NCBI GenBank assembly: GCA_943354605.1 | Contig: CALRCK010000002.1 | Coordinates: 71,186-135,185 of the forward strand | Direction: 5' to 3' | DNA from: Candidatus Uhrbacteria bacterium | GTDB lineage: Bacteria > Patescibacteriota > Patescibacteriia > UBA9934 | Length of the DNA stretch: 64,000 bases | Shown here: positions 1 to 64,000 of the stretch, in pieces | How positions within the stretch are numbered: the stretch's first letter is position 1 | How the letters are laid out: every line of letters starts with the position of its first letter | Position numbers and translations under genes: made by a program | The notes under the pieces: generated by a model | What the model saw: the letters and a program-made list of their open reading frames with translations, nothing else | Database searches by the model: none | Told to the model about the DNA's origin: nothing

Positions 1-3000
1 TTGCCGTACCTTCCTTGTTCATGTTGTACAAGTGGAAGTCTGCACCAGTGCTGTAGAGCTTGGTTCCGTCCGTGATGTCCGTGTCACACTGGTTCCAGTC
101 GGAACCTGCGTTGTCCGAAGCACTGAACGAGAAGACGATGTTCTTGAGAACGACATCTTCGCCGGATGCTGCGGTCACGTTGAAACGAAGTGCTTCCTGG
201 TTGCCTGGGGTCTTTGCGCCCGATGGGCTGGAAGAGCTCAAGGCAATGGTTGGCTTGGTTTCGCGGATCACGAACTTGTTCATTGCCAATCCAGCGGTAT
301 CGCCAGCAGAAATGCCAGAGATGTCGTTGGTTGCTGACAATGTCTGACCAGAGCTTGAGCCAACTGCACGGGCTTCGCTGGTGCCGTCGTCAAGCACCAT
401 ACGAACGCGCTCGTTTGACGTTGCAGAACCGCTTGAGCGATCCGTGCTTGGGACGTCGATCTTGATGGTCACTTCAGCGTGGCTATCCTTAGCCACGTAG
501 AAGGTAAGGCCGTTCAAGGTGAGACCATTGTTCGTGAGTGCACCGGTAGCAGTCTTCGTTGCGCCAGTGGAATCTGGGTACGAAACTGTCACGAGCGACA
601 CGTTGTTCGAGTACGCTGTGGAGTTTGTGGTTCCAGTATCCGTTGCAGCCTGCTGCTCTTCAACCGTGAGGCGATCAACAACGAATGCTTCGCTTGTTGC
701 GTCGAAACGGAACTTCGACACCGTGTTGCTGGAAGAACCCGTCAACAAGAAGTCTGCAGAAGGAGTGTCAGATGCTGCGGTGACTGCGAGAGAACCAACG
801 TTCGTGACGACAACGTATGTTGTTGGGTCCGTTGTTGGAGCAGCCTCGTCGAAGTTGATGTTCGAGCCGGTCACGGTCGCGGAATCACCTTCAGAGTCCA
901 ACGAGGCAATATCCGACGTTGCATTAATCTGCAAGCCGAACGCGTCGTTGGTTCCTGGGTTCACGTTTGCCAAGTTGCAGTACACGCTCAATGTTTCAGT
1001 CGTTCCGGCTGAAATGTCGAACGAGAAGTCTGCGAAGTTGATTAATCCTGTCGATGCGGACGAAACCGACTCTGGTCCAGAGACCAATGTGGATCCGTTA
1101 TACAACGAACATGATGTAATGCGGTCAAGCGAAGAGGTTCCTGTTGAAGCAGGCTCCTGTCCAGCCAACCAGGTAACCGTGTCGTCTTCACTCACAACCA
1201 TTGTTGGGCTGAAGTCCGTCACTTCAATTGCGCCGCCGTTTGCTGCTGCAAAGTTGAAGGATGCGAACAACACATCAGACGATCCGCGAACGTAGGTGTG
1301 AGCGCCGGTTGGGGTTGATGCCAACGAAACGGTCAAGCCAGAAGTTACAACGGTCATCGCGTTACCCGACAGGTTAGCTGTTGGGATGATGCTGGTGATG
1401 GAATCGCCAGAAGAATCCTCAGCGGCCAAACCGGACGTAAGGTCCATCGCGAGAGTAAAGGTATCACTTGCATCTGCAGTCGATTCCATGTCTGCGGTTA
1501 CCTTGAAGTTCAAGGTTTCACCAGCATCCATATCGAAGTCATCCGTGAAGGAAAGGACTTCCGTCAGAATGCATGAAGTACTTGCTGATGCGAGATCCAA
1601 AGGCCCCATCAACAACGCCCCGGTGTCTGCATTCACGATACGGAGGTCGGAAATTGGATCATTTCCAAGACAGCTATCGTTACCACCAGACGTTTCAACT
1701 TCCGTCAAATTCATTGGCATTGCCGTGATAGTCAATGCGCGCTCTGCAACCAACGATCCCTCAAAGAGAGAGAAGTTTTCCGCCGTGCTGCTGACGTCCG
1801 ACGCTGCTGGACCGCTGAAGGAAGCCGTCAAGTCACCGCCCTGAATGGTGACAAGCGATTCATCGCCGCTTTCGCCATCAAAACCGGTGCGTGTCACGGT
1901 GACTCCGAATCCGAAGTCGTTTCCAACTGCGTACAAGTCAGCACTGTTGTCCAAGTACACCTCGAGGGTGTCTGCAGACTGTCCGCCGATATCCGCCGTC
2001 ACCGTGAAGGTGCGATCAGATCCTTTATCGATGGAGAATGCATTCGAACCAAGGTCGAACTCGACAAGCTTGCTGCCGATGCTCGTTCCTTCTGCCAACC
2101 AGGTATCACCCTGGTACAGCTGGAAGTCGCCATGGTCAGCTTCGTCGTCAATCTTGAGTGTGATGTGCTCAAGAGTGATGTCTTCGGTGGAGTTTGCCGT
2201 GAGCTTGAACTTGCTGATGGTTGCATCCTGTTCGCCGATCACTGGGTTCGTGAGAGAACCTGTGTCAACGATCGTGACGCCACCAACGGAAGAGTTCACG
2301 ATGGTCATGGTGTTTCCAGAGATTGGGAACGATCCAGAAACATCGCCGCTTGCTTCAACGTCCGAAGAGCCTTCAAGGCCAATCGAGAATGTTGTAGCGG
2401 TGTTGTTGTTGCCCATATCGACCACGACAGAGATGTAGCGAGTTTCGCCAGCAGCAAAGTCGAGACCAAGAGAACCGAAGGTTGCCTGACGTGTGGAAGA
2501 GTTCAAGCTCTTTCCATCCGTCAAACGTGTGCTGCCCTCATAAAGGTACACGCCACCCGATGCGAAATCAGATGTTGAAGCGAGGCCCATCAACGAAACG
2601 TTCATCACGTCGATTGATGCTGCGTCGCCTGCGGTAATCTTAAAGGTTGCAACGTTCACACTCGATGCTGCATCTGGAATAGATGCCGATGCTGCAGTGG
2701 ATGATGCAAGCGAAATGCTTACGCCACCAGATACTGAGCTGTCGTCTGATTCTGTCTGCGCAGCATCCATAACAGATGTGACTGCAGAGGTGATATCGTC
2801 GCCAGCAGAAAGATCGCTGTCATCGATACCAGAACCGGAAAGGAAGAATCCAGCCTGGAGGCCGTTTGCTGAACGACCAGCGGAGCTGACCATTCGCTTT
2901 TCGCCACCCCAAGAGATGTAGTAGCTTCCGCCATCCATGTACAACATTCCGTCATATGCGGAAGCAGTCATGAGGGAAGAACCCACGGTGTAGTCTGTGA

Positions 3001-3454
3001 AGAAGACATCTGGAACGTCCTGGATGTGTCCTGCCCATGAAGAGCCGGCGTAATCCATTGCAACGTCCTCAGATTCAATCCAGTGGATGCTTCCATCCGT
3101 GGACACTGCGTATACCTTGTCGTCCGACTGAACCTTGATCCAGTACGAACCTGGGCGGTACACGACATTGCCTGCGAGAGAAAGATCCGCAAGCGCACTG
3201 TCAGAGATTGTGGTGACGTCGTCGAAGTTCTCGTACCACGTCATGTAAGTCTTTTCATTTGGGAACGTGTAGCGCATCCCGTCGTAACCGTAGTAGTAGA
3301 CCGTCGAGAGCGAGGTGCCCTTGATGAGGTCTCCAGCAGATGCTGCTGCTGCAACCGAAGGCTGCAAGAGGCCAGCACCGACAGAGAAGAGCATGGTTGC
3401 TGCAGCAACGGCTACAGACAACGCACGTTTCCCAGTTTGAAGAACGTTTGTCAT
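1..3454 (-). CDS. Large secreted surface protein, partial (N-terminal ~1150 aa; C-terminus lies beyond the window edge)
   Basis: The minus-strand frame (codon top coordinate = 1 mod 3) is open from ATG at 3454-3452 to position 1. No minus ORF in that frame is listed because it lacks an in-window stop, and the plus-strand ORFs here are short fragments. N-terminus MTNVLQTGKRALSVAVAAATMLFSVGAGLLQPSVAAAASA resembles a signal peptide, followed by a Thr/Ser/Gly/Asp-rich repetitive body. Translated by eye; the internal frame was not checked codon by codon. Confidence 0.65.
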   Translation of the reverse strand, partial: MTNVLQTGKRALSVAVAAATMLFSVGAGLLQPSVAAAASAGDLIKGTSLSTVYYYGYDGMRYTFPNEKTYMTWYENFDDVTTISDSALADLSLAGNVVYRPGSYWIKVQSDDKVYAVSTDGSIHWIESEDVAMDYAGSSWAGHIQDVPDVFFTDYTVGSSLMTASAYDGMLYMDGGSYYISWGGEKRMVSSAGRSANGLQAGFFLSGSGIDDSDLSAGDDITSAVTSVMDAAQTESDDSSVSGGVSISLASSTAASASIPDAASSVNVATFKITAGDAASIDVMNVSLMGLASTSDFASGGVYLYEGSTRLTDGKSLNSSTRQATFGSLGLDFAAGETRYISVVVDMGNNNTATTFSIGLEGSSDVEASGDVSGSFPISGNTMTIVNSSVGGVTIVDTGSLTNPVIGEQDATISKFKLTANSTEDITLEHITLKIDDEADHGDFQLYQGDTWLAEGTSIGSKLVEFDLGSNAFSIDKGSDRTFTVTADIGGQSADTLEVYLDNSADLYAVGNDFGFGVTVTRTGFDGESGDESLVTIQGGDLTASFSGPAASDVSSTAENFSLFEGSLVAERALTITAMPMNLTEVETSGGNDSCLGNDPISDLRIVNADTGALLMGPLDLASASTSCILTEVLSFTDDFDMDAGETLNFKVTADMESTADASDTFTLAMDLTSGLAAEDSSGDSITSIIPTANLSGNAMTVVTSGLTVSLASTPTGAHTYVRGSSDVLFASFNFAAANGGAIEVTDFSPTMVVSEDDTVTWLAGQEPASTGTSSLDRITSCSLYNGSTLVSGPESVSSASTGLINFADFSFDISAGTTETLSVYCNLANVNPGTNDAFGLQINATSDIASLDSEGDSATVTGSNINFDEAAPTTDPTTYVVVTNVGSLAVTAASDTPSADFLLTGSSSNTVSKFRFDATSEAFVVDRLTVEEQQAATDTGTTNSTAYSNNVSLVTVSYPDSTGATKTATGALTNNGLTLNGLTFYVAKDSHAEVTIKIDVPSTDRSSGSATSNERVRMVLDDGTSEARAVGSSSGQTLSATNDISGISAGDTAGLAMNKFVIRETKPTIALSSSSPSGAKTPGNQEALRFNVTAASGEDVVLKNIVFSFSASDNAGSDWNQCDTDITDGTKLYSTGADFHLYNMNKEGTA

Positions 3455-3647
3455 AAGTTCTGAAGTCTTTTTTTCCCAAAATAGGGAAGAAGATACCGAC
3501 ATGCATGACCGTGCGGTCTCGACCTTTAAGAGAGCGGACTCCCTTACAATGCATATCGGGGTGCGGGAATTGTGTCTTCACAATCCCTTGCGCAACGACC
3601 TCAGTGAGAGATCGTCGCTGAAGGAAATGCGACGCGAACAATGGACT

Positions 3648-4772
3648 TTATTGTGTAAGAGGATCAGCAGCTGGAGCCGCGGATTGTGGGTCAGCAATCG
3701 ACGATGGCATCGAGGCTTGCATCAGCGCAGTCGTAATAGCGGTTTCTGCATCGGCGAGCGTTGCCTCAATACCTCGGAGTACCGTGTCTGCGTGCTTCAG
3801 CGTGTCGAATGCGGATCGATATCCACCCATCGCGAAGGTGTCCATTGCCGGTGCAACATCGGCAACAGCGATATTAATACTTCGCTCAAGACGATACAGA
3901 TCCGTGTCGGTCATAATTCCCGACGCGCCGAGAACATCCGTATGAGCCTCCAGCGATGCTCGGATCACGGCGATGCGGTGCATATCGAACGTTTTGCGCG
4001 TACCAATAGCAGCAAACTGACGGAGGAACATATCATTCAACTCACGCGTAGACTGTTCAGAATTCTCGTCATTATGTGCTTCCACTGCAACCGTGACGCT
4101 ATCGTCTTGAGCAACCTGGGTTGTCGTTTGTGCAGACGTGACCGCTGCCGATTCTTCCGACGATGCTGCTGGGCCAACGGAATTCGTAATGGTGGAATCG
4201 AGCGCAACGAGATTCTGCTGCACCTCGCTTGCCGTTGCCACGGTTGTTGAATTTCCAGAAGCCTGCAACTCCCGAAGGTTTTGATTTGCAGACGCGACTT
4301 CCTGTGTATACGCATCGATGGTTTGTGCAACGAGATTCGTATCGCGACCCGATGTATCTGATTGTAACTTTGCAACTTCCTTCAACCGCGTCTCAGCGAA
4401 TTCGGTATGCAGCACCGCCTTGCGATCGAGCGACGCGAGCTGAAGTTGTGCACGCTCATTAATAAGCTTCACTGTGTACAGCACATCGCCAGGCAAACTC
4501 TGCTGCGCGGCGTTCACTGTGGTCATCAATCCGCTCACTGCAAGAACGAATCCTGCGACACCAACGGCAACTGGACGCGAAATAAATGATTGTGAAAGCC
4601 AGAGAACGTATCGTGTTTTCAAATTCACCGCTGGATCGGTGGAAGGCACAGAAATATCTGCGCCAATTGCCAGCATCAATGATCGCTTTGCCGCAATCTG
4701 TGCATCAACAGAAAAACCTCCGGCGGATGGTCGGCTTTTTGCGGCGCGGAGTTGTGCGGCAATCTTATTCAT
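3648..4772 (-). CDS. Membrane-anchored anti-sigma-factor-like protein (DUF5667-like architecture: cytoplasmic N-terminus, one TM helix, extracytoplasmic coiled-coil/Ser-Thr-rich domain)
   Basis: 374-aa ORF whose ATG overlaps the stop of the upstream ECF sigma gene (ATGA overlap at 4769-4772). Single hydrophobic segment YVLWLSQSFISRPVAVGVAGFVLAVSGLMTTV. Position immediately downstream of a sigma-70/ECF gene is typical of anti-sigma factors. Confidence 0.55.
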   Translation of the reverse strand: MNKIAAQLRAAKSRPSAGGFSVDAQIAAKRSLMLAIGADISVPSTDPAVNLKTRYVLWLSQSFISRPVAVGVAGFVLAVSGLMTTVNAAQQSLPGDVLYTVKLINERAQLQLASLDRKAVLHTEFAETRLKEVAKLQSDTSGRDTNLVAQTIDAYTQEVASANQNLRELQASGNSTTVATASEVQQNLVALDSTITNSVGPAASSEESAAVTSAQTTTQVAQDDSVTVAVEAHNDENSEQSTRELNDMFLRQFAAIGTRKTFDMHRIAVIRASLEAHTDVLGASGIMTDTDLYRLERSINIAVADVAPAMDTFAMGGYRSAFDTLKHADTVLRGIEATLADAETAITTALMQASMPSSIADPQSAAPAADPLTQ

Positions 4773-5308
4773 AGCGTATCTTTTCCGATCTTTTCTTGAA
4801 GCGCCTTCTTTGCTCGGTGCAAGAGCACCCGAACGCTGTTGGACGTCTTCTCTAAAGCAGACGCGATTTCCCCTACTTCCATTTCACTCAGGTAACGCAT
4901 GACCAGGACTTCGCGATATTCATCCTTTATTCCCCGAAGTGATGCAATGAGATCATCACTTTCGATCTTCGTCGCGATTTCTTCTGAAACCGAGACGCCA
5001 CTGTCTTTTTCCGATGCCGAGTCCAACGCCTCGGTCACCTTGTACTTCCGATAGAAGTCGGCGACCAAGTTTCGAGCAATGCGGAAGAAGAATGCGTTGA
5101 GGTTGTTTACCGCGCCACTCGTCATGTATTCCCAGCCGCGGAGAAAGACTTCTCCCGTCAGCTCATCTGCATCCTCGTTTCGCGGAAGCTTGAACGCCAG
5201 AAAGCGTCGGATGCGGTCCGCAAACATGTCGTAGATTTCGCCGTACGCCGCGCTGTCCTGATGGCGGTACACGCGGAAGGCAAGGAATTTTTCCCGAAGT
5301 GTTGACAT
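4769..5308 (-). CDS. ECF-type RNA polymerase sigma factor (sigma-70 regions 2 and 4)
   Basis: 179-aa ORF starting at ATG 5308. Region-2-like FLRGWEYMTSGAVNNLNAFFFRIARNLVADFYRK and region-4 HTH-like EVLVMRYLSEMEVGEIASALEKTSNSVRVLLHRAKKAL. Confidence 0.85.
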   Translation of the reverse strand: MSTLREKFLAFRVYRHQDSAAYGEIYDMFADRIRRFLAFKLPRNEDADELTGEVFLRGWEYMTSGAVNNLNAFFFRIARNLVADFYRKYKVTEALDSASEKDSGVSVSEEIATKIESDDLIASLRGIKDEYREVLVMRYLSEMEVGEIASALEKTSNSVRVLLHRAKKALQEKIGKDTL

Positions 5309-5394
5309 GTATTAAGACGCAAGAGGCGACAAAGTATTACAGTGCCAAAATTAGCACGAACCTTAGCAGGATTTTGCAGAATTGTATATAATTG

Positions 5395-5475
5395 AACCTG
5401 TAGAGACGGCCCGCTGAGCCGTCTCGGATCACGTCCGACGACATCGGAGACGACCCAGCGGGCCGTCTCTACAAT
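5395..5475. repeat. Nested palindromic element (R4): TGTAGAGACGGCCCGCTG...CCAGCGGGCCGTCTCTACA with inner hairpin GAGACGGCC-GCCGTCTC. A related hairpin lies at 12100-12135.
   Basis: Terminal inverted repeats of ~19 bp read directly in the sequence. Copy 2 is GAGACGGCTCGCCGGGCCGTCTCGG. Confidence 0.5.
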
Positions 5476-5528
5476 AAATTTGGCTAACATTCGCGATAGA
5501 CGTAATTCGACCCCAATCATTACACTCT

Positions 5529-5777
5529 ATGGAAGATGCTTCCATTCGCCTCTCTGTTTCCGAAGCTGCAAAATTCTTTGGCGTGAGTCCACGAACCATT
5601 CGAAGGGCGATTACGGATAAAGCCGTGGAATATATCGTGGTCCAAAACCGCTACAAGATCGACCTCGCCTCACTGCTCGACTGGGCAGACAAGACAACAA
5701 CCGTTCGCCACAAGCTGGCAAAAGACGGCATTGGTCAGTTCGTGAACAAGTGGAAGATTCCCACTGAACGCACTTAG
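5529..5777 (+). CDS. Small helix-turn-helix DNA-binding protein (excisionase/MerR-like HTH)
   Basis: 82 aa with ATG start. Motif SVSEAAKFFGVSPRTIRRAI is typical of Xis/MerR-family HTH. Only 3 nt separate it from the next gene. Confidence 0.55.
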   Translation: MEDASIRLSVSEAAKFFGVSPRTIRRAITDKAVEYIVVQNRYKIDLASLLDWADKTTTVRHKLAKDGIGQFVNKWKIPTERT

Positions 5778-5780
5778 ACT

Positions 5781-6992
5781 ATGGAGCCGCTCGACGCCCC
5801 ATTATTTAAGACGTTCCAAACCCTTCCAGCATTTCCATTTGCAAACCTCGTTCGCCAAAACCGTGCAGCTGCCCGTGTCGCTCGAGATACGTTCATCGCC
5901 GATCGCACAACACCAACGTTCATCTATCATCGTCTCGATCGTTTTGATGATGTCGAATACCTCGTGGCGCTTCGCTCGGTTCACGATCGTATCGCATCGA
6001 TTCCCGTCGCCGAGGACATTCGAACGCTCTACCTCGAAAAGCTCGCCGAGCTCACTACGCGTGCTCAGATTATTGCCGCAATAAAACGAAAGGACGACGC
6101 CGCAGTTTCTGCTCTCGCCGATCATCTTTTCGGACCGTGCGTACAAACACGCGCCGAACTTGCCGATGAATTCACCACACTCCTCGCACGGTCGCATGAA
6201 TTGCACACTCATCACAATCGCGTTGATGCCGCCGCATTCGAACGCATGGTTCGCGCAACGCTCGATCATTACGGCATGACCAACTGGACCACGCGATTCA
6301 TCAACCGCCCGAGCGTCTCGGTTTCACGCGGTGATTCGCTGAACCGAGCACCAACCGTCAAAATTCCAAAACACTTTCTGGCCTCTCGCGCTCGCGCTGC
6401 GCGACTACTCACCCACGAAATTGAGGTTCACGCATTGCGAACCACAAACGGTGCGACCTCGCCGATCTTGCTCCTCGGACGAGGACTCGCCGGATATATC
6501 GCTACCGATGAAGGGCTTGCCGTTGCAATGCAACAAAAACTCAAAGCCGAAGAATCGATGGATCCTGGTTTCTGGGATGCATGGGTTGCAGCGCTATCAA
6601 AAGAAGCAGACTTTCAATCGTGCTTCGAAACAATCCGCGATGCTCGACGAAAACTCAACATTGCACTCAACATCGAAAACGCCGACGAAGAAGCGTTCGA
6701 CACTGCGTGGCGTCTCATGCTTCGCGTATCCCGCGGTATTCATCATCCAAATACCGCCGGCCTCGGCTTCCGCCGTGACCATCTCTATCGATCCGGTCTC
6801 ATTCAGGTACGGCAAGCCATCGATACGTTTGGCGAATCAGAAATTCTTCCAACGCTCTTCGCCGGGCACGCAAGCATTGCGCATATCCCGCTCCTTCGAG
6901 CAAAACACATCACCGGCCGAACTCCAGACTTCGTCAGCAAAGACATCGTTAAGACTGTCTTGCGTGCAGAAAAGCAAAGGCGCACACTCTGA
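5781..6992 (+). CDS. DUF1704-family putative zinc metallopeptidase (HExxH; QEGLA-motif / MATCAP-like family)
   Basis: 403 aa. HEIEVHAL (HExxH) and TDEGLAVAMQQ (QEGLA-like) motifs. Family assignment comes from motif memory, not a search. Confidence 0.45.
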   Translation: MEPLDAPLFKTFQTLPAFPFANLVRQNRAAARVARDTFIADRTTPTFIYHRLDRFDDVEYLVALRSVHDRIASIPVAEDIRTLYLEKLAELTTRAQIIAAIKRKDDAAVSALADHLFGPCVQTRAELADEFTTLLARSHELHTHHNRVDAAAFERMVRATLDHYGMTNWTTRFINRPSVSVSRGDSLNRAPTVKIPKHFLASRARAARLLTHEIEVHALRTTNGATSPILLLGRGLAGYIATDEGLAVAMQQKLKAEESMDPGFWDAWVAALSKEADFQSCFETIRDARRKLNIALNIENADEEAFDTAWRLMLRVSRGIHHPNTAGLGFRRDHLYRSGLIQVRQAIDTFGESEILPTLFAGHASIAHIPLLRAKHITGRTPDFVSKDIVKTVLRAEKQRRTL

Positions 6993-6997
6993 GCTAT

Positions 6998-7729
6998 ATG
7001 AACAACCCGATCGTAAAAATCGCAGCCGGAGCGATCGTCGTCATCGCTGTTGGATTGCTACTCTTCCTTTTCCTTCCGAAAGCAGCAACAGAAACCCCAA
7101 CAGCAACGCCAAAAACATCGCAGTCATCGTCAACATCAACGCCTATCACGCAAACGTCGTCGATCTACGAAACCAGTGAACTCGCCCTCACCGTTCCAAA
7201 AGACTGGACCGCGACAGAAGCAACGCAAGACGGAACTGCAAATCCCTCCGCAGTAAACATCACCAAGGGCGAATGGATTCTATTCATCAACGTAGATGCA
7301 AACCAGGCAAGTGGTGTGACGGGCGGACGGTTCGCAGAAATTGGTATAGGAGCACCAAGTGTGGATGCCGTTGTCCTCGAACAACCAAGCGAGTGCGGGA
7401 AGGCGAAATCAACTCCAACATTTGGAGCATTCTCGCGTGTTGATCTTTCCGTGAGCGCGGCAGATGCACAACAGTGGTGCTCAGTGCCGACCAATGGAAA
7501 AACCGTTTGGTTCTTCTCCTATCTCACAAAGACTGGTGTTGGCGGATATTTCAACGACTACGTTACCGATCAAAATCCCGCGCTTGTCGTGACGATGGCG
7601 TATCAAACGTCGGTCATCAGCGATTCGCACACCGTGAACGACCTTCCAGAAATGGGAAGCGCCGACCTCAGCGCCGCATTAAAAACGATGACAGACATCG
7701 CCTCAACACTCACCATCAAAAATCACTAA
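6998..7729 (+). CDS. Membrane-anchored hypothetical protein (N-terminal TM helix, Thr/Ser-rich linker, extracytoplasmic domain)
   Basis: 243 aa. Hydrophobic segment IAAGAIVVIAVGLLLFLFL. Tightly follows the DUF1704 gene (5-nt gap). Confidence 0.55.
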   Translation: MNNPIVKIAAGAIVVIAVGLLLFLFLPKAATETPTATPKTSQSSSTSTPITQTSSIYETSELALTVPKDWTATEATQDGTANPSAVNITKGEWILFINVDANQASGVTGGRFAEIGIGAPSVDAVVLEQPSECGKAKSTPTFGAFSRVDLSVSAADAQQWCSVPTNGKTVWFFSYLTKTGVGGYFNDYVTDQNPALVVTMAYQTSVISDSHTVNDLPEMGSADLSAALKTMTDIASTLTIKNH

Positions 7730-7741
7730 ATTCATGCAACA

Positions 7742-7775
7742 CAAAACCGAGTCTCTTCAGACTCGGTTTTGTGTT
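7742..7775. terminator. Rho-independent terminator-like hairpin (AAAACCGAGTCT cttc AGACTCGGTTTT)
   Basis: Perfect 12-bp inverted repeat flanked by A/T runs, between convergent genes ending at 7729 and 7910. Confidence 0.6.
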
Positions 7776-7784
7776 ACGACCAGG

Positions 7785-7900
7785 AGTTTCACATTTGTGG
7801 CGAGTTTGGGTGCGCGACGAGGAAAGCTCGCGAGACGTACTTCATGTGTACGTTGAGCGAGTTTCCGATGGCGCAAGCCAAAAATCGGCCAAATAAGGAA
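7785..7900 (+). repeat. R1 palindromic dispersed element, copy a (~110 bp; core ...GCAAAGTTCGCGAGACGTACTTC..GTACGTTGAGCGAATTTGC...AAAATCGGCCAAA)
   Basis: Aligned by eye to at least 10 other copies in the window. Internal dyad symmetry around ACGTAC. Confidence 0.7.
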
Positions 7901-7909
7901 GTCCTGCCG

Positions 7910-9070
7910 TTAACGGACCGCAAACACTCCCTGACGAACCATCGCGTGGCGGCGATAAAGCGCAGCAGTTTCCTGCGCAATATCGTCCCAGTGATATTCG
8001 TCTTCCACAAACGTTCGCGCGGCATGACCGATTGCCGCAGCCTGCATCGGATCCTTTGCGAGATCGATAATGCAATCCGCAAGTGTTTCGACATCGCCTT
8101 GAGGAAACGGCACGCCGTAGTCGCTAATCACTTCCATGGTTTCAGGAATGTCGGCAGCAATAACGGCCTTTCCGTGACTCATTTCTTCAAGCACCGCGAT
8201 GGGCAATCCTTCACTGGTGGAAGGATGCACCATAAATCGCGCACCAGAGAACAACGCCGTGAGCGTGTCGCCACGCTGGAAACCGGTGAAGACAATGGAA
8301 TCATCGTACGACGCCATTGCGTGGAGTTTCCGAACATACGCGTCGGTAAATGCACTGCCACCAACAATCGCGAGCTTCATGCCTTTCATCACGTCAGGCT
8401 GTTGCTTGCACGCCAACTGCCATGCAGCGATCAGCGTGTGTGCTCCCTTGTGCGGAACCAAGCGCGCGATCATCGCCACATAATGGAACGGCTCCAAACC
8501 AAATGGCGACAAGAGCAATGGCTCAACAGATGTGCGTACCGGCGTAATGCCGTTTGGAATATACGTTGCACGTCGACCGTATTCCTGTTCTCCGTACTTG
8601 GTGAGTGTTTTGCTCACCGTGATGGTTTCGTCTGCAAACGCGAATGCGGCACGTTCGCCAAGACGAAGCGCAAGACGCGAAAACATTCCCCATTTTTCGT
8701 GGGTACGATCGATAGAGTGGAACGTGGTAACCACCGTTGCTCGTGGAGCAAGCATTCGAGGAATCCACGCCAAAAGCGATGGGCCGACGCCATGAAAATG
8801 ATAGACATCTGGACGGACGAAAATCGCCGCATGAAGTACCGCAAACAACGACGCCGTAATGGTATCGAGGTGTTTGGTGCGGATGCTTGGCGTGCGAACC
8901 ACGCGAATCCCGTTCACGCGATCGGCCCCCTTCGGGACGTACCACGTACGGCCATACACCGTGACCGTATGGCCAAGGCGCATGAGGCGGGTTGCAAGCT
9001 CAACAACGTGGGTTTCCACGCCGCCAAACTGTGCCGGAATCCCTTTCTGTCCAATCATGGCAATTTTCAT
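7910..9070 (-). CDS. GT4-family glycosyltransferase
   Basis: ORF 7910-9109 begins with a TTG codon. A likelier ATG start is at 9070 (MKIAMIGQKGIPAQFGGVETHV...). C-terminal EGLPIAVLEEMSHGKAVI matches the GT4 E-x7-E region. Confidence 0.8.
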   Translation of the reverse strand: MKIAMIGQKGIPAQFGGVETHVVELATRLMRLGHTVTVYGRTWYVPKGADRVNGIRVVRTPSIRTKHLDTITASLFAVLHAAIFVRPDVYHFHGVGPSLLAWIPRMLAPRATVVTTFHSIDRTHEKWGMFSRLALRLGERAAFAFADETITVSKTLTKYGEQEYGRRATYIPNGITPVRTSVEPLLLSPFGLEPFHYVAMIARLVPHKGAHTLIAAWQLACKQQPDVMKGMKLAIVGGSAFTDAYVRKLHAMASYDDSIVFTGFQRGDTLTALFSGARFMVHPSTSEGLPIAVLEEMSHGKAVIAADIPETMEVISDYGVPFPQGDVETLADCIIDLAKDPMQAAAIGHAARTFVEDEYHWDDIAQETAALYRRHAMVRQGVFAVR

Positions 9071-9139
9071 AAGACCGAGTATCGTATCAGTTTTTGGCCA
9101 TTTGGTCAACGAAAAACGGGAGGGAAAATAAAAAAGTTG

Positions 9140-9175
9140 AGATCAAAAAGTGGCTCAGATTAGCCACTTTTCGCC
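9140..9175 (-). terminator. Terminator hairpin AAAAGTGGCTCAGATTAGCCACTTTT downstream of the 9200-10429 gene. A near-identical hairpin lies at 55825-55860.
   Basis: Inverted repeat GTGGCT...AGCCAC followed by a T-run on the minus strand. Confidence 0.5.
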
Positions 9176-9199
9176 TTTCGCTTTCGACTTTAGGCTCAC

Positions 9200-10429
9200 T
9201 TATCCACACCGTGAGTATATCTCCATGATTTTCGCAAGATGCTCCTGTGGATTACCAATAGCCCTCGCCCGTTCATATGCCGCATGCCCCATTATCATCG
9301 CCCGATCAGGGTCGTCGAGCACCCGCTCTATCGCTCTCGCCAAGGCTCGAGGATCACTTGGCGGCACCACAATCCCCGCATTGGATTCCCCCACAATCTC
9401 CGGCAATCCCCCGCTTTTCGCCACGATAACCGGCGTGGCCTGACACATCGCTTCGAGCGCAACAAGACCGTATGGCTCATTCCAAATGGACGGGACCACA
9501 ACAACCGCCGCCTGAGCCATCATCTTCCAGAGTTCAGCACCCGGAACAAAGCCCAAAAATTCCACCCGATGATCCTTTCCAATGATCGATTTCAGCCGTT
9601 GTTCATCCGGACCAACCCCAACAATCTTGATGCGCGTCGTCGATGGCAGATACCGCAATGCTTCAAGAAGAACGTGAACACCTTTGTACGACTCAAGTCG
9701 TCCAGCAAAAAGCACAAACGGTTCCTTTGCTTTTGCCGGAGTCGAGACGTTCGGATGCATGAGCGGCTCTGCAAACGCATGAAGAACGGAAATCTTTTTT
9801 TCATCAGTGCCCGACTGCACCATCACATCTCTCACAAAATTCGAGTACGTTGTGTAGTGCAGAATTGCAGAATCGTACCATTTCAGCGCATGATGCATTT
9901 TTAAAATGATCTCAAGCGCGAGCGTCGCAAGAAATGATCCCTTGATGAACTGTGTTCTTGCGGTTGCAAGAACACCAATATCATCCACGTCCATCGATCG
10001 CATGTTCGACTCATCCCATAGTGAATAGTTCGCACTCATCAATGCGTAGTCGTGCACCGTCATGACCACAGGAATCTTTCTGCGCTTCGCAACCGCAAGC
10101 ACCGACGGTGAAAGATGGGTATAGATGTTGTGGACGTGAATGATGTCTGGGCGAAACACCTCAAGCATGCGATCGAATTTCTTTTCCGCTTCCCTGGACC
10201 ACAATGCTCTTGCGGCTTGCCGAAATGCACTCAATCCAATCACCGCGCGCTTCGTTTCAAGATTCGAAACGAAATATTCGCTCCACGGTGTTGGTTCGTT
10301 TCTCTCGTCGTGCATCGCAAATGGCGCAACTGCATTCCCCGCCTCTTCTTGCAAACGCATCAACCCTCGCTCATACCGACTTGCACCGTCGCGAGAATGA
10401 AAATATTTATGGACATGGACGATACGCAT
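9200..10429 (-). CDS. GT4-family glycosyltransferase
   Basis: ORF runs to 10462. Likely start is M12, ATG at 10429 (MRIVHVHKYFH...). Motifs PSIWNEPYGLVALEAMCQATPVIVAKSGGLPEIV are GT4-like. Confidence 0.8.
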   Translation of the reverse strand: MRIVHVHKYFHSRDGASRYERGLMRLQEEAGNAVAPFAMHDERNEPTPWSEYFVSNLETKRAVIGLSAFRQAARALWSREAEKKFDRMLEVFRPDIIHVHNIYTHLSPSVLAVAKRRKIPVVMTVHDYALMSANYSLWDESNMRSMDVDDIGVLATARTQFIKGSFLATLALEIILKMHHALKWYDSAILHYTTYSNFVRDVMVQSGTDEKKISVLHAFAEPLMHPNVSTPAKAKEPFVLFAGRLESYKGVHVLLEALRYLPSTTRIKIVGVGPDEQRLKSIIGKDHRVEFLGFVPGAELWKMMAQAAVVVVPSIWNEPYGLVALEAMCQATPVIVAKSGGLPEIVGESNAGIVVPPSDPRALARAIERVLDDPDRAMIMGHAAYERARAIGNPQEHLAKIMEIYSRCG

Positions 10430-10462
10430 AAAATTATTCTTCACGAAGACCTCGTCCGTCAT

Positions 10463-10546
10463 TCTGAGCGAAGCGAAGAATCTCCGTCGGGATCAGATCC
10501 TGATAACCTGCGAGAGATTCTTCGCTTCGCTCAGAATGACTGATGC
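10463..10546. repeat. R2 perfect palindromic element GTCATTCTGAGCGAAGCGAAGAATCTC ... GAGAGATTCTTCGCTTCGCTCAGAATGAC
   Basis: 27-bp perfect inverted arms around a 30-bp spacer. Related copies at 22748-22835 and (degenerate) 32165-32270. Confidence 0.7.
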
Positions 10547-10555
10547 TATGTCTCA

Positions 10556-12088
10556 TCATACAATCTCCTCCTTCTTTCCGAATGCCACAACCAGGCCGCC
10601 CGTCATCCACAAATACGGTGCGAGCGTTCTTGCTTCAAGATACGTTGCAAGAAATGCATTGACCGCAACCGCGATCATGGTTCCAGCAACCCCCAAGGCC
10701 AACGCACGAACTTCTGGGTCTTTTGATTCGCGATACACGCGCAAACACACAGAAAACAAGGCAATATACATCACGAGATATGCGCCAAGCCCCAACGTCC
10801 CCAATTCGCCCCACATGCTGAACCAATTGTTGTCGATATACCCCTCGGTACCGTACACGCCAAACGGCAAACCAAGTTGATCGTACACATCGGTATTCCC
10901 CAGTGCCGCAACGGCTCCTCCGCCGTATGTTCCCGGCCCATGGCCAAACAACGGCGACGACGGCACCACGGTCCACACGGTTTGCGCCATCCAGTACACG
11001 CGACCAAGCCCGAAATATTCGCCTTGCCATCGTGTGTAAGAGAATGCCTCAAAAAATCGCTCGCTCAGTGTTTGGCTCGACGAATCGATGAGTTGATTCA
11101 CAACAAGGCCAGAGAGTGAAAGATATCCAGCAACGAGCGACGCGCCAATAAGCGTTGCAACGAAAACTCGCTTATCGCGCTTGATGACGAGTGCGATAAA
11201 GAAAAACGCGAGCGCAAAACCAAACCACGCAGAACGGGAATACGCCAATCCCACAACAGGAATGGAAAACAGGAGAATGAACCACGCTGGCGTCTCCTCG
11301 TGTTTTGCAAGAACGCGCTCATATAAAAGCGCGACAAGAAGAATCAAAAAGAACGCCATGAATGTTCCTAACTGATCGTATCGACCGAGTGTGCCAAAAA
11401 CGCGTTCACCGGGATCCCAAAATTCTGTGGTGCCGGACGTGAGCTGTAAACTCCCAAGCGTTCGTTGTGCTGAAGGAAGAAGGAAGGTATCCAAAGGTTC
11501 ACCAATAACACGCTGAGCGTACCCAAGTGCGGCCTGAATGGTAACGATAACAAACATTGCGACGAGCAATTTTCGAACAACGTTTTTTGGTGGCGCAAGG
11601 TACACGACGATGAAGAACAGCAATACGAACCGGAATATTTGTCGCAAGCCAAGAATCGCAACCCATGGAGAAAGCGTGTTGATGACAACGGAAACCAACG
11701 CAAGAAAGATCACGACGCAAAAGGCAACATCGAGCGGTGTGCGCTTAAACACGATCGAGCCCGTGATCATTCGCCACAACACCACCGCGAGGAGCAAATA
11801 GACAACGAGCTCGGAGCCGTATCGCGCAAACACATACACGTCGTCTGGAACCCACTTCAGCAAAAACGGCTCGAATGGAAGATACGTCGCAAAGGCAACA
11901 AGCGTCCATGTTGGCTTAGCGAATGTAAAGGCGATGCCGATAATGACGAGTACCGCAGCAACAACAAGTGTCGACGAAAAAAACACCGTACCAAGAAACC
12001 CCAGTGCAAGGAGCACGGTAAACCCAAAAAACGCAAGACGCGCATGCTCTTCCGACGCACGATACAACGAACGGAAATTCGGGATCAT
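10556..12088 (-). CDS. O-antigen ligase / Wzy-like polytopic membrane protein
   Basis: About 510 aa from ATG 12088 (MIPNFRSLYR...). At least 10 predicted TM helices plus a large periplasmic loop, the architecture of WaaL/Wzy-family proteins. The function is inferred from topology and the surrounding glycosyltransferase genes. Confidence 0.55.
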   Translation of the reverse strand: MIPNFRSLYRASEEHARLAFFGFTVLLALGFLGTVFFSSTLVVAAVLVIIGIAFTFAKPTWTLVAFATYLPFEPFLLKWVPDDVYVFARYGSELVVYLLLAVVLWRMITGSIVFKRTPLDVAFCVVIFLALVSVVINTLSPWVAILGLRQIFRFVLLFFIVVYLAPPKNVVRKLLVAMFVIVTIQAALGYAQRVIGEPLDTFLLPSAQRTLGSLQLTSGTTEFWDPGERVFGTLGRYDQLGTFMAFFLILLVALLYERVLAKHEETPAWFILLFSIPVVGLAYSRSAWFGFALAFFFIALVIKRDKRVFVATLIGASLVAGYLSLSGLVVNQLIDSSSQTLSERFFEAFSYTRWQGEYFGLGRVYWMAQTVWTVVPSSPLFGHGPGTYGGGAVAALGNTDVYDQLGLPFGVYGTEGYIDNNWFSMWGELGTLGLGAYLVMYIALFSVCLRVYRESKDPEVRALALGVAGTMIAVAVNAFLATYLEARTLAPYLWMTGGLVVAFGKKEEIV

Positions 12089-12241
12089 GAGATGATTATA
12101 ACAAACGTGGAGACGGCTCGCCGGGCCGTCTCGGGCCATAAACGCGAAGAGTCCCCCGATCCAGCCTTGCGGCCGAGTCGAGGGACTCCGTGTGGTCGGC
12201 GTTGCGTACGCCTACCCGTGCGAACGAACCCTCAGATCACG

Positions 12242-14275
12242 CTAGCAGCCGTGCCCCGGGTACACCGTGGCATCGCTGTCGTTGCAGTCGGCGCTGTCTT
12301 CCATGTACCCGTAGGACGTGTAAGTGGCCTTCTGCGTGCACGACAGAGGGTCGGTGCAGGCGTCGGGGTTGCCGTACCCATCGCCGTCGCCATCGGCGCA
12401 GAACAGGACGAGATCCTCGTCCACACTGCCGTCGCAGTCGTTGTCCACGCTGTCGCAGACTTCGGAGGCTCCGGGGTACACCCCATCGTCCCCGTCGTCG
12501 CAGTCGGTGGAGTCAGACACGTACCCGGCCGGAGCCGAGCACGCCGCGTCGGTCGTGGAGGAGTCGCCGTAGCTATCCCCGTCGCTGTCCGCGTAGAAGA
12601 CGCTGGTGACGCCTTCGTCCGTGCTGCCATCGCAGTCGTCGTCCGCACCGTTGCACACTTCGGGTTCGCCAGGGTTCAGGCTGGCGTCGCCGTCGTCGCA
12701 GTCGGCACACACGTCGTAGCCGTCTCCGTCGTAGTCGCCGTCGTCCGCGCTCCCCGAACAGTCGTTGTCCACCCCGTCGCACCATTCGATGTCGCCGGGG
12801 TAGGAATCGTTGTTCGTGTCGTCGCAGTCGGTGTTGTCGGCGGTGTAGCCGGAGGGCTCACTGCAGGACGTGGTGCTGATGGCCACGTTGCCGTAGCCAT
12901 CGTTATCCGCGTCCACGTACCACGTGAGGGCGTCCACAGCGCCGTCGTCCACCACGCCATCGCAGTCGTCGTCCACGCTGTTGCACGTCTCGAGTTCCCC
13001 GGGGTTGATTCCGGAGTCGGCGTCGTTGCAGTCGGTGAGGTCGAAGACGTAGCCGGAGGGCGCGGTGCCGTCGCACGTAGCGGTGGAGATGGAGGGATCG
13101 CCGAAGCTGTCGCCGTCGGCATCGGCGTAGGAACTGGTCCACGAGAGACCGTCGTCCGCGCTGCCGCTGCAGTCGTTGTCCACCCCGTCGCACGCCTCCA
13201 CTTCCGCGGGGTTGATTCCCGCATCGGTGTCGTCGCAGTCTGAGACGTTCGTGCTGTAGCCGGCGCCCGGATCCGCGCACTCGGAGGTTCCTACACCCGC
13301 ACCGTACCCGTCGCCATCGGCATCGGGGTAGTAGATGATGGTGGCGAAATCCTCGTCCGTGGAGCCGTCACAGTCGTCGTCCGCACCGTTGCAGACTTCG
13401 GCCGCACCCGGGTTGATGCCCAAGTCGCCGTCGTCGCAGTCGGTGGAGTCGGCGACGTAGTCCGAAGGCTCGTCGCACGCGGAGGTGGAGATGGAGGGAT
13501 CGCCGTACCCGTCGCCGTCGCTGTCCGCGTACCAGGTGAGGGCGTCGGTCGCGCCTTCATCGACGGTGCCTTCGCAATCGTTGTCCACCCCGTCGCACAC
13601 TTCCGTGTTGCCGGGGTAGGCGGTCGCGTCGGTGTCGTCGCAGTCCTCGCACGCGATGGTTCCGTCGCCGTCCAGGTCGGACGTACCGGCGGATCCGTCG
13701 CAGTTGAGGTCGATGGTGTCCGTGCAGCTCTCCACGGCGTACGGGTGAACGGTGGCGTCGGTGTCGTCGCAGTCGGTGTCGTTCTCGACGTACCCGACCG
13801 GAGCCGAGCAGCCGTCGATCGTCGCCGAGGCGTCGCCGTACCCGTCGCCGTCCGCGTCCGCGTAGAACGTCTTCTGGTCGGCGGCATCGCTGTCGATGTT
13901 GCCGTCGCAGTCGTCGTCTACGCCGTTGCAGACCTCCACCGAACCCGGGTTGATCGCCGGGTCGGCGTCGTCGCAGTCGTCGTCGGCCGTGAAGCCGTCG
14001 CCGTCCGCGTCGATGGGCTTGGCGGTGTCGCCGGTCTCACCGGTCTCGACCGAGTCCGAATCGCCGGTTTCCGAGTTGGTGTCCGGGACGGAGTCGGAAT
14101 CGGTCACGGTGCTGTCGCCGGTGCCGGTGTCGGAATCGCCGCAGTTGAGGTCAATGGTGACGGTGCCACCAAAGAGACCACCGGACGACTTCGTGCAATC
14201 GCCGGACGGCACCGCACAGGCATTGAGGACGAGGGTGACGAGAAAGGAGGGAACGAGAACGAGGGAACGGGTCAT
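12242..14275 (-). CDS. High-GC secreted/lipoprotein with ~11 tandem cysteine-rich repeats (DCDDxDxxxxPGAxExCNGxDDDCDGxxDE; MXAN 'putative metal-binding motif'-like)
   Basis: ATG at 14275 preceded by GGAGATTATC. N-term MTRSLVLVPSFLVTLVLNAC. GC ~68% with G/C-rich third codon positions; the repeats are visible directly in the translation. Confidence 0.75.
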   Translation of the reverse strand: MTRSLVLVPSFLVTLVLNACAVPSGDCTKSSGGLFGGTVTIDLNCGDSDTGTGDSTVTDSDSVPDTNSETGDSDSVETGETGDTAKPIDADGDGFTADDDCDDADPAINPGSVEVCNGVDDDCDGNIDSDAADQKTFYADADGDGYGDASATIDGCSAPVGYVENDTDCDDTDATVHPYAVESCTDTIDLNCDGSAGTSDLDGDGTIACEDCDDTDATAYPGNTEVCDGVDNDCEGTVDEGATDALTWYADSDGDGYGDPSISTSACDEPSDYVADSTDCDDGDLGINPGAAEVCNGADDDCDGSTDEDFATIIYYPDADGDGYGAGVGTSECADPGAGYSTNVSDCDDTDAGINPAEVEACDGVDNDCSGSADDGLSWTSSYADADGDSFGDPSISTATCDGTAPSGYVFDLTDCNDADSGINPGELETCNSVDDDCDGVVDDGAVDALTWYVDADNDGYGNVAISTTSCSEPSGYTADNTDCDDTNNDSYPGDIEWCDGVDNDCSGSADDGDYDGDGYDVCADCDDGDASLNPGEPEVCNGADDDCDGSTDEGVTSVFYADSDGDSYGDSSTTDAACSAPAGYVSDSTDCDDGDDGVYPGASEVCDSVDNDCDGSVDEDLVLFCADGDGDGYGNPDACTDPLSCTQKATYTSYGYMEDSADCNDSDATVYPGHGC

Positions 14276-14554
14276 GATAATCTCCAGGATCAGTGAGGGA
14301 AAGTGTCGTATCTGAGGGTTCTGTTTTGAAAGATTCGTGCCCGAATGAGGGCGTCGTGACATCGTGTCACTCCCCCATGCGAGGGACAAGGAAGAATAGT
14401 CTAAAAGTGTCGAAAAGTAAAGCAAAAAAGTGGAGAAAATTCAAACGACCTCGGACACTCGACCAACCCGCGTGGGGAAGGAAGAGGCCGAGGCCGTTCG
14501 TTGCGTGAGTCACCGAACCGTCACGCGGCGGGGTTGCTGCCGACTTCCGCACGC

Positions 14555-15301
14555 CTAGGGCGTGTACAGGTACTCGTAGCTGCCGTACGTGGCGTACGCC
14601 GTGGCGCTGAGGTCGTACCCGTTGACCGAGTACTGGACCACCGCGCAGGTGACGTTGCCGTCGTAGAACACCGCGTTGCCGGTGAGGCCGCCGCAGGCGT
14701 ACACGGAGAAGTCGCCGTAGCCGTCGGTCGTGGTGCTGAGGCCCGAGAGCTTCAGCACGTGACCGGTGGAGCCGGGGTACTCCGCGCACTCGCCCACGAG
14801 GTCGCTGGTGTAGAGCGGGGTCGGGACGGTGCCGTCGGACGCGAACCAGTAGGTGCTGTCCCCGCTGGTCATGTCGAGCACGGCCACGGAGTAGGCGGCG
14901 GCGGAGGTGACCGTACAGATCCGGGTGACGTCGTGGACGTCGTTGTCCGAGTCGTTGAGGTCGCCGCCGATCGCCACGTAGCCGGAGGGCTGGGTGCAGG
15001 ACCACGTCGAGCTGGCGGTGAGGCCGAACCCGTCGTTGTCCGCGTCCAGGTACCACACGATCTCCGTGCACGCGCTGGTGTCCTCCGCCGTGTCGGCGGA
15101 GTCCGCGGTGTCGTCGGCACCCGAATCCGCGGTGTCCGTGGAGTCCGTGTCCGTGTCGGTCGAACCGGTGGAGCCGGAGCTGCCGATGCCGCCGAAGCTG
15201 TAGCCGCCGGAGGCGGGGGCCTCGGAGCCGGTGTCGGGCGCCGGGCTGGACACGCCGCAGGCGGCGAGGGTGAAGAGGAACGGAACGAGGGTGGAACGCA
15301 T
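14555..15301 (-). CDS. High-GC lipoprotein, hypothetical (one WYxDADxDGFG...C..PSGYV repeat related to the 12242-14275 gene)
   Basis: ATG 15301 preceded by GGAGAGACTCTC. Lipobox FTLAAC. GC ~68%. Confidence 0.7.
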   Translation of the reverse strand: MRSTLVPFLFTLAACGVSSPAPDTGSEAPASGGYSFGGIGSSGSTGSTDTDTDSTDTADSGADDTADSADTAEDTSACTEIVWYLDADNDGFGLTASSTWSCTQPSGYVAIGGDLNDSDNDVHDVTRICTVTSAAAYSVAVLDMTSGDSTYWFASDGTVPTPLYTSDLVGECAEYPGSTGHVLKLSGLSTTTDGYGDFSVYACGGLTGNAVFYDGNVTCAVVQYSVNGYDLSATAYATYGSYEYLYTP

Positions 15302-15482
15302 GAGAGTCTCTCCGAGGGTGACACGGCCCGTGCTTTTGCTAAGCGCGGGTTGTGGCAGAAGTGAAACTTTCGCTTCACTGCTCGCACAATTCTGTGTCCA
15401 TTCCTATAAAATCTTGACCGAGTATTGTAGCAAAAATTTGGAACTTTGTCAATGATCAAAGCTCGGTTCGAGCCGACGAGAA

Positions 15483-15598
15483 CGGTTTTATTTGCGACGA
15501 GTTTGGACGCGCTTCGAGCAAAGTTCGCGAGGCGTACTTCTCGGTACGTTGAGCGAATTTGCGAAGAAGCAAGTTCAAAATCGGCCAAATAAAACTGT
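15483..15598 (+). repeat. R1 palindromic element, copy b
   Basis: ...GAGTTTGGACGCGCTTCGAGCAAAGTTCGCGAGGCGTACTTCTCGGTACGTTGAGCGAATTTGCGAAGAAGCAAGTTCAAAATCGGCCAAAT... Confidence 0.7.
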
Positions 15599-15719
15599 TC
15601 TCAAAAGCGAACACCCCGGGCGACCGCTTCACTCCCCCGTAGTTGGGAAGGAAGGGTCGCACCGGGGTGCGCGTGGTTGCCGCGTTCACCCACACGGCAG
15701 GTCGGGCTGGGGAGCCCTA

Positions 15720-16352
15720 CTAGTACGTGTGGCAAGCCGTGTCGGGCGGGGCGAAGCTTCCGCCGAGCGGGCTCACCACACCGTTCTCGACCATGAACGA
15801 CCAGTTGACGTCCGTGCGGTAGCCGCTCGAGTCGTAGCCGGTCATGCCCGCGCAATCGGGGCTGCCGTTCACGATCGTGGCGAGGTAGCGCGAGTCGTCG
15901 TTGGTCGTGAGGCCCTCGAGCGCCTGGCAGAAGCCGTTCTGCGTGTACGGAGTCGCGGACGTGAGCCCGCAGGTGATCTCGTACATGCCGTCGCGGATGC
16001 CGGTGGCGCCGTAGCCGACGACCTCGCCCGTCGAGTTGGTCAGCTCGGGGAGCGGGAGGAAGGCGGTCTCCCAGCCGAACTCCGCGTCGTTGTACTCCTC
16101 CGAGCCGAAGCCGAAGGTGGAGTAGCTCTGGCCCGAGGCGTTCACCGGCATGGTGGCGCTGAAGAACCAGGCGACGCTGGCGCCCACGTCCGTCTGCCCG
16201 AAGGCGTAGGACTGGTTGCCGTAGTCCGAGATGCCGTTGCCGTCGAGGTCGTCGATGGCCACGATCTCCTGGACTTCGCCGCCCGAGACGTCGGGGCCGG
16301 AGGAGTAGGTGGAGCAGGCGGGGAGGATGGTGAAGAGCGCGATGAGGATCAT
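15720..16352 (-). CDS. High-GC lipoprotein, hypothetical
   Basis: ORF runs to 16466. Probable start is ATG 16352 (MILIALFTILPACSTYSSG), preceded by GGAGACACAGTC. Lipobox LPAC. Confidence 0.65.
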   Translation of the reverse strand: MILIALFTILPACSTYSSGPDVSGGEVQEIVAIDDLDGNGISDYGNQSYAFGQTDVGASVAWFFSATMPVNASGQSYSTFGFGSEEYNDAEFGWETAFLPLPELTNSTGEVVGYGATGIRDGMYEITCGLTSATPYTQNGFCQALEGLTTNDDSRYLATIVNGSPDCAGMTGYDSSGYRTDVNWSFMVENGVVSPLGGSFAPPDTACHTY

Positions 16353-16502
16353 GACTGTGTCTCCGAACGGGTGGAAGAAGGCCGGGGGTTCCCGGCGACT
16401 CGGGTTGCGAGCCACCTGGATGTCCAGGCCTTGGCAGAAGTGAAGGATTTCCTTCACTGCTTGCAAGGACTGGCTTACAGGACTTCCTCATTTTGACTAT
16501 TT

Positions 16503-16612
16503 TCGGCTTGCTCGTCGCACATTCGCTCAACGTACCGAGAAGTACGCCTCGCGAACTGTGATCCTCGCGCACCGAAACTAGCCTAAAATGAGAAAGTTCT
16601 GTGTAAAACTCA
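16503..16612 (-). repeat. R1 palindromic element, copy c (inverse orientation)
   Basis: TATTTTCGGCTTGCTCGTCGCACATTCGCTCAACGTACCGAGAAGTACGCCTCGCGAACTGTG...CGAAACTAGCC. Confidence 0.7.
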
Positions 16613-16837
16613 TGTTCAATTGTGAACCAAGTACTATAGCAAGAATTTGAAGTTTTGTCAATGATTGAGGTTCATCAATCATTCATTTTGCTGCAAATGC
16701 TCTTGTATTGAGAAGCGTCGCGAACGGCCGGGGGAATCGAGGCTTGTGGCCCCTATCCCCCAGCCGAACCGTTGCGTGGTCACCGTGTCCTTGCCCGTCA
16801 GCCCCACTTCGACATGGGGCCTACTAGGGCGAAGGAA

Positions 16838-17818
16838 TCAGCGCACCGTCACCGAGCTGCCGCTGCCGACCGGACCGGCGAAGAAGCGGATGCCGCCGTG
16901 GCCGTAGCCCACCCCGCCGATGCCGGCGGTCGAGCTGTCGACCATGTCGTACCCGCCGCCCACGAAGAGCTCGATGTTCACCGGCCCGAAGGCCTGGAAA
17001 TCGATCCCCACCTGCGCCTGCCCGCCCGTACGGGTGGCGGAGCACAGGGGGTCGCCCGTAAAGGCGCCCTCGCAAACGAACGACGGACCGATGCCGACGA
17101 CGAGGTCCGCCCCCTCACCGAGGTTCTGCACCAGCTCCGGGAGGGCCCGGATCGAGGTGGCATCGGCGCTGAAGCCGTACCCACCGTCGATCTCGAGGGC
17201 CACCCACGTGTTCGCGTGGACGTCCCAGGAGAAGCGGCCGAAGAGCTCGGTGCGGTCCGACACCCAGGCATCGCTGCCCGGGAGCGGCGGGGCCACCGTC
17301 CCCATCTCGGACAAGCCGATCTGGAAGCGGGTGCCCGACACGCGGACCGTCTCGGTGTGCTCGGTGTGCTCGACGACCGTCGGGTTGACCGTCACGTCCG
17401 ACGCCGCCACGTTCACGACCGGGGCCGGGACGTTGACGACGATCGGCCGGGTCTGCTCCGCACGCAGCGCCTCGGTCAGCTCCGTGATCTCCGCCTTGAG
17501 CGACTCGATCTCCGCGGTGTGCGGGTCGGGCTGCGGGGCGGAGGCGGCGGGGGCCGGGGCGGCGGGCGGGGCGGCGGGGGCCTTGGGCGCGGCGGGCTTC
17601 GGGGTGCTGGGCTTCGCGGTCGCCTTCGGCTTGGCCGGGGCCGCGGGCTTGCACGACGACTTCGCGGCGCACTTGGCGCGCAGCTCGGCGAGCTGGGCCT
17701 CGAGGGCCTGGCGCTCGATGGCGTCGCGCACGACCTCGGTCTCGAGAAGCGAGGGGTCGAGGGTGGCGCCGTCGTCGGCGTAGGCGGAGAGGGTGAAGGA
17801 CAGGAGCAGGGTGAGCAT
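16838..17818 (-). CDS. High-GC secreted protein, hypothetical (signal peptide, coiled-coil, Pro/Ala/Lys-rich linker, Gly-rich C-terminal domain)
   Basis: 326 aa. N-term MLTLLLSFTLSAYA. GC ~70%. Confidence 0.65.
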   Translation of the reverse strand: MLTLLLSFTLSAYADDGATLDPSLLETEVVRDAIERQALEAQLAELRAKCAAKSSCKPAAPAKPKATAKPSTPKPAAPKAPAAPPAAPAPAASAPQPDPHTAEIESLKAEITELTEALRAEQTRPIVVNVPAPVVNVAASDVTVNPTVVEHTEHTETVRVSGTRFQIGLSEMGTVAPPLPGSDAWVSDRTELFGRFSWDVHANTWVALEIDGGYGFSADATSIRALPELVQNLGEGADLVVGIGPSFVCEGAFTGDPLCSATRTGGQAQVGIDFQAFGPVNIELFVGGGYDMVDSSTAGIGGVGYGHGGIRFFAGPVGSGSSVTVR

Positions 17819-18424
17819 CGGATTGATTCTCCTCGGCCGGATGGCCGATGGTTCGGGTCAAGAATTGCGCGGGCCGGATGGCCTACTTGAGCATTTCGCG
17901 CTCCAGAAGTTCGGCGTCGACCGGGTGTTGGAGGGAACACCCAGAACACCAAACTCCTGGAGAACGAAATGCCCTGTTTTCTTTGACCTTTCTCCGATGG
18001 AATCCTTTATTCAAGGACAGACCATCATACCAAGAAACGCCCAAAAAGTCAAATATTGGCGAATGTTAGAGAAGAAAATTGACCAAAATAAAAACCCTTT
18101 CCGGAGACCCTATGATCACAGATTGCAACGAGGAGGAGGCGTCACAAACGTTTCGTAGGGTCCCCGCAAAAGGCTTTCGTGAGCAAAGGGAACCAAAAGC
18201 AGGCGCAAGCGTCAAGAATCTATCAACAATGAACCGGGATAAGTGAACCTGGCCTGAAGTGACCTTAGATGGCATTGAGGGGGCGGGTCTGAATCCTTGA
18301 AAAGAGAATGGACGGGACGAGGCTGGGAGTACGAGGTACTGCGACAAGAAATGACACCCTTGAATTTTGGGGTTTTAAAACTGGGTCACAAAATGTGATC
18401 TGAATCGAAAGTCGATGAAAAGTG

Positions 18425-18545
18425 AAATTGATTTCGAAAATACACGATTGTCGATCGTAAACGGCGCTATCAGCGACCTTGCGCATCGCCAAAATCGACC
18501 AGCGTTTCCTTAATGCAACTCAGTTGCGTTTACAAAACACCCTGT
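18425..18545 (+). repeat. R5 repeat (~120 bp) shared with 29400-29525 in inverse orientation
   Basis: ATCGCCAAAATCGACCAGCGTTTCCTTAATGCAACTCAGTTGCG matches the reverse complement of TTCTTAACGCAACTCATTTGCATTAAGAAAACGCTGGTCGATTTTGCCGAT. Flanking segments are ~70% similar. Confidence 0.55.
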
Positions 18546-18690
18546 TTGAAATCAAATACCCCCAACTCTCCCCGCCCAACTCAGGCTGGTCGAGCGTCGC
18601 CGATGATGCGTCGTGTCGTCGCTTCCGTCACGTCAATCCAAGATTCACCTCCCTCCAACTCCCTCCTTCGTAAGGAGGGAGAGGTATCAC

Positions 18691-19335
18691 CTAATCCTCA
18701 TCATGCATGAACTGGTGCCGACGGCGGGTGCGTTCTGCGGCAATCAGGAGATAGCCAGCTCCGCCAAGTAATCCAAGCGCGAGGCCGGAGAAACCGTTAA
18801 TCAACAAGTTCGGTCGAACTGGGTATCGCGAGTTCAGTGGCTCATCCACAACCTGCACGGTGATGTTCCCGCCAGACGTATACGTCCAACCCTCCGTGGT
18901 GAGCACATACGCAACCGCTTGCGCAATTTGCTCTGCTTGCTGCACGTCTGGATGATACGCGGTAATGGAAAGCGATCCGCTGCTCCGCGACACTTCGGCG
19001 GTTACCGTCTTCTCCCACTGATCCCGAAGCTTGATGGCATCATCAGGAAAATAGGTTGGATCAATGTCGTACCCCGATGCCATCACCTTATCGAAGAACG
19101 TTGAGTAATACACCGCGCTCGCAAGTCCGTCGGCAATACGTTCCGCAGAACGGCTCGCCGTATATGCATCAACCGCGCCAAGTTCTTGGGTAATAAGAAT
19201 CTGCGTCGTTGAGCTGTATTCCAGTGGACGCAAAAACGACAACCCAACCGCAAGCGCCATGCCAATAACACCCGAAAGAAGGATGGTTACCCATCCGCTT
19301 AATAACGGCGTGAGCTGTGCGTATCGATATGCCAT
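18691..19335 (-). CDS. Wzz/YveK-like polysaccharide chain-length-determinant-type protein (two TM helices flanking a periplasmic domain)
   Basis: ATG at 19335 (MAYRYAQLTPLLSGWVTILLSGVIGMALAV...). C-terminal TM GFSGLALGLLGGAGYLLIAAERTRRR. Assignment is from topology only. Confidence 0.45.
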   Translation of the reverse strand: MAYRYAQLTPLLSGWVTILLSGVIGMALAVGLSFLRPLEYSSTTQILITQELGAVDAYTASRSAERIADGLASAVYYSTFFDKVMASGYDIDPTYFPDDAIKLRDQWEKTVTAEVSRSSGSLSITAYHPDVQQAEQIAQAVAYVLTTEGWTYTSGGNITVQVVDEPLNSRYPVRPNLLINGFSGLALGLLGGAGYLLIAAERTRRRHQFMHDED

Positions 19336-19339
19336 ACGT

Positions 19340-20482
19340 TTAGTATACCAGGGTCGATGCATCGCCAAGCGTCACAGAAATGGTCATCGTTTGGCCAGCG
19401 CGCAACACGGTGCAGCGAGCGACATCACCCGGATCGTACAACGCGAGAATTTCTGCAAGCGACGTTGATTCCGTAATTGATTCCCCGTCAACCGCGAGAA
19501 TAATGTCTTTGCTTGCAAAACCCGCCTCTGCCGCAGGCCCGCCACGCACCGTGGCGTGCACCGACGTATCTGGCGAGAATATCAACGCACCGGCGCGAAG
19601 ATTCTGACGAAGTTCGCTGTCAATATTGTACGCGTGAGCAAGATCGATACTATACGCGCCAAACGCCGCAACCGCATCGGCACCCGTCTTCACCACCGAG
19701 CGAATCGCGTGAAGCGCCTGGTGCAATGGCAATGCGTGAACATCACCAGCGCGAACAAATCCCGCAAGCTCGCCCGCCGCATTCACCATTGGCGAGCTCA
19801 ATGGCGCACTCACGCTCGAAAGCAACCAATCAGTTGTGAATGTTTCGGCGTACTGCGCGCCAGCCAACGTTTCTTCATCACTTTGGGCTACCGCCGTGGG
19901 GAACACTCCCCCAAGCGCGTCAACAGCGAACATCATTTCTCCAGAATGCTCGCCATTCGTGGACGCAAAGCCCAACGGCGAAACACCCGTTGCGGTCGTA
20001 TGCAGCATCACCACACTCGTCTGCGCATCACGAACCACGGTTTGCACTGCATATCGCTTCCCGCTCATCCACACTTCAGCATCTTTCAATGGATTCTTCA
20101 CGCTATCAAGAACACTCGCGTCAATCGCAACCCATCCGTCGTCGCTCACAATCGCGCCGTATCCGAGCGCAGATTCGTCACGAAGCCAGCTCTTTGCCGC
20201 AAAGCTGTCCGTGGTTGCCGGCATCACGGCTGCAACACCAGTTCGTGCACTTCCTCGAACACGCGACAGTGCTTCCTCATACGTTCCGGGGATTGGCGTG
20301 GGCTGTTGTGTGGAGACTTGCGGTAAACGACGATCCGCCAACAGCGATGCTGCGTAGTCATCGAGCGACCGCGACGTCCATACCGCGGTAACAACACCCG
20401 CACCAGCGCCAGCAACAATCGCGAGAAGAAGAGATCGACCAATTCCCCACCACCAGCCCGAAGAAGTTTGCGATGTCGTCAT
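19340..20482 (-). CDS. HtrA/DegP-like trypsin-fold serine protease with C-terminal PDZ domain, membrane-anchored
   Basis: ORF runs to 20665. Likely ATG at 20482 (MTTSQTSSGWWWGIGRSLLLAIVAGAG). PDZ-like DIILAVDGESITESTSLAEILALYDPGDVARCTVLRAGQ. Confidence 0.7.
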   Translation of the reverse strand: MTTSQTSSGWWWGIGRSLLLAIVAGAGAGVVTAVWTSRSLDDYAASLLADRRLPQVSTQQPTPIPGTYEEALSRVRGSARTGVAAVMPATTDSFAAKSWLRDESALGYGAIVSDDGWVAIDASVLDSVKNPLKDAEVWMSGKRYAVQTVVRDAQTSVVMLHTTATGVSPLGFASTNGEHSGEMMFAVDALGGVFPTAVAQSDEETLAGAQYAETFTTDWLLSSVSAPLSSPMVNAAGELAGFVRAGDVHALPLHQALHAIRSVVKTGADAVAAFGAYSIDLAHAYNIDSELRQNLRAGALIFSPDTSVHATVRGGPAAEAGFASKDIILAVDGESITESTSLAEILALYDPGDVARCTVLRAGQTMTISVTLGDASTLVY

Positions 20483-20490
20483 AAAAAAAA

Positions 20491-21255
20491 TTAGAGCCAG
20501 CGGGCAGATCCCAAAATAATCATCAGCAGCACTCCGGCAAACGCCAACGTCCGTAGCACCATCGTTTTCGATAACCGCTCCAACACATTTGCGCGAGACA
20601 ACACGAGGAATGTGTACAAGAGTACTGCGAACGTCGCGGCATTCGTGACGAAACTCGTTGGCCACGTGGAAAGCACGCTATACAGCTCCGCCATGATCAA
20701 TGCGCCCACAATGGCATACGGCCGTCCGGTTTCAAATCCAATTTTACTCACCCAAAACACCGAAACCGTTGCAAGAAGCACCGCAACAAACACCACCACC
20801 ATCGGAATCCACACCGGCAGCAGCAAGAACAATTGAGAGCCGAATGCGCCGCTCGTAAAAAAGAACGCACTCAACACGTACAACACGAGTGACAAATTCT
20901 CGAGTGCATACGCCTGGTACGCACTGGGCAAATGATAAAACGTAAAGACATTTTCCGCGTACAACGCCACGCCAAACGTCACCGTGGTTGCAATAACCCA
21001 TTTACTCACCGGATCCTCAAGAAATGAAAAGAAGATGAGCGACGAAAACCACAACAGCATTGGTGTACCAAGAAACACCCAAAATGCCGGACGGCGAAAT
21101 TCCCACAACAACAAACGCGCAAACGAAAACATGAGAATCGCTGCGGCAGGAAGAAGCGCCTTCATGCCAAAGAACGGCGAATAAATCAGCGACGCGAATG
21201 CCGCGATACTCACGAGGGCAATGCCAAATGGCGTGATGCGATGAACAAGAATCAC
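20491..21255 (-). CDS. Integral membrane protein, hypothetical
   Basis: ORF runs to 21360. GTG at 21255-21253 overlaps the TGA stop of the upstream gene (GTGA coupling). Multiple TM helices. Start uncertain. Confidence 0.45.
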   Translation of the reverse strand: MILVHRITPFGIALVSIAAFASLIYSPFFGMKALLPAAAILMFSFARLLLWEFRRPAFWVFLGTPMLLWFSSLIFFSFLEDPVSKWVIATTVTFGVALYAENVFTFYHLPSAYQAYALENLSLVLYVLSAFFFTSGAFGSQLFLLLPVWIPMVVVFVAVLLATVSVFWVSKIGFETGRPYAIVGALIMAELYSVLSTWPTSFVTNAATFAVLLYTFLVLSRANVLERLSKTMVLRTLAFAGVLLMIILGSARWL

Positions 21256-21653
21256 AGAGCAAACCAAGAATACTGTGCGTGAAGCGCATTGAATCGCGCC
21301 ATCGCGTCGTCCGTACCTGCAGAACTTCCGTCGGCAAGCTTTCCTAACGCAATAATGCAATCAATATGAAATTGTTGCATCGACGACGGCACGTGGAGCG
21401 CGATGAGCGCGTTGTACGCCTCGGTGGGATTCTGATTCGTGTCGTATGTTGCAAAGATCGACGTCACCGCAGACTTGTATCCGTCTTCCGTCACAACAGA
21501 AGCTGTCGATGACGCGTCGTCTCCTCCGCCCTGTATGAACGCCGCAAAGTCTCCGGGGCGGAACTTCGCATAAAACGCGATTGCAAGAACAATCGTTAAC
21601 CCAGCAACAATCACCGGGAACCAATTACGCTGCGATGACATGTCTTCGTTCAT
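21252..21653 (-). CDS. Small membrane-anchored hypothetical protein
   Basis: 133 aa, N-terminal TM helix. Its ATGA-type overlap with the upstream AI-2E gene (21650-21653) suggests co-transcription. Confidence 0.4.
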   Translation of the reverse strand: MNEDMSSQRNWFPVIVAGLTIVLAIAFYAKFRPGDFAAFIQGGGDDASSTASVVTEDGYKSAVTSIFATYDTNQNPTEAYNALIALHVPSSMQQFHIDCIIALGKLADGSSAGTDDAMARFNALHAQYSWFAL

Positions 21654-22711
21654 AAAATATCGTTAACACGTTCTTTTCGATGAAAAATATCATCCATAAA
21701 CACGAGAATCGCCATAGAAAGCGGAATGGAAAGAACAGCACCAACAATACCGCCCACACGCCAACCAATCAACACCGCAAGCACACTCACAATAGGATTG
21801 ATACCCGCAACTTTCTGCATGATTTTTGGCACAAGAATATTTCCTTCAATCTGTTGAATGACGAGATATGCGAATGCCGTGAGCAACGCATGCACTGGCG
21901 ACACCGCAAGTGCAAGAACAATTGCGGGAATTGCAGACACCATCGGACCAACAAACGGGATAATTTCAAGCAAACCAGCGAAGAGTGCAAGAACGAGCGC
22001 GTATGGAATGCCAAGAATCGAGAGCGCACCGTAAATCAGCACAAAAATCGATCCCATGAGCGCGAGTTGACCACGAAGCCATACACCCATTTGTTCACGA
22101 GCCTTCAGCGCAATGTGCATCACAAACGGCTGATACTCCGGTGGAGCAACGATACCAATGCCACGAATCATCTCGTTTTTCTCAACAACGAAGTAAAACG
22201 CGAGGATCAACACCACACCAACACTCAATGCAACGTCGAATGCCGACGATCCGAACGCAGCAATCTTTGGAAGCGCTCCAGCAACACCGCTGTCGCGAAT
22301 GGACGACACAATTTCGCCGACGTTTGAACTCCATGTGCCAGCAAGAAACGCATCCACCTGAAGCCATCCATTCGCACCAGCAACAAACGGTGAGAGTGCC
22401 GTCGCGAGTTCACTTAATTCTGTGAGCAATGGCGGGACAATAAGGAGCACGACAAGGACGAAAAATGAGAAGCCGAGCAAATACACGACGAGCACCGCGA
22501 GCGCGCGAGGAATTTTCCATCGCGTAAAAATATCCGCGAACGGATCGATAAGCGTTGCAAGAAATACCGCAACGAGCGTCATCGCTACCACGTCGCGAAT
22601 CATGTACAAAAACGCCGCAACCGCCGCAATAATCAACACCCGGAACATGGTTCCGCTCGAAATGGCAATCGATTTTACGCCTGAAACACCCTCAGCTTTC
22701 CGTGTAGTCAT
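21650..22711 (-). CDS. AI-2E family transporter (PerM/YdiK/TqsA-like permease)
   Basis: 353 aa. Motifs LIDPFADIFTRWKIPRALAVLVVYL and C-terminal GGIVGAVLSIPL are typical of the AI-2E family. An internal ATG at 22648 is an alternative start. Confidence 0.75.
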   Translation of the reverse strand: MTTRKAEGVSGVKSIAISSGTMFRVLIIAAVAAFLYMIRDVVAMTLVAVFLATLIDPFADIFTRWKIPRALAVLVVYLLGFSFFVLVVLLIVPPLLTELSELATALSPFVAGANGWLQVDAFLAGTWSSNVGEIVSSIRDSGVAGALPKIAAFGSSAFDVALSVGVVLILAFYFVVEKNEMIRGIGIVAPPEYQPFVMHIALKAREQMGVWLRGQLALMGSIFVLIYGALSILGIPYALVLALFAGLLEIIPFVGPMVSAIPAIVLALAVSPVHALLTAFAYLVIQQIEGNILVPKIMQKVAGINPIVSVLAVLIGWRVGGIVGAVLSIPLSMAILVFMDDIFHRKERVNDIL

Positions 22712-22747
22712 AAATCACCATTAGTGTATCATGATTCAAGCGTCATT

Positions 22748-22835
22748 ATCCGTCCAAAAATCATATTCAGTCATTCTGAGCGAAGCGAAGAATCTCGTGT
22801 AGGTTATCCGGATCACCTGCGAGAGATCCTTCACT
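22748..22835. repeat. R2 palindromic element, copy 2
   Basis: GTCATTCTGAGCGAAGCGAAGAATCTC...GAGAGATCCTTCACTTCGTTCAGGATGAC. Confidence 0.65.
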
Positions 22836-22871
22836 TCGTTCAGGATGACTCAAGCGGATGCAACTATTCAT

Positions 22872-23309
22872 ATGTCTCTAGCCCAGAATAAAAAAGCCTT
22901 CCACGATTACGAGATCCTCGAGAAATTCGAGGCAGGCTTAGTGCTCACTGGCGCAGAAACAAAAGCCGCGAAAGCTGGAAGTGTAAACTTGAAAGGCGCG
23001 TTCGTGACGGTGCGCGCCGACGAAGCGTACATCACGAACATGCACATTGGGCAATACGCAAAAGCACCGGTAAAAGATTCTGATGATCCTACCCGCACTC
23101 GCAAGCTGCTCCTGCACAAACGCCAGATCAATTATCTGCGAGCAAAGCGCGAAGCGGATCGCCTCACCATTATCCCGCTTGCCCTCTTTGTTACCCGAAA
23201 CAGAGTAAAACTCGAGATTGCACTGGCACGAGGAAAACGCAAATACGAGAAACGCGACACCATCAAGAAGCGCGACCTCGATCGGGCGATGCAGCGCGAT
23301 CTTGAGTAA
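22872..23309 (+). CDS. smpB: SsrA-binding protein SmpB
   Basis: MSLAQNKKAFHDYEILEKFEAGLVLTGAETKA... is the canonical SmpB N-terminus. The ORF is listed from 22845; ATG 22872 is preferred. Confidence 0.9.
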   Translation: MSLAQNKKAFHDYEILEKFEAGLVLTGAETKAAKAGSVNLKGAFVTVRADEAYITNMHIGQYAKAPVKDSDDPTRTRKLLLHKRQINYLRAKREADRLTIIPLALFVTRNRVKLEIALARGKRKYEKRDTIKKRDLDRAMQRDLE

Positions 23310-23347
23310 TCGTTTACAAACGATCAAAAAAATGCTAATATTTGCGC

Positions 23348-23746
23348 GGGCCTGACGGGCTTCGATGCTCTTCGGATCCTCACAAATCACGCCGGAAGGG
23401 CACCATATTCCGAAATCCCGTGGTGCAACGAGATACTTGCAAACGCATTCTCAAAGGTGAAGGCAGCTATCGCTTCGGCGTTCAGCGTTCCTTCATTCTC
23501 ATTGGTTACCGCCTAAGGGCCGCAACCCATCCACTTCGCAATGCCTCATAGCGGATGTTGGGTGCAATATTATGAGACTATAGGCGTTCTCTTGTTCGCT
23601 CAGAGAACGTAACCCGTTGCAGCGAAATCGTTATGATGATTCTTGTTCCGTCTTATCGTCATGCCGTATCCGACGGAACTGCGCGTGGAATAAATTTGTT
23701 TGGTGATGTGGGGTAGACGGGAGTTCAACTCTCCCCAGGTCCACCA
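23348..23746 (+). ncRNA. ssrA: tmRNA (ssrA)
   Basis: Lies directly downstream of smpB. The 5' GGGCCUG pairs with the 3' CAGGUCC-A-CCA to give a 7-bp acceptor stem with G3·U70 (alanine identity). T-arm GGGAGTTCAACTCTCCC. 5' region GGGCCTGACGGGCTTCGATG resembles the tmRNA consensus. The tag reading frame was not resolved. Confidence 0.75.
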
Positions 23747-23777
23747 GAAAACCCCGTAATTTCGTCCAGGACGTTGT

Positions 23778-23872
23778 CAGAAAACTCCGCGTTGCCTCAA
23801 CGTACCACGACGTACGTCTCGGCGACTGCTCGTTTTCTTCCTAGTCCTGAACAAAATTACGGGGTTTTCTCA
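23778..23872 (-). repeat. R1 palindromic element, copy d (degenerate), between tmRNA and the infC start
   Basis: ...GCCTCAACGTACCACGACGTACGTCTCGGCGACTGCTCG... Confidence 0.5.
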
Positions 23873-23947
23873 TCATATCGCTCCCATCAGCTCCTTCCCT
23901 TTTTTCGAATCTTAAGCTATCCTTTCAGCAACTTTAACCCTACTGCC

Positions 23948-24505
23948 ATGCGCATTCACCGCCATCGTCGGTTCCAGAAACCGAAGTTCGAAATTCAGGA
24001 ATATAAGGCAAACCACAATATTCTCGCCCCGGAAGTGCGAGTTATTGACGACGAAGGCGCCGCACTCGGTGTAATGACGACCACGAAGGCGATTAGCCTT
24101 GCCCAGGAGAAAGGCATGGATCTTATTGAGGTTTCGCCATTGGCCGAGCCACCAGTCTGTAAGTTTGCCGACTACAGCCACTTCAAATACCAAAAGGAAA
24201 AGGAGATGCGAAAGCAGCGCGCCCAAAGCAAAGAGGTGGAAATCAAGGGTATTCGCCTTTCCATGCGCATCGGCTCCGGCGACCTGCAGATCCGCGTGGA
24301 ACAGGCCGCGAAATTCTTTGAACAAGGCGATAAAGTAAAAGTGGAAATGATCCTTCGTGGCCGCGAACGCGCCCATGGCGACGTGGCTCGAGCCGTCTTT
24401 GATGAATTTGTGAAGCAGCTCGGAACCCATTACCCAATTCGCGTTGAAAGCCCATTAAAGGCCGTGGACGGAAGGATGAACATGATTTTAGCTCGACAGA
24501 CCTAA
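23948..24505 (+). CDS. infC: Translation initiation factor IF-3
   Basis: From ATG 23948: MRIHRHRRFQ...NHNILAPEVRVIDDEGAALGVMTTTKAISLAQEKGMDLIEVSPLAEPPVCKF... The listed ORF 23774-24505 extends upstream through the R1 copy. Confidence 0.85.
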   Translation: MRIHRHRRFQKPKFEIQEYKANHNILAPEVRVIDDEGAALGVMTTTKAISLAQEKGMDLIEVSPLAEPPVCKFADYSHFKYQKEKEMRKQRAQSKEVEIKGIRLSMRIGSGDLQIRVEQAAKFFEQGDKVKVEMILRGRERAHGDVARAVFDEFVKQLGTHYPIRVESPLKAVDGRMNMILARQT

Positions 24506-24575
24506 AATCTTCCCCACTTGTCCTTGACCGAACGCCAGTTTTCCACTAACCTTCGCACATCTTAGAAACACCAGT

Positions 24576-24776
24576 ATGGCAATGAAGACCCACAAAGCGA
24601 TGTCCAAGCGCGTTCGAATCACCCGAACGGGCAAAGTCGTGAAGCGAAAAGCTGGCCAAGGCCACTTCAATTCCCGCGAATCCGGCAACACCACGCGCAA
24701 CAAGCGCACCGACGTCTCCTTTGGCGTCACCATCCGTCGCGCCCTTAAAGCGATGATGCCATATAACTTGACCTAA
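24576..24776 (+). CDS. rpmI: 50S ribosomal protein L35
   Basis: MAMKTHKAMSKRVRITRTGKVVKRKAGQGHFNSRESG... Confidence 0.9.
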   Translation: MAMKTHKAMSKRVRITRTGKVVKRKAGQGHFNSRESGNTTRNKRTDVSFGVTIRRALKAMMPYNLT

Positions 24777-24782
24777 AAAACT

Positions 24783-24892
24783 TCGCTCTTTGGCCGATTT
24801 TCGACTCAGATCATCGGAAACTTCCTCAACGTACATATGAGGTACGCCTCGGAAGCTTTCCTCGATCTTCGTCGAAACTCGTCTCAAATATC
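24783..24892 (-). repeat. R1 palindromic element, copy e, in the rpmI-rplT spacer
   Basis: TTTGGCCGATTTTCGACTCAGATCATCGGAAACTTCCTCAACGTACATATGAGGTACGCCTCGGAAGC... Confidence 0.6.
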
Positions 24893-24915
24893 AAAGTTTT
24901 TATCAATTCTCTCCT

Positions 24916-25260
24916 ATGCCACGCGTCAAACGAGGTACCCAACACACAAAACGCCGAAAGAACCTGCTTGCTCGCGTAAAAGGCTATAAGTGGGGCCGCA
25001 AGAGCAAGATCCGTCTTGCCCGCCCGGCAATGCTCAAGGCTGGTGTATACGCATTCCGCGACCGCCGTGCCAAGAAGCGCACCTTCCGCGCCCTTTGGAC
25101 GGTAAAGATCAACGCAGCAGTGCACGAACTCGGCCTGAGCTACTCCCGGCTCATCAACATGCTCAAGGTGTCCAATATCGCCATCGACCGCAAGATTCTT
25201 GCCCAGGTTGCAGAAAAGCACCCAGAAGTGTTCGCAAAGATTGTTGCAGCAGCAAAATAA
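24916..25260 (+). CDS. rplT: 50S ribosomal protein L20
   Basis: MPRVKRGTQHTKRRKNLLARVKGYKWGRKSKIRLARPAMLKAGVYAFRDRRAKKR... Confidence 0.9.
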   Translation: MPRVKRGTQHTKRRKNLLARVKGYKWGRKSKIRLARPAMLKAGVYAFRDRRAKKRTFRALWTVKINAAVHELGLSYSRLINMLKVSNIAIDRKILAQVAEKHPEVFAKIVAAAK

Positions 25261-25264
25261 GCCC

Positions 25265-25300
25265 AAAAATCACCCCCGAACCGTCGGAGGTGATTTTTTG
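25265..25300 (+). terminator. Rho-independent terminator after rplT (AAAAATCACCCCCGAACCGTCGGAGGTGATTTTTT)
   Basis: GC-rich inverted repeat followed by a T-run. Confidence 0.65.
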
Positions 25301-25474
25301 TTCATTGAATATTGACTTTTCCGCGTATTTCTGATATCCTTTCACGTCATGCGAAATTGTGTGAGTCCGGGTTTTTGAACGGCGAAGTTCCCTTCGCCCT
25401 TCCAAGCCCCGGATTCCCGGGCACCGCCGCAAACCAGCCACTCGGCTGACCGGCACCCCTCCCTGGAGACTCGC

Positions 25475-25993
25475 ATGAAGCGCCTCGTTCTGTCCCTCGC
25501 CCTCATCGCCGCCGGCTGCGCCAACACGCAGTCCGGCTCCACCTCCACCACCAGCCCCCTCGCCGCGACCTGCGACGTGCCGGCGGACACCACGCTCAGC
25601 ACGTTCAACGCGGACGGCACCTTCCCGGTGACCGGTCGCGGCGTCTCGGCCGACGGCTCCATGGCGGTCAACCTGTGCGACGGCCCCGTGTTCCGGGTGC
25701 TGTTCGTGGAGGGCATGATCGCGGGCGACGCCGCCCAGCACCAGGGCGGCCTCTTCACCGACGGCCAGAACCACCTGGTGCACCACGACGACCTGATCAC
25801 CACCTCCACGACCCCGGTCGCGGCGGACGGTGGTCTCGACGGCGTGAAGGTGACCTGCTTCAAGGGGGTCAACTGCAAGGACGCCCCCGACGAGCCGGCC
25901 CCGGCCGCCGAGGACGCCGTCAGCAACACGCCCGCCGCCCAGGCCGCCGAGCCGCAGGCCGCCACCACGGTCGCGCCCCCGCCGCACCCGTAG
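25475..25993 (+). CDS. High-GC lipoprotein, hypothetical
   Basis: ATG preceded by CTGGAGACTCGC. Lipobox LIAAGC. GC ~70%, unlike its flanks. Confidence 0.65.
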   Translation: MKRLVLSLALIAAGCANTQSGSTSTTSPLAATCDVPADTTLSTFNADGTFPVTGRGVSADGSMAVNLCDGPVFRVLFVEGMIAGDAAQHQGGLFTDGQNHLVHHDDLITTSTTPVAADGGLDGVKVTCFKGVNCKDAPDEPAPAAEDAVSNTPAAQAAEPQAATTVAPPPHP

Positions 25994-26134
25994 CAGGGAC
26001 ACGACGCCACCGGTAGTTTTCCAACGCGGCAGCTACCACGCGATGCCCGACTCCCCCACCATAGGGAGCCGGGCATCTGCAATTTTAGAAATACTTTTCA
26101 AAAGAAAAAGTCCTCACCGAAGTGAGAACCTTTT

Positions 26135-26155
26135 CTGGCGGGACGGACGGGACTC
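26135..26155 (-). repeat. 21-nt direct duplicate of the tRNA-Asp 3' end (TGGCGGGACGGACGGGACTCG), 166 bp from the intact tRNA
   Basis: Identical to 26322-26342 and in the same orientation as the tRNA. Candidate att-site remnant. Confidence 0.6.
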
Positions 26156-26289
26156 GGCCTCGCCTCGAGGGTCGTCGACACTCCCCTCGGGCTGGCCACC
26201 GCCTCGCGATTCCGACTGGTGTCGGAATAACGCTCCGGCGTTCTCGTCCCGACGCGAGCAAAATTGTTTGCTCGCTTCCGCCCGCACAC

Positions 26290-26320
26290 GAAAACACGAC
26301 CCGATGTGGGTCGTGTTTTC
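26290..26320 (-). terminator. Hairpin AAAACACGACCC gatgt GGGTCGTGTTTT immediately 3' of tRNA-Asp
   Basis: 12-bp perfect stem with flanking A/T runs. Confidence 0.6.
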
Positions 26321-26321
26321 G

Positions 26322-26398
26322 TGGCGGGACGGACGGGACTCGAACCCGCAACCTCTGCCGTGACAGGGCAGCGCTCTAACCAGTTGAGCTACCGACCC
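26322..26398 (-). tRNA. tRNA-Asp (GTC), CCA encoded
   Basis: Reverse complement is GGGTCGGTAGCTCAACTGGTTAGAGCGCTGCCCTGTCACGGCAGAGGTTGCGGGTTCGAGTCCCGTCCGTCCCGCCA. Anticodon loop CTGTCAC. T-arm identical to E. coli tRNA-Asp. Acceptor pair 4-69 is U·U. Confidence 0.8.
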
Positions 26399-26412
26399 AG
26401 GGTGAACGTCCC

Positions 26413-26512
26413 TATTTGGGGTATTTTCGGCTTGCTGCGTCAAAAATTTGCTCACCGTACCAAGAAAGTACGCCTCGCAAATTTTCTCCTAGCGCACCGA
26501 AACTACCCGCAA
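26413..26512 (-). repeat. R1 palindromic element, copy f, adjacent to the tRNA-Asp 5' side
   Basis: TATTTTCGGCTTGCTGCGTCAAAAATTTGCTCACCGTACCAAGAAAGTACGCCTCGCAAATTTTCTCCTAGCGCACCGAAACTACC. Confidence 0.6.
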
Positions 26513-26601
26513 ATATGAACGTTCACAGAAATTCCTGAGCGCGAGTATAGTACCACGCAGAATTTTTTTGACAAGGACGGGGACTGTGCGAAAATGCAGA
26601 T

Positions 26602-27591
26602 ATGGAACCGTCGAAACATCCTGCAATATTCATTATTGTGCTCATCGCGCTGGGCATTGGAATTGGCGTCACCATTTCTTGGCTCCTTTTCCGGCCAAAC
26701 GCCATTGACACCGGGCATACGTTACGCTTAACCGACCCCAACTACCCGCTCATCAAACCGCTCCTGGCGTGCAACATCGATAGCACAACACCAACAAAAA
26801 CGCTCGACCCATTACAATCATCGCTTCAAGACGCGGTGGATCGCGCGACTGCCGCAGGAGACATCACTCGTGCAGGAATCTATATACGAAAACTCTCCGA
26901 TGGCACCTGGACCGCAGTACACGGCGACGACGAATACAGTCCCGCAAGTCTCATGAAAATCGTGACACTCTTCGTGTATCTTCACGATGCGGACAATGAT
27001 CCTTCCGTCCTTGATCGCGTTCTTGTTGTCGATCCAACCATCAACACGGGGACGCAAAATATCATCCCAACATCAACAGCCATTCCAGGAAAACGCTACA
27101 CCGTCAATGAGCTCCTCCGATACATGATTGTGAATTCAGACAACGTCGCAACGCTTACGTTGGTACACAATACGCAAAACGATGAACTGAATACACTGTT
27201 AAATGATTTGGAAATTCCCGGATATTTAGACGAAGAAAATTTCACCATATCCCCAAGACACTACTCTCGATTTCTCCGCATTCTGTACAACAGCACTTTG
27301 CTGAGCGAAAAATCCTCAGAATTTGCCTTGGAATTGCTCGCGGCGAGCGACTACCGTGATGCGCTCGTCCAAGGAATTGCCCCACAAGAAACCACTGCTC
27401 ACAAATTTGGCGAACGTGGCATCACAAATGCTGACGGTTCAAAATCGTATCAACTCCACGACTGCGGAATTGTCTATGCACTAGAGCCGTATATGCTATG
27501 CATCATGACCGAAGGGAACGACCTACCCACGCTCGCGAACACCATTGCCTCGTTCACGACGATCGTTGATACATTCATCAATACCTACTGA
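26602..27591 (+). CDS. Class A beta-lactamase-family serine hydrolase (paralog 1)
   Basis: PASLMKIVTL (S-x-x-K), NSDNVAT (SDN) and HKFGE (KTG-like). N-terminal TM anchor. Confidence 0.65.
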   Translation: MEPSKHPAIFIIVLIALGIGIGVTISWLLFRPNAIDTGHTLRLTDPNYPLIKPLLACNIDSTTPTKTLDPLQSSLQDAVDRATAAGDITRAGIYIRKLSDGTWTAVHGDDEYSPASLMKIVTLFVYLHDADNDPSVLDRVLVVDPTINTGTQNIIPTSTAIPGKRYTVNELLRYMIVNSDNVATLTLVHNTQNDELNTLLNDLEIPGYLDEENFTISPRHYSRFLRILYNSTLLSEKSSEFALELLAASDYRDALVQGIAPQETTAHKFGERGITNADGSKSYQLHDCGIVYALEPYMLCIMTEGNDLPTLANTIASFTTIVDTFINTY

Positions 27592-27621
27592 TGTGCGTCC
27601 CGCGGGGATCTCATAGAAAAA

Positions 27622-28641
27622 ATGTTAAATCACTGCAAAAATACAGCCATGATTTCAACACGACACACTGTACTCATCGTTTGTACAACAGCAATATTCG
27701 GCTTTTGTTTTGGTGTTGGAGCCAGTTTGTGGTTCTCCTCTTTAACAAGCGCCGACAAAACTGGTCACACGCTTCGGATTAAAAATCTGAGCTATCCCCT
27801 CATCAAACCCCTCCTTGCCTGCAATATCGACGCACAAACTCCTACACCCGCCTTGAACGACCTTCAATCACTACTTAAAAAAGCCATCGACACTGCAACA
27901 GAAAGCGGTAACATCGCCAAAGCAGGAATATATATTCGTGATTTGGACGACGGGTCATGGACGTCGGTGAATGGCGATGATCGGTACACTCCCGCGAGCC
28001 TCATGAAAATCGTGACGCTGATGGGATATTTAAACGAAGCCGAAAACAATCCATCGATCCTTCAAAACAGGCTCACAGTGGATCCGGATCTCGACGTCAC
28101 AAAACAAAATATCATTCCCGCACTCTCGGCCGAGCCAGGAAAAGAATACACCGTCGCGGAGCTTCTCCAGATGATGATTGCGTATTCAGACAATACCGCT
28201 TCACACACGCTTATTGAACATATGAGAGCTGAATCACTGAACGGTCTTCTTGACGTTTTGGAAATTCCAACATTTGCGGACGAAGCGCATTATACAATCT
28301 CGCCGCGCCTCTACTCACGGCTCCTGAGAATTCTTTACAATAGCACACTACTGACGGCCTCAGATTCCGAACGTGCACTCGAACTTCTCGCACAAACCGA
28401 TTATCGCGAAGCACTCGTCAAAGGCGTAGATGCCTCAGAAACCGTCGCACACAAATTTGGCGATGTCACACTCCTCAACTCCGACGGAACAACGTCCTAC
28501 CAACACCATGATTGCGGGATTGTTTATGCAACACATCCATACGTTATCTGCATCATGACCGAAGGGAACGACTTACCAACGCTCGCGAACACCATTGCCT
28601 CGTTCACGACGATCGTTGATACGTTTATGAACGATCGGTAA
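27622..28641 (+). CDS. Class A beta-lactamase-family serine hydrolase (paralog 2, tandem duplicate)
   Basis: Same motifs (PASLMKIVTL, YSDNTAS, HKFGD). The last ~90 nt are nearly identical to paralog 1. Confidence 0.65.
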   Translation: MLNHCKNTAMISTRHTVLIVCTTAIFGFCFGVGASLWFSSLTSADKTGHTLRIKNLSYPLIKPLLACNIDAQTPTPALNDLQSLLKKAIDTATESGNIAKAGIYIRDLDDGSWTSVNGDDRYTPASLMKIVTLMGYLNEAENNPSILQNRLTVDPDLDVTKQNIIPALSAEPGKEYTVAELLQMMIAYSDNTASHTLIEHMRAESLNGLLDVLEIPTFADEAHYTISPRLYSRLLRILYNSTLLTASDSERALELLAQTDYREALVKGVDASETVAHKFGDVTLLNSDGTTSYQHHDCGIVYATHPYVICIMTEGNDLPTLANTIASFTTIVDTFMNDR

Positions 28642-28987
28642 AACGCGAACGCCACGTTGGGATATTGTTCCAAAGACGTTGCCAGGAACCCAGTACTCCA
28701 GGGAGCGGCTTCCGAACAATGATAGTTATTGCAGACACAAGGATCAACAAAAGCATCGCAACAAGAGAAACCCCGTCTTGTACCTCTTGTGATACGCCTT
28801 GGGCCTCAAGAATGTTCGAAAGCACACCAATTCCGATCGCTCCAAGAATAATTGGCAGCGCGAATGCACCGGCATACCCATAGCGCTTTGCAAGAAATTT
28901 TCCCAACGAATCCATATACCCGCATTGTACAGCACGACGGCGGCAAAAAGTTTTCCACAGGTCCAAGGGGTGGCGCAATTTTTCCAT
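28625..28987 (-). CDS. Small membrane protein, hypothetical
   Basis: 120-aa ORF with two hydrophobic helices. Converges on the upstream hydrolase gene with a 17-nt overlap. Start uncertain (possible ATG at 28915). Confidence 0.35.
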   Translation of the reverse strand: MEKLRHPLDLWKTFCRRRAVQCGYMDSLGKFLAKRYGYAGAFALPIILGAIGIGVLSNILEAQGVSQEVQDGVSLVAMLLLILVSAITIIVRKPLPGVLGSWQRLWNNIPTWRSRFTDRS

Positions 28988-29024
28988 GTATGCTTTCTCT
29001 AGGATTAATACTTAATCACTTCCT

Positions 29025-29246
29025 ATGATGAGCAAAGGCGATTGTTCCGTACACAAGGTCGCGAGTGTGTTGGTATGGGTTGGTGCTTTAAACTGGGGAC
29101 TTTGGGGCTTCTTCCAGTGGAATCTTGTGCACTCGCTCCTTGGCAGCGTAGCAGGAGGATCGTTGGAAAATGTGGTATACATGCTCGTCGGTCTTTCCGC
29201 AGTGGCCATGCTCTTCTGTGGCAAGTGCAAAATGTGTAAGATGTAA
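29025..29246 (+). CDS. DUF378-family small membrane protein
   Basis: 73 aa. VLVWVGALNWGLWGFFQWNLVHSLLGS...VVYMLVGLSAVAMLF matches the DUF378 pattern. Confidence 0.55.
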   Translation: MMSKGDCSVHKVASVLVWVGALNWGLWGFFQWNLVHSLLGSVAGGSLENVVYMLVGLSAVAMLFCGKCKMCKM

Positions 29247-29271
29247 CAGTCCTGTGTCGGTCGATTCAACT

Positions 29272-29305
29272 CAAAACACGGCCCGAAAGAGCTGTGTTTT
29301 GTTTT
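29272..29305 (+). terminator. Terminator-like hairpin CAAAACACGGCCCGAAAGAGCTGTGTTTTG
   Basis: Inverted repeat plus a T-run after the DUF378 gene. Confidence 0.5.
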
Positions 29306-29399
29306 TGCGAACCTGAACTGAACCTTTGAGGAGCCGTGACGAAACAAGAAAAGAATGCCGAGCGACATCATCGGCGAACTCGGGGGTACTCGATTTTAA

Positions 29400-29525
29400 A
29401 CGGGGCACTTTCTTAACGCAACTCATTTGCATTAAGAAAACGCTGGTCGATTTTGCCGATCCGCGTAGTCGGCGATAACAACGTTTACAATCGGCGATCA
29501 CGCATTTTCGGAATCGATTTCATCA
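29400..29525 (-). repeat. R5 repeat, second copy (inverse orientation relative to 18425-18545)
   Basis: See the R5 feature at 18425-18545. Confidence 0.55.
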
Positions 29526-29707
29526 TTTCTCAATTTTAGGCTCAGGCCACATTCTGTCGCGCAGTTGTAAAACACCGAAATTCGAAAGTGCCGTTTTCTT
29601 TCGCAGTACCCCATACCCCAAGGCCCAGTCATCCCGTCTCTGTTCATTCAAAAGATCACCTCAGATCCCAATCTTTCCCACTCTCAAAGATTCAGCTCAG
29701 GTTCAGG

Positions 29708-30217
29708 TCATTTCACAATCAGCACCCCTTCCATTCCCAACTTTCGGTGCGCACCAATGTCGCAGTAATACGGGTAGCTTCCTGGTGCTGTTGGCGCGGT
29801 GAATACAACAACCGTGCCGGTGGTAATTGTTTTCTTCAAACCGATTTCGTCGATGACGAACGTATGTGTTCCCTCATTGTCCGTAAAAGAAATCGATACC
29901 TTTTGGCCAGGACTCGCCGTAATTGTTGCCGGGTCGAAAAAGAAGTTCCCCGATGTCATCGCGATAGCCAAAGGCTCCGGCTCGGCGGCGGGAGGCACAA
30001 CGATTTCCGTTGTTACTGCAGAAGTAGTAGTGGTGGTTGTCGTTGCTGTGTCTGAAACGGACTTTGACGACGAAGCTGGTATGGTCGTTAAAGATTCCGA
30101 TGTCGCTGCCGGCGTTGTGGCGGCTGGAGCTGTCGATGTTGGCGCAACGGTCGCCGACGATCCGCACCCTGCGCCAAGAAGCAAAAGGATACTCATCGCA
30201 AAAGCAAAACGTTTCAT
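29708..30217 (-). CDS. Cupredoxin (plastocyanin/azurin-like blue copper) lipoprotein
   Basis: Lipobox LLLGAGC, Thr/Ala-rich linker. C-terminal GTHTF...YPYYCDIGAHRKLGMEGVL provides H...C..H...M copper ligand spacing. Confidence 0.7.
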   Translation of the reverse strand: MKRFAFAMSILLLLGAGCGSSATVAPTSTAPAATTPAATSESLTTIPASSSKSVSDTATTTTTTTSAVTTEIVVPPAAEPEPLAIAMTSGNFFFDPATITASPGQKVSISFTDNEGTHTFVIDEIGLKKTITTGTVVVFTAPTAPGSYPYYCDIGAHRKLGMEGVLIVK

Positions 30218-30224
30218 AGAAAAA

Positions 30225-31628
30225 TTATCCGCCGTGGATCGTTAATGAAAGCGTACCACCGCCACCAACCACGTACGCCACACGATCTCGTGCCTTCAAA
30301 AATCCGTGACGAATCAGGAACGCATGTGATCGGGGAACAAATGTTCCGGCGTCAAGCGGCAGCACGAATGGGACGACTCCAGCATACAGCACAATGCGTC
30401 GCGCCTGGGCAGCATCCTCGCATCCAACAAGGATTGGAACGTGTGGCCGATATCGAGGAAGTGCTAATGCAACGTCAGGAAGCGCCACGGTACTCACGAT
30501 CGCATCAATCAGCGCTCGCGACGCCATAACAGCAACATTGTGCGCAAAGGCGTGCACCGGACTATCAACGTCGTCAATCGGCATCTCCACCAAATCAAAC
30601 CGAGATTGCTCCGCTTCGTCAATCACCGACGCCATTGCCTGCACCGTTGCCGCAGGATACCGGCCAGACGCGGATTCTGCGGAAAGCATCACCGCATCCG
30701 TATGATCAAGCACCGCGTTGGCGACGTCGGACACCTCAGCGCGAGTCGCACGAGGATTGCGAGCCATGGAATCAAGCATGTGCGTTGCAATAATGATCGG
30801 CTTCCCCGCTCGCCTACACTTTTCAATAACCTCCTTCTGCACAATCGGCACTTCTTCCATCGGAATCTCCAGTCCAAGATCACCCCTACCGAGCATGATC
30901 CCATCAACAACCTCAAGAATCTCATCAAACCGCTCCACCGCAAGCGCGGTTTCAATCTTTGCCATAATCCATGGCACCGGAACCCCGTTCGCTCGAGCGG
31001 TGGCGATTGCAACACGCCGAACATGCTCGACAACTTCTGGTTTTGCAATAAACGACAACACCAACCAATCCACGCCGTGCGCGACGCCAAACAACAGATC
31101 CGCGTGATCCTTTTCTGTAAATGGATCCACGCTCACTTTCGTATCCGGAAGATTCATCCCCTTTCGCGACTTCAACAATCCGCCGTGAACAACCTTCGTA
31201 TGGATAACCCTTCCCTTCACGCTCGTCACCACAACCTCCAAAAAACCGTCATCAAGGAGAATTCGATCCCCCGCCTTCACGTCGCGATGAAGATTTTTAT
31301 ACGTCACCGGCAATGCGCCGTTTACCTCGTACGTCTCAATCGCGGTTGAAAAACTCACCGATTGCCCCTGATGCAGTTCCACACCAGTATCAGGCAACGC
31401 ACCAACGCGAATCTTCGGCCCCTGTAAATCTTGCAAAATCGTAATATGCTTCCCGGTTTTCTTTGCGCTCGATCGAATATTTCGTAACAACACCTCGTGC
31501 TCCGGATGCGTGCCGTGGGAAAAATTCAGCCGCGCCACATCCATACCAGACCGCATCATGCGGGTTAATACCGACGGCGCCGACGACGCCGGGCCAATGG
31601 TACAAACAATTCGTGTTCTGCGCGGCAT
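30225..31628 (-). CDS. pyk: Pyruvate kinase
   Basis: From ATG 31628: MPRRTRIVCTIGPASSAP...NFSHGTHPEH...MVARGDLGLEIP. The listed ORF extends to 31691 through the R3 hairpin. Confidence 0.9.
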   Translation of the reverse strand: MPRRTRIVCTIGPASSAPSVLTRMMRSGMDVARLNFSHGTHPEHEVLLRNIRSSAKKTGKHITILQDLQGPKIRVGALPDTGVELHQGQSVSFSTAIETYEVNGALPVTYKNLHRDVKAGDRILLDDGFLEVVVTSVKGRVIHTKVVHGGLLKSRKGMNLPDTKVSVDPFTEKDHADLLFGVAHGVDWLVLSFIAKPEVVEHVRRVAIATARANGVPVPWIMAKIETALAVERFDEILEVVDGIMLGRGDLGLEIPMEEVPIVQKEVIEKCRRAGKPIIIATHMLDSMARNPRATRAEVSDVANAVLDHTDAVMLSAESASGRYPAATVQAMASVIDEAEQSRFDLVEMPIDDVDSPVHAFAHNVAVMASRALIDAIVSTVALPDVALALPRYRPHVPILVGCEDAAQARRIVLYAGVVPFVLPLDAGTFVPRSHAFLIRHGFLKARDRVAYVVGGGGTLSLTIHGG

Positions 31629-31656
31629 ACAGGAGAAAGTATAACACCTGCAGCCC

Positions 31657-31690
31657 CATACTGGATCCCCGCCTGCGCGGGGATGACTCA
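31657..31690. repeat. R3 REP-like hairpin GGATCCCCGCCTGCGCGGGGATGACTCA. Other copies at 36193-36226 and 52660-52696.
   Basis: GCGGGGATGA / TCATCCCCGC perfect stem. Three near-identical copies, all in short intergenic gaps of minus-strand operons. Confidence 0.65.
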
Positions 31691-31695
31691 AAGAG

Positions 31696-32154
31696 TCACT
31701 TTCCCGACAGATTTTTCAGCTCCTTTTCAAACATCTCCAATCCTTCAAAGGAACGATACACCGAGGCAAACCGAATGTAGGCAACTTTGTCGAATCCCTT
31801 CAGTTGTTGCATCACGATCTCTCCAATCTGTGCCGACGTAATCTCTCCCCCGCGAACCTTCTGAATCTCGCGTTCAATGTTATGCACTAACGAATGAAAT
31901 TGGTTTTGTGTGTACGGACGCTTCTCGAGCGACTTCTTCAGTCCGGATTCCAACTTCTCTCGCAAATATGGCTCGCGACGGCCGTTCCGCTTTATCACCG
32001 CACAGTCCATGAGCTCAACTTCCTCCTGCGTACTAAAACGAAACGCACATCGCGTTTTTTCACACTCCCGTCGCCTGCGCACCGCCATGCCGTCCTGCGA
32101 AAGGCGGGAGTCGATGACTTTTGTGGATTTATAGTCGCAGACGGGACACCTCAT
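31696..32154 (-). CDS. nrdR: Transcriptional repressor NrdR
   Basis: MRCPVCDYKSTKVIDSRLSQDGMAVRRRRECEKTRCAFRFSTQEEVE... (zinc ribbon plus ATP-cone). Confidence 0.9.
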   Translation of the reverse strand: MRCPVCDYKSTKVIDSRLSQDGMAVRRRRECEKTRCAFRFSTQEEVELMDCAVIKRNGRREPYLREKLESGLKKSLEKRPYTQNQFHSLVHNIEREIQKVRGGEITSAQIGEIVMQQLKGFDKVAYIRFASVYRSFEGLEMFEKELKNLSGK

Positions 32155-32164
32155 ATGCCACAGA

Positions 32165-32270
32165 GTCACCCTGAGCGTAGCGACTTGTGCCCCGAAGGGG
32201 TAAGGGTCTCTCGCAGGTTATCAGTTTCCCTGCGGGGATGTTTCGCTTCGTTCAACATGACTGATTGAAA
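32165..32270. repeat. Degenerate R2-like palindromic element (GTCACCCTGAGCGTAGCGA ... TTTCGCTTCGTTCAACATGACTGA)
   Basis: By-eye similarity to the R2 arms. Confidence 0.4.
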
Positions 32271-32287
32271 ATCGTATCTCAGACCAA

Positions 32288-33640
32288 TTACATCATCTTT
32301 CTTCGGATAAACGCTGGAATCCCAAAGTCATCATCTTCACTCTTTTGCGGTGGCTGCTGGATTGGCGCTGGCGCTTGCTGTTGCGGAGGCTGATTGGAAA
32401 CGGGCTGCTGGCGGAATCGCGGTTCGGACGGGATAACATCATTCATCATTGATGCACGCGGCATTGGTTCTTGATACATCTCGCGCTCTTGCGGCACCAA
32501 GCGCTCCATCTGCGGCTGAGCAGGCGGCGCCGAAGGGACCTTTCGCGACTCGAACGGTGTTTCGTACGGCGATGCAACACGCGATGTTCCGCGGAAGTCG
32601 TCCCGACGCGCAGCTGGCGTTGGTTGCCACGTGGAGCGCGGCGCAATTTCCACATCTCCAGCCAAGCTTGGTGCGCGGCGCATCTCACGATTATCAAATC
32701 CGGTTGCAACAACAGTGATACGCACTTCGTCACCCATCGTTTCATCGATGTTCGCACCAAAAATCACACGAGCATCGTCGTCGGCAGATCCAGTAATAAC
32801 CTTCGCGGCTTCCGCAACCTCGTACATGGCGAGGTCTGGACCACCAGTAACCGTAAACAAAATGCCCTTTGCGCCGTCGATCGAAATCTCGAGCAACGGG
32901 CTTGCGATCGCCTGCTTCGCCGCATCCACCGCACGATTTTCGCCCGACGCCTTTCCGATACCCATGAGCGCACTTCCGGCATTCGCCATAATCGCCTTCA
33001 CGTCGGCGAAGTCCACGTTAATCAACCCTGGAAGCGTAATAATCTCGGCGATTCCTTGCACACCCTGGCGCAACACATCATCAACAATCTTGAACGCGTC
33101 GAGCAGCGACGTCTTCTTATCGATAATCTGCAACACGCGATCGTTCGGAATGGCGATAATGGTGTCCACGTGCTGAAGCAATTCCTGGTATGCGTCTTCT
33201 GCAATCCGCTTCCGCTGTGCGCCTTCAAAGCTAAACGGCTTCGTGACGACGGCAATGGTGAGCGCACCAACTTCGCGAGCGATCTTCGCGATTTCGGGAA
33301 TCGCACCGCTTCCTGTGCCGCCACCCAAACCACACGTCAAAAAAATCATGTCCGCACCAGCAATGACATTGCGCAAATCGTTCGCATTCTCTTCTGCAGA
33401 TCGCCGACCCATCTCTGGGTTCATTCCCGCACCAAGCCCTCGCGTCACCGTCTTTCCGATAGGAATCTTCGTTACCGCCAAGTTTGCGTGCAGTGCCTGA
33501 GCATCGGTGTTCACCGCAATAAAATCCACACCTCGCAGGTTTGCCAAGATCATCCGGGTAATTGCCGCGCCGCCTCCGCCACCGACACCAATGACCTTAA
33601 TTTTCGCGCAAGTTTCGATGTCCGGTTTGATTTCCGCCAT
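32288..33640 (-). CDS. ftsZ: Cell division protein FtsZ
   Basis: IKVIGVGGGGGAAITRM...GLGGGTGSGAIPEIAKIARE. The ORF is listed from a TTG at 33649; ATG at 33640 is preferred. Confidence 0.95.
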   Translation of the reverse strand: MAEIKPDIETCAKIKVIGVGGGGGAAITRMILANLRGVDFIAVNTDAQALHANLAVTKIPIGKTVTRGLGAGMNPEMGRRSAEENANDLRNVIAGADMIFLTCGLGGGTGSGAIPEIAKIAREVGALTIAVVTKPFSFEGAQRKRIAEDAYQELLQHVDTIIAIPNDRVLQIIDKKTSLLDAFKIVDDVLRQGVQGIAEIITLPGLINVDFADVKAIMANAGSALMGIGKASGENRAVDAAKQAIASPLLEISIDGAKGILFTVTGGPDLAMYEVAEAAKVITGSADDDARVIFGANIDETMGDEVRITVVATGFDNREMRRAPSLAGDVEIAPRSTWQPTPAARRDDFRGTSRVASPYETPFESRKVPSAPPAQPQMERLVPQEREMYQEPMPRASMMNDVIPSEPRFRQQPVSNQPPQQQAPAPIQQPPQKSEDDDFGIPAFIRRKMM

Positions 33641-33924
33641 AGTGAACAACCAAATGGTTCAAGGATAGGGAGCCCTGAACACTGAATGTGATCACCGTAT
33701 AGTATAGCGTGTTCAAGGGTCAACGAATACTGGGGATGAAATGGGGACAGGATAGGGCTAAACTAAGTTTGAGACTAACTAAGTTAGTAGCAAACTTAGT
33801 TAGTGGCAGACTTTCAAAAGCATCCGCCCCGCAAACTCTTTCGAGCCGCGGGGCGGGCGTTGGCCGGTCGCTGCGTACGACCGGCCTGGCGTGGGTTGTG
33901 GAACCTACCGAACGGAGACCGAGA

Positions 33925-34686
33925 TCAGGCGGTGGTAGCGAGCCAGATGGCGAAGTCCAGGAACGCCTGGTTGTCGCCGCACTGCGAGCGGTAGATCGCA
34001 GCCTGCCCCGCGAAGACCGGGGCGACGACCTGACGGGCGCCCTGGACGTCCATAATGCGGCGCCAGCCGCCCTGTTCGCCAGCGATGCGAAATGCCTCCT
34101 CCACGAAGCGGTGAATCTTCACGGCCGCGACGTCGTCCACGCTGCCGGCGGCGAAGACCACCGCCTTCTCCACGAGCCATATCATGATCTCCGTTGCGTG
34201 GCGACGCTCGGCGATGGACTGAGCCTCGCCGTCCTTGCGCTCGGCGAACATCGCCTCGATTTCGGGGATGAGGCTATCCTCCCCCACGATTCGGAGGTAG
34301 ACACGCCAGGGCCGGATCTGCTGCTCGGCCCAGGCGCGGTAGTCCGCCTCCTCCTTGCGCTTCGTGCCGGCAGCGATCTGGTCCGCGAGCTCGGCGGCGG
34401 CACGCTCACGGGCAGCGCTGCGATCGGCACGGTTCGGAGCACCCTTACGCCACCAGCCGAAGACGGAGAAGGCGAGGGAGCCGCCGCCGATGAACGCGAC
34501 AGCAGCGATGAGGAGGCTCACGATGCGCGGGCCCGCCTCGGGCGTCCACAGCTTGAGCACGTGGGTGTCCACGAGACGCGCGTAGTCCGGGTCGGACACG
34601 GCCGCGAGGCTGCCGATGAGCACGAGGCTCGGGATGAAGAACGCGGGGTGGATGACGATGCGGTAGAGAAACCGGAGCAGGAACAT
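33925..34686 (-). CDS. High-GC membrane protein, hypothetical (two N-terminal TM helices)
   Basis: 253 aa, GC ~66%, inserted between ftsA and ftsZ. ATG 34686. Confidence 0.6.
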   Translation of the reverse strand: MFLLRFLYRIVIHPAFFIPSLVLIGSLAAVSDPDYARLVDTHVLKLWTPEAGPRIVSLLIAAVAFIGGGSLAFSVFGWWRKGAPNRADRSAARERAAAELADQIAAGTKRKEEADYRAWAEQQIRPWRVYLRIVGEDSLIPEIEAMFAERKDGEAQSIAERRHATEIMIWLVEKAVVFAAGSVDDVAAVKIHRFVEEAFRIAGEQGGWRRIMDVQGARQVVAPVFAGQAAIYRSQCGDNQAFLDFAIWLATTA

Positions 34687-34875
34687 GGCGGAAGCCTTCT
34701 TGTTGGGGGAACGAGGGAGGTTGAATGCCGGATTCGGCTTGGATATTCAATCAAAAAAATGAGAATTTGGCAAGCAAAAGCCAAGAAATAGCACTTGAAA
34801 AGGTTTTAGGGTGTAGGTTTTAGTCCAATCCATCTGCCACGAATCACTAACACCTATAACCTAAAATCTCCAAAC

Positions 34876-36135
34876 TCACGGAACCAACGACTTCATCCAT
34901 TTTCGGAGCTGGTCGGCAACCTTGTCTACGGATTTAAATTTCAGAAGCGATCCCAAAGAGAACTTCCCCTTCCCAACCCCGCGAATCGCGTTTCCCCACA
35001 CCGCCAAGCCAATCGCGGTCGCGAATGCTGGGTCGTGAACTTCGTCGATAACGCTCGAAACGCTCGTTGGAATTCCAAGAGAGCATGGCAAGCGGAGAAT
35101 ACGCTTCGCAACCTCCACAACCCCCTCGAGCTTCACCGATCCTCCGGTGAGGACTGCGCCAACCGGAAGCATGCCGGAGCGGTCGATCTTCCGCAGTTCG
35201 TTGTCGGCGGCCTCGAAAATCTCTTCCAAACGAGCCTCGATGATTTCGGCAATAAAGCGCTGCTTCACCATTTCCTCGCCCTCGATACCGAAGTCGGCGA
35301 GCGCAAATTGTGCCTTGCGATCGACACGGTCTGGCAATGCCTGGCCGTATTGCATCTTTACTTGCTCCGCGACATCGATGGATGTGCGCAAACCAATCGC
35401 GATGTCGTTCGTAATATGATCCCCGCCAAACGGAAGCACCGCCGTGTGAAGTAAATCCCCTTCCTCGAACACCGCCAATGTGGTGGACGACGCACCGACG
35501 TTCAGCACGCACACACCAAGTTCTTTCTGCCGCTGTGTGAGCACAGCCTCCGCAGTTGCCAGTGGCGTATACACCAAATCGTCAATATCAAGACCGGTGC
35601 GATACACGCTCTTGGTGAGATTTTTAATATGCGATGCAAGGGCCTCGATGATGAGCGCATCCACCTCCAAACGAATACCGTTCATGCCCACCGGATCTTT
35701 CACTCCGCGCTGACCGTCCACCGTAAAACTCTTTGGAATAACATGAAGAATGTCGTAATTCGTTGGCGTTGCCACCGATCGCGCAGCCTCCATGGCGCGC
35801 TCCACATCTTCCTCCCGCATCTCGGCATCGGTTCGCGACACGCCAATCACTCCTCTGCTCTCCTGCACCAAAATGCTCTGGCCAGCAATGCCAACCCAGG
35901 CACTATTAATCGCCACACCGGTCATGCGCTCTGCTTTTTCGAGTGCTTTCGAGATTGACGAGACAGCATCTTCGAGGCTCGAGATTGCGCCCCGATGCAC
36001 GCCAAACGACGGCGACGATACCGCGCCAATCACATGAAGGCGGGGTTTCCCGTCTTCGCCAGGCATCATCTGAAGAACCGCCACCCGAATGGTAGACGAT
36101 CCAATATCAAGACCAGTGAGGATTTCATCCGCCAT
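34876..36135 (-). CDS. ftsA: Cell division protein FtsA
   Basis: From ATG 36135: MADEILTGLDIGSSTIRVAVLQ... Actin-fold motifs. Confidence 0.9.
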   Translation of the reverse strand: MADEILTGLDIGSSTIRVAVLQMMPGEDGKPRLHVIGAVSSPSFGVHRGAISSLEDAVSSISKALEKAERMTGVAINSAWVGIAGQSILVQESRGVIGVSRTDAEMREEDVERAMEAARSVATPTNYDILHVIPKSFTVDGQRGVKDPVGMNGIRLEVDALIIEALASHIKNLTKSVYRTGLDIDDLVYTPLATAEAVLTQRQKELGVCVLNVGASSTTLAVFEEGDLLHTAVLPFGGDHITNDIAIGLRTSIDVAEQVKMQYGQALPDRVDRKAQFALADFGIEGEEMVKQRFIAEIIEARLEEIFEAADNELRKIDRSGMLPVGAVLTGGSVKLEGVVEVAKRILRLPCSLGIPTSVSSVIDEVHDPAFATAIGLAVWGNAIRGVGKGKFSLGSLLKFKSVDKVADQLRKWMKSLVP

Positions 36136-36192
36136 AACTCGAACAGAATTATAACATAGGAGAATCGAGCCTCGGGTCATCTACGCACCTCC

Positions 36193-36226
36193 CTCAGTCA
36201 TCCCCGCCTGCGCGGGGATGACTGAG
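36193..36226. repeat. R3 REP-like hairpin, copy 2 (AGTCATCCCCGCCTGCGCGGGGATGACTGA)
   Basis: Perfect inverted repeat. Confidence 0.65.
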
Positions 36227-36264
36227 GGAAAAAGGGGATGACTGAAAAATGACAAAAAGAAATT

Positions 36265-36654
36265 TTACCAAAGTTTCCAGAGCGCCGAGAGGGTTGGTTC
36301 GAGATGTGGCCAGAAAATGAGGTAGCCGACGAATACTGACGCGATAGCGGTCAGGAGCACGGCGCCCGCCATCATGTCTTTAATTTCCTTCACCATCGGG
36401 CTCACCCGAGGCTCCACCGCATCGGCCAAGCGCTCAAAAATACTGTTGATAATTTCCAGCACCAACACAGCCCCTACCATCAACGTCAACGTTACCCGTT
36501 CCCAAATCTGTAACGTCGGCATCACAATCATCAACCCGAAAACAATCGCCGCTGCGAGCATTTGCAGACGAAAACTCTGTTCTTCCTCCGCGGTGCGGAC
36601 AATACCACGAACCGCGTGCGTAAAACTCTTCCAAAATCCTTTGAGAGAAATCAT
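36265..36654 (-). CDS. dgkA: Diacylglycerol/undecaprenol kinase family protein
   Basis: 129 aa with three TM helices. LEIINSIFERLAD motif. ATGA overlap with ybeY. Confidence 0.8.
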   Translation of the reverse strand: MISLKGFWKSFTHAVRGIVRTAEEEQSFRLQMLAAAIVFGLMIVMPTLQIWERVTLTLMVGAVLVLEIINSIFERLADAVEPRVSPMVKEIKDMMAGAVLLTAIASVFVGYLIFWPHLEPTLSALWKLW

Positions 36655-37073
36655 AAGACGGTTCCAACGAGTGAATCTTGTAACGGAAACATAATTGCCG
36701 CGTCCTCCGCCTTCTCGTGATCATGACCAAGAACGTGCAGAATGCCGTGAACAATCAGGTCAACGAGTTCAAGTTCGATGTCTCCTTCTTCCGCCTGGCG
36801 CATCGCTTGATCGAACGAAATCACCACGTCGCCGAGCGTGCCGGTCTGGTCCGCGAAATCGGAGGCGAACGACAGCACGTCGGTCACTGCGTCTTTCTGT
36901 CGATACACGCGATTCAATCTTCGGATCTCTCTGTCGTCCACATACGAAACACCAATCGTGCCCTGAACCGTTGGCAAATGCTCGCCAAAAACCTCAATAA
37001 TCCGATGGTACGTGCCTTCGGGCAATCGCGACGCTTCTGGCACAATGTCGTCTACAACATCAAGGGTAATCAT
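36651..37073 (-). CDS. ybeY: Endoribonuclease YbeY
   Basis: LIVHGILHVLGHDHE metal-binding motif. Confidence 0.9.
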   Translation of the reverse strand: MITLDVVDDIVPEASRLPEGTYHRIIEVFGEHLPTVQGTIGVSYVDDREIRRLNRVYRQKDAVTDVLSFASDFADQTGTLGDVVISFDQAMRQAEEGDIELELVDLIVHGILHVLGHDHEKAEDAAIMFPLQDSLVGTVL

Positions 37074-38041
37074 GGGGTAATGTGAAAGCTGTTCACCATC
37101 ATGGCGAATGTTTGGATGTATGAAATTTCCGTGGAAGCATTCAGACTATACGTCATGGTGTACACCGCCGTTCCAAGATCGAGGTATGCAACAAGATCGT
37201 CTTTACTCCGCAATGTGTAATAGCCTTCTTTGGTATACGACGCCTTCAGGGTGGTAATGTCTGCACCTTTCACATTCTTGAGCACCCAGTCTTCCACGGT
37301 CAGATCTTTTTCCTTTGCACTCCATGTTACTGTCACGGAAGCCAAATTCGGCGTTTTAAACGTAACGACACTTTTTGCTGCATCAATAGACGACTGCCAG
37401 CTGGTTGGGTAATACACGGTAAATGGCAGTGTGGTATCCGAAAACACCTTTACCGCGCCAGTATCGAGCAACGTGCTTGGTGCAAGACCATTCGGGTCAT
37501 ACCGATGAAACACCTCATTGCCATCCAAGAACGTGTCGCCGTCGGAATCCGGATTGCGATAATCGGTTCCATACATCCGTTCCTCAATATCGGTGAGCCC
37601 ATCGCTATCGCTATCCTTCGACTGCGTTGGAGCTGTTGGCGTGGTGGTGGTTGGTTTTGTCGTGGTGGTCGTTGTTGGCGTTGTTGTTGCGGGGAGTGTC
37701 GTGGTGGGTTTTGTGGTGACCACTGTTTGTGCTGGCGTTTTAGTGAGCGTCACATACGCAACAGCTCCAGCACCAAGAAGGACAACAAGGACGAGCACAA
37801 CCCAGAGCGCAATAGGGACACGACGCTTTGGCGGAAGCGGAGTGAGCGGTGGTTTTGGGGCCACTGGCGCAACAATAACCGGAGAAGGAGCAACAGGAGG
37901 AGCGGCCTCAACACGCAATTTCGCTTCCTTCCCTAAAAAATCCTTCGGCATGACGTGAATCACCACGCCCAAATCTTCCGGCTTTGTTTCTGGAGCCTCC
38001 GGAACAACTTGCGCGGTTTTTTTTCCTCCGAAAAGACTCAT
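37070..38041 (-). CDS. Membrane-anchored protein with thrombospondin-type-3-like Ca-binding repeats (paralog 1 of 3)
   Basis: Pro-rich N-terminus, TM helix, Thr-rich linker, DSDSDGLTDIEE...DSDGDTFLDGNE repeats. ATGA overlap with ybeY. Confidence 0.6.
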   Translation of the reverse strand: MSLFGGKKTAQVVPEAPETKPEDLGVVIHVMPKDFLGKEAKLRVEAAPPVAPSPVIVAPVAPKPPLTPLPPKRRVPIALWVVLVLVVLLGAGAVAYVTLTKTPAQTVVTTKPTTTLPATTTPTTTTTTKPTTTTPTAPTQSKDSDSDGLTDIEERMYGTDYRNPDSDGDTFLDGNEVFHRYDPNGLAPSTLLDTGAVKVFSDTTLPFTVYYPTSWQSSIDAAKSVVTFKTPNLASVTVTWSAKEKDLTVEDWVLKNVKGADITTLKASYTKEGYYTLRSKDDLVAYLDLGTAVYTMTYSLNASTEISYIQTFAMMVNSFHITP

Positions 38042-38047
38042 AGACTT

Positions 38048-38767
38048 TTAGCTCCCCTGAGGAACGGTAAACAATTTTCCAGGACCATTCGGATTATATC
38101 CGCCGGAAACCTCTTGTCCGTCTAAATATCCGTCGCCATCCGTATCTGTCTTTCGCGGATCGGTTCCGTACACTTCAACTTCCTCCCGATCCCCAAGCCC
38201 ATCGCCATCGGTATCTGCCTTCGTCACAGATGTGCCAACCTCGAGTTCACGCGCATTTGTTAAACCATCGCCGTCGCTATCAAGAAGCGACGCAGGATTG
38301 GTCGTTTGAACTGGCGCCTGTGTTGTTGGTTCTTCTGGAGCGGTTGTTGCGGCTGGGGCTGTTGTGTTTGACGGTGTTTTTGTTGTGGTCGACGAATCCG
38401 TTGCAACACCAGTGTCTGGAACCGCGTCAACAACACTCCCGTCCGCCGCTGGCTGAACCATGATGCGATATGCGAAAAAACCAGACACACCAAAGATGAC
38501 CAAAATACCTACAACAATAAGAACCATCTTCATACCTCCCCCGCCGCCTCGAGATTCTGGCATCGGCTCCATAGTCGGTGCCGCGCCATACGATGGCGGC
38601 AACCGCGTTGGTGGCGGTGCGATTGGTGGCGGAGCCTGAATCGGCTGTGGTTCTGCTGGCGACGCCATCGGAGCGGGCGCTGGAGCAGCAGCCGGAGCCT
38701 TATCTGTTCCCTCGAATATGTCTTTTGGTTCTTCGTCAAACATACGTGGCTGATTTATTTTGCCCAT
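38048..38767 (-). CDS. Membrane-anchored protein with TSP3-like Ca-binding repeats (paralog 2)
   Basis: From ATG 38767 (MGKINQPRMF...). DSDGDGLTNARELE...DTDGDGLGDREEVE...DTDGDGYLDGQEV. Confidence 0.6.
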   Translation of the reverse strand: MGKINQPRMFDEEPKDIFEGTDKAPAAAPAPAPMASPAEPQPIQAPPPIAPPPTRLPPSYGAAPTMEPMPESRGGGGGMKMVLIVVGILVIFGVSGFFAYRIMVQPAADGSVVDAVPDTGVATDSSTTTKTPSNTTAPAATTAPEEPTTQAPVQTTNPASLLDSDGDGLTNARELEVGTSVTKADTDGDGLGDREEVEVYGTDPRKTDTDGDGYLDGQEVSGGYNPNGPGKLFTVPQGS

Positions 38768-38769
38768 TT

Positions 38770-38872
38770 TCACCTCACTCGTCGAAAACTTCCTCACCGT
38801 ACCAATGAAGTACGCCTCGGAAGATTTTCTCCTCCTTCGGCGAAACTGGTCTAAAATAGATCAGCCACGTTT
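38770..38872 (-). repeat. R1 palindromic element, copy g
   Basis: ...CTTCCTCACCGTACCAATGAAGTACGCCTCGGAAGATTTTCTCC... Confidence 0.55.
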
Positions 38873-38877
38873 TCATA

Positions 38878-39702
38878 TCATTTCAATGGATCGTGACCTG
38901 AGGCGACCTCCTGGCTATCAGTATACCCGTCTCCGTCGGTATCTGCATTCGTGTCCGATGTGCCGAGCTTGTATTCCTCAAGAAGCGACAAACCATCGCT
39001 GTCTTGATCGATGGACAAGAACACATCCTCACAGGTTGCGGCTTGATCACCGCTAAACTGCGCACAACCCGCTGGATTTCCGCTTGCGACCACGGCATCG
39101 AGCTTTCCTTGGAATCCGCAGATTGAATCATTGATTCCGTACTTCGAGCATTCTCCTGCAGCGATCACAACGGAAACCAACTGCGCCTGACAAGTGGCTT
39201 TGGTTGCATCGTCGGTAATCGACGAACACATACTATAATCCTTTGCCTTTGTTGCTGCAGCAAATATTGCTTCATCCTCGCACGTCGACTGATCTAATCC
39301 TGAAAGCTCCGAGCATACGTCTTTATCGCCCGAATCCATCGCAATCAACGTCACACAGTTCGTGAGCTTTTTATCGGCCAACCCGGAGCACACCGACGAC
39401 TGCCCTGTGGTACGTGCCGCATCGGACCTCGCACGATCCTCGCATGCTTTTGGATCCTTGTCTGTCGCACACGACGCAGCAGCATTTTCAATAATGTTCT
39501 TTGCCTGATCCACTTTTGCGACATCAACGTGCGTCAGCGAATACGTTTGATATCCATAATACCCTACAACCCCAACGCCAATGACAATCCCAACCACCGC
39601 CAACATGCGCATGTGGTTCTTTCGTACTTTCCACCACGGCAAAGCCACAGGAGCCTGCTCGTCGAGCGAAAAGTAATTTTGGTTGTTGGGATCGATTGGC
39701 AT
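38878..39702 (-). CDS. Membrane-anchored Cys-rich protein with TSP3-like Ca-binding repeats (paralog 3)
   Basis: TM helix, roughly 18 Cys in the extracellular region, C-terminal DQDSDGLSLLEE...DTDGDGYTDSQEV. Confidence 0.6.
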   Translation of the reverse strand: MPIDPNNQNYFSLDEQAPVALPWWKVRKNHMRMLAVVGIVIGVGVVGYYGYQTYSLTHVDVAKVDQAKNIIENAAASCATDKDPKACEDRARSDAARTTGQSSVCSGLADKKLTNCVTLIAMDSGDKDVCSELSGLDQSTCEDEAIFAAATKAKDYSMCSSITDDATKATCQAQLVSVVIAAGECSKYGINDSICGFQGKLDAVVASGNPAGCAQFSGDQAATCEDVFLSIDQDSDGLSLLEEYKLGTSDTNADTDGDGYTDSQEVASGHDPLK

Positions 39703-39717
39703 AGTGCGATGTTACAT

Positions 39718-39838
39718 CGGGTTTCTCATTTGCGCCGAGTTTGGGTGCGTGACGAGCAAATCTCTTGAGACGTACTTCTCGGTACGTTGAACGAGTTTGC
39801 GATGACACAAGCCCAAAATCGGCCAAATGAGGAAGCCG
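39718..39838 (+). repeat. R1 palindromic element, copy h, ending at the stop codon of the giant gene
   Basis: CATTTGCGCCGAGTTTGGGTGCGTGACGAGCAAATCTCTTGAGACGTACTTCTCGGTACGTTGAACGAGTTTGCGATGACACAAGCCCAAAATCGGCCAAAT. Confidence 0.7.
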
Positions 39839-39839
39839 A

Positions 39840-42800
39840 TCATGGGGCGCAGTAATCGATTCTGACATTACTCACGTTAATGGTGCCATCACCGCGGAAC
39901 GTAATCTGCACCGGAACCTCTGTCTCGTTCGTGCCGTCACACTCGAATCCGCTTGGCCACGGAAGTGTGATGTTGTGTGAATCGTCCACCTGACCTCGGT
40001 CCACCGATACCACACCGTCGGACGATGAAAGCAACACGGCCTGACCTTTGGTGATGGAGTCAATAATCGACGTGTATGCACCGGAAAGCTCAGATGACGT
40101 TGCACCGCTGTAAGAGTAATCAAGAAGGTTATTGTCGTTATAGTCCTCGCTCGAATCTGGATCCGATGTGGATTCATCGATGTCACACGATGACAGCGAC
40201 GACTCGGTTTTTGCACAAATCGTATTTGACGACCAGCGATCCATGCTCGTTTCCAGCGTATCCGTTGACGTCAATGCAAGAGAGTACAACTCTGTTCCGC
40301 TCTGAAGAACCGTCAACACATCAGCATCTGGTTCGTGTCCGGCGGTTGGTTCACCGTCGCTTAACAACACGATAATTCTGTCGGTATTCGCGGCGTATGC
40401 ATCGGTATTCGCGGCGAACAGAGCCATAGCATCCTGCAATCCTTCGTCCGCATACGTTCCGCCTCCAGCGCTATACCCAGCAATTCCTGCCGAACCCGTA
40501 AGAGTCGATTCATCGGACTCATCCAAGAAGACGGGGTTATTAGAACCATCTCTCGTGTCAATCGACGAGGAACTCGAGAAGCTCACAAGTCCGATATGCA
40601 CCTTGCTCCCCAGCTCATCGAACAATGTGCCGATTGCGGTCGTTAAACTTGCCTTTGCGACAACAAGACGCTCGTCGACCGTCGTGTCCGTGTCCGAGTC
40701 TGCGCCAAAGGCGTATCCCATCGATCCAGAGGTGTCCGTCACAAACACCACATACACTTCTGGTGGATTCGCATTACCAAAATCCACATCAGCAACAAGG
40801 TTGCCTGCAACCGTACACGCTGGAACCGTAATCGTTGCGGCATTTGGAAGACTTGCGGTACTTGATGAGTCGTACGAGTAAAGATCGACATCGCTTGTAT
40901 CAGCAGCTCCGGCCTGATTACTTGTGAGAAGAAGATCGATATTCGATGTTGAGGTTGGGCAGGTCGATGCACACGACGCGTCACACACCGGAGGGACCCA
41001 TGTACCCCCGCCATCACAGATCGCACCAGCAATATGAATCTCGCCGTTGTCGGTACCGCCATTGCACATGCCAATCTCGTAACAGTATGTGAGCGAATAT
41101 TGTTCAACACCAGAATCATCGATGTACGTGTGATACTCCGGATTTCCAGAAGCGTCGGTATGCGTTTCGTGCCATTCCTTTCCACTATCAGCAGGATCAC
41201 AGGTTCCTGCGAATGTATAGAGGTCTTCACTGGTGCTCCACCAATAGTACGGAACATCGGCACCGTCGCACACTTCGTCCCCATTCAACACGCCGTCGCC
41301 GCAGAATTCACCGGAAGACGTGGTGTAATAACAGCTCGTCGAACACGCCGTACACGTCGATTCGTAGGCGGAATCACATCCAGCGCCGTTCTCTGTGCCC
41401 TGGTCGCACTCCTCAACACCATCATAGATGTATCCGTCGCCGCAGACGTTCAACGTACAGGCTGTCGTACAATCATCAGTTGCAACGTCGTTGCCGTCGT
41501 CGCATTCTTCGTCACCGTCAACGACGCCGTTGCCACAATACTGGCCATTATAGTTGCAATAATTCCACGAATCCCATCCACACGTGGAGGACGAGTCTCC
41601 GTCGTCGCACGAACGGGTTCGATAGGTTTGATATGTCTGTCCAGCGGAATCACATGTTCCCCCGTTATCGACACAATACGCATGGAGTGCAAGTTCCGCT
41701 ATGAGAAGCGCCCCGCTACTAAACTCAGAGGACACCGACGTCGGCCATGCAGTGATATCGCACGGATATCCATCGTATGTTCCACCATCACAGACATGCG
41801 CTTCTGGACACGCTGCACCAACCCAGGCGCCACACGTTCCGGTTCCGCAATCAGCGCTTGTTGTGCATTCCGTGACACCGTCGCTGCACAGCGATCCGGC
41901 CCACGCATCGTCCGTCCCATCACACGATTCGACAGAGTCCACCACGGTGTCGCCGCAATAACTTGCCGCGCCGGAGCAGTCCCATGCACATGTGGTGTTT
42001 GGGTTTGCGCCGTATGTTCCGTTGCGGCCAATACACGAACCAACGCTTCCACCGTATGGTTTTGAATCCGCAAGCGCCGTCGTTGCATTGGAATCCCCAC
42101 AGTCACAGGCCTCGCCACCAGAAATCACACCGTCTCCGCAAAACGTTGCTGTGGTGTAGTCACAAAGGTCGCCGCAGTATCCATATTCTCCATTCATTGC
42201 GCCATCGTCGCAAGTTTCCGTGCCGTTCACCACACCATCGCCACAAGAATCTGCGCTGCATGTTGCGTCGGCAGCAACGGCGTCGTAGCCCGTACAGGTA
42301 CTGTTGCAATCAGCATTTGCGGTGCCGTCCGTATCGTCGGATGTGCCAGAAACACCATCGGCACCAACATCATACACACAGGCGGCAGCCTGAACATCGC
42401 CAATTTCACATGTTTCCGTAACGCCGCTTGCGTTCACACCAATAATGCCGTCACCACAAGCACTGGATGTGCCGTATACATCGCCGTCGCAGTAGGACGA
42501 CGTGTAGAATGTCACTTCGTCTGTGGTGTCGTCATCAAGGCTGTTCACCCAACTCGATGCCGTGTATTCCAATTCTGTTGCAAGTTCGTAGTCACGAGAA
42601 CCCACCGCACGATAGTGGTACACATACGAACCGTCTGGGCAGGAATAGGAACCGCTCGTTTGGTTCACGCAGGTTGCAGAATCATATCCGGAACATGCCG
42701 CATACGTATTCAACGGATCGGTTGGCAACGAAGTTTCATCCAGCGCGCCGCCAAGCGATTCAGACCACGACGTCCATGCGCTCGATGCAAGTGCACGAAC

Positions 42801-45800
42801 CGCTGTGCCAGACGACAACGTTGGCACCCCGTATGCAGACACCGCAATGGAAACGTCCTTCAAATCGGCAAGACGTTCCGTGTCACGGGTAATCTTGGCC
42901 TTGTCGTCAAGACACGTTTCTCCGGAAGGACAGTCTGCGTCCGCCGTACACGATGTTGATGCTGTCGCGCTACACACCGCGGTATCGGTAACGTTCGTGA
43001 GGAAGTGAATGTTCTCGAGCATCTGGTTGTACACCTCCTGCGTTACCGCCGACGCGCCTTCGTTGTACGAAATCACGAGAATGTTGGAATACAAACCGGA
43101 CGTCGTGGAGTTTGCAATTGCGATATACGTTGAACGATCATCGGTTACTGCCTGGAATCCATCCACTATTGTTTCGCTCGGGCTACCGGTGAAACCCTGA
43201 TCCTCATACCACGCCATTGGACTGAGATACTCTGCGTTGCTCAACAGACGAACACCAATAACATCACCAGCATCGTCCGTAGAAGCGGTGGACGACGTTG
43301 AATCGATCTCAAAAAGATATTCCTTCAGCACTTTGCTGGTTGGCGATGTTGGAGCGAGAACAACATTCACGTCCGGAAGATCGTCAGAGAAATCGTGCAG
43401 GGAGCACGTCTCGGTGTCGGGACAGTCACTGTCCGCATTGCACGAAGTGGTCGTTGTCACGCTACACGACCCAGAATCAGAACCGTAGTCCTTGCAATAC
43501 GCCACCGAGAAGTTCATGTAACCGCCCGGAAGCTCGGAAACGCCCGAATCCCCAGAAGCGTCGTCGGTCCATGGGTACGACGACAATGCTGGCCATGGAT
43601 TCTCACAAAGCAATGCCGTAACATCCGCAGAGCCATCAACAGTAGACGTCACCGTTTCACACGTCTCCGTAGCCGGACAGTCGCTATCGATGGAACAGCT
43701 CTGTGTCGTTGTCACGCTACATGCCTGCGCAGTTGTCGTGGAATCGGTGACTGTCGCCGTTGCAACGACCGTTGAATTACCATTATCGCCAACCGTGACG
43801 ACCGCTGCGGTGTCGAGCGCCGATGAACCACCTTGTGTTGCGGTGAACAGCGTCGTGTCAGCACTCTCCCATCCAGACCACACCCAACTGTACACGCCGT
43901 CGATACTCGTAATTTCTTGTCGAGTGCTGTTATCGTACGAGATTGGCGTCGCGGTAAAAGTGTGAGACTCTCCCGTTGTCGTAAAGGTGTTTGGACTTGT
44001 TTCGTCGGTATCGGTTACGTCCACCGCGTCGAGCGTACAGATATCGGTTCCTGTCGTGAACGTGACCGACTGCGTTCCCGCCATTCCTGCACCAAGCTTC
44101 GACGTGATTCCATCGGTGGTTTCGTCTGTGGTATCGTCATCGCCAACAAATACCAACGTGTAGCTCGAGCTCGCCTCGAGCGCCTGGCTGTAGTTGAGCG
44201 ATACTTTAAACGTTCCATCCCCCATGTCGGTCTGTGTGTACGAATCAATTGGCAAAACACAGTCGCCAGAACCTGCTGCACCCGCAGCTGCAGCAGCCTC
44301 AACATCCTCACCAAGGAAGAACGTGCGAATCGTTTGTATGATTCGCGCAAAGAAGCTCGTCTTTGTCATTGCGAGTTCCGTGTATCCATCTGGACATGCA
44401 TGTGCTCCGTTCAAATTCAATTTCACGTACATGTACGGCGTGGTGGTGGTCACTCCGTCTGTCGTCTCCTCATACGTAAACGATCCCTTGTCCATTTCCT
44501 CAGAAAATACTCCGTTGATTGCGGCGTTGCGGCACACCGACGTCCCAGACGGCGCAGAAGATTCAAGCGTTGGGCGTGGCACGCAGCAATGTGCTACACC
44601 AACACCGGTTGTTGTTGGGTCGGCACAGTCTTGGTCATTTGATGCTGAGCAGGTCAGCGCAAAGTCGGCAGTATCCGAAAGATCCGGCGCCTCTGCAATG
44701 GAGACGGTGACGACACCAATCGCTTCGTTCGTTGTTGGACTCACTTCAAGAACCGCGTCCGACGTCATGTACGCGACCTGCGTTGGATCTTCTCGGCCAT
44801 CACCGGTTACACTTGCGGATTCGCATGCACTGTATTCACCAGTTCCTGCAACGCCATCGCCACACACCGAAGGCGTCGCAAACTCCACGGACGATCCTTC
44901 AAAGGTACAGCTGCTCGTACAGCCTTCCGTTCCGGCCGCAGGGTCGCAATCTTCTCCTGCGCTTGTTGTTGCATCCTGCTCAACCGTTGCATTTCCACAG
45001 CAGTTTGTTGTAACAGTCGTTGTACATTTCGTCAGGCCTTCACGAATACAGATGGAAGAACATCCATCGTTGTTGTCAGTATTTCCGTCGTCGCACGTTT
45101 CATATGGCGCAGTAATTTCGCCGTCTCCACACAAGGCGCCACCCAACGACGCAAGACTCTGTGAGCCTTCTGGCAAACACAATCGCGAGCATCCGTCGCC
45201 GCTTGCATTATTGCCATCGTCGCACAGTTCACCGGCATGCGTTGTAGCGTCGTACACAATGTCGTTGTTGCCGCACGTTGCGCCAACGGACGCCGAACCT
45301 TCTGCTAAACAGGTCGCAGAGCATCCGTCCCCGTCTACAACATTTCCATCGTCACAACTTTCTGCGATATCACTCGAATACGTAACATCGATGACTGAAT
45401 TTCCACAACAATTCGTTTCGACTGTTCCACACGTCGATGCGGCGTATGCACAATCACTATCTGTTGTGCACGCTGTTCCGCTCACCGTACAAAGGGAGGT
45501 GGTGGCGTCGCACGTCTCCTGACACTCGCTGTCCGCGGTACACGTTGCCCCAGTTGAACTGCAGGTAAATGTGCACGCCGAAGACCCTTCCAACAAACAA
45601 CTTGATGAACAGCCATCATGATCCGTGGTGTTGCCGTCGTCGCATTCCTCACCGCTTCCGTCCGTTTCACGGTCAAGTGTTCCATCGCCACACACTGCTT
45701 GATACGGTGAGCTCCCTGCTGGAGTACACGACGACGAACACCCAGCAACAATGGACGACGATCCTCCGTCGAGCAATGCATCGTTTACCGTTTTCCATGC

Positions 45801-48800
45801 TGCCGTATATCCATCCGTTGCAGTATTTTGATCGGAATCTGGAATCGGGTTGGTCCATCCCCATGTATAGTCGGCTCCCGTCAGCTGTTGACCAGAGGTA
45901 GAGCACGAATCCGCGGCGCCGTATGCCTCAACGGTAAAAGCAGAGGTGTCCCCAACCGCCGCAACAACAATGCTCGATGGCAGCAAGGAAATACGTTCCA
46001 CTGCACACGCCGTACCGTCCTCACGAACACGGAATGTCCAAGAATAATCGGATCCGTAATTTGTTCGAATCAACGCCACACCGCTCGTGCTCGTCACATC
46101 TCCGGAAACAATAACGCGATAGTATTCTCCGGCCGTTAATGCTTCCGTTGGGAATTCAAATCCCGTACAACGCGTGGTATCGGTAGGATCGAACGTACAC
46201 GGAGGGTTTGAGTCAACAAATGTGAGGTTCGTGCAGAGCTCGTTCGAGCAATGATCAAGAACGATGTTCCCACCATCTTCAATATCCGTTTGAGTCATCG
46301 CCGTGTTGAACGATGCTGAAATTGCGGCATTTGTACAGGCTTCGGTACAGTCTGGGGCGTAACTCGAGATGTATGGATCGGTGAAGTTCACCGTTAATGT
46401 GGAGTCGTCAGAAACGCTTCCCGCTTCGCTCGCGTTCAACGCCGTTGCAGTCACCGCGGTAACGCCCTCAGCGAAGGCTTCAAGCGTTGCGCATGCTGAA
46501 GGATCTCCAACACATGTGGAGTCTGCTGTCGTATTGAAATCAACATACGAGTGGCTATCAAGCGACCAGCCCCACGTGTAGTCGCTACTATCCACAACGA
46601 CGCATCCCGTACCAGCATTTGCGGAAAAACCTGTCGTAGCATTTTTTTCCGCAAGCGTGTCTTCTGTTGGGGTAACCGTAACACGATCAACAACACACTG
46701 CTCTGACGACGTGGATGTCGTAAACTCCCATGTTACATCGCTCGCCATCGCAATGCTGTCGGTAGACATTGCTGCGGTTGAGATAGTGACTTGATACGTG
46801 GTATCCGTATCAAAATCGGAATCAGGAATCCACGTCACGCGAGAAACGGTGGATCCTGCAACGGTTGCAGTTCCAGAAACCGCTTCTGTCGTGGCACACG
46901 GATCGTCGCTTGGACTGCTCACCGACGCGGTACATTTCACCACCGATAGCGCATCTGAAACAGTCGCCTCGTTCATGAGTTCCGTAAATTCCGCATACAC
47001 CACTGCATTCACACAAATCTCACTTTGTTCGGAATAGCTATTGTTTGGAACCGCGGACACCGTGTCGTCTGAACATTCGGTCACCACACCAGGAACCGCC
47101 ATGATTTCTCCCGTTGAGAAATCCCAAGCGTATGCTCCAGCAACCTCGACCGCAGTCGTCGATTCCACCGCGCCAACGGTCAGGTTCACGGAGTTACTCT
47201 CCACGCCGGCCACCGTTACGGTAACCGGACCAGTCACCGCACCAGTAGGAACCTCAATCTGGATCTCGCTATTGTTCCATGATCCTGCAGTAATACTCGT
47301 CACATCGCTGTAGAACGTTACGGTGTCTGTATCAAGTCCAAAATGGTCACCGGCAATCGTGATACTTCCACCAACGTCTGCACTTGAGGTGATGCTACAA
47401 ATTCCTGGTGTAGGGTCGGCATCGGTTACCGTAAAATCCACCCCGGACGACGCTGTTCCCCCTCGTGGAGTAATGCTCACCGTGTACGCGCCAGCAGAAA
47501 GCGCCGTCCCGTTGTCCAACGTATCTGGAACAATAATAATCACCTCGTCGTCGTCCCAATAATCCGAGCTACATGCAGATGGGAAATCCACGCTTCCCGT
47601 TGCCGTATCGCCCGTAGAGCTCGTGAATGTCACCGTTCCAACGGACGTTCCAAAATTTGAGCCTGTCAATGTGACGTACTGTCCAATACCACCTTCAGAA
47701 GGACTAATGTCCACAATCGTCGCTGTTTCAGACGTTGCCTCAGTAACTTCAAATGCGATGGTATTCGACGCCTCGCCACCAACGGTAACTCCAACATCGT
47801 AGCTTCCGGCAGTCGCCTCTGGCACCGTAACCTTCACCGAGCTATCAGACCACGATGTGTATGATCCGGCTTCGGTCGAGGTAAACGTCACCGTGGACGT
47901 GTCTTGCGTGTCGCCAAAATTTGCACCAGAAAGTGTCAGTGCGGATGTTGACGTTCCTGTAGACTTCGATAGCGAGCACAAACCAGGATGAACAGTGTCG
48001 TTCACGTCGAAATTGGGAATAAGCTCACCAGAATCGTCGTCCGTAGTATCCGAAACATCGTCGGCGTTCGTGAGCGTAATCGGCCCATCGCCTGCACCAT
48101 CTGGAACCGCAACAACCACCTGTGTATCGCTCCATCCATCAGCACAGCTCGTAAGAATCTCTGCTTCAACGGTTCCCGTTCCTGCAGTATCGGTGAAGAG
48201 AATCGTTCCGGTGTTTGCACCAAAATCGGTTCCGGTAATGGTGACATACGTTCCCACCGCGCCGTCTTGCGGCGAAACGTCGGTAATCACGGGATTCGAA
48301 ACACAAACCCCGTCGGTACAGGATCCGCTCGAGCAATCACTATCCTCCGTACAGCTCGAACCATCACAAGCACCGCAATACGTTGTGGCAGTTGAATCGC
48401 CGCCACAATCAATACCCGTTTCGCCGAGATCGGTGTCTTCAACGCCGTTGTAGCACCATTCCGGCCTCGCGCGGACAGAAACCGTGTCGGAATCCTCGTT
48501 GCCAGCAAAATCGGTGACCGTCGCCTTGAATGTGTATCGGGTTCCGCTCACGAAACTCGACGTGTCGATGGTGGTGGAAATCGTTGTGTCTGTGGTGCCA
48601 TCGGCCGAAATGCTGTCTTGCCATTCGTCGTCCACCAAGAAATCTGCAGCCGAAACTCCAGCGTCGTCTGTGGCACCCACCTGAAAATCGGTCGTTGAAT
48701 CTGCGGGAACGGTGGACTCAGGAACCGTAATCGACGCCACCGGGTCCTCAGTATCAACGAGCGAGCCCGATGTAAATGTCGATGTACATGGTGTGGTGGT

Positions 48801-49562
48801 GTCGCACGTGATTGCCGTTCCGCCAGAGCTCAGTAATCCTGTTCCGATCGTCACCGTGAACGTCGCATTCTCATCAAAACAGAATCGATCCGAGTTTGGC
48901 TCCGGACACGCTGCCGCTGGAGTAAACGTGACGTGATTCCCGCTGGTGGTAAATGTTCCCGACACCGCAGTGCCAGACGCATCAGCAATCGTGATATTTG
49001 CATCGACCGCGGTACTATCAACCGTTTTACTAAACGTGATACGTGGGACGATATTGCGAATCGTTACCGATCCATCGGGCGAATATCCTGTTGCGGTAAA
49101 CGACGACGAACTTCCACCGCCTAAACCGTAACCGCTACCGCTACTTCCACTACTACCGCTCCCGCTTCCAGAGCCCGTGGCATTGGTGAGCGAAGAAATG
49201 ATAAATGTCGCGATGCTCCAGGACATCAGGATAATGATCAGTCCAATCACGGCATTGATGAGGATCTTTTTCGCCTTATCCACCTGATCCGGTCGGCCAG
49301 CGGCAGTCATCCATACAAAACCACCGTACACAATGAAACACACCAACACGATGCCGATGACACCAAGTCCTGTACGAATAATGTTTCCGACGATGATCTT
49401 CGGATCCGTCGTGCTCAAACCAGTTTCGTCACCAACAGACGTCAGTGTATCGGTGGTAACGTCTGCGGCCAAAGCAGTCGATGCATGAACGCCGAAAGCC
49501 CCAATGCCCAAAAGAAGGCTGAGGCTTATTGCGGTGCAAAGTTGGGCAATGCGACGTTTCAC
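39840..49562 (-). CDS. Giant (3240 aa) cell-surface protein. N-terminal signal peptide plus a TrbC/VirB2-pilin-like two-helix module, a Gly/Ser linker, IPT/TIG-like domains, at least 7 Myxococcus-type cysteine-rich repeats (CGDG...ECDDGN...DGCS..C), and a C-terminal vWA domain with a DxSxS MIDAS motif.
   Basis: Single uninterrupted ORF with a GTG start at 49562. Repeats and the MIDAS motif (VTDTSGSMG...DRIIVLLSDGEPT) read directly from the translation. IPT-like PVITDVSPQDGAVGTYVTITGTDFG. Confidence 0.85.
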   Translation of the reverse strand: MKRRIAQLCTAISLSLLLGIGAFGVHASTALAADVTTDTLTSVGDETGLSTTDPKIIVGNIIRTGLGVIGIVLVCFIVYGGFVWMTAAGRPDQVDKAKKILINAVIGLIIILMSWSIATFIISSLTNATGSGSGSGSSGSSGSGYGLGGGSSSSFTATGYSPDGSVTIRNIVPRITFSKTVDSTAVDANITIADASGTAVSGTFTTSGNHVTFTPAAACPEPNSDRFCFDENATFTVTIGTGLLSSGGTAITCDTTTPCTSTFTSGSLVDTEDPVASITVPESTVPADSTTDFQVGATDDAGVSAADFLVDDEWQDSISADGTTDTTISTTIDTSSFVSGTRYTFKATVTDFAGNEDSDTVSVRARPEWCYNGVEDTDLGETGIDCGGDSTATTYCGACDGSSCTEDSDCSSGSCTDGVCVSNPVITDVSPQDGAVGTYVTITGTDFGANTGTILFTDTAGTGTVEAEILTSCADGWSDTQVVVAVPDGAGDGPITLTNADDVSDTTDDDSGELIPNFDVNDTVHPGLCSLSKSTGTSTSALTLSGANFGDTQDTSTVTFTSTEAGSYTSWSDSSVKVTVPEATAGSYDVGVTVGGEASNTIAFEVTEATSETATIVDISPSEGGIGQYVTLTGSNFGTSVGTVTFTSSTGDTATGSVDFPSACSSDYWDDDEVIIIVPDTLDNGTALSAGAYTVSITPRGGTASSGVDFTVTDADPTPGICSITSSADVGGSITIAGDHFGLDTDTVTFYSDVTSITAGSWNNSEIQIEVPTGAVTGPVTVTVAGVESNSVNLTVGAVESTTAVEVAGAYAWDFSTGEIMAVPGVVTECSDDTVSAVPNNSYSEQSEICVNAVVYAEFTELMNEATVSDALSVVKCTASVSSPSDDPCATTEAVSGTATVAGSTVSRVTWIPDSDFDTDTTYQVTISTAAMSTDSIAMASDVTWEFTTSTSSEQCVVDRVTVTPTEDTLAEKNATTGFSANAGTGCVVVDSSDYTWGWSLDSHSYVDFNTTADSTCVGDPSACATLEAFAEGVTAVTATALNASEAGSVSDDSTLTVNFTDPYISSYAPDCTEACTNAAISASFNTAMTQTDIEDGGNIVLDHCSNELCTNLTFVDSNPPCTFDPTDTTRCTGFEFPTEALTAGEYYRVIVSGDVTSTSGVALIRTNYGSDYSWTFRVREDGTACAVERISLLPSSIVVAAVGDTSAFTVEAYGAADSCSTSGQQLTGADYTWGWTNPIPDSDQNTATDGYTAAWKTVNDALLDGGSSSIVAGCSSSCTPAGSSPYQAVCGDGTLDRETDGSGEECDDGNTTDHDGCSSSCLLEGSSACTFTCSSTGATCTADSECQETCDATTSLCTVSGTACTTDSDCAYAASTCGTVETNCCGNSVIDVTYSSDIAESCDDGNVVDGDGCSATCLAEGSASVGATCGNNDIVYDATTHAGELCDDGNNASGDGCSRLCLPEGSQSLASLGGALCGDGEITAPYETCDDGNTDNNDGCSSICIREGLTKCTTTVTTNCCGNATVEQDATTSAGEDCDPAAGTEGCTSSCTFEGSSVEFATPSVCGDGVAGTGEYSACESASVTGDGREDPTQVAYMTSDAVLEVSPTTNEAIGVVTVSIAEAPDLSDTADFALTCSASNDQDCADPTTTGVGVAHCCVPRPTLESSAPSGTSVCRNAAINGVFSEEMDKGSFTYEETTDGVTTTTPYMYVKLNLNGAHACPDGYTELAMTKTSFFARIIQTIRTFFLGEDVEAAAAAGAAGSGDCVLPIDSYTQTDMGDGTFKVSLNYSQALEASSSYTLVFVGDDDTTDETTDGITSKLGAGMAGTQSVTFTTGTDICTLDAVDVTDTDETSPNTFTTTGESHTFTATPISYDNSTRQEITSIDGVYSWVWSGWESADTTLFTATQGGSSALDTAAVVTVGDNGNSTVVATATVTDSTTTAQACSVTTTQSCSIDSDCPATETCETVTSTVDGSADVTALLCENPWPALSSYPWTDDASGDSGVSELPGGYMNFSVAYCKDYGSDSGSCSVTTTTSCNADSDCPDTETCSLHDFSDDLPDVNVVLAPTSPTSKVLKEYLFEIDSTSSTASTDDAGDVIGVRLLSNAEYLSPMAWYEDQGFTGSPSETIVDGFQAVTDDRSTYIAIANSTTSGLYSNILVISYNEGASAVTQEVYNQMLENIHFLTNVTDTAVCSATASTSCTADADCPSGETCLDDKAKITRDTERLADLKDVSIAVSAYGVPTLSSGTAVRALASSAWTSWSESLGGALDETSLPTDPLNTYAACSGYDSATCVNQTSGSYSCPDGSYVYHYRAVGSRDYELATELEYTASSWVNSLDDDTTDEVTFYTSSYCDGDVYGTSSACGDGIIGVNASGVTETCEIGDVQAAACVYDVGADGVSGTSDDTDGTANADCNSTCTGYDAVAADATCSADSCGDGVVNGTETCDDGAMNGEYGYCGDLCDYTTATFCGDGVISGGEACDCGDSNATTALADSKPYGGSVGSCIGRNGTYGANPNTTCAWDCSGAASYCGDTVVDSVESCDGTDDAWAGSLCSDGVTECTTSADCGTGTCGAWVGAACPEAHVCDGGTYDGYPCDITAWPTSVSSEFSSGALLIAELALHAYCVDNGGTCDSAGQTYQTYRTRSCDDGDSSSTCGWDSWNYCNYNGQYCGNGVVDGDEECDDGNDVATDDCTTACTLNVCGDGYIYDGVEECDQGTENGAGCDSAYESTCTACSTSCYYTTSSGEFCGDGVLNGDEVCDGADVPYYWWSTSEDLYTFAGTCDPADSGKEWHETHTDASGNPEYHTYIDDSGVEQYSLTYCYEIGMCNGGTDNGEIHIAGAICDGGGTWVPPVCDASCASTCPTSTSNIDLLLTSNQAGAADTSDVDLYSYDSSSTASLPNAATITVPACTVAGNLVADVDFGNANPPEVYVVFVTDTSGSMGYAFGADSDTDTTVDERLVVAKASLTTAIGTLFDELGSKVHIGLVSFSSSSSIDTRDGSNNPVFLDESDESTLTGSAGIAGYSAGGGTYADEGLQDAMALFAANTDAYAANTDRIIVLLSDGEPTAGHEPDADVLTVLQSGTELYSLALTSTDTLETSMDRWSSNTICAKTESSLSSCDIDESTSDPDSSEDYNDNNLLDYSYSGATSSELSGAYTSIIDSITKGQAVLLSSSDGVVSVDRGQVDDSHNITLPWPSGFECDGTNETEVPVQITFRGDGTINVSNVRIDYCAP

Positions 49563-49571
49563 AAAGGTCGG

Positions 49572-51371
49572 TTAGAAAAGCGAACAGGCAGTATCTTGCG
49601 CAACACCATTACAACAAAACGGCGCCGTTGTTGTTGTTCCGCATGAACCGCCTGATGCGTCGGGGCCCTCTCCAGGGACAAAGCAATTTTGATACTCATT
49701 TCGCACGCCTTCGTTTGCTGTCACGCTGTACATGTAGGACAACGGAACCGTTGCATCCGAAGCTAAAAACGTTCCATGGGAAATGGTAACCAGGGTTTTT
49801 GCCGGCACCTGAGAATCCACAAGCACTTCATCGCCCTCAGATGTTAACGATGTTGCGCCGAACGAATACCACATTTCATGACTATCCCCGCTCGTCATTT
49901 CCTTATTCGTCATGACAATGTTGGACGAATTTGCGGTGGATGAATCCAGCAACGAGTCAAAGGTGATTTGTACCGACTGATCAAGATCGACATTCTCTTC
50001 CTCAATGTTTGGTGTGATGCTCTCGATTGCCGGCGCGTCAAGATTGATGTCGTTGGTGGTGGTAAAGCCCCACGTGTAGTCGTCGTCCGTTCCAACGGAT
50101 CCATCGCTATTGCCGTCGAGCGAATTTCCGGAAGTGTCCACAATGCCATCGTATGGGAAAATAGACGCCGTCGGATCTGTTGTGCTGGTTGGCGTCGCTG
50201 AATACACCGTGGCAGTAATCGATTCCCCGCCAGGCAAACAGTATATTGTCTCACCGCACGAATTCGTGCCGCACGCGTCGGTTGATGTGAACGTCACGGT
50301 TTTGTACGAATTGCTGATGACATATTCTCCGGCAACAGGAGCCGTAGACGACGTGCCGACAATTTGGATATTTGAGAATCCGCTGTCGCTCTCACGCGTT
50401 CCCGTGGCTGACGTTGGATCCACCGCTTCGCTAAAAATCGCTTGAACAACAATGTTTCGGTCCTTTGTGGTGCCGTCGGTTGGAATGACGTATTGCACCG
50501 TCGGTGGCGTGATATCAACGGTTGTCCCGGTGGTGAAGTACCAAAGATACCCACCCGAATCGATTGGAGTATCACCATCAGTATTCTTGATGGAATCACT
50601 CAAATATACGGCGTATGTAACGTCTTCTGTCGCCGAACCAAGATACTCGGTTGGATCGAACACAAAGGTCTTGAGGTCATCTGTAAACGTCACCGCAACA
50701 TCGGTGAGCGCCGCCGAGTCACCATCCGCACGAACATAAATCTTTACGTTCTCGCTATTGATTGCCGTGGCCGTTGTGTCGTCGGAAACGTCGCTCGGCG
50801 TACTATTCGTATCGTATCCAGTAATAAACGATGAAATATCCATTGCGTCACGGAAGGTCACAAATATTCGCGTGTTGCGAGAAATGTCTGTTGCGCCACG
50901 AGCGGGATAATGATCACGGATCACTCCAGAGCCCAGAGAATTGGAAAGCGATTCAACCGAAACGCTTCCCGAAGAGCTCCCAGAACCGGATCCACCGGTC
51001 GCATCAGTAAGTAAATTGATAACGAACACGGAAATCGCGTATGCGGACATGGTGATGAGCAAACCAACGACGGCATTGATCAAAATCCCTTTCGCCTTAT
51101 CAACCTTCTTCCCATCACCACCAGCCGTCATCCAAATTGCACCCGCGTAGACCAAGAGAATCAAAAAGACAACACCAAGAATACTCAGGAACACATTGAT
51201 GATGCGGCCGATAATTGTTGTGAGACTGTCGGTGCCCAAACCCGCCGTTGATCCAACCGAAGAAAGATTGCTGTCTGCAGCAAAAACAAGGAGCGGTACT
51301 CCAATGAACGCACCAACCGCGGCAAGCATGGCGCCGCGCTTGAGGACCTTGAGCACAGTGGGAGAAATCAT
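49572..51371 (-). CDS. Surface protein (599 aa) with the same VirB2/TrbC-like N-terminal module as the giant gene, followed by Ig-like domains and a Cys-containing C-terminus
   Basis: ATG 51371 (MISPTVLKVLKRGAMLAAVGAFIG...). The segment ILGVVFLILLVYAGAIWMTAGGDGKKVDKAKGILINAVVGLLI aligns with the giant protein's GVIGIVLVCFIVYGGFVWMTAAGRPDQVDKAKKILINAVIGLII. Only 9 nt separate it from the giant gene. Confidence 0.75.
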   Translation of the reverse strand: MISPTVLKVLKRGAMLAAVGAFIGVPLLVFAADSNLSSVGSTAGLGTDSLTTIIGRIINVFLSILGVVFLILLVYAGAIWMTAGGDGKKVDKAKGILINAVVGLLITMSAYAISVFVINLLTDATGGSGSGSSSGSVSVESLSNSLGSGVIRDHYPARGATDISRNTRIFVTFRDAMDISSFITGYDTNSTPSDVSDDTTATAINSENVKIYVRADGDSAALTDVAVTFTDDLKTFVFDPTEYLGSATEDVTYAVYLSDSIKNTDGDTPIDSGGYLWYFTTGTTVDITPPTVQYVIPTDGTTKDRNIVVQAIFSEAVDPTSATGTRESDSGFSNIQIVGTSSTAPVAGEYVISNSYKTVTFTSTDACGTNSCGETIYCLPGGESITATVYSATPTSTTDPTASIFPYDGIVDTSGNSLDGNSDGSVGTDDDYTWGFTTTNDINLDAPAIESITPNIEEENVDLDQSVQITFDSLLDSSTANSSNIVMTNKEMTSGDSHEMWYSFGATSLTSEGDEVLVDSQVPAKTLVTISHGTFLASDATVPLSYMYSVTANEGVRNEYQNCFVPGEGPDASGGSCGTTTTAPFCCNGVAQDTACSLF

Positions 51372-51403
51372 GCGCACAGTATACCGCACTCGAACGAACA
51401 CCT

Positions 51404-52498
51404 TTATTTTTTTGCTGGGGAAAAAATGTGTGCAATAGCGTCGCGAAGGTGTTCAAGTCCTTCGCCAGTTTTTGCAGAAACCGCGATCATTCCCTCTTCC
51501 ATAGGGAAAGATCCTTGATGCCATGCGTCAATTTTGTTGAACACACGAAGAACAGGCGTGTCGGTAACGCCAAGTTTTTTCAAAATATCGTCTACAACCG
51601 CAATTTTTTCCTCGCGTTTGTCGTCTGCGGCGTCGATGACATGCAGAAGAAGATCGGCGCCAATCGCCTCCGAAAGTGTTGAGCGAAACGACGCCAAAAG
51701 TTCAGGAGGAAGCCCCTGAATAAACCCGATCGTATCGGAAAGTAAGGCCGTTCCTTCGAGCGCCGGCAGATACATCGTGCCAACACGGGTATCGAGGGTG
51801 GCAAACAGCGCGTTTGCGGCGTATTCCTTGCGCTTCGTGAGCGCGTTTAACAACGAGGTCTTCCCCGCGTTTGTGTAGCCAACCAACGCCACCGTGCGCT
51901 GGCGCATTTTGTCTCGTCGTTCACGCTGCCGGTCGCGAACGCCTTGATACGTTTCAAGCTTCTTCATGATGGCGCGCTCTTGCTCCTTCAAATGCCGCTT
52001 CATCGCCTCCGTGTTCCCCTCTCCGCTTCCGCCGCGTGTTCCGGTTCCGCCGCGCTGACGGCCAAGCTGTTCACCCATGTCGTAAATCCGCGGGCCCATG
52101 TGCCGGATTCGCGCTAACTCGATCTCGAGCTTCGCCTCCGTTGTTTTTGCGTGCTTATCAAAAATGTTCAAAATCAAGTCTGTTCTATCCCACACTCTCA
52201 TCTTTGCCGGCTTCAGCTCCTCCTCCAAGTGAAAAATCTGACTCGGTTTAAGCACGTGATTGACGACGAGGAGCGTTGCACCAAGCGCCTTGGCATCGGC
52301 GAGAATCTCCTCAACTTTTCCCTTGCCGATGAATGTTCGGCCGTCAGGCTTCTCTTTTCGCTGAATGTTCTTGACCACTACGGCCCCACCGTACGTTCGC
52401 ACAAGCTCCTCCAGTTCCTCCATTCGATCCGAAGCCTCCCGCGCACTGGCGCGGAAGTGTATGAGGTCGGCGAGAATGGTTTTTTGTGGGGTGGCCAT
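51404..52498 (-). CDS. hflX: GTPase HflX
   Basis: From ATG 52498. DRTDLILNIFDKHAKTTEAKLEIELARI (HflX N-domain) and LVGYTNAGKTSLLNALT (G1). Not Obg. Confidence 0.85.
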   Translation of the reverse strand: MATPQKTILADLIHFRASAREASDRMEELEELVRTYGGAVVVKNIQRKEKPDGRTFIGKGKVEEILADAKALGATLLVVNHVLKPSQIFHLEEELKPAKMRVWDRTDLILNIFDKHAKTTEAKLEIELARIRHMGPRIYDMGEQLGRQRGGTGTRGGSGEGNTEAMKRHLKEQERAIMKKLETYQGVRDRQRERRDKMRQRTVALVGYTNAGKTSLLNALTKRKEYAANALFATLDTRVGTMYLPALEGTALLSDTIGFIQGLPPELLASFRSTLSEAIGADLLLHVIDAADDKREEKIAVVDDILKKLGVTDTPVLRVFNKIDAWHQGSFPMEEGMIAVSAKTGEGLEHLRDAIAHIFSPAKK

Positions 52499-52659
52499 GA
52501 CGCGAAGCGAATAATCAACGGGTGGCGCCGAGGGAGGTCCCCGTACGGAGCGCAACGAGCGCCGCACGTACTCAATGCTTACACAAAGGGTTCGTGCGCG
52601 AGCTGAGCACCGTAACGGGGTCCGAGGCGACAGGACCCGTTGATGAGTGAGAGGAGCGA

Positions 52660-52696
52660 GAGTCTGGATCCCCGCCTACGCGGGGATGACTCAAGT
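52660..52696. repeat. R3 REP-like hairpin, copy 3 (GGATCCCCGCCTACGCGGGGATGACTCA)
   Basis: Perfect stem with one loop substitution relative to copies 1 and 2. Confidence 0.6.
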
Positions 52697-52698
52697 AC

Positions 52699-53145
52699 TT
52701 ACTTCTTGAGAATTTTATCCACGGCTGCCTTAATGCGCGAGCCGTCGGCGTACTCCTTCAAATCTGCCATAAGCGCACCCATTGCCTTGCCCACGGATGC
52801 CATATCGGTAATGCCGAGATCGGCGAGCTTCGCGCGAACCTTTTCTTCAAGCTCACCGTCGGTCATTTGTGCTGGCAGATACTTTTCGAGAATCGCAATT
52901 TCCGCCTTTGCCTTTTCCGCCAAATCTTCGCGAGCCGCACTTGCAAACGACTCAAGGCTATCCTTCAGCTTCTTGAGGTCGCTCTTAATCGTCGCAACCA
53001 CATCGGCGTCGTCCAGTTCCTTTCCAAGATCAATCGCCTTGTTTTTGATGGACGAAATCAGCATGCGCACCGTGTCGAGCGTTGCAGAATCCTTGTTCTT
53101 CATTGCGGCCTTCATGTCCTCACGGATCTGTTCGTAGAGAGTCAT
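52699..53145 (-). CDS. GatB/YqeY domain-containing protein
   Basis: 148 aa. MTLYEQIREDMKAAMKNKDSATLDTVRMLISSIKNKAID... is typical of the YqeY family. Confidence 0.8.
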   Translation of the reverse strand: MTLYEQIREDMKAAMKNKDSATLDTVRMLISSIKNKAIDLGKELDDADVVATIKSDLKKLKDSLESFASAAREDLAEKAKAEIAILEKYLPAQMTDGELEEKVRAKLADLGITDMASVGKAMGALMADLKEYADGSRIKAAVDKILKK

Positions 53146-53175
53146 ATGAAAACGATTGTAGCCTAAAAAGGCAAA

Positions 53176-53210
53176 AACAAAAACGTCTCCGAGAATTCAG
53201 AGACGTTTTT
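53176..53210 (-). terminator. Terminator hairpin AAAAACGTCTCCGAGAATTCAGAGACGTTTTT after rpsU
   Basis: Perfect inverted repeat flanked by A/T runs. Confidence 0.6.
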
Positions 53211-53214
53211 GATG

Positions 53215-53466
53215 TTATCGACGAGTTGGCTTGCGGAGGTCCTCTTCCTTAATCTTTCCGGTTTTCAGAAGATATTCACGCTTTGCACCCTTTTCAAGAC
53301 TGCGAAGTTTGCTCTCCTTTACCTTATTTGGCTTTGCTTTCTTTGCAAAGTATCGGCCGGCGCGGACGTCGAGGACTTTTCCGCTTTGCTGCTGACGGCG
53401 GCTAAAACGGCGGAATACCGCCTCAAAGCTCTCGCCTTTCTTTCGTTTGACTTCAATATCAGACAT
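53215..53466 (-). CDS. rpsU: 30S ribosomal protein S21
   Basis: MSDIEVKRKKGESFEAVFRRFSRRQQQSGKVLDVRAGRYFAKKAKPNKVKESKLRS... Confidence 0.9.
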   Translation of the reverse strand: MSDIEVKRKKGESFEAVFRRFSRRQQQSGKVLDVRAGRYFAKKAKPNKVKESKLRSLEKGAKREYLLKTGKIKEEDLRKPTRR

Positions 53467-53530
53467 AGTTTTTCACTCCTCTCAGAGATGCGGAGGATGA
53501 TAGCAGATGGAACAGAAATGGGCAAATGTA

Positions 53531-53785
53531 TTAATAGACGTCGTCATGATTCCCCGCTTGTCGGATAACAACGCACTGGTCTTCGAGAGTAAAGATTATG
53601 CGATAGCTCTGTGTTACCGAACAAGAGAAAAACGCCGACAATGAACCGCGAAGTCGATGCGTTCGCAAGGCAGGCTGGAAAGGATCCTGCTCCAGCATAA
53701 AAAGACAATCTGCAATGCGGCCCTGAAGATCTGAAGAGCACCGTTTTACTGATCGTAAAAACCCGGGCATCAAAACGACCTTCAT
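53531..53785 (-). CDS. Type II toxin, RelE/ParE superfamily
   Basis: 84 aa. The C-terminal SYRIIFTLEDQCVVIRQAGNHDDVY matches the ParE/RelE signature (YRxIYxxxDxxxxIxRIGHRxDxY). Confidence 0.6.
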   Translation of the reverse strand: MKVVLMPGFLRSVKRCSSDLQGRIADCLFMLEQDPFQPALRTHRLRGSLSAFFSCSVTQSYRIIFTLEDQCVVIRQAGNHDDVY

Positions 53786-53788
53786 ACA

Positions 53789-54004
53789 TTATCGGACTGT
53801 CTTCAAAAAATCCTCTTTAGAAGTAAACAGAATTGTATGCTCTTTCCCCAAAAGCATGCGCTTTTCATCTCGCGCAATACTCCGAGCAAGCATCCAATCC
53901 CGTATGGTTTGCAACAAAACTCTGAGTAAAACCAAAAATCCTGGCTTGCGAGCAAACCCTGGAGCGTCGGGAGAAGACTCCAAAGAAAATATTTTTGTAT
54001 TCAT
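53789..54004 (-). CDS. Putative cognate antitoxin (family not recognised)
   Basis: 72-aa ORF whose stop lies 3 nt upstream of the toxin ATG. No recognisable RHH/Phd motif. Confidence 0.3.
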   Translation of the reverse strand: MNTKIFSLESSPDAPGFARKPGFLVLLRVLLQTIRDWMLARSIARDEKRMLLGKEHTILFTSKEDFLKTVR

Positions 54005-54158
54005 ACACAAAAAGTATAGCAAGCTCGTAATAAAACGCGAAGAGACCCTCGACCGGCATGCCGATCGAGGGTCTCCGTTGGCCGGCGCTGCGTACGCCTG
54101 CCCGTGCTGTCTACCGACCGAACACCGAACCTTGACTCGAACCGCTGACCGATCCCCG

Positions 54159-55607
54159 CTACGGGATCGTGACGACGCCGTCGCCGCCGTTCATGACGCC
54201 GTCGCCGTCGGTGTCGTACTCGGAGTCGGTGGTCGAGCTGAGCACGGACACGCCGCCGATCGTGAAGACCGACGTGTGCACCGTACCGCCCGACATCCAA
54301 CCCCAGTACTCGACGCCCGTCGTGCTGTCGATGCAGTCCAGGTTGGCCTTGAGGCTGTGCCCCGAGACCGCCCCGAACGCCGACGTGCAGACCTCGCCGG
54401 TCCCGGTGGCGTACACGTACGGCCACCAGGTCGGGTCGTCGGGCGTGTACGGGTACACCGTCATGTCCGAGAGGAACAGGCTGCAGGTGTCGGTGCTCTG
54501 CACACCTTCCGCGCAGATCTCGCTGCTCGAGCTCGGCGTCATGTCCGCCGTGCCGTCGCAGTCCTCGTCCACCGCGTTGTCGAGGATCTCGGCCGCCCCG
54601 GGGTTGATGCCGGAGTTGCCGTCGTCGCAGTCGGTGTCGTCGGCCACGAATCCCGAGGGCGCACCGTCGCACGTGGTCTCCCACGTGGCCGGATCGCCGT
54701 AGGTGTCGCTGTCCGCGTCCGCGTACCACGCGTCGAACGTGAGCCCGTCGTCGATGCCACCCGCGCAGTCGTTGTCCGCGCCGTCGCACACCTCGGGGTT
54801 GCCCGGGAAGGCGGCGGCGTTGCCGTCGTCGCAATCCGTGCTGTCGCCGACGTAGCCGAGGGGCTGGTCGCACGCGATGTCGCTGGTGGCGGCGGACCCG
54901 TAGGTGTCGCCGTCGCCGTCGAGGTACCACGTGCTCTGGCCGCTCACGCTGCTGTCGGCGTCGTCCGCGCTGCCGTCGCAGTCCTCGTCCACGTCTGCCG
55001 CGTCGCACACCTCGGTCGCGCCGGGGTTGACCGCGACGTTGGTATCGTCGCAATCGGTGCTGTCGGTGACGTAGCCGCTGGGCTGGCTGCACGCCGTGGA
55101 GGTCGCCGAGGCGTCCCCGTAGGTGTCGCCGTCGGCGTCCGCGAAGTAGGTGGTGCTGCCGCCGGACTCGTCCACGGAGCCGTCGCAGTTGTTGTCCACC
55201 GTGTCGCACACCTCGGCTGCGTCCGGGTTGATGCTCGCGCCGGTCGTCGCGTCGTCGTTGCAGTCCATCCCGATCTCGCTGTCCGCGCTGATCTGGATGT
55301 AGTGCTTCGGGCCGCCGCTGAGGGTGAGGTTCACGCAGATGTAGTCCGCGTACCCCGACGAGTTGTCCGCGTAGATGTCGGTCCAGTCCGACGGCTCGAT
55401 AGCGAAGCCGTCCTGGTCGTCGTCGAGCGCGAACACGGCGCTGACACCGTCGGAGGTGCAGACCGAGAGGTCGCTGCCGCTGACGCGCTTCGTCGAAGCG
55501 GTGGCCATGATGCCGTACTTCGAGTTGATGGCGGAACCGGACTGCGTGGAGCAGCCGGTGGTGAGGATGATGCCGAGGCCGGTGAGGGCGATGAGGGAGG
55601 TGCGCAT
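54159..55607 (-). CDS. High-GC lipoprotein with ~7 cysteine-rich DCDDxNxxxNPGAxExCDxxDxDCDGxxDE repeats (same family as 12242-14275)
   Basis: ATG 55607 preceded by GGAACGGAG. Lipobox LTTGC. GC ~68%. Confidence 0.75.
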   Translation of the reverse strand: MRTSLIALTGLGIILTTGCSTQSGSAINSKYGIMATASTKRVSGSDLSVCTSDGVSAVFALDDDQDGFAIEPSDWTDIYADNSSGYADYICVNLTLSGGPKHYIQISADSEIGMDCNDDATTGASINPDAAEVCDTVDNNCDGSVDESGGSTTYFADADGDTYGDASATSTACSQPSGYVTDSTDCDDTNVAVNPGATEVCDAADVDEDCDGSADDADSSVSGQSTWYLDGDGDTYGSAATSDIACDQPLGYVGDSTDCDDGNAAAFPGNPEVCDGADNDCAGGIDDGLTFDAWYADADSDTYGDPATWETTCDGAPSGFVADDTDCDDGNSGINPGAAEILDNAVDEDCDGTADMTPSSSSEICAEGVQSTDTCSLFLSDMTVYPYTPDDPTWWPYVYATGTGEVCTSAFGAVSGHSLKANLDCIDSTTGVEYWGWMSGGTVHTSVFTIGGVSVLSSTTDSEYDTDGDGVMNGGDGVVTIP

Positions 55608-55824
55608 TGTCTGGAACTCCGTTCCTTTTTGAGGTCAACTGGCACGGCGCTCCCAAGGGGCAACACCGTTCGGTTATCCATCGGAAAGAGCGGGGTGCGC
55701 TTCCTCTGGGCCTAATGCTGCAAAAATGGCTAGCATTCGCGCAGGATTCGGGCCAGAGGAAGGAGGGGTGAGATTATCCGATTTTCTGCAAAACGTCAAG
55801 GCTTTTTGCTTGTGGCGAACAAAA

Positions 55825-55860
55825 AAGTGGCCAATATTAGCCACTTTCTTGTTTTTCATT
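55825..55860 (-). terminator. Terminator hairpin AAAAAGTGGCCAATATTAGCCACTTT after hisS
   Basis: Stem GTGGC(C/T) / (A/G)GCCAC, T-run on the minus strand. Near-duplicate of the hairpin at 9140-9175. Confidence 0.55.
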
Positions 55861-57204
55861 TTACGCCTGCTTTTCTGCAACGTCCTTCAGTCGCTTCGCA
55901 ATGATTCCCACTACCTTTTCCACATCCACAATTTCCTGAGCGCCAGATTCCATGTCGCGAATGATAATTGTGCCATCAAGAACCTCCTTCTGGCCGAGAA
56001 TCACCGCAACTGGGGCCTTCAACTTATCGGCAATTTCGAGCTGCGCCTTCAGCGTGCCTTTCCCAAACGCCTCCCCCACCATAATGCCGCCTTCGCGGAA
56101 CTTCTCATACACGGCAAGGCCTTTTCGGCGGGCTCCTTCGCCAAGCTGGCAGAAGAACACATCAATCTTTTCGCGACGTGGCGGCATCGCATTCGCCGCC
56201 TTCATGGCAAGTACCATGCGTTCCACACCCATCGCCGCCCCCATCGCGCTCGTGTTCTCACGTCCACCGAGCATCGGAATCAACCCGTCGTATCGTCCGC
56301 CACCACCAAGCGCCAAGCCTTCAAGCTCTGGCGACGGTGCATTGTTCAGGACAATTTCAAATGTCGTTTTTGTGTAGTAATCCAATCCACGAACCAAACA
56401 TGGGTTTAATGCGTACGGCACTTCGGTCTCGTCCAAATATTCCAACACCTTCATGAAGTGCTGCTTGGATGCTTCGTCGAGATAATCAAAAATCTGCGGC
56501 GCATTCGCCTTCAACTCCTCCATTCCCGGTTCCTTCGAGTCGAGCAAACGCAATGGGTTCTTGGTGAGGCGCTTCAAATCCGTTTCCGACAACGCTTTCT
56601 TGTGCTGCTTGAAATATTTTACGAGCTCGGCAATGTAGTCCTTGCGCGATGCTGGTGTTCCAAGCGAGTTGATCTGCACAATAACGTCGAGGCCGAGATC
56701 GCGGCAGAACCGTTGCGCCATGAGAATAATCTGCGCATCAACCACAGGATCGTCGGAACCAATCGCTTCAATGCCCCACTGGTAGAACTGGCGGTATCGG
56801 CCAGCCTGCGGGCGCTCATGACGGAAAAATGGCTCGAAGTACCACAGTTTGACTGGCTGCGACTGATTCACCATGCCGTGCTCAATGTATGCACGAGCAA
56901 CTTGCGCCGTGCCCTCTGGACGCAACGTCATTTTGACGCCACCTTGATCCACGAACGTGAACATTTCCTTTTCCACGATATCTGTATCTTTTCCAACGGA
57001 TCGCTCGAACAGCGCCGTCTGTTCCAACACTGGCATACGAATGCGACCAAAGCCGTAGGCCTGGGTCATGCCGCGTGCCAACGACTCAATCTTTTCCCAC
57101 GCAGCCTGTTCGTCGGCTAACACGTCACGAAATCCACGGAGCGTTTCTGGTGTTTTCGATTTCTTTTTTACGTCTGCTGCTGGTGCTGCTTTTTCGGTTG
57201 GCAT
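55861..57204 (-). CDS. hisS: Histidine--tRNA ligase
   Basis: GFRDVLADEQAAWEKIESLARGMTQAYGFGRIRMPVLEQTALFERSVG...RPEGTAQVARAY. The C-terminal anticodon-binding domain is present. Confidence 0.9.
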   Translation of the reverse strand: MPTEKAAPAADVKKKSKTPETLRGFRDVLADEQAAWEKIESLARGMTQAYGFGRIRMPVLEQTALFERSVGKDTDIVEKEMFTFVDQGGVKMTLRPEGTAQVARAYIEHGMVNQSQPVKLWYFEPFFRHERPQAGRYRQFYQWGIEAIGSDDPVVDAQIILMAQRFCRDLGLDVIVQINSLGTPASRKDYIAELVKYFKQHKKALSETDLKRLTKNPLRLLDSKEPGMEELKANAPQIFDYLDEASKQHFMKVLEYLDETEVPYALNPCLVRGLDYYTKTTFEIVLNNAPSPELEGLALGGGGRYDGLIPMLGGRENTSAMGAAMGVERMVLAMKAANAMPPRREKIDVFFCQLGEGARRKGLAVYEKFREGGIMVGEAFGKGTLKAQLEIADKLKAPVAVILGQKEVLDGTIIIRDMESGAQEIVDVEKVVGIIAKRLKDVAEKQA

Positions 57205-57231
57205 AGGGAGAAAAATTTGGAGATCACGATC

Positions 57232-57846
57232 TTACTCGGAATAGGTTGGAACGGCAAACGTTGCAGCACGGTCGAGCGGCAGACCCCGGACCCACACACG
57301 TCCGACCAAATTTTCCCTTGGAACAGCTCCGAAGTAGCGAGAATCGAGGCTCGCATCACGATTATCGCCCATCACATAGTATTCATCCGGTCCAAGCGTG
57401 CGACGATCTCGACCCTCTGTCACTTCGCTAATATACGACTCCGTTAAGGCGAAACCGTTTGGAACGTCATTATTGTAAATAGTAATCACGCCATTGCGGA
57501 TCTCCACCGTTTCTCCTGGAAGCCCAATGACACGTTTAATGTAGTACTGATCCGTATGCTGCGGCGGACGGAACACAACGATTTCGCCGCGCTCTGGATT
57601 ACGGAAGTGAAAGGTCAACTCGTCGATGATGAGGTACTCGCTGTCGTAAAAATTCGGCTCCATGGAGGCACCCTTCACAATGAACGGCTGAATGAGGAAA
57701 TATCGCACCGGCAAAATAATCGCCAGCGCCAACACAGCAATCTGCACGATTTCCACGATAAACAGCGCGAACGCCCCAAGCGTTGGTCCAAACCACTTCA
57801 TGAACTTGTGTTCCTCCGCACCAGCGTTTTTGCGTGAAAACAGCAT
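57232..57846 (-). CDS. lepB: Signal peptidase I
   Basis: From ATG 57846. GASMEPNF (Ser box), YIKRVIGLPGETVEI and GDNRDASLDSRYFG boxes. The listed ORF extends to 57969, reading through the tRNA. Confidence 0.85.
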   Translation of the reverse strand: MLFSRKNAGAEEHKFMKWFGPTLGAFALFIVEIVQIAVLALAIILPVRYFLIQPFIVKGASMEPNFYDSEYLIIDELTFHFRNPERGEIVVFRPPQHTDQYYIKRVIGLPGETVEIRNGVITIYNNDVPNGFALTESYISEVTEGRDRRTLGPDEYYVMGDNRDASLDSRYFGAVPRENLVGRVWVRGLPLDRAATFAVPTYSE

Positions 57847-57877
57847 AGTAGTGAGCACGATAGCACAGAAGCTGGAA

Positions 57878-57908
57878 TCAAAAAAGAACCGAACGAGTCG
57901 GTTCTTTT
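57878..57908 (-). terminator. Hairpin AAAAAGAACCGAACGAGTCGGTTCTTTTT 3' of tRNA-Met. The same stem recurs at 58622-58650 after pth.
   Basis: Perfect 9-bp stem AAGAACCGA/TCGGTTCTT in both copies. Confidence 0.55.
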
Positions 57909-57984
57909 TGGTAGCTGGGGCGGGAATCGAACCCGCGACAACAGGCTTATGAGTCCTGCGCTCTACCAACTGAGCTACCCAGCC
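57909..57984 (-). tRNA. tRNA-Met (CAT), elongator or Ile2-type; CCA encoded
   Basis: Reverse complement is GGCTGGGTAGCTCAGTTGGTAGAGCGCAGGACTCATAAGCCTGTTGTCGCGGGTTCGATTCCCGCCCCAGCTACCA. Anticodon loop CTCATAA. Confidence 0.8.
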
Positions 57985-58091
57985 ACACCTGTAACGTGGA
58001 GGAGGATATCAAAAAACCTGGGGCATCGCAAGAACAGAGTCTCTGGCTATAAAACAAAAAGGAACCGATAAATTCGGCCCCTCTTCTTCCT

Positions 58092-58373
58092 CTACGCAAC
58101 TCGTTGTTCCAAGATCAGCAGTCGAGATTCATGATTATCGATCTGTGGGAGAATCTCGTTCCCAACGATATCCGCGACGCCTTCCAAAATCTCGTCCCTT
58201 ACCTCGTGCATCATTTTCGTCATCCTGGATTCCGAAGCAGCAATACAGGAACGAATCTCATCACGAATTTCATGTTTAAAGTCCGAGAACCGAATATCGA
58301 GTCTCTTGTCCCATTCACGATTATTTTCTGTAAACATTTCACGTAACACCTGAATATCTTTTTTGCTGAGCAT
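58092..58373 (-). CDS. Small hypothetical protein (coiled-coil-like)
   Basis: 93-aa ORF, charged and helical (MLSKKDIQVLREMFTENNREWDKRLDIRF...). Not recognised. Confidence 0.35.
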   Translation of the reverse strand: MLSKKDIQVLREMFTENNREWDKRLDIRFSDFKHEIRDEIRSCIAASESRMTKMMHEVRDEILEGVADIVGNEILPQIDNHESRLLILEQRVA

Positions 58374-58653
58374 AAAACAAAGATATTATACGAACTTCCA
58401 TGATATTCCCGAGATCATGTATCGCAAGAATGAATTCATGCACTGGAGAATATTTCTATACTATCAAAAATATTTGCCCGAAACAAACGGCTGTTATTCA
58501 CATCCAACAACATATGCTCAGCCTCGTCGACTTCGAAATGAAAAAACTCTGATACACCTTTCCTGTATCTTGGAATTCAATCTTTCAAAACGAATCAGTA
58601 GCCAGACGCTTCGATCACAAACGCAAAGAACCGACATGATCGGTTCTTTGTGT

Positions 58654-59346
58654 TTAAACAGTATAGGTTGTTGTCTTAAGTGACTCCGGGATTGTGGAGA
58701 GGATTTCAACGGCCTTCGCAACAGAACGGTCGATGACACCGTGTTCTTCTTTCATGAAGCGATTCAGGACGTAGGTTTCCAGGGAAATATTTTCTGGAGG
58801 TGGATTTACACCAACTTTAACGCGCCAGAAGGTTTGGGATCCAATGTGTTGAATAATAGACTTCAATCCGTTGTGGCCGCCGGCGCCGCCTTCAGATCGA
58901 ACGCGAAGGGTTCCCAGCGCAAGCGCAACGTCGTCGGAAACAACGACTGCGGACTTCGCATCGATATGGAATCGATCCATCACCAATCGCACCGCCTCAC
59001 CAGACGCGTTCATGTACGTGGTCGGTTTCATCAAGAGCATTTTTTGTCCATTGACGTTGCCCTCGGCAATCGTGGATCGCAACGTTGGCTCATGTTTCCA
59101 GCTCAACCCCTTCGCTTTTGCAAACGCATCAACAACCATGAATCCCGCATTGTGGCGCGTGCGGTCGTAATCTTTTCCCGGATTCCCGAGACCAACAATG
59201 AGAACCGCCTCATTTCGTCCATTTTCGGCTTGCTTCCTCGGCGTGATCGACGACGTACCGAGAAGTACGTCTTGACGCTCATGCCTTCGTCGCGCACCGA
59301 AACTGGTCTGAAATGAGACGATTCTCAATTTAGGATCAATCGCCAT
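58654..59346 (-). CDS. pth: Peptidyl-tRNA hydrolase. Start uncertain: the 5' end traverses an R1 element in frame.
   Basis: Core AVLIVGLGNPGKDYDRTRHNAGFMVVD...GGHNGLKSI. No canonical start codon lies between the R1 copy and LIVGLGNPG. The nearest in-frame ATG (59346) is upstream of the repeat and overlaps the der 3' end by 11 nt. Confidence 0.75.
   Translation of the reverse strand: MAIDPKLRIVSFQTSFGARRRHERQDVLLGTSSITPRKQAENGRNEAVLIVGLGNPGKDYDRTRHNAGFMVVDAFAKAKGLSWKHEPTLRSTIAEGNVNGQKMLLMKPTTYMNASGEAVRLVMDRFHIDAKSAVVVSDDVALALGTLRVRSEGGAGGHNGLKSIIQHIGSQTFWRVKVGVNPPPENISLETYVLNRFMKEEHGVIDRSVAKAVEILSTIPESLKTTTYTV
59226..59334 (-). repeat. R1 palindromic element, copy i, in-frame within the 5' region of the pth ORF
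   Basis: ...CGACGACGTACCGAGAAGTACGTCTTGACGCTC...GCGCACCGAAACTGGTCTGAAATGAG. Confidence 0.6.
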
Positions 59347-60712
59347 AGGTGGTATGCGATTTGCGCGTTGCCGAAACGCGAATGCGAATTGGCGTGCCCA
59401 AGAACTGATACTTTTCACGCATGATGTTTTCAATGAACCGAAGATACGAATCGGCGAGCGAATCTTCGCGCGACAAGTTCACCGTCAGCAAGAACATTGG
59501 CGGATTCACACCAGCCTGATGGAAGCTCGTAATACGAGGATGCTTCACGCCCTTTCCCTTGCTTGGCTTGTGTTTCACGATGGCCTGCGAAATAAACGCC
59601 TTCGTTTCTGCGTCGCTCAAATGGACGAATCGACTCTGGAACACGGTATCGATGGTATCGAAAAGGACATTCGTTCGCTGAGAGTGCAGTGCCGAAACAA
59701 ACACAATCGGTGCATATTTCAAATGCGGCAACAACCCACGCATGTAGCGTTCAACGTCATTGATGGTATTCGGCCCCTTTGCCTCCACCAAATCCCACTT
59801 GTTTGCGACGATAATCACACTCACACCAGCGTCGGCCAACATTCCGGCAAGGTGCTTGTCGTGTGCGGTAATTCCTTTCTTCACGTCGAGCACGAACAGC
59901 GCAACATCAGTCTCCTTCAAAATCTCAATCGTACGCATGACACCCTGCGCCTCAAGGTGGACGCCAGCGTTGCGAATGGTGGCGTTCCGACGAATACCCG
60001 CGGTGTCGATGAACAGATAGTTCTTATCGTTGCGCGTGAGCGGCGCATCGTTTGGTTCGCGGGTGGTGTGCGCGATGTTTGCGGTAATGAAACGCTTTTG
60101 GCCAAGAAGCGCGTTCAGCAACGTGGATTTTCCAACGTTCGGTTCGCCGAGCACTGCAACACGCATCGTTGCAACTTTCGAAATATCCTGCGGCGGCCTA
60201 CCAATCGCAATCAACATGTCGCGCGCAGCATCGAGCGCATCGCCAACACCACTTCCCTGTTTTGCAGAAACACAAATCGGGCGCGGCAATGGCCACGACA
60301 ACCAATCCTTGCCGTCGGCTCGCGCACGGAGCGGCGCAGTGTCTGCCTTGTTGCCCAGGACGAGCACCGGCTTCTTTTTCTTAAACAGCAACTTTGCAAT
60401 CTCCAAATCGTCCGGCGTTGGACCAACCATCATGTCCACCACGAAAAAGATCAAATCGGACTCCTCAATCGCGATTGTTGCTTGCTCCACGATATTCTTT
60501 TCAATTTCATCCGCACGCTCCACATTTAATCCGCCAGTATCCACCAATCGCATCACCTGGGCACGCCAAACACAATCCGCCTCAAACCGATCGCGGGTGG
60601 TACCAGCAACGGTACTCACGAGCGACTTCTGTTCTTCGACCATGCGGTTGAACAACGACGACTTTCCGACGTTGGTTCTGCCGATAATCGCAATTTTTGG
60701 TGGCTGACTCAT
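59336..60712 (-). CDS. der: Ribosome-biogenesis GTPase Der (EngA)
   Basis: From ATG 60712. MSQPPKIAIIGRTNVGKSSLFN (GD1), RVAVLGEPNVGKSTLLNALL (GD2), C-terminal KH domain. Confidence 0.9.
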   Translation of the reverse strand: MSQPPKIAIIGRTNVGKSSLFNRMVEEQKSLVSTVAGTTRDRFEADCVWRAQVMRLVDTGGLNVERADEIEKNIVEQATIAIEESDLIFFVVDMMVGPTPDDLEIAKLLFKKKKPVLVLGNKADTAPLRARADGKDWLSWPLPRPICVSAKQGSGVGDALDAARDMLIAIGRPPQDISKVATMRVAVLGEPNVGKSTLLNALLGQKRFITANIAHTTREPNDAPLTRNDKNYLFIDTAGIRRNATIRNAGVHLEAQGVMRTIEILKETDVALFVLDVKKGITAHDKHLAGMLADAGVSVIIVANKWDLVEAKGPNTINDVERYMRGLLPHLKYAPIVFVSALHSQRTNVLFDTIDTVFQSRFVHLSDAETKAFISQAIVKHKPSKGKGVKHPRITSFHQAGVNPPMFLLTVNLSREDSLADSYLRFIENIMREKYQFLGTPIRIRVSATRKSHTTYGD

Positions 60713-60771
60713 AGGGAAAGAGAAGCGGAACAGTACCATCGCGAATCGATATTGTCGATGCAACGATTATA

Positions 60772-60892
60772 GAACGTTCTCATTTGCGGCGAGTTTGGGT
60801 GCACGAGGAGCAAAGTTCGCGAGACGTACTTCATGGCTACGTTGAGCGAATTTACGACGAAGCAAACCCAAAATCGACCAAAGGAGGACGTT
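60772..60892 (+). repeat. R1 palindromic element, copy j
   Basis: CATTTGCGGCGAGTTTGGGTGCACGAGGAGCAAAGTTCGCGAGACGTACTTCATGGCTACGTTGAGCGAATTTACGACGAAGCAAACCCAAAATCGACCAAAG. Confidence 0.7.
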
Positions 60893-62377
60893 CTATCGCA
60901 TTACCAAATTCATCCCGTTCTCCCCAATAATAATCAAAAAGTCGATATCTGAACCGGATCGGTCGGGCACCGATCCCAAAGAATCTGGCACGACGGCATC
61001 GGACGAAAGATACCCTTGCGGCGTCATCACAACATCGGCATCAAGGTACTTTTGCAACGACGCAAGCTCCTCAGCCTTCTTGCCGTTCGTGTAATCGAAA
61101 ATCATGGTCTTTGGATAGTTTCGAACGTCGGCGTTACTCACCACCGCGATTGTAAACCCAGAGCTTTCGAGAAGCTCAGCAGTTCGCGCTGCGAGGCCAG
61201 TGGTACTTGTGCCGTTTTGAATTTCAATCCGAACATCGTCGGTGGACGACGGCTTTTCTGGAAGCGCTGCAGACTGGGATGTCGCGACATTGGTCTTGTC
61301 GAAAATATTCGCCGCGATCAATTTCAAATCGCTCCAGTCTTCGTTCCTCGGCAAAAGCACGTACGCGCCGTTGATCATGGTGGAATACAGCGGACTTCCT
61401 GGAGCAGAATCGAGCACGCGCATCACAATCGCCTGACGGTTGATTTTTGGAATGTACTCCGCCAAACGCATCATCTCCCAAATGCTCATGTCGGTATGCA
61501 CGTTGTCGCGAATGGTGGAAAGAATCTTGTTGAGCTTGGCTGGGTTTAACAACACGTTCAGCGAGAGTGCCTTGTCTTTCAGCGCGAGCAGAATTTTTTG
61601 CTGACGTGCCGCGCGAGCGAAGTCGGAACCCTCCCCATTGTCGCCGTGGCGTGACCGGGCGTATTCCAATGCTGTTTCGCCGTTCATCGTTGCCCAACCC
61701 TCAGTGAAAGAAACCGTCTGAACGCTTCCCAAATCATCGTCGAGTGGATACGTGTTGTCCGTAAACGAATTATCGACATACACATCCACACCGCCAACGT
61801 CGTCGATAATATCCTCGAATCCATGAAAATCGACTTTAATCGTGTAATCGACGGTTTGGCCAAGAATATCGTGAATAGTGTTCGCAGCAGCAGTCATTCC
61901 GGATCCGTCAGCATTCATTTCTGCCAACGCATTCACCGCGTTAATCTTGCGGTATCCGTAATTTGGAATATTCACCGTTAAGTCACGAGGGATAGAAATC
62001 ATTCCCACATCGTTCGTTGAGGGCTTGTAGCTTGCGAAAATCATCGTGTCCGTCAGCTCCGGACCGTCATGGCCAGAGCCACCGATTCCAAGAAGAAGCA
62101 CATTGATACGATCCCCATCTTCCCCGTTCAGGGTCTTGTCTGGCGCAGTGACCAGCCGACGCAACGATGAGAACAATGAAAATCCATTTGACGCCTCGGG
62201 TGCCTCTGCTGTTGTTCGAGCGATCCGAGTGCTCGCAAACGCGCCAGCCGCAACCAAAATTACCGCACCAATGCTCAGCATTTTGGTGACGGATCCAATC
62301 TTCGCCCGAGCCTGACGCTCGGAAAGAATTGGAGACGGTTTTGGAAGAAGATCAATGTGCGGTTCGTCAATCGGCAT
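60893..62377 (-). CDS. LytR-CpsA-Psr (LCP) family cell-envelope phosphotransferase
   Basis: TM anchor, then DTMIFASYKPSTNDVGMISIPRDLTV...YRKINAVNAL (LCP core). ATG at 62377. Confidence 0.75.
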   Translation of the reverse strand: MPIDEPHIDLLPKPSPILSERQARAKIGSVTKMLSIGAVILVAAGAFASTRIARTTAEAPEASNGFSLFSSLRRLVTAPDKTLNGEDGDRINVLLLGIGGSGHDGPELTDTMIFASYKPSTNDVGMISIPRDLTVNIPNYGYRKINAVNALAEMNADGSGMTAAANTIHDILGQTVDYTIKVDFHGFEDIIDDVGGVDVYVDNSFTDNTYPLDDDLGSVQTVSFTEGWATMNGETALEYARSRHGDNGEGSDFARAARQQKILLALKDKALSLNVLLNPAKLNKILSTIRDNVHTDMSIWEMMRLAEYIPKINRQAIVMRVLDSAPGSPLYSTMINGAYVLLPRNEDWSDLKLIAANIFDKTNVATSQSAALPEKPSSTDDVRIEIQNGTSTTGLAARTAELLESSGFTIAVVSNADVRNYPKTMIFDYTNGKKAEELASLQKYLDADVVMTPQGYLSSDAVVPDSLGSVPDRSGSDIDFLIIIGENGMNLVMR

Positions 62378-62485
62378 AGGCAAATCGAACCAGGAAAAGA
62401 TTCTTCAAGAGTATACCGTATTCAGGGATTGAGCAAAACGATCTTGCCCGGTGTTCACGAGAGTGATAGACTCTCACTCGCGTAG

Positions 62486-62571
62486 GCCGCGGTGGCGGAA
62501 TGGTATACGCGACGGACTCAAAATCCGTTTCTCGCAAGGGATTGAGGGTTCGAGTCCCTCCCGCGGCACCA
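62486..62571 (+). tRNA. tRNA-Leu (CAA), class II with long variable arm; CCA encoded
   Basis: GCCGCGGTGGCGGAATGGTATACGCGACGGACTCAAAATCCGTTTCTCGCAAGGGATTGAGGGTTCGAGTCCCTCCCGCGGCACCA. Confidence 0.8.
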
Positions 62572-62585
62572 CAAGAACTTCACCA

Positions 62586-62698
62586 ATTTGCCTATTTTCG
62601 GCTTACTGCGTCGCACATTCGCTCAACGTACCGAGAAGTACGCCTCGCGAACTGTGCTCCTGGCGCACCGAAACTAGTCTAAATTGGTGAAGTTCTTC
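62586..62698 (-). repeat. R1 palindromic element, copy k, filling the tRNA-Leu / tRNA-Val spacer
   Basis: TATTTTCGGCTTACTGCGTCGCACATTCGCTCAACGTACCGAGAAGTACGCCTCGCGAACTGTGCTCCTGGCGCACCGAAACTAGTC. Confidence 0.7.
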
Positions 62699-62702
62699 TC
62701 AG

Positions 62703-62779
62703 GGATGTTTAGCTCAGCTGGTTAGAGCGCTGTCCTCACACGACAGAGGTCGGTGGTTCGAACCCACCAACATCCACCA
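62703..62779 (+). tRNA. tRNA-Val (CAC); CCA encoded
   Basis: GGATGTTTAGCTCAGCTGGTTAGAGCGCTGTCCTCACACGACAGAGGTCGGTGGTTCGAACCCACCAACATCCACCA. Anticodon loop CTCACAC. Confidence 0.8.
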
Positions 62780-62780
62780 A

Positions 62781-62812
62781 AACGATCCCAAGCCATTGGG
62801 GTCGTTTTGAAT
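62781..62812 (+). terminator. Terminator hairpin AAAACGATCCCAAGCCATTGGGGTCGTTTTG after tRNA-Val
   Basis: Inverted repeat plus a T-run. Confidence 0.6.
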
Positions 62813-62898
62813 TTATAGACATATTCTTCTCTAACATTAGCCAATAACCCCCCTCAAACCTGCCCAAGAATCTCGTGCTGTGCTATCATGCCGCCATT

Positions 62899-63363
62899 AT
62901 GACGCTCACAACCCACGCGGCCATTGGCGCTGCAATCGGTAGCGCGGTCGGAAATCCGGTCCTTGGGTTCACCCTAGGGGCCGCATCGCACTTCCTGGTG
63001 GACATGATTCCTCATGGAGACAATCAACTTGCAGACCTTTTCCGGGTCCACAAAAAGAAACGGAAGCTTGCCGTGGCGTACGTCATGGTGGACGCCGTTG
63101 TGGCAATGTACATGGTGATGGCGGTATTCCTCGTACGAACCGATGCAACGCACCTCGCGTTTGCTGCAGCCATTAGCGGAAGCATTCTGCCAGACATGCT
63201 CGTTGGACTGAGCGATATCTTCCATACCAAAGCGCTCCGCGTGTTCTGCAAAATTCATTTCTTCTTTCACGACTTCTTTTCCCGCAAATACGGCGATGTA
63301 AAGCTCCAGTACGCCCTTGTTGGCCAGGCAATCTTCGTCGCATTCCTCCTGAAACACATCTAG
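62899..63363 (+). CDS. Membrane-bound metal-dependent hydrolase-like protein (DUF457/YdjM-like), hypothetical
   Basis: From ATG 62899 (MTLTTHAAIGAAIG...ASHFLVDMIPHGD). Several TM helices. Family call is tentative. Confidence 0.4.
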   Translation: MTLTTHAAIGAAIGSAVGNPVLGFTLGAASHFLVDMIPHGDNQLADLFRVHKKKRKLAVAYVMVDAVVAMYMVMAVFLVRTDATHLAFAAAISGSILPDMLVGLSDIFHTKALRVFCKIHFFFHDFFSRKYGDVKLQYALVGQAIFVAFLLKHI

Positions 63364-63528
63364 AACCAAAAAGACTCACCACACATCGGTGAGCCTTTAC
63401 ATTGTCGCCGTAGTCCAAATGGGGTCCAAATGGGGTCAGGTCGTTTATTGCTAGATTTTAAAATATGATTCGACATTGTCGGAATTCTTGATCTCTTTTC
63501 GATATACTACATCAAACGACCTGACCCC

Positions 63529-63981
63529 TTAAAAACTCACCATCGTGACCCCAAGCACAATCGCACCCATGATGAGCATCCCACCAACGAGCGCCGGCCA
63601 GGAACGTTTCCAGGAAATCTTGAGCGCAACCGCGGCAAGCGCACCAGTCCAAATGCCGCCACCAGGAAGAGGAATCGCGCTCAACACGACGAGAGCGACG
63701 ATGCCATAGCGCTCGTACTGTTTTCCAAGCCTGCGATGCGCGTGGTCAATAGCACGATCAAGCCATGTCGTCATCCACGAAGCAGATTTCGCCGCCCATG
63801 ATCGGAACCACTGAAAGCCAAAGAAGATTGGTGCGATCGGAATGGCGTTTCCGATCATCGCAAGAACGTACGCCACGATCGGAGAAAGATGCCATGAAAG
63901 AATTGCGACAGGAATCGTTAACCGACATTCCGTGATTGGCAATGCCGAAAGAACGATGGTTGCAAGCCACGGCGGGATCAA
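63529..63981 (-). CDS. Small multidrug-export-like (COG2426) membrane protein, hypothetical
   Basis: 150 aa with four hydrophobic helices. Weak family resemblance only. Confidence 0.4.
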   Translation of the reverse strand: MIPPWLATIVLSALPITECRLTIPVAILSWHLSPIVAYVLAMIGNAIPIAPIFFGFQWFRSWAAKSASWMTTWLDRAIDHAHRRLGKQYERYGIVALVVLSAIPLPGGGIWTGALAAVALKISWKRSWPALVGGMLIMGAIVLGVTMVSF

Positions 63982-64000
63982 TTGCGCCCAGCGAAAGAGT

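Follow-up and report, generated by a model that had tools for sequence, protein, structure and literature searches.

What is the palindromic sequence, here called R1, that recurs along this stretch of DNA, how does it spread, and is it a peculiarity of a single genome? The window (the whole stretch of DNA analysed, 64 kb in length) belongs to the CPR/Patescibacteria, whose genomes, approximately 1 Mb in size, are regarded as streamlined and as containing little mobile DNA. The original prediction, made from the sequence alone, had counted at least 11 dispersed palindromic copies, had read them as a mobile element, and had considered such an element unusual in a reduced genome.

Copies of R1 and their folded structure

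By iterative nhmmer searches and a covariance-model (CM) scan with the filters off, 11 full-length copies of R1 of 124-129 nt each were found in the 64-kb window (Table 1). Both methods returned the same 11 copies in identical orientations and none beyond them, and these are exactly the copies that had been predicted, with the right orientations. The density is approximately 1 per 5.8 kb, where about 1 per 6 kb had been estimated, and R1 makes up approximately 2% of the window. The predicted coordinates were right within about 10-20 nt; the element itself is about 12 nt longer at either end, and the predicted consensus missed these parts because the sequence of the outer stem varies although its pairing is kept. 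In the CM alignment, all copies are full length. Their sense strands score 75-131 bits, compared with 34-45 bits for the antisense strands and 25 bits for the best unrelated hairpin in the window. A weak R1-like fragment at 63062-63111 (nhmmer E ~0.01) is without CM support.

With the exception of the copy in pth, the copies are located in intergenic spacers, in many cases directly against a stop codon, a tRNA or the tmRNA. As had been proposed, one fills the tRNA-Leu/tRNA-Val spacer (ARAGORN and junction sequences), one lies in the rpmI-rplT spacer flush with the rpmI stop codon, two flank tRNA-Asp and the tmRNA at distances of 3 nt and 0 nt, and others abut the stop codons of lytR, der and the 3240-aa ORF. 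The copy that had been assigned to infC is indeed upstream of this gene, 77 nt before its ATG, and not inside it. Among the matches listed from all genomes, 6 of 130 pattern-selected elements are flush with a tRNA (8 element-tRNA adjacencies); the tmRNA next to copy 4 and a copy upstream of tRNA-Met in the related genome L121 are further neighbours of this type. Specific targeting of tRNA genes was considered and set aside: the association is suggestive, yet survival in neutral spacers could explain it, and by our estimate it is not significant in the window alone.

Table 1. Positions of the R1 copies and of neighbouring features in the 64-kb window.
Feature	Position	Strand	CM score (bits)	Fold (kcal/mol)	Context
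R1 copy 1	7781-7905	+	121	-65.7	Convergent; between terminator hairpin 7738-7775 of + gene 6998-7729 and stop of - strand GT4 glycosyltransferase 7910-9109 (Pfam)
R1 copy 2	15478-15602	+	130	-72.4	Brackets the next ORF together with copy 3, in inverted orientation
ORF	~15601-16476	-			No Pfam hit
R1 copy 3	16477-16602	-	129.5	-64.8	Directly downstream of consensus sigma70-like promoter repeat 16626-16665 (-)
tmRNA	23348-23746				Rfam
R1 copy 4	23747-23870	-	75		Divergent subfamily; 0 nt past tmRNA CCA end; antisense to tmRNA and infC; end 77 nt upstream of infC ATG (23948; IF3 Pfam domains)
R1 copy 5	24776-24901	-	117.5		Flush with rpmI stop codon; fills spacer rpmI (24576-24776)/rplT (24916-25260; L35, L20 Pfam hits); within infC-rpmI-rplT operon, antisense to transcription
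tRNA-Asp	26322-26398	-			ARAGORN
R1 copy 6	26402-26526	-	120		3 nt upstream of tRNA-Asp, same orientation
R1 copy 7	38744-38870	-	113		Sense; between stop of TSP3-repeat gene 38878-39702 (-) and ATG (38743) of next TSP3-repeat gene (Pfam)
R1 copy 8	39716-39840	+	124		Antisense; last base overlaps stop codon of 3240-aa ORF (39840-49562, -); 13 nt from ATG (39702) of next gene
pth (peptidyl-tRNA hydrolase)	58654-59346	-			230 aa including 42-aa stretch encoded by copy 9
R1 copy 9	59200-59325	-	113		Inside pth; palindrome proper 59199-59327
der (engA)	59336-60739	-			467 aa; Pfam; P0001 100% identical, 467 aa; start placed via alignments; flanked by copies 9 and 10
R1 copy 10	60770-60895	+	125		Between lytR and der; antisense; final 3 nt are the lytR stop codon; end 30 nt upstream of der ATG
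tRNA-Leu	62486-62571				ARAGORN
R1 copy 11	62573-62697	-	131		Fills tRNA-Leu/tRNA-Val spacer
tRNA-Val	62703-62779				ARAGORN

Folding the copies, a check that the original prediction had proposed, yielded a single long hairpin for each of them, with RNA minimum free energies of -56 to -72 kcal/mol. The conserved part of R1 is the hairpin tip, CGAGRCGTAC-loop-GTACGKTGAG, which contains tandem G.A and G.U pairs. Written as RNA (5'-CGAG-GRCGUAC-loop-GUACGKU-UGAG-3'), it has two G.U pairs and tandem sheared G.A/A.G pairs beneath its end; a purine-rich G-GA/GA-C internal loop is a second shared motif. The strict 26-27 nt tip pattern matches 8 of the 11 window copies, where shuffles give an expectation of 0. 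At the other extreme, the outer stem and termini are the most variable part of the element, and the outermost 10-14 nt are the least conserved. Between recently inserted copies, the outer stems are nearly unrelated in sequence, yet they are complementary. When 17 CPR copies were aligned without fitting them to a structure, 93.2% of the cells paired, and changes on both sides were observed in 25 of 42 pairs, amounting to 115 cells. Shuffles gave 32+/-5 cells, with 0 of 500 attaining the observed count, and slid partners gave 15-31. With the tip masked, the sense strand is the more stable one in 24 of 27 arm clusters among the matches listed (p = 5e-5), because of its purine-rich loops. The G.U pairs do not cause this strand asymmetry, since their counts are equal once the tip is masked (342 vs 346).

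The copies are not parts of one longer gene-proximal sequence, an outcome that had been named in advance as contrary to the mobile-element reading, and R1 matched no Rfam or Pfam entry. In the window, Rfam at the gathering threshold matched only the tmRNA and the tRNAs and nothing on R1, and at a permissive E-value one window copy and one Nitrospira copy had no match on the element. Translated R1 frames had no Pfam match, BLAST against plasmids and phages returned no match, and R1 was not found in 2.9 million viral contigs. Nothing marks out the peptide that had been read from one frame: of the 66 frames of all copies together, 15 are open, as by chance, and no conserved peptide is apparent. 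From reading the sequences, several known motifs were also considered and rejected, namely group II intron domain V, the sarcin-ricin loop, the K-turn, SRP RNA, the dif/Xer site, attC, the CsrA-binding GGA motif and an oriT nic site (ATCCTG in Nitrospira ends); each resembles R1 in part, and none does so in all subfamilies.

Recent insertions and the pth allele

By comparing the window with its relatives, the mobile-element reading could be examined at individual sites. In L121 and L122, genomes whose Der is 91% identical, the lytR-der, der-pth and tRNA-Leu/tRNA-Val spacers are 28, 4 and 1 nt long; copies 10, 9 and 11 are therefore absent there, and copies 9 and 10 are likewise missing from L123, L124 and L125. 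Conversely, L121 has two copies of its own (4651-4776 and 5544-5667) at sites that are empty in the window, where the lepB-hisS spacer is 27 nt long and the stretch from pth to tRNA-Met is without a copy. Consequently, R1 occupancy differs at 5 sites between the window and a genome with 91% identical Der, and these differences, which run both ways, bear out the mobile-element reading. At the tRNA-Leu/Val site of L123 (Der 76% identical), a 33-nt mini-hairpin of R1-like termini is present, which from its sequence could be an old insertion later deleted. The comparison indicates that R1 copies were very recently gained, or precisely lost, gains being not always distinguishable from precise losses. 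The empty sites in the relatives are free of hairpins (pth codons 3-7; 1-nt tRNA spacer), and the whole palindrome, including the outer stem, therefore arrived with the element.

The placement of the copies also appears to be tolerant in direction. In tandem gene contexts, 15 copies are sense and 23 antisense, and relative to GC skew the numbers are 41 and 46; there is no bias in either case, and from these sequences R1 inserts in either orientation. The survivors are only at low-harm sites, that is, in spacers of a few nucleotides, beside tRNAs or the tmRNA and, in a single case, in frame close to the 5' end of pth.

The pth gene is generally essential in bacteria. Within it, copy 9 is an exact 126-nt (42-codon), in-frame and stop-free insertion behind codon 7. 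The empty allele in L125 reads ATG GCG ACT AAC GTT ACC CTT/ATT GTT, and the filled allele in the window reads ATG GCG ATT GAT CCT AAA TTG (126 nt) ATT GTT. In 12 relatives with at least 90% identity, Pth is 188 aa or 194 aa long, compared with 230 aa in the window. The prediction of an in-frame copy inside pth, behaving like a Rickettsia palindromic element (RPE), is thus borne out, and the comparison with relatives that had been proposed as a check shows that they lack the insertion. A start codon downstream of the copy had been raised as an objection. The ancestral start is upstream of it: pth begins at the ATG 59346-59344 and shares 11 nt with the end of der, as it also does in the relatives. 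The 230-aa Pth is present in public annotations, and the Pfam domain PF01195 begins at residue 78 of the long ORF. A comparison with L121 alone had suggested that the insertion destroyed the pth ATG, but the closer relatives show the ancestral ATG intact and the element inside the ORF.

The inner stem of copy 9 is a variant that, together with a +2-nt indel, marks a subfamily to which a copy in another genome (L071:5014-5141, L071b) also belongs. This indel was considered as a frame-restoring mutation; L071b has the same indel, which is therefore a subfamily trait. In addition, this subfamily is without the canonical tandem G.A beside the tip, and since copy 9 is a recent insertion despite this loss, the motif is not strictly required.

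No target-site duplication (TSD) is evident at the filled/empty junctions of pth, lytR-der, tRNA-Leu/Val and lepB-hisS or around the L121 copy upstream of tRNA-Met, diverged intergenic flanks limiting the resolution except at pth and the tRNA site. At pth, the only flanking repeat is ATTG, which is incompatible with the reading frame as a TSD. No conserved target tetranucleotide was seen at the junctions, and no GTAG or CGTC tag is evident when the hairpin ends are read from the sequences. No transposase, recombinase or reverse transcriptase was found in the window (Pfam, 45 ORFs). Near the 120 listed loci described below, clustering of 777 ORFs in a search for a linked mobiliser yielded only generic families. 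A parent IS or transposase with matching ends was found neither in the window nor within 8 kb of the 120 listed members, and a Y1 gene is likewise absent from both.

Tip-capped hairpins in other phyla

A scan with the tip pattern returned at least 120 loci, compared with approximately 9 expected by simple arithmetic. At the listed loci, the tip is the centre of a long hairpin, and among the matches listed, the arms fall into 27 clusters whose mutual sequence similarity is undetectable. Hairpins of approximately 110-130 nt, capped by the tip and built from unrelated but complementary arms, thus occur in at least 7 phyla (Nitrospirota, Geobacter/Desulfobacterota, Acidobacteriota, Methylomirabilota, Planctomycetota, Bacillota and Patescibacteria). 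The element is consequently not a peculiarity of one reduced genome, since the same tip and architecture recur in all of these phyla. A CM built from CPR copies only aligns with Nitrospira, Geobacter and other copies over model positions 1-126 (119-128 nt, 30-64 bits); the Geobacter-type copies L088 and L113:6479-6598 score 44.8 and 29.7 bits, respectively. For 89 elements among the matches listed, 88.6% of the cells pair, compared with 37-44% when partners are slid, and both-side changes occur in 34 of 42 pairs. The traits of the superfamily are the tip, a purine-rich loop, a near-constant length and arms that are free to vary if complementary. As judged from these alignments, R1 is the Patescibacteria (CPR) branch of a cross-phylum superfamily that has no Rfam or Pfam entry.

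Part of this superfamily has been recorded before. In Geobacter metallireducens, 24 unnamed "predicted short RNA elements" were reported in 2009, with the alignment in Additional file 4 (PMC2700814). These Gmet_R10xx elements are intergenic and multicopy, are 111-115 nt long, and have the central palindrome GRCGTAGC..GCTACGCC; two copies carry a GCGTACC..GGTACGC centre, and one copy is at the same dapAB-dapL locus in two species (PMC2700814). They agree with R1 in the rod that they form and in its arm motifs (GCAAGGUCAAGGCG / CAACGCAGAGAUUGCGG), and they are co-transcribed inside operons (dapAB-dapL); unlike R1, they have other arm sequences and mostly a GTAG-type tip. The length, the central palindrome GRCGTA(G/C)..(G/C)TACGYY and the internal-loop architecture are shared by both. 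An HMM built from the Gmet elements matches L113 (E = 5e-24) and L088 (E = 4e-6), and the tip of L088 is the canonical CGAGGCGTAC..GTACGTTGAG. As published, the Gmet elements were unnamed and were presented without structure, mobility or cross-phylum distribution (PMC2700814). Literature searches with sequence strings and for Nitrospira and CPR returned no earlier description besides this Geobacter genome paper, and no follow-up was found. The dapAB-dapL copy in two species hints that some copies are retained over long periods. Cultured hosts include Geobacter hydrogenophilus DSM 13691, Geobacter sp. OR-1 and Nitrospira sp. BLG_1, in addition to G. metallireducens and G. sulfurreducens (PMC2700814). 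Because cultured, genetically tractable hosts carry the family, the question of recognition and movement is directly testable.

Mode of mobility and comparison with known systems

Based on the results presented above, R1 is probably a non-autonomous mobile DNA element of approximately 125 nt that functions as a single strand folded into a rod-like hairpin. Its movement would depend on an enzyme that acts in trans from a gene elsewhere in the genome, and this enzyme may read the folded tip on one specific strand and not terminal inverted repeats (TIRs). We infer these two steps, because the searches did not identify the mobilising enzyme. Since propagation would require an intact hairpin, copy lineages would evolve by compensatory changes. 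Because they lie inside operons, many copies would be co-transcribed and form very stable RNA hairpins (-56 to -72 kcal/mol), which probably affect mRNA and tRNA processing and stability as a side effect (compare REP, ERIC and Correia elements). It is worth noting that G.U and tandem G.A pairs, both conserved here, are classic motifs of RNA, and they would be as compatible with an RNA function or an RNA intermediate as with single-stranded DNA. A wider reading, which we put forward tentatively as a possibility, is that R1 represents a previously unrecognised ancient mobile element or mobile structured RNA, whose identity lies in the folded apical motif (G.U/G.A tip and purine-rich loops on a rod of approximately 125 nt) and not in the ends, and which is moved by a broadly conserved factor in at least 7 phyla, the ultra-small genomes of the CPR among them. 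If this were true, R1 would move by a transposition or retro-mobility mechanism that is new, and in the transcripts of its host the hairpin would at the same time act as an RNA element.

The same motifs might instead belong to a functional structured RNA family, cis-acting or processed (e.g., RNase-processing or stability determinants, protein decoys or tRNA-maturation spacers), in which each locus is kept by selection, a conserved RNA-binding protein reads the G.A/G.U tip, and multiplication is secondary. The tandem G.A and G.U tip and purine-rich loops on one strand across phyla, the constant length, the plentiful compensatory changes and the many copies co-transcribed within operons or tRNA clusters are all consistent with this, as is the Geobacter record, whose authors annotated predicted RNAs with the same dapAB-dapL position in two species (PMC2700814). 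We nevertheless regard it as unlikely: both orientations occur without bias, and therefore approximately half of the copies would be transcribed as the weaker, motif-less strand, the differing occupancy of 5 sites at 91% Der identity is unlike locus-specific regulators, one copy is inside the coding sequence of pth, and no Rfam family matches. If the sense-strand RNA hairpin were copied into DNA by a host or intron reverse transcriptase, in a retro-mobile, SINE-like manner, the conservation of RNA-type motifs (G.U, tandem G.A) on one strand only and the transcription of many copies within operons would be accommodated. However, 5' truncations, A-tails and target-primed signatures are lacking, practically every copy being full length, no reverse transcriptase gene was found in the window or near copies, and to our knowledge SINE-like retro-mobility is without precedent in bacteria, all of which makes this route very unlikely.

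A specific version of the preferred explanation, a mobile single-stranded hairpin, is movement of the REP/REPIN or IS200/IS605 type, in which a domesticated HUH Y1 transposase (RAYT/TnpA) from a single genomic gene moves the ssDNA hairpin. In agreement with it, the hairpin measures approximately 100-125 nt and shows compensatory changes, a classical TSD is missing, most copies lack a linked transposase, and loss may be precise (1-nt tRNA spacer in L121). The inverted organisation of R1, with an invariant centre and variable ends, speaks against it, as do the lack of an evident GTAG/CGTC tag, of a conserved target tetranucleotide and of a Y1 gene in the window or near the 120 listed loci; IS608-type lagging-strand targeting is further disfavoured by the even distribution relative to the GC-skew proxy. 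This version is thus quite unlikely. The original prediction had likened R1 to a Correia-like MITE, that is, in the classical form, an IS deletion derivative with TIRs and a fixed-length TSD moved by a DDE transposase. Small size, lack of coding capacity, many copies, intergenic location and an overall inverted repeat agree with this label, but it fails on the variable termini, the outermost 10-14 nt differing almost wholly between recent insertions, on the lack of a detectable TSD at the junctions examined, and on the lack of a related transposase or IS sharing the ends in the window or at the listed loci. A classical MITE is therefore largely refuted and highly improbable. It could also be argued that nothing here is mobile and that the copies are intrinsic terminators, pre-existing hairpins with an inserted core, or products of local palindrome amplification, given that the stems of two genuine terminators in the window, AGAACCGA...TCGGTTCT, resemble the R1 outer stems and that Nitrospira-type copies have an A-run and a T-run flanking the stem. 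Window-type copies, however, have a T-run 5' of the stem and no U-tract behind it, and copies are located inside operons upstream of rplT, der and pth, so they are not efficient terminators. Insertion into pre-existing terminator hairpins was likewise rejected, only two terminators with a AGAACCGA stem being present in the window and the empty sites being free of hairpins. These empty sites in the relatives contradict the immobile view as a whole and leave it barely tenable.

As an actively moving element, R1 would make up approximately 2% of a 64-kb stretch in a CPR genome, having squeezed into a 1-nt gap between two tRNAs, into the junctions of overlapping or tightly packed genes of operons, and into pth. 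Its logic of variable ends, an invariant folded tip and no TSD would be outside the transposase-and-TIR paradigm. In addition, such repeats yield spurious ORFs and N-terminal extensions in annotation (the 230-aa pth product and extended infC, der and copA-like ORFs), and they may break metagenome assemblies.

Intrinsic (Rho-independent) terminators, GC-rich hairpins at operon ends with a U-tract directly behind them, differ from R1, whose window copies have no T-run behind the stem on either strand and in several cases lie within operons. Integron attC sites have R''/R' (RYYYAAC / GTTRRRY) at the base, a variable tip and cassette arrays of one orientation, whereas in R1 the base is variable, the tip is conserved, and both orientations occur beside der, pth, rplT and tRNAs. 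MITEs are small, non-coding, multicopy and intergenic with an inverted-repeat layout (PMC10969869). R1 is likewise small, non-coding, multicopy and mobile (124-129 nt, 11 copies, polymorphism both ways), but in place of conserved TIRs its termini pair and are the least conserved columns. The Correia elements (CREE/NEMIS) of Neisseria are abundant, approximately 100-200 bp long, often gene-adjacent and co-transcribed, and their long RNA hairpins are cut by RNase III. Their 26-bp TIRs are conserved and their insertions show a TA duplication; IHF sites and promoters are present as well. R1, in contrast, has variable ends and lacks a TSD.

ERIC/IRU elements, which Hulton et al. reportedly described in 1991 as imperfect palindromes of approximately 126-127 bp with the central inverted repeat best conserved, occur in Enterobacteriaceae and Vibrionaceae, mostly in intergenic and occasionally in intragenic positions; they are transcribed with their neighbours and influence mRNA stability via RNases. 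R1 is similar in being an intergenic imperfect palindrome of approximately 126 bp with a conserved centre, and its co-transcription is deduced from operon positions. There is no sequence similarity, as blastn of R1 against 5,426 complete genomes of E. coli, an ERIC carrier, returned no match. ERIC is confined to two gamma-proteobacterial families, and its copies are largely static, unlike the recent and polymorphic insertions of R1. RPEs are palindromic repeats of approximately 100-150 bp that likewise populate a reduced genome; no transposase is known for them, and they are located in frame in housekeeping genes and in intergenic regions. The in-frame, non-disrupting insertion of 42 codons in pth resembles them; on the other hand, intragenic positions, frequent among RPEs, account for only 1 of the 11 copies in the window, and R1 has no conserved encoded peptide, another sequence and another phylum, so far as RPEs are set apart by their description. 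A cross-phylum tip has not been reported for RPE families.

REPINs are REP doublets of approximately 100 nt that are extragenic, form ssDNA or mRNA hairpins, and are mobilised by RAYTs, with structure-dependent transposition having been proposed (Bertels & Rainey 2011, PMC3116915). Compensatory changes keep their hairpin, there is no classical TIR/TSD logic, and invariant ends (16-mers/REPs) enclose a variable central spacer (PMC3116915). R1 resembles them in that its hairpin is kept by compensatory substitutions (25 of 42 pairs, 93% of cells pair), but its layout is the reverse, the centre being invariant and the ends variable in place of conserved ends. Furthermore, REP sequences are lineage-specific, whereas the tip of R1 is conserved across phyla.

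Copy number, fold and placement of R1

R1, a palindromic repeat of about 125 nt, was picked up in pieces by a repeat search of the window (families D9, D10 and D12-D14). An HMM built from the 11 intervals of the original prediction matched the same 11 (E 1e-17 to 1e-37) together with one weak fragment, and an unfiltered covariance model (CM) search over the whole window recovered exactly 11 copies, with scores of 75-131 bits against 25 bits for the best unrelated hairpin. The number and orientations of the dispersed copies originally claimed are therefore right, and the palindromic consensus proposed for them is real; however, it is too short by about 12 nt per side, because the sequence of the outer stem varies between copies, with its pairing always kept. 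R1 makes up about 2% of the window, at one copy per 5.8 kb, and each of the 11 copies forms one hairpin of about 125 nt (-56 to -72 kcal/mol).

The hairpin is supported by covariation. When 17 CPR copies were aligned with MAFFT, with no structure imposed on the alignment, standard pairs made up 93.2% of cells, and two-sided changes occurred at 25 of the 42 pairs in 115 cells, compared with 32+/-5 cells in 500 shuffles (0/500 reach 115) and 15-31 cells with slid partners. Conservation is lowest in the outermost stem columns and highest at the tip, the apical stem-loop. Thermodynamics favour the sense strand, which bears the tip motif, in 96 of 110 elements; masking the tip leaves this preference intact in 24 of 27 independent clusters (p = 5e-5). 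The source of this asymmetry is the purine-rich non-canonical loops, not the G.U counts (342 vs 346). On the window copies, the CM scores 75-131 bits in sense versus 34-45 bits in antisense; the information thus resides in one particular single strand. The conserved G.U and tandem G.A pairs are typical of RNA but possible in ssDNA too.

Names of Der homologues, and of the loci L065 and L076 that match the tip pattern, place the host among Patescibacteria (CPR), near Uhrbacteria. Flanking genes identified with Pfam, ARAGORN and Rfam place R1 copies exactly at gene boundaries (Table). No U-tract follows any window copy, and several copies are operon-internal, upstream of rplT, der and pth; a role as terminators was therefore rejected.

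The window also contains a second palindromic family, unrelated to R1, in which GTCATTCTGAGCGAAGCGAAGAATCTC is followed by its inverted complement. Its two copies form hairpins of about 65-110 nt, both flagged by the R1 CM as generic hairpins, and its 'ATTCTGAGCGAAGCGAAGAATC' core resembles repeats of many other bacteria. Further features of the window, including a third small repeat and a promoter repeat, are listed in the Table.

Table. Placement of R1 copies, related loci and other features (window positions unless a locus of another genome is named)
Feature	Coordinates	Strand	Description
R1 copy 4			directly after tmRNA CCA end; ends 77 nt before infC ATG
R1 copy 5			begins at rpmI stop codon; occupies whole rpmI-rplT spacer
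R1 copy 6			3 nt upstream of tRNA-Asp
R1 copy 8			overlaps stop of 3240-aa ORF
R1 copy 9, insert in pth	59200-59325		between codon 7 and ATT GTT GG
R1 copy 10			final 3 nt = lytR stop codon
R1 copy 11			occupies tRNA-Leu/tRNA-Val spacer
infC over-extension	23774-24505		243 aa vs true length about 185 aa
der over-extension	60763		TTG start inside copy 10, upstream of der
copA-like ATPase over-extension	L071:5044-7308		
Mini-hairpin	L123:8246-8278		33 nt, tRNA-Leu/tRNA-Val spacer
tRNA-flush family member	L074:5138-5261		upstream of tRNA-Asp
tRNA-flush family member	L065:7143-7265		fills tRNA-Ile/tRNA-Phe spacer
tRNA-flush family member	L080:1671-1794		upstream of tRNA-Leu
tRNA-flush family member	L055:5691-5808		upstream of tRNA-Leu
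tRNA-flush family member	L121:4654-4779		upstream of tRNA-Met
Second palindromic family	10433-10546, 22745-22855		two copies
Third repeat, GC-rich hairpin GTCATCCCCGCCTGCGCGGGGATGAC	31661-31701, 36190-36229, 52664-52704		all three intergenic; 18-bp perfect stem at 36190-36229
Promoter repeat (family D16)	9074-9113, 15417-15456, 16626-16665	-	consensus sigma70-type (TTGACA-17 nt-TACAAT); 68-83% mutual identity; two adjoin R1 copies 2 and 3
GC-rich islands	12.2-16.3 kb, 54.0-55.7 kb		~64% GC in 52% GC genome; highly repetitive Cys/Asp-rich proteins, MopE-type metal-binding repeats (PF11617, 9 repeats)
Neighbouring genes	38.0-39.7 kb		bacterial TSP3 repeats
Giant 3240-aa ORF	39840-49562	-	immediately upstream of R1 copy 8
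Tandem paralogues	26602-27591, 27622-28641		beta-lactamase-like / D-Ala-D-Ala carboxypeptidase-like; common 149-nt stretch, 83% identity
MATCAP ORF	5781-6992	+	Pfam match to microtubule-associated tyrosine carboxypeptidase family, E = 5e-26, in CPR bacterium

Occupancy in relatives and the copy within pth

Relatives were obtained through Der and Pth homologues, and synteny of the lytR-der-pth-tRNA-Met-lepB-hisS block is kept in them. In L121 and L122, two relatives whose Der is 91% identical, the lytR-der, der-pth and tRNA-Leu/tRNA-Val spacers measure 28, 4 and 1 nt, so window copies 10, 9 and 11, respectively, are absent; copies 9 and 10 are also missing from the relatives L123, L124 and L125. 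Conversely, L121 has its own copies between pth and tRNA-Met, an interval that is copy-free in the window, and in the lepB-hisS interval, which in the window is a 27-nt spacer. The window and this close relative thus differ in occupancy five times in about 7 kb, in both directions, as expected of the mobile element originally proposed. These differences mean recent gain, precise loss, or both. Since the empty sites hold no hairpin, the whole palindrome, including its variable outer stem, moves with the element. At the tRNA-Leu/tRNA-Val site, where the window has a copy and L121 has none, L123 (Der 76% identical) carries a mini-hairpin of R1-like outer termini only, TAGAACGTTCC-AGCCATG-GGACGTTCTA plus TTCAT, which could be a footprint or an internal-deletion remnant. 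Elsewhere, five family members lie flush with tRNA genes (Table), which suggests that the element either prefers tRNA flanks or survives at them.

In the Pth-domain ORF of the window, 77 open codons precede the domain. A displaced start codon, first suggested by the L121 comparison, was ruled out by the closest relatives. The 12 other members of the 90%-identity Pth cluster are 188 aa long, except for one of 194 aa; the relatives' Pth begins MATNV(T/M)LIVGLGNPG, and its ATG overlaps the der end by 11 nt. This ancestral ATG is retained in the window (ATGGCGATTGA), which, compared with L125 (about 82% nucleotide identity), has exactly 126 extra nt, or 42 codons with no stop, and public annotations call the same 230-aa product. 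The in-frame copy inside pth that had been predicted is therefore present here and missing from the relatives, and the predicted likeness to Rickettsia palindromic elements (RPEs) is borne out in this behaviour. The insertion need not mean coding selection: chance leaves 15 of the 66 frames across R1 copies open, and the 2-nt indel holding the pth frame open is a trait of the copy-9 subfamily, common to L071:5014-5141. Pth is encoded by a generally essential gene, and the simplest reading of copy 9 is survivorship: only an in-frame, stop-free, near-N-terminal insertion persists there. A separate consequence of R1 often being stop-free is that ORF finders run genes through copies, a systematic artefact in element-rich genomes (over-extensions in the Table).

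A superfamily across phyla and its prior record

The tip pattern CGAGRCGTAC-N6-7-GTACGKTGAG, which in its strict form matches 8 of the 11 window copies (shuffles expect none), was scanned in one genome per bacterial and archaeal species. At least 120 loci were found, against about 9 expected by chance from simple arithmetic over 596 Gb. Among the matches listed, most loci are Nitrospirota; the others are from Geobacter and other Desulfobacterota, Syntrophales, Acidobacteriota/Terriglobia, Methylomirabilota/Rokubacteria, Planctomycetota, Bacillota/Clostridia, Saccharimonadia, Uhrbacteria and other Patescibacteria. Matches occur in isolates (among these Nitrospira sp. BLG_1, Geobacter hydrogenophilus DSM 13691 and Geobacter sp. 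OR-1) and on megabase contigs.

In non-CPR loci a sequence-only HMM detects just a 40-nt core, which is the tip of a long hairpin, and with the tip masked the arms of the matches listed split into 27 clusters without detectable similarity. Representatives nevertheless have a modular rod in common: a tip stem GRCGUAC/GUACGKU with two G.U pairs, closed by tandem G.A/A.G, and below it a helix of about 5-12 bp, often an AA/GCA loop, a G-GA/GA-C motif, an AA/GCN loop and a long outer stem. A CM trained on CPR copies alone aligns with Nitrospira, Geobacter and further elements across all 126 model positions (119-128 nt, 30-64 bits, E 1e-9 to 1e-4), and adds copies missed by the tip pattern, one with a compensatory change within the tip. 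In an 89-element alignment, which is model-fitted so that its figures lean towards the structure, 88.6% of cells pair versus 37-44% with slid partners, and two-sided changes occur at 34 of 42 pairs versus at most 21. Hence, with the same tip and rod in non-CPR phyla, the element is not lineage-specific. Arm GC follows host composition (about 47-53% in CPR, 57-64% in Nitrospira), which favours a long residence within the individual lineages over recent horizontal transfer.

Five tip-scan loci (L049, L071, L074, L080 and L035) come from TPA records titled 'uncultured Gammaproteobacteria', and some of the bins concerned are apparently Patescibacteria with the wrong label. L074 shows synteny with window 30.3-33.7 kb (50-78% amino-acid identity), window-type R1 copies occur in L049 and L071, the assembly of L049 is also the source of L080, and the L035 element is of the L074 type.

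No Rfam 15 family matches R1, no Pfam family matches its translated frames, and literature searches by sequence and keyword returned nothing on R1 for Nitrospira or CPR. Elements with the central palindrome GRCGTAGCGCTGCTACGCC were described in 2009 as 'predicted short RNA elements' (Gmet_R10xx) of G. metallireducens, and also occur in G. sulfurreducens (GSU0160.1, co-transcribed, dapAB-dapL), G. uraniireducens and Desulfotalea (PMC2700814). These Gmet sequences fold into the R1-type rod, and in 6 of 7 the strand equivalent to R1 sense is the more stable; an HMM built from them matches tip-scan loci L113 (E = 5e-24) and L088 (E = 4e-6), the latter with the canonical GTAC tip. The superfamily had thus been noticed once before, in Geobacter, unnamed and uncharacterised; no follow-up literature on these elements was found.

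Possible mode of propagation

Based on the results presented above, R1 is probably a non-autonomous hairpin element whose propagation depends on structure, with the folded tip rather than the ends as the recognition determinant. No transposase, integrase or RT is present among the 45 window ORFs, and no mobiliser was found there or among the neighbours of the 120 listed loci, the recurrent ones being generic families (sensor kinases, ABC-F, PilZ, HtrA and others). The tip has no match in 2.9 million viral contigs, nor the element in plasmid, phage and E. coli collections. R1 may be propagated in trans, with a single-stranded folded form as intermediate and the tip, not the termini, being recognised; any influence of the RNA hairpin on host transcripts would be incidental.

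Other explanations fit less well. Mobile, palindromic and RPE-like were apt terms for R1 in the original prediction, but a MITE with terminal inverted repeats and target-site duplications was rejected, as the outermost stem is the least conserved part and no duplication is evident at the filled/empty junctions compared. If R1 were an RNA with a locus-specific function, an orientation bias relative to flanking genes might be anticipated; however, tandem contexts are unbiased (15 sense vs 23 antisense), occupancy turns over fast and one copy is intragenic. Convergent contexts (22) outnumber divergent ones (7). The lack of orientation bias relative to GC skew (41 vs 46) argues against lagging-strand targeting of the IS608 type.

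That this structure-dependent propagation represents a genuinely new mobility mechanism seems unlikely. The closest analogues of R1 are ERIC, which has the same architecture and no homology, and REPINs, whose conservation pattern is the inverse of that of R1.

What the first reader, a model, noticed from the sequence alone, without database searches (positions are those of the whole stretch)
12150..17900. Seven high-GC (~68-70%) secreted/lipoprotein genes inserted at four separate loci in a ~50% GC backbone
Genes at 12242-14275, 14555-15301, 15720-16352 and 16838-17818 form a tandem minus-strand island. Single genes at 25475-25993 (between the rplT terminator and tRNA-Asp), 33925-34686 (between ftsA and ftsZ) and 54159-55607 (between a RelE/ParE module and hisS) look the same. 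All have G/C-saturated third codon positions, and the six checked (all but 16838-17818) carry a strong GGAG(A) Shine-Dalgarno 6-9 nt before an ATG, whereas backbone genes (ftsZ, hflX, pyk etc.) show little or no SD. Five of the seven begin with lipoboxes (LNAC, LAAC, LPAC, AAGC, TTGC). Two carry 7-11 tandem DCDDxDxxxxPGAxExCNGxDDDCDGxxDE cysteine-rich repeats of the kind known from Myxococcota, and a third has one such unit. Four independent insertion sites argue against a simple chimeric contig and for repeated acquisition of, or an active cassette system for, surface-protein genes from a high-GC donor. Insertion into the otherwise conserved ftsA-ftsZ junction is especially unusual.
Basis: partly seen in the sequence, partly recalled or inferred. 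Interest (0 to 1): 0.85.

Follow-up and report, generated by a model that had tools for sequence, protein, structure and literature searches.

The report
Conserved GC-saturated surface-protein genes in Uhrbacteria
A small-genome groundwater bacterium (Candidatus Uhrbacteria) carries seven exported-protein genes written in an extreme G/C-ending codon style, and related genomes keep the same genes in the same places with the same style, so this is a long-maintained second "codon dialect" for one class of genes and not a set of recent foreign insertions.

Summary
Seven ORFs at four loci have GC 0.67-0.73 and GC3 0.87-0.98, against backbone GC3 of 0.37-0.65. Six of the seven have a GGAG Shine-Dalgarno site, against 2 of 35 backbone genes. 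Five start with lipobox-like signals, and two are MopE-type (PF11617) repeat proteins. Independent assemblies reproduce the junctions, so the contig is not chimeric.

The interpretation (repeated acquisition from a high-GC donor, or an active cassette system) is not supported. The backbone is Candidatus Uhrbacteria (CPR/Patescibacteria). At least seven other Uhrbacteria genomes carry orthologues at the same syntenic positions, with the same GC3 excess (0.82-0.94 against 0.52-0.57) and the same SD sites, although backbone synonymous sites are saturated (dS 0.9 to infinity). No donor, phage relative, integrase, attC site or target duplication was found. The hg3 and hg4 families exist only in this lineage.

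Each gene is a self-contained unit: near-consensus sigma-70 promoter, long structured leader, SD, GC3-saturated ORF, GC-rich terminator. The control regions are more conserved than the fast-evolving proteins. The bias is tied to the sense strand (C 0.58, G 0.34 at 4-fold sites) and is strongest at codon third positions. I conclude that the composition is actively maintained, most likely by selection at the codon or mRNA level. That cause is inferred, not shown. The ftsA-ftsZ spacer is a recurrent variable hotspot in this clade.

The parts
16838..17818 (-). hg4 CDS: signal peptide, two coiled-coil helices, Pro/Ala-rich linker, then a C-terminal domain predicted as an 8-stranded OmpX/Ail-like beta-barrel. 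GC 0.73, GC3 0.96.
   Evidence: AF2 gives pLDDT 75-90 for the barrel, residues ~160-320. Foldseek PDB top hits are Ail, OmpA-TM, OmpW, NspA, OmpX and PagL, probability 1.0, TMt 0.45-0.62. The family has 24 representatives in 1.84e9 proteins.
18024..18052 (-). hg4 promoter TTGACT-N17-TATGAT, followed by a ~200-nt leader (17819-18017) with GAGGAG SD at 17826-17834.
   Evidence: The promoter and leader are conserved in L085, L087 and L089.
16710..16837 (-). hg4 GC-rich 3' UTR with the CACGCAACG motif.
   Evidence: Conserved in L085.
15720..16352 (-). hg3 CDS: orphan lipoprotein (LPAC). GC 0.67, GC3 0.97.
   Evidence: 9 relatives, 46-86% identity. The AF2 model is too poor to interpret.
16633..16661 (-). 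hg3 promoter TTGACA-N17-TATAGT with extended -10. The leader spans 16353-16625.
   Evidence: An identical promoter is present in L089.
16424..16473 (-). Conserved leader stem-loop of hg3 (CCAGTCCTTGCAAGCAGTGAAGG-AAAT-CCTTCACTTCTGCCAAGGCCTGG).
   Evidence: (I5). RNAalifold predicts 23 pairs, 8 with compensatory double changes. The segment is 96% identical to L085 over 99 nt.
15602..15719 (-). hg3 GC-rich 3' UTR and terminator.
14555..15301 (-). hg2 CDS: lipoprotein (LAAC) with one DADNDGFG unit. GC 0.70, GC3 0.97.
15424..15452 (-). hg2 promoter TTGACA-N17-TACAAT. The leader spans 15302-15417.
15346..15394 (-). hg2 leader stem-loop, paralogous to the hg3 one. The outer stem is fully compensated relative to hg3.
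14436..14554 (-). hg2 3' UTR and terminator. About 90% identical to L087 although the proteins are highly diverged.
12242..14275 (-). hg1 CDS: lipoprotein (LNAC) with 8-9 MopE-type Cys-rich units (PF11617) alternating with DxDxDG[YF]G units. GC 0.67, GC3 0.87.
14398..14425 (-). hg1 promoter-like site TTGCTT-N16-TAGACT. The leader spans 14276-14390.
12140..12241 (-). hg1 3' UTR: hairpin motif GGCGTACGCAACGCC-GACCA (12193-12212) and an intrinsic terminator (12140-12189). Nearly identical to the hg7 3' UTR.
25475..25993 (+). hg5 CDS: orphan lipoprotein (AAGC). GC 0.73, GC3 0.98. Lies between rplT and tRNA-Asp.
   Evidence: L084 has a positional counterpart (GC3 0.93; 33% identity in a forced global alignment) whose leader matches hg5's with compensatory changes. 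L087 has a small GC3 0.86 lipoprotein at the same site with no detectable similarity to the window.
25312..25474 (+). hg5 promoter (25312-25340, TTGACT-N17-TATCCT) and leader with a nested stem-loop (25367-25412). SD is GGAGA.
   Evidence: Compensatory changes relative to the L084 orthologue leader.
25994..26086 (+). hg5 3' UTR and terminator.
33925..34686 (-). hg6 CDS: protein with hydrophobic N-terminal segments (probably two TM helices), not a lipoprotein and with only a weak SD. GC 0.68, GC3 0.88. Lies in the ftsA-ftsZ spacer.
   Evidence: Homologues at 28-39% identity occupy the same spacer in L003, L004 (two copies) and L006, with GC3 0.68-0.84.
34687..34773 (-). hg6 promoter-like site (34743-34773) and short leader. 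Conserved in L003 and L004.
33816..33924 (-). hg6 3' UTR: ACAACCCACGCC, hairpin GGTCGTACGCAGCGACC (33861-33882), CAACG, then terminator (33816-33857). More conserved across window, L003 and L004 than the CDS.
54159..55607 (-). hg7 CDS: lipoprotein (TTGC) with about 4 PF11617 units and unique N- and C-terminal domains. GC 0.69, GC3 0.96.
55608..55799 (-). hg7 promoter (55771-55799, TTGACG-N17-TAATCT) and ~160-nt leader with a long hairpin. SD is GGAG.
54032..54158 (-). hg7 3' UTR: motif GGCGTACGCAGCGCC-GGCCA (54079-54098) and terminator (54032-54076).

Best explanation
WHAT IT IS. The seven genes belong to a gene class that is conserved across Candidatus Uhrbacteria. The class is mostly inherited in place and was not recently inserted.

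HOW EACH GENE IS BUILT. Each gene is its own transcription unit, in this order:
1. an AT-rich, near-consensus sigma-70 promoter;
2. a 60-300 nt leader that in several members starts with a conserved stem-loop and becomes C-rich towards the start codon;
3. a strong GGAG Shine-Dalgarno site (only a weak AAGAAGG in hg6);
4. an ORF with a signal peptide, lipobox or TM segment, and almost exclusively C- or G-ending codons;
5. a GC-rich 3' UTR hairpin and an intrinsic terminator.

WHAT THE PRODUCTS ARE. They are fast-evolving cell-surface proteins: MopE-type Cys-rich metal/Ca-binding repeat lipoproteins, orphan lipoproteins, a coiled-coil protein ending in an OmpX/Ail-like beta-barrel, and a small membrane protein. 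I infer that they mediate contact with the environment or with a host cell.

HOW THE COMPOSITION PERSISTS. The extreme GC3 is actively maintained in this class while the rest of the genome stays near 52% GC. The most likely cause is selection on synonymous sites at the codon or mRNA level, coupled to a translation regime (long leader plus SD) that differs from the SD-less, partly leaderless housekeeping genes.

SHOWN: composition, gene architecture, synteny, conservation of the bias across lineages with saturated synonymous divergence, sense-strand asymmetry, and absence of donors and mobility signatures.

INFERRED: the selective cause, high expression or mRNA stability, and the role in attachment. 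An ancient foreign origin for some families is not excluded.
For: 1. Lineage and synteny. FtsZ is 94-96% identical to Uhrbacteria/Patescibacteria MAGs. The order PDZ, Wzz, hg4, hg3, hg2, MopE, Wzy_C, GT4 recurs in whole or in part in L084, L085, L087/88, L089, L094 and L098. An rplT-adjacent lipoprotein is in L084 and L087. hg6 homologues lie between ftsA and ftsZ in L003, L004 and L006.

2. The bias is conserved. Mean GC3 of hg genes against backbone: window 0.94/0.57, L084 0.92/0.57, L085 0.94/0.57, L089 0.91/0.52, L094 0.86/0.56, L087 0.82/0.54, L086 0.93/0.75.

3. Age. Backbone dS to these genomes is 0.9 to infinity for most genes, even where FtsA is 99-100% identical. A neutral decay towards GC3 of ~0.55 should therefore be well advanced. 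My rough estimate is ~0.74 for the closest relatives and ~0.6 for deeper ones.

4. One dialect. RSCU correlation is 0.94-0.97 between unrelated hg families and between genomes.

5. Sense-strand, codon-centred bias. 4-fold sites are C 0.58, G 0.34, T 0.06, A 0.02 in both gene orientations, while the backbone has G > C. CGT is retained (0.25) above CGG (0.14), and CTC (0.76) far exceeds CTG. The adjacent UTRs keep 35-41% A+T and the promoters are at 0.40-0.47 GC.

6. Native control regions under purifying selection. Leaders and 3' UTRs are 83-96% identical where CDSs are 65-71%. The leader stem-loop has 8 of 23 pairs with compensatory double changes. Consensus promoters are found for 18 of 23 genes.

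7. SD in 6 of 7 genes against 2 of 35.

8. No donor or vehicle. The hg3 and hg4 families are confined to this lineage. There are no viral hits, and no integrase, transposase, RT or target duplication.

9. Controls. MopE genes in two Bacteroidota genomes and one Myxococcota MAG have the GC3 of their own backbone.

10. Fast protein evolution. hg dN is 0.23-1.07 against backbone 0.004-0.46.
Against: - No expression, tRNA or 16S data were available, so the selective cause is inference only.
- The one ribosomal-protein gene in the window (rplT, GC3 0.63) shows no comparable bias, so ordinary translational selection for highly expressed genes is weak in this genome and cannot by itself explain the class.
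- The codon pattern also resembles that of generic high-GC bacteria, so it is compatible with an ancient foreign origin plus some maintaining force.
- GC3 of the class differs between genomes (0.82 in L087 against 0.94 here). This could be partial amelioration rather than a tunable drive.
- hg6 is less extreme (GC3 0.88; 0.68-0.84 in relatives), lacks a strong SD and shows presence/absence polymorphism (empty site in L005), so not every member need share one history.
- dS estimates in GC3-saturated genes are unreliable.
Confidence: 0.6

Rival explanations
1. The genes were acquired recently and repeatedly from a high-GC donor such as Myxococcota, or are moved by an active cassette system, and landed independently at four sites.
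For: - The composition is strongly atypical and sharply bounded.
- MopE-type repeats are common in proteins labelled Myxococcota.
- The units are self-contained, with own promoter and terminator, like phage morons.
- The ftsA-ftsZ site shows presence/absence and copy-number polymorphism: empty in L005, two copies in L004.
- hg5 lies about 330 nt from a tRNA gene.
Against: - Orthologues with the same bias sit at the same sites in at least seven genomes whose backbone dS is saturated.
- Leaders, promoters and 3' UTRs are native and conserved.
- No donor was found for hg3 or hg4 among 5.8e9 and 1.84e9 proteins.
- No viral relatives.
- No integrase, attC, transposase or target duplication.
- MopE genes elsewhere match their host composition.
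Confidence: 0.07
2. Ancient acquisition or native origin, with GC3 kept high by GC-biased gene conversion. These surface-antigen loci would recombine unusually often between strains, using the conserved leader and 3' UTR or the flanking genes as homology arms.
For: - Proteins diverge about 10 times faster than the backbone while the flanks and control regions stay conserved.
- UTR modules appear shuffled between neighbouring genes. For example, the 3' flank of the L084 hg3 orthologue resembles the window's hg2 3' flank.
- GC is also raised in the UTRs, to ~0.62.
- gBGC has been argued for bacteria (Lassalle et al. 2015, PMC4450053, listed).
Against: - The bias is sense-strand asymmetric (C 0.58 against G 0.34 at 4-fold sites in both orientations) and codon-specific (CGT retained; GGC far above GGG). 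A strand-blind conversion bias does not predict this.
- Promoter and early-leader DNA inside the island stays at 0.40-0.47 GC, and the flanking genes are unaffected.
Confidence: 0.17
3. Continuing allele exchange with an unsampled high-GC gene pool, such as the host organism or an unknown extrachromosomal element of Uhrbacteria. CDSs at fixed loci would be replaced by homologous recombination.
For: - Orthologous slots hold very divergent alleles, at 26-60% amino-acid identity.
- All families share one codon dialect.
- The encoded features, an OM-type beta-barrel and lipoproteins, are typical of diderm bacteria.
Against: - No such pool appears in very large protein, viral and metagenome collections.
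- Backbone dS is already ~1 or more, so in-place divergence at the observed dN is sufficient and replacement is not required.
- GC3 of the whole class shifts together per genome, for example L087 is lower in all five genes. That points to a genome-level factor.
Confidence: 0.1
4. Artefact: a chimeric assembly or binning contamination that joins high-GC and mid-GC organisms.
For: Sharp GC steps in a metagenome-derived contig. Logan contigs around some hg genes are short.
Against: The same junctions appear in an independent assembly of the same run (L001, L002, L097) and in MAGs or scaffolds from at least four other projects. The GC-rich tracts are gene-sized, each framed by a native promoter and terminator.
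Confidence: 0.01

Closest known systems
Compositionally atypical genomic islets from horizontal transfer (classical genomic islands)
   Same: Sharp local departure from genome GC and codon usage. The cargo is surface or secreted proteins. One site is near a tRNA gene. One site (ftsA-ftsZ) shows presence/absence polymorphism.
   Different: There are no mobility genes, direct repeats or identifiable donor. The islets are GC-richer rather than AT-richer than the core. Orthologues occupy the same sites, with the same bias, in lineages whose synonymous sites are saturated, so the signature is maintained rather than fading.
Phage 'morons' (independent promoter-gene-terminator units of deviant composition, often lipoproteins)
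   Same: Each gene is an autonomous unit with its own sigma-70 promoter and intrinsic terminator, has deviant nucleotide composition, often encodes a lipoprotein, and sits between unrelated genes.
   Different: They are not in a prophage, and no phage genes or viral relatives were found. They are conserved and syntenic across a bacterial lineage.
MopE / 'putative metal-binding motif' repeat proteins (PF11617)
   Same: hg1 and hg7 match PF11617 with 9 and 4 units (E = 2.8e-85 and 2.8e-33). They are Cys-rich, Asp-rich extracellular repeat proteins.
   Different: In Bacteroidota and in a Myxococcota MAG these genes have the codon usage of their host genome. Only in Uhrbacteria are they GC3 outliers. 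The other five genes are not in this family.
Eight-stranded outer-membrane beta-barrels (OmpX, Ail, NspA, OmpA N-terminal domain)
   Same: The predicted fold of the hg4 C-terminal domain: eight long antiparallel strands, Foldseek probability 1.0, TM-score up to 0.62.
   Different: There is no sequence-level family match. The barrel is fused to a coiled-coil stalk and a Pro-rich linker. It occurs in a phylum proposed to lack an outer membrane (PMC12102498), so where it would insert is unknown.
Long stabilising 5' leaders of abundant surface-protein mRNAs (ompA, S-layer genes)
   Same: Strong promoter, long 5' UTR beginning with a stable stem-loop, strong SD, and an exported structural surface protein. 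This resemblance is drawn from general knowledge.
   Different: No half-life or expression data exist here. The leader motif matches no Rfam family. The coupling to GC3-saturated coding sequence has no precedent that I know of.

Membership tests
Recently acquired genomic island (HGT) | Composition deviating from the host genome | tested here: met
   GC3 0.87-0.98 against 0.37-0.65.
Recently acquired genomic island (HGT) | Mobility machinery or scars (integrase, transposase, flanking direct repeats, target duplication) | tested here: not met
   Pfam on the neighbours found none. The repeat scan and the comparison of empty (L005) and filled ftsA-ftsZ sites show no duplication.
Recently acquired genomic island (HGT) | Sporadic distribution among relatives; absent from orthologous sites | tested here: not met
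   The island, the rplT-adjacent gene and hg6 homologues are present at the same sites in several genomes. Only the ftsA-ftsZ site is polymorphic.
Recently acquired genomic island (HGT) | Identifiable donor lineage with closer homologues outside the recipient clade | tested here: not met
   The hg3 and hg4 families are confined to Uhrbacteria contexts. MopE hits are repeat-level only, at 38-57% over about half the query.
Integron gene cassettes | IntI integrase and attI next to the array | tested here: not met
   No integrase in the window or in the syntenic loci.
Integron gene cassettes | Promoterless ORFs, each followed by an attC recombination site | tested here: not met
   Each gene has its own promoter and leader. 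The 3' elements are a small hairpin plus an intrinsic terminator, and no imperfect-palindrome attC architecture was seen. No dedicated attC model was run.
Phage moron | Autonomous promoter-ORF-terminator unit of deviant composition | tested here: met
Phage moron | Located within a phage or prophage genome | tested here: not met
   The neighbours are housekeeping genes. No viral relatives.
PF11617 Cu-binding_MopE repeat proteins | Significant match to the PF11617 HMM above the gathering score | tested here: met
   hg1 scores 280.6 bits (9 units) and hg7 114.3 bits (4 units) against a cut-off of 27. hg2-hg6 have no match.
Bacterial lipoproteins | Signal peptide ending in a lipobox [LVI][ASTVI][GAS]C | tested here: inconclusive
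   hg2 (LAAC) is canonical. hg1 (LNAC), hg3 (LPAC), hg5 (AAGC) and hg7 (TTGC) are relaxed variants. No LipoP/SignalP tool was available, and Lgt and LspA are not in the window.
Eight-stranded OM beta-barrel (OmpX/Ail/OmpA-TM) | Eight-stranded antiparallel barrel fold | tested here: met
   AF2 gives pLDDT 75-90 for residues ~160-320. Foldseek PDB hits have probability 1.0 and TMt 0.45-0.62. This rests on a prediction only.
Eight-stranded OM beta-barrel (OmpX/Ail/OmpA-TM) | Sequence-family membership (for example the Pfam OMP_b-brl or OmpA_membrane HMMs) | tested here: not met
   No Pfam or NCBIfam hit at E <= 0.01.
Eight-stranded OM beta-barrel (OmpX/Ail/OmpA-TM) | Resides in an outer membrane and is assembled by BAM | not testable with these tools
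   No whole genome was available. The literature proposes that Patescibacteria lack an outer membrane (PMC12102498).
Diversity-generating retroelement targets | Nearby reverse transcriptase and a template/variable repeat pair | tested here: not met
   No RT domain among the window proteins scanned. The repeats found are only the internal MopE units and a MITE-like element.
Known cis-regulatory RNA (Rfam) | Leader matches an Rfam covariance model at the gathering score | tested here: not met
   Only tmRNA and four tRNAs were found in the window.

The most novel reading that the evidence does not exclude
The class may be written in the expression 'language' of a high-GC diderm partner because the genes or their products act in or on that partner. 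The supporting features are SD-led initiation, C/G-ending codons, consensus sigma-70 promoters, lipoboxes and an outer-membrane-type beta-barrel, in a bacterium whose own genes are SD-less and which is thought to lack an outer membrane. The barrel and the lipoproteins would be delivered into the host envelope. At the extreme, the units would be transferred to and expressed in the host, perhaps through the T4SS or pilus apparatus encoded nearby. The bias would then be held by selection imposed by the host machinery. A more moderate version, which is part of my best explanation, is a selection-maintained second codon dialect coupled to a separate translation-initiation regime within one small genome.
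Probability: 0.05. Interest if true: 0.95.

Novelty: new variant of a known kind. Interest (0 to 1): 0.62.

Why it matters
Atypical composition is routinely read as recent horizontal transfer. Here the same extreme signature persists at the same loci across lineages whose neutral sites have turned over completely. So in these CPR genomes it marks a maintained gene class, and HGT or contamination filters would misclassify it.

If the cause is selection, this is a natural example of two codon and initiation regimes coexisting in a genome of about 0.75 to 1 Mb, which makes the cause testable with tRNA, ribosome and transcript data. If the cause is biased conversion, it would be by far the strongest case known in bacteria.

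The genes are also good candidates for the host-contact surface of an uncultured episymbiont: fast-evolving Cys-rich repeat lipoproteins, and a stalked OmpX-like barrel in a supposed monoderm. The conserved leader stem-loop gives a handle for finding the rest of the regulon.

Tried and rejected
1. Chimera or contamination. Rejected, because independent assemblies and other MAGs reproduce the junctions.

2. Integron, transposon or prophage. No integrase, transposase, RT or phage genes, no target duplication at filled against empty ftsA-ftsZ sites, and no viral relatives of hg3, hg4 or hg5.

3. DGR-type mutagenesis. No RT and no template/variable repeat pair. Both A and T are depleted at third positions, not A alone.

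4. 'MopE genes are intrinsically GC-rich'. Rejected by controls in two Bacteroidota genomes and one Myxococcota MAG. The Myxococcota contig I fetched turned out to be low-GC (GC3 0.45), so it could not serve as a model of a high-GC donor dialect.

5. Allele replacement inferred from 'close' relatives. The test failed, because even genomes with 99-100% identical FtsA have backbone dS of about 1, so in-place divergence suffices.

6. hg3 structure. AF2 gave pLDDT 44, which is unusable, so no fold search was attempted.

7. JGI metagenome scan with the hg4 profile found nothing. The leader-motif scan gave 5 hits, of which 3 were chance matches inside unrelated genes.

8. NCBIfam gave no names for any of the seven proteins.

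9. Literature searches for CPR or Uhrbacteria intragenomic GC3 heterogeneity, and for SD-less or leaderless CPR genes, found no prior description.

Full report
OBSERVATION

The window averages about 52% GC. It rises to 0.62-0.74 over 12000-18000, 25500-26000, 34000-34500 and 54000-55500.

They have GC 0.67-0.73 and GC3 0.87-0.98. A non-overlapping ORF set for the rest of the window has GC3 0.37-0.65, with no overlap and no additional outlier.

Third positions are almost free of A (0.00-0.03) and T (0.02-0.09) and favour C (0.55-0.71). The backbone is close to even.

An SD-like GGAG/GAGG/AGGA at -18..-5 is present in 6 of 7 genes against 2 of 35 backbone genes (Fisher p = 3.6e-5). A few backbone genes have a TATAAT-like box 12 nt before the ATG, which suggests short or absent leaders.

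Five N-termini end in lipobox-like LNAC, LAAC, LPAC, AAGC and TTGC. hg4 has a cleavable-looking signal peptide, and hg6 has hydrophobic N-terminal segments. PF11617 (MopE motif) matches hg1 nine times and hg7 four times. hg2 has only one DADNDGFG spacer unit.

NOT AN ARTEFACT

A separate Logan assembly of run ERR5863123 contains ftsA-hg6-ftsZ (L001), rplT-hg5 (L002) and hisS-hg7-toxin (L097). MAGs and scaffolds from other projects show the same arrangement, as described below.

WHOSE GENOME

FtsZ is 94-96% identical to MAGs labelled Candidatus Uhrbacteria or Patescibacteria group, and 80 related ftsZ loci were retrieved. The neighbours are typical small-genome housekeeping genes: ftsA/Z, pyk, nrdR, hisS, hflX, der, smpB and tmRNA, rplT and infC. 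There is also a surface-polysaccharide set (Wzz-like, Wzy_C, GT4) and large T4SS-pilin-domain proteins.

THE KEY RESULT: THE CLASS IS CONSERVED AND SYNTENIC

hg4 and hg3 belong to tiny families, with 10 and 9 hits in 5.8 billion proteins. An exhaustive profile search for hg4 found 24 representatives in 1.84 billion proteins, and the only informatively named one is from Patescibacteria.

The contigs that encode these relatives all show the same order, in whole or in part: PDZ protease, Wzz-like, hg4, hg3, hg2, MopE protein, Wzy_C, GT4. This holds for L083/L084 (ENA GROS21), L085 (Logan SRR22387951), L087/L088 (GCA_943356565.1), L089, L094 (Hainich H41, on the same 236-kb contig as L004) and L098. 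L086 (GCA_016205975.1) has three MopE genes after the Wzz-like gene.

L084 and L087 also carry a small lipoprotein gene next to rplT, the position of hg5. The L084 leader matches hg5's leader with compensatory changes.

In every one of these genomes the orthologues are GC3 outliers with GGAG SDs. Mean GC3 for the class against the backbone:

| Genome | hg class | Backbone |
|---|---|---|
| window | 0.94 | 0.57 |
| L084 | 0.92 | 0.57 |
| L085 | 0.94 | 0.57 |
| L089 | 0.91 | 0.52 |
| L094 | 0.86 | 0.56 |
| L087 | 0.82 | 0.54 |
| L086 | 0.93 | 0.75 |

More distant relatives have similar outliers. L063 goes from 0.37 to 0.90 in a lipoprotein with Dicty_CTDC and TSP_3 repeats, L058 has Dicty_CTDC repeats, and L030 goes from 0.51 to 0.92.

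AGE OF THE ARRANGEMENT

Nei-Gojobori estimates between the window and these genomes give backbone dS of 0.9 to infinity for most genes (rplT and the ECF sigma factor are lower, at 0.35-0.59). This holds even for genomes whose FtsA is 99-100% identical at the protein level.

Neutral third positions have therefore largely turned over since these lineages split, yet the class holds GC3 at 0.84-0.98 in each. My rough two-state estimate is that a passive foreign signature would have decayed to about 0.74 against the closest relatives and about 0.6 against the deeper ones. This estimate is inference, not a tool result.

The hg proteins themselves diverge quickly (dN 0.23-1.07 against 0.004-0.46 for the backbone). 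At backbone dS of ~1 or more, that is compatible with weakly constrained or diversifying evolution in place. dS within GC3-saturated genes is compressed and unreliable.

ANATOMY OF A UNIT

Aligned on start and stop codons, 23 such genes show the following GC profile:

| Segment | GC |
|---|---|
| Promoter zone | 0.40-0.47 |
| Last 60 nt of the leader | rises to 0.62 |
| CDS | 0.65-0.73 |
| 3' UTR to about +80 | 0.61-0.69 |
| Further downstream | 0.41-0.49 |

Near-consensus TTGACa-N17-TAtaaT promoters, often with an extended -10 TGn, lie 108-309 nt upstream in 18 of 23 genes.

The leaders of hg2 and hg3 and their orthologues share a long stem-loop (…CCAGTCCTTGCAAGCAGTGAAGG-loop-CCTTCACTTCTGCCAAGGCCTGG…). 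In all the sequence I held, it occurs only upstream of GC3-rich lipoprotein genes. RNAalifold predicts 23 pairs, 8 with compensatory double changes, and three consecutive outer-stem pairs switch completely between the hg3 and hg2 types. It matches no Rfam family.

The 3' UTRs carry a small hairpin (GGCGTACGCARCGCC in hg1 and hg7, GGTCGTACGCAGCGACC in hg6), then CCAACG and a GC-rich intrinsic terminator.

These non-coding parts are 83-96% identical between genomes in which the CDSs are only 65-71% identical. For hg6, the 3' UTR is clearly better conserved than the protein, which is 28-39% identical.

The units are therefore native, regulated transcription units whose control regions are under purifying selection while the coding parts change fast.

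WHAT MAINTAINS THE BIAS

- All families, at all loci and in all genomes, use one dialect (RSCU r = 0.94-0.97).
- At 4-fold sites the sense strand is C 0.58, G 0.34, T 0.06, A 0.02 in both gene orientations, whereas the backbone has G > C.
- Preferences are codon-specific. CTC (0.76) far exceeds CTG, GGC far exceeds GGG, and CGT (0.25) is retained above CGG (0.14), which echoes the backbone's own CGY and CTY preference.
- The adjacent UTRs keep 35-41% A+T, and the promoters remain AT-rich.

A strand-blind mutational or conversion drive does not predict this pattern. Selection at the codon or mRNA level does. So would an origin in a high-GC genome, but that alone does not explain persistence.

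Against simple 'highly expressed gene' selection, rplT shows no such bias (GC3 0.63). Whatever acts here is specific to the class.

I therefore favour class-specific selection on synonymous sites, linked to the distinct leader-plus-SD expression mode. The confidence I give to that cause alone is about 0.4. It remains an inference.

GC-biased conversion at frequently recombining surface-antigen loci is the main rival. An unsampled high-GC exchange pool is a weaker one.

DONOR AND VEHICLE TESTS

- No integrase, transposase, RT or phage gene lies near any locus.
- No target duplication appears when the filled ftsA-ftsZ site is compared with empty sites (L005 has an 82-bp spacer). The hg6 unit sits exactly between the ftsA stop and ftsZ's own conserved promoter.
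- There are no viral relatives of hg3, hg4 or hg5.
- hg7's best non-identical hits are MopE-repeat proteins from many phyla, at 38-57% identity over about half its length. The best two examined are Bacteroidota T9SS substrates whose GC3 equals their backbone (0.39 against ~0.45; 0.18 against ~0.23). A Myxococcota MAG behaves the same way (0.47 against 0.45).

Composition is therefore a property of the Uhrbacteria setting and not of the protein family.

THE ftsA-ftsZ SITE

Across 78 related loci the spacer ranges from 53 bp to 6.7 kb, and about 15 loci carry 0.6 kb or more. The cargo differs between genomes:
- hg6-family genes in L003, L006 and the window, and two in tandem in L004, with GC3 0.68-0.88;
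- a different GC3-rich family in tandem copies in L016 and L017;
- large low-GC3 genes in L008, L011 and L026.

So this junction is a permissive hotspot in this clade and not a unique event. hg6 is the least typical member of the class: it has a weaker SD, is not a lipoprotein, and has lower GC3 in relatives.

FUNCTION (INFERRED)

- hg1 and hg7 are Cys- and Asp-rich metal/Ca-binding-type repeat lipoproteins.
- For hg4, AlphaFold2 with a 10-sequence alignment predicts two coiled-coil helices, a disordered Pro/Ala linker and an eight-stranded barrel (pLDDT 75-90). Foldseek aligns the barrel to Ail, OmpX, NspA, OmpA-TM, OmpW and PagL with probability 1.0 and TM-score up to 0.62.
- Patescibacteria are proposed to lack an outer membrane (PMC12102498). 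A stalked OmpX-like barrel there is unexpected, and it might insert into a partner's envelope. That is speculation.
- hg2, hg3, hg5 and hg6 remain orphans. The hg3 model was unusable.

COMPARISON AND NOVELTY

The units resemble genomic islets or phage morons in being autonomous and compositionally deviant, but they fail the tests for mobility, donor, sporadic distribution and phage context.

I found no description of a conserved GC3-saturated, SD-led gene class in CPR genomes.

I rate this a new variant of a known kind: compositionally atypical surface-protein islets whose signature is maintained and not transient.

VERDICT

- Best explanation: a conserved gene class with actively maintained composition. 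My overall confidence is 0.6. It is higher, about 0.85, for 'conserved and not recent insertion', and lower for the selective cause.
- Interest: 0.62.

Noticed in passing
window-wide, e.g. 12089-12105, 19336-19352, 51372-51390: Backbone genes almost never have an SD (2 of 35). Several (Wzy_C, the Wzz-like gene, the gene at 49572-51371) have a TATAAT/TATACT box about 12 nt before the ATG, which suggests leaderless or very short-leader mRNAs. ftsZ, in contrast, has a conserved promoter (33701-33723) and a ~60-nt leader.
   Followed up: partly
window 15479-15567 and 16512-16600 (inverted copies); L009 ~3210-3320: An ~89-nt MITE-like palindromic element (AGTTTCGGTGCGCG…CAAGCCGAAA[AC]T). It is present twice in the island, once inside the hg3 leader and once inverted upstream of the hg2 promoter. 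It also lies in the ftsA-ftsZ spacer of a relative, with further copies in L085 and L087.
   Followed up: partly
window 18066-18690, especially 18076-18219: A ~630-nt ORF-free spacer between the Wzz-like gene and the hg4 promoter. It contains a 145-nt block that is 93.8% identical to L087 (8276-8420), better conserved than most genes. In L083/L084 the equivalent spacer holds a GIY-YIG gene. This could be an unannotated small RNA or a regulatory region.
   Followed up: no
window 16838-17341 (hg4 C-terminal domain): A predicted OmpX/Ail-like 8-stranded transmembrane beta-barrel, fused to a coiled-coil stalk, in a phylum proposed to be monoderm. The family has only 24 representatives in 1.84e9 proteins.
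   Followed up: partly
window 33775-33803: A perfect-looking palindrome, CTAACTAAGTTTGCTACTAACTTAGTTAG, between the hg6 terminator and the ftsZ promoter. It may be an operator site.
   Followed up: no
window 58000-58700: An AT-rich patch (GC 0.41; ORFs 58092-58373 and 58363-58683 at GC 0.43 and 0.37). This is the opposite, more conventional kind of compositional outlier.
   Followed up: no
window 7769-9163 (+) / 7910-9109 (-): The called + strand ORF compared with L094 gives dS 0.09 but dN 0.19 at 64% amino-acid identity. That is implausible for a real reading frame, so the true gene is probably on the other strand or in another frame, or the region is non-coding.
   Followed up: no
window 39840-51401: A 3240-aa protein and a 609-aa protein with T4SS_pilin (PF18895) and Ig-like domains and normal codon usage (GC3 0.53). 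So being a surface protein is not sufficient for membership of the GC3-saturated class. The same holds for the cupredoxin lipoprotein at 29708-30217 (GC3 0.52).
   Followed up: partly
window 3648-5308: An ECF-type sigma factor (4769-5308) with an adjacent DUF5667 putative anti-sigma protein (3648-4772). They are conserved next to the island in L094. The hg promoters look sigma-70-like, so no link is evident.
   Followed up: no
L016 655-1386; L017 4700-9610: A second GC3-rich family (N-terminal motif FHVTDxTGRT), as 1 to about 5 tandem paralogues (GC3 0.69-0.88), fills the ftsA-ftsZ spacer in more distant Uhrbacteria. It has no Pfam match.
   Followed up: partly
L058 18415-19629; L063 17180-18352: In relatives with only 58% FtsZ identity and backbone GC3 of 0.52 and 0.37, the GC3 outliers (0.82 and 0.90) encode Cys-rich Dicty_CTDC / TSP_3 repeat proteins (the L063 protein with a lipobox). 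The phenomenon may therefore extend well beyond the window's genus.
   Followed up: partly
window 23348-23746 and 22872-23309: tmRNA (Rfam, 89.9 bits) lies immediately downstream of smpB. This is an ordinary arrangement.
   Followed up: no
window 52640-53137; L083/L084 ~9596-9748 and 8078-8230: Spurious-looking ORFs containing the 'LDPRLRGDD' peptide. Upstream of several backbone genes there are also TTCGCT(T/A)CGCTCAGGATGAC-type sequences. Both look like short dispersed repeat elements of the kind common in CPR assemblies.
   Followed up: no

Follow-up and report, generated by a model that had tools for sequence, protein, structure and literature searches.

The 3' ends of tRNA genes are classic landing sites for integrases. 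Islands and prophages with a tyrosine integrase enter the 3' part of a tRNA gene by a crossover in the interval from the T-loop to the 3' end, and they become flanked by attL/attR repeats. To our knowledge, the elements known at tRNA 3' ends are kilobase-sized and carry their own enzyme. Cis-mobilisable elements (CIMEs), the kilobase-sized products of the decay of integrative conjugative elements, are each tied to one site. In the integron attC site and in the CTX-phi attP site, on which XerCD acts, a folded single strand rebuilds a duplex recombination site. The transposed introns of Thermoproteales are located within the tRNA, and the splicing endonuclease excises them at bulge-helix-bulge motifs. 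Williams, in Nucleic Acids Res 2002, is said to have distinguished sublocation classes for integration into tRNA genes, and Fujishima et al., in Mol Biol Evol 2010, reportedly described the transposed tRNA introns of Thermoproteales archaea.

The element described here belongs to a previously uncatalogued family of folded mini-elements, R1, that sit behind many tRNA genes. It was found in a 64-kb stretch of DNA (the window), which a search with ribosomal protein L20 placed in Candidatus Uhrbacteria (Patescibacteria) and for which the search supplied 80 related loci. The host gene, tRNA-Asp (GTC), occupies 26322–26398 on the minus strand (ARAGORN; Rfam RF00005, 67.6 bits); its CCA is encoded and its acceptor stem has a U4-U69 mismatch. 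A sigma-70-like promoter predicted to drive it (TTGTCA, a 16-nt spacer and TACTAT, with TG) lies at 26547–26574 (minus strand), and two relatives (L002 and L232) share this promoter and leader upstream of their tRNA-Asp. The 21-mer TGGCGGGACGGACGGGACTCG occurs exactly twice in the window, at 26136–26156 and 26322–26342 in the same orientation, and no third copy was present in the 64 kb when up to 3 mismatches were allowed. Identity between the two copies ends abruptly after 21 nt, and dinucleotide-preserving shuffles never gave two copies (0 of 100); the repeat is exact and not a product of chance. The copy at 26322–26342 (minus strand) is the working 3' end of tRNA-Asp. In tRNA terms, the repeat runs from C56 of the T-loop through the 3' strands of the T-stem and acceptor stem to the discriminator G and the encoded CCA, that is, CGAGU (the last five T-loop bases), CCCGU (T-stem), CCGUCCC (acceptor), G and CCA. 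The initial annotation had recognized both copies and their common orientation, with the first placed one base off (26135–26155); it had also given 166 bp and two hairpins for the intervening DNA, figures that are replaced by a spacer of 165 bp (26157–26321) and, from folding, four hairpins. An independently assembled Logan contig (L001, run ERR5863123) that covers rplT, a lipoprotein gene, both repeat copies and part of tRNA-Asp is 100% identical to window positions 24805–26361, which rules out an assembly artefact.

A hairpin with a U-tract follows each repeat copy in the tRNA sense. The distal hairpin, GAAAAGGUUCUCACUUCGGUGAGGACUUUUUCUUUUG (26099–26135, minus strand), reads as GAAAAGGUUCUCAC UUCG GUGAGGAC UUUUUCUUUUG and matches the terminator found right behind the uninterrupted tRNA-Asp of L019 and L020. 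Against the syntenic L232 and L237 loci, its identity is 86% over 57 nt, 21-mer included, and L009 has kept the same terminator plus only a 10-nt relic of the tRNA end. On the plus strand, 26099–26135 is also called as a terminator and is positioned to end the lipoprotein gene too. Because the distal copy and its terminator match uninterrupted tRNA-Asp loci, the distal copy (26136–26156, minus strand) is the displaced native end of the tRNA gene, and because the sequence after it matches the terminators of L019, L020 and L232, the 186 bp in front of it are an insertion. This comparison with relatives, which the initial annotation had proposed, shows at the level of sequence a 186-bp gene-less insertion in the tRNA-Asp 3' end, at 26157–26342 or, equivalently, 26136–26321. 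On this model the repeat copies are the insertion junctions, and the proximal copy (26322–26342) would have arrived with the insert together with the 165 bp. The predicted empty site joins GTCCGTCCCGCCA directly to GAAAAGGTTCTCAC, and the predicted tandem or circular junction reads GAGGCCGAGTCCCGTCCGTCCCGCCA then CGAAAACACG. The attL/attR-type geometry suggested initially is thus borne out by an exact 21-nt tRNA 3' repeat on both sides of the insert and an intact, regenerated tRNA. A third degenerate att copy was absent from the left edge of the GC-rich block (up to 3 mismatches; short-word BLAST). The closest relatives (L007–L014) were ruled out as empty-site controls, as synteny is broken there, and no closely related strain provided an empty/filled pair for an R1 unit; the syntenic L237 site holds an island.

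That island shows that the tRNA-Asp end is used by integrases. L237, located through the serine-hydrolase gene to the right of the tRNA (26602–27591), is syntenic with the window on that side (hydrolase, cupredoxin, pyruvate kinase, NrdR, FtsZ and FtsA genes). In L237, GGTTCGAGTCCCGTCCGTCCCGCCA occurs exactly at both ends of an 8.2-kb block, as a 25-nt direct repeat at 1525–1549 and 9720–9744, and the order is tRNA-Asp, its terminator and then the island. The island encodes a convergent tyrosine integrase (PF00589), an HTH_17 excisionase-like protein, DUF5659 and HATPase_c_3, and its integrase and HTH_17 genes adjoin the tRNA. Because an island with this 25-nt repeat lies there, sequence comparison shows the tRNA-Asp 3' end to be a real integrase attachment site, in agreement with the central idea of the initial annotation that a tRNA 3' end had served as an integrase target. 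Neither end of the L237 island is similar to the window spacer, and no homologue of its integrase was found in the window (tblastn) or in the other tRNA-Asp loci. In Pfam scans, none of 30 window ORFs matched an integrase, transposase or reverse transcriptase, so that the absence of an integrase noted at the outset stands; the 165-bp segment between the repeats has no integrase or excisionase ORF.

Does the neighboring lipoprotein gene belong to the insert? Its ORF was correctly placed at 25475–25993 in the initial annotation, which listed it as a high-GC gene just beyond the duplicate. The window has a backbone of ~50% GC with several islands of 67–70% GC, of which this ORF is one. It lies outside the repeat-bounded segment, and homologues with 50–63% identity stand directly after rplT in relatives, where the L002 copy measures ~70% GC; some relatives with the gene after rplT have no tRNA-Asp nearby. 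Cargo status is rejected on these grounds (outside the repeats, syntenic after rplT with or without tRNA-Asp), and the lipoprotein gene is an old resident, unrelated to the insert.

The spacer holds a terminator-like hairpin and a 109-nt three-way-junction module of 70% GC. Read in the tRNA sense (minus strand throughout), the insert begins right after the tRNA CCA with the terminator-like hairpin CGAAAACACGACCC ACAUC GGGUCGUGUUUUCG (26289–26321), and most family members have a comparable starting hairpin. It is followed by var1, GCGGGCGGA (26277–26285), a segment taken from the MFE fold, which complements the acceptor 3' strand, the discriminator and the first C of the repeat (UCCG-U-CCCGC, with one bulged U). 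In L207 the counterpart of var1, GCGGGCCG, pairs with CGGCCCGC, which is a compensated change. Hairpin 1, GCGAGCAAA CAAU UUUGCUCGC (26254–26275), has a covarying stem (columns 24–26/60–62 and 37–41/46–50). Then comes var2, CGGGAC (26246–26251), the 5' strand of the closing helix P1, whose partner GUCCCG lies in the distal repeat copy; in other words, the displaced native tRNA end also serves as the 3' strand of P1. The single-stranded junction GAGAAC (26240–26245) is invariant in 15 of 15 aligned units. It leads into hairpin 2 (26201–26239), which has a conserved GGA/GA internal loop and covariation in helices 2–4, and hairpin 3 (26157–26199; helices 5–6), which has conserved GGUGGCCAG and GAGAGGCGAGGCCGA motifs and an invariant basal U-G pair. 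Across units, P1 closes the three-way junction: inverted var2, in many cases lengthened by var1, forms one strand of the helix, and the direct copy of the tRNA end forms the other.

A covariance model built for the family (R1) matched the module in full at 26146–26254 on the minus strand (120.5 bits, E 2.5e-21), its only match in the 64 kb; this score is partly circular, as the window is in the seed, and the independent members were found through a short 22-base motif. The model gave 94.7 bits for L015 and located a second L219 unit behind tRNA-Lys. The window unit folds with an MFE of -91.3 kcal/mol (z = -6.46). In the consensus three-way junction of 15 units, 94.5% of cells were paired, as compared with 79.3% in column shuffles (0 of 500 reached the observed value) and 33–44% when partners were slid. 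Both sides had changed in 20 of 34 pairs versus 11.5 +/- 1.9 in the shuffles (0 of 500), and RNAalifold on a longer alignment showed compensatory change in 27 of 42 pairs. Helix 1, formed by var2, has changes on both sides in 5 of its 6 pairs, with 90% of cells paired, and the var2 sequence follows each unit's own tRNA. In the MFE fold of the whole precursor, the extra copy swaps with the tRNA's own 3' strand. A kissing loop between hairpin 1 (AACUGCUU) and hairpin 2 (CAGCAG) was rejected because the two did not co-vary in the units of Asp, L210, L217, L219 and L227. Is the folded strand RNA or DNA? The predicted structure carries an invariant U-G pair that favours the tRNA-sense strand and would fit RNA or DNA alike; the frequent terminator-like hairpin ahead of the module argues mildly for a role at the DNA level, and the invariant junction bases argue mildly for a functional RNA.

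The family came to light through L015, an Uhrbacteria locus (82% L20 identity) with a 73%-identical counterpart directly after its tRNA-Asp, in which the hairpins lie at the same positions and differ in sequence. A motif common to the two, GAGAACNNCGGAGCG-N25-35-GGTGGCCAG (22 specified bases), retrieved 25 metagenome loci, one of which is a chance match in a coding region. In ~22 loci the motif follows a same-strand tRNA at a distance of 60–70 nt, with the anticodons Arg-CCG, Arg-TCG, Leu-TAA, Leu-TAG, Leu-GAG, Ser-GGA, Ser-TGA, Lys-CTT, Glu-CTC and Asn-GTT, or 11 types when the Asp-GTC of the window is counted. Of the further copies of the segment that the initial annotation had proposed to look for, none is in the window, where the spacer is single-copy; homologous modules stand behind other tRNAs in ~22 metagenome contigs. 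A copy of the unit's own tRNA 3' end (at least 12 nt, at most 1 mismatch) closes 17 of 22 units, and in the units read it starts at CGA of the T-loop and extends to the discriminator or CCA. All units point the same way with respect to their tRNA. In each unit read, the bases just 5' of GAGAAC complement the local copy of the tRNA end, with pairs such as CGGGAC/GUCCCG in the window, GGUGGGAU/AUCCCACC in L217, CGGGAG/CUCCCG in L211 and CAGGAC/GUCCUG in L216, and a segment further upstream (var1 in the window) often pairs with the acceptor 3' strand. The window unit has all of these traits: it directly follows a same-strand tRNA, ends in a copy of the 3' end of that tRNA and carries the complement of the T-stem 3' strand 5' of GAGAAC. 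Unit length ranges from 145 to 190 nt. At least five units (L211, L212, L214, L217 and L229) have no evident terminator-like hairpin, and these would be co-transcribed with the tRNA. The metagenome contigs with R1 units have 37–59% GC; placement in Uhrbacteria applies to the window and L015.

Several observations bear on how the units come and go. Otherwise matching contigs differ in having one or two identical units (L210 and L231 vs L223; L216 and L226 vs L224), and further arrays are present in L217 and L220. The first 62 nt of the module are 100% identical between a unit behind Ser-TGA (L214) and one behind Arg-CCG (L222), and the tRNA-matched segments all differ. Among ~80 Patescibacteria rplT loci, ~20 of which carry tRNA-Asp, R1 matched only the window and L015. 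Decayed copies exist as well: in L015 the distal copy has no acceptor part, and the copies in L220, L221 and L214 have diverged. The differences in copy number, the shared 62 nt, the patchiness and the decay suggest mobility or turnover. By contrast, L219 carries two units that are just ~70% alike, and because of this some R1 copies look like old residents rather than fresh copies. The same type of junction also occurs in unrelated inserts (L061, L063, L030, L066 and L076), among them two tandem 94-nt units behind tRNA-Arg in L076 and a clean pair of filled (L030) and empty (L021) sites. These five inserts were rejected as R1 members since the model did not detect them even with filters off. 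The L063 insert has a hairpin-1 loop motif in common with R1.

Searches of databases and of the literature gave no prior identity for the unit. With Rfam 15 over the spacer (gathering threshold or E <= 1), the tRNA alone passed; below threshold there was one match in the spacer that rested mainly on the tRNA and two just beyond the distal copy. Rfam matched only tmRNA and tRNAs across the whole window and nothing in the units of eight other loci. Hammerhead, HDV-like, twister and hatchet ribozymes, SRP RNA, 5S RNA, RNase P RNA and Y RNA were rejected, as none appeared in Rfam at E <= 1 and the junction motifs do not fit. The specific 22-base motif had zero viral matches in IMG/VR, and matches to a 14-base motif there were dismissed as chance by nhmmer. 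The literature search found no description of such elements. No enzyme linked to R1 units was found in the window or consistently nearby on the other contigs; a XerC/D-like gene beside the tRNA-Leu units (L231 and L223) was rejected as a dedicated enzyme because it occurs in one lineage only, among housekeeping genes. The start of the repeat at T-loop positions 56–59 prompted a retro-element model with the tRNA as template for an 18-nt copy that extends to m1A58; this was rejected for want of a linked reverse transcriptase and because the architecture does not follow from it.

How does R1 compare with the described systems? Like tRNA-integrated islands, the R1 insert is bounded by a direct repeat of the tRNA 3' end and has the tRNA regenerated; unlike them, it measures 186 bp, has no genes and no integrase, carries a covarying module with an internal inverted att core, and belongs to a family that occurs with 11 tRNA types. 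In other words, the insert works like an att-flanked integrative element, yet fails on the integrase gene and on size. With CIMEs and MITE-like derivatives R1 shares att boundaries, the lack of recombination genes, a presumed enzyme in trans and tandem accretion, but R1 units are 145–190 nt long, structurally conserved and re-matched to many tRNAs. The likeness to attC and CTX-phi attP lies in small imperfect inverted repeats, compensatory conservation of structure and tandem arrays, and is one of sequence and predicted fold. R1 differs from both in its target, which is the tRNA 3' end and not attI or dif, and in its long invariant single-stranded motifs. As with the Thermoproteales introns, homologous short elements accompany many different tRNA genes in a lineage, at T-arm positions included, whereas R1 leaves the tRNA intact and sits after it beside the duplicated 3' end. 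CIMEs, the folded attC and CTX sites and the archaeal introns resemble R1 in single respects only. An acceptor/T-stem-like helix with NCCA that flanks a non-tRNA domain is also found in the tRNA-like domain of tmRNA, in YrlA Y RNAs (PMC4201824) and in plant mitochondrial t-elements; unlike these mimics, the R1 helix copies the neighboring tRNA instead of having one fixed identity, often has its discriminator and C74 paired, has no T-loop and has no Rfam match.

Taken together, a slight balance of probability favours reading the insert as a miniature non-autonomous integrative cassette of the R1 family that is specialised on tRNA 3' ends. This comes closest to the "miniature integrative element" named among the options of the initial annotation; its other option, a decayed or excised element, does not agree with a conserved, covarying module that is unlike the L237 island. 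A unit would be ordered, in the tRNA sense, as the regenerated tRNA 3' end, usually a terminator-like hairpin, often var1, a small hairpin, var2 (the T-stem 3' complement), the ~95-nt conserved two-hairpin module and the displaced native 3' end. Such units may move, or may have moved, by site-specific recombination at the core that spans the tRNA T-loop to CCA, with a recombinase supplied in trans, possibly by tRNA-specific tyrosine integrases like that of L237. The folded strand, DNA or RNA, is probably what the machinery recognizes. The internal inverted copy may allow a single strand to restore a duplex att core, as integron attC and CTX-phi attP do, or it may simply sequester and neutralise the extra tRNA 3' copy; sequestering would be of use since that copy is able to compete with the 3' strand of the tRNA itself, as the swap in the precursor fold shows. 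The terminator-like hairpin would keep the tRNA gene working in most units, and that most units start with one fits an element that preserves its host gene. The cassette reading is weakened because no enzyme is linked to any R1 unit and IMG/VR has no match, and because it gives no account of how the inverted segments come to match each new tRNA. Classical recombination of a 186-bp double-stranded circle is physically awkward, the invariant junction nucleotides and the U-G pair suggest a functional RNA that perhaps serves the host, and at least five units have no evident terminator-like hairpin; the divergence of the L219 units and the lack of an R1 empty/filled pair in a close strain weaken it further. 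A more specific version is that R1 is a self-contained folded att-site cassette, a gene-less strand of 145–190 nt with direct and inverted copies of the last ~20 nt of the tRNA, which flank the three-way-junction scaffold. The folded strand would present a duplex att core or, as RNA, a guide, and a trans-acting recombinase would insert the unit after a tRNA, with the guide-like segments re-matched for each new tRNA. The structural prerequisite, inverted and direct att-core copies with covariation, is present; as a model, the proposal is offered tentatively and is more likely wrong than right.

Of the other explanations, a host-serving non-coding RNA made from the tRNA trailer is the most probable, though we consider it rather unlikely. 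Activity would reside in the three-way-junction core; RNase P, RNase Z or the CCA-adding enzyme would read the tRNA-like closing helix and NCCA tail as a signal for processing or stabilisation, and spread would occur by local duplication and gene conversion, not transposition. Such an RNA would suit the strong covariation, the invariant single-stranded GAGAAC, the conserved GGA/GA loop and the sense-strand U-G pair, as well as the constant orientation, the persistence of two diverged yet intact units on L219 and a closing helix that mimics the acceptor and T-stem stack of the neighboring tRNA. In its favour, too, at least five units show no evident terminator-like hairpin ahead of the module. 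Against it, most open with one, in some cases strong (L220 and L219), which would limit transcription of the module. Moreover, patchiness among relatives and decayed copies indicate that the unit is dispensable, copy number differs between near-identical contigs, the junction type is common to unrelated inserts, the tRNA-Asp end is a proven integrase att site, and no Rfam family matches. A trailer RNA also offers no reason for exact copying of the neighbor's 3' end.

Two further explanations would make the insert a remnant, and the recurrence of the unit behind unrelated tRNAs counts against both. A classical integration scar, in which a former kilobase-sized integrase island lost its interior and left 165 bp of its ends, would account for the attL/attR geometry of the repeat and would agree with the presence of such an island with a 25-nt repeat at this exact site in L237; the 10-nt relic beside the terminator in L009 shows that this site undergoes rearrangement. 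We regard it as improbable, since the 165 bp resemble neither end of the L237 island, and belong to a family of uniform length and architecture, under structural selection, that is found in more than 20 contigs with 11 tRNA types. Separate decay events would not arrive at one 109-nt module. In favour of a degenerate tandem copy of tRNA-Asp, with its middle part drifted or replaced, are helices like those of the acceptor and T-stem, a hairpin in the D/anticodon position, and the tRNA-Arg units of L076, which resemble partial tRNA copies with hairpins inserted in the T-loop. This pseudogene origin is very improbable. ARAGORN and the Rfam tRNA model call no second tRNA and see none in the second copy, and the insert has neither a cloverleaf nor homology along the tRNA body. 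The partners of var1 are the discriminator and C74 and, in L218, T-stem bases, so var1 is a complement of the 3' strand and not a copy of the tRNA 5' end. The units behind unrelated tRNAs have their constant parts in common, which independent tRNA decay cannot yield, and no intermediates between intact tandem tRNA-Asp genes and R1 units were seen in ~20 tRNA-Asp loci. The duplicate is not a member of a dispersed repeat family either, which the initial annotation had considered along with a tRNA pseudogene: the dispersed ~120-nt repeat of the window is a separate segment at 26404–26524, and within the window neither the spacer nor the 21-mer recurs at sites away from this tRNA.

In R1, a junction similar to those of integrase islands bounds a gene-less unit that is re-tailored to at least 11 tRNA species, in the setting of the reduced, hard-to-culture genomes of the Candidate Phyla Radiation. 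If mobile, R1 would be the smallest att-type cassette described and a handle on the retargeting of recombination sites. If it is an RNA, it would be a new tRNA-linked RNA family absent from Rfam. Should the folded att-site reading be true, the units would be mini mobile elements of a new class in Patescibacteria, programmable and dependent on structure. Either way, short repeats of a tRNA 3' end that lie a few hundred bases apart are not automatically the scars of decayed prophages.

Inserts that escaped detection by the covariance model of R1, the family of folded, gene-less units found behind tRNAs, likewise carried a duplicated 3' end of their own tRNA. They were seen at tRNA-Arg-GCG (L076 8900-9300), at tRNA-Ser (L066 9000-9240), and at two further loci (L061 7272-7530 and L063 9485-9750), and a filled and empty pair was found for tRNA-Asp (L030 7795-8000 versus L021 10682-10800). 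Two tandem 94-nt units among these non-R1 inserts resembled incomplete copies of tRNA-Arg whose T-loop holds two hairpins. The hairpin-loop motif AACUGCUU was common to the L063 insert and R1.

An XerC/D-like tyrosine recombinase gene (L231 3087-4052, minus strand) ended ~30 nt past the array of R1 units behind tRNA-Leu-TAA, and its neighbors were the housekeeping genes rpsO and pnp. Because the gene was confined to one lineage (L231, L223, L210, and L213), its position next to the array is probably a coincidence. In L237, a relative syntenic with the window to the right of tRNA-Asp, the integrase island at the tRNA-Asp 3' end and its flank (1-9700) contained defence-like genes: SIR2_2, a DUF87 (HerA-like) ATPase, and HATPase_c_3.

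The R1 unit is separate from a ~120-nt repeat, with inverted repeats inside, that is dispersed in the window (26404-26524, 16482-16599, 62575-62676, 15480-15591 on the minus strand, 38766-38833, and 24779-24898). One copy forms the leader between tRNA-Asp and its promoter, one lies in the tRNA-Leu/tRNA-Val gap, and one in the rpmI/rplT gap. The entire cassette of promoter, ~120-nt leader, and tRNA-Asp (26322-26575) was flipped relative to the lipoprotein gene in the relative L002 (8520-8845). The acceptor stem of the window tRNA-Asp (26322-26398; strands 5' GGGUCGG and 3' CCGUCCC) has a U4-U69 mismatch, whereas relatives L012 and L019-L022 have A4-U69. The tmRNA gene (23348-23746, plus strand), located between smpB and infC, matched Rfam at 89.9 bits, yet was overlooked by ARAGORN. 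Its orientation relative to its neighbors differed among close relatives (L007, L008, L011, and L014 versus L009, L010, and L012), being inverted in some only.

The window has a backbone of ~50% GC, within which blocks reach 67-70% GC (12093-17943, 25337-26377, 33799-34739, and 54014-55629). The products examined from these blocks were small secreted proteins or lipoproteins without a Pfam match; one block also encodes, on the minus strand (12242-14425), a protein of 727 aa in which a MopE-type metal-binding repeat occurs nine times. The lipoprotein gene at 25475-25993 kept its position in relatives and was 70% GC where measured (L002). Thus, judging from position and composition, its high GC looks intrinsic to the gene rather than a product of recent transfer.
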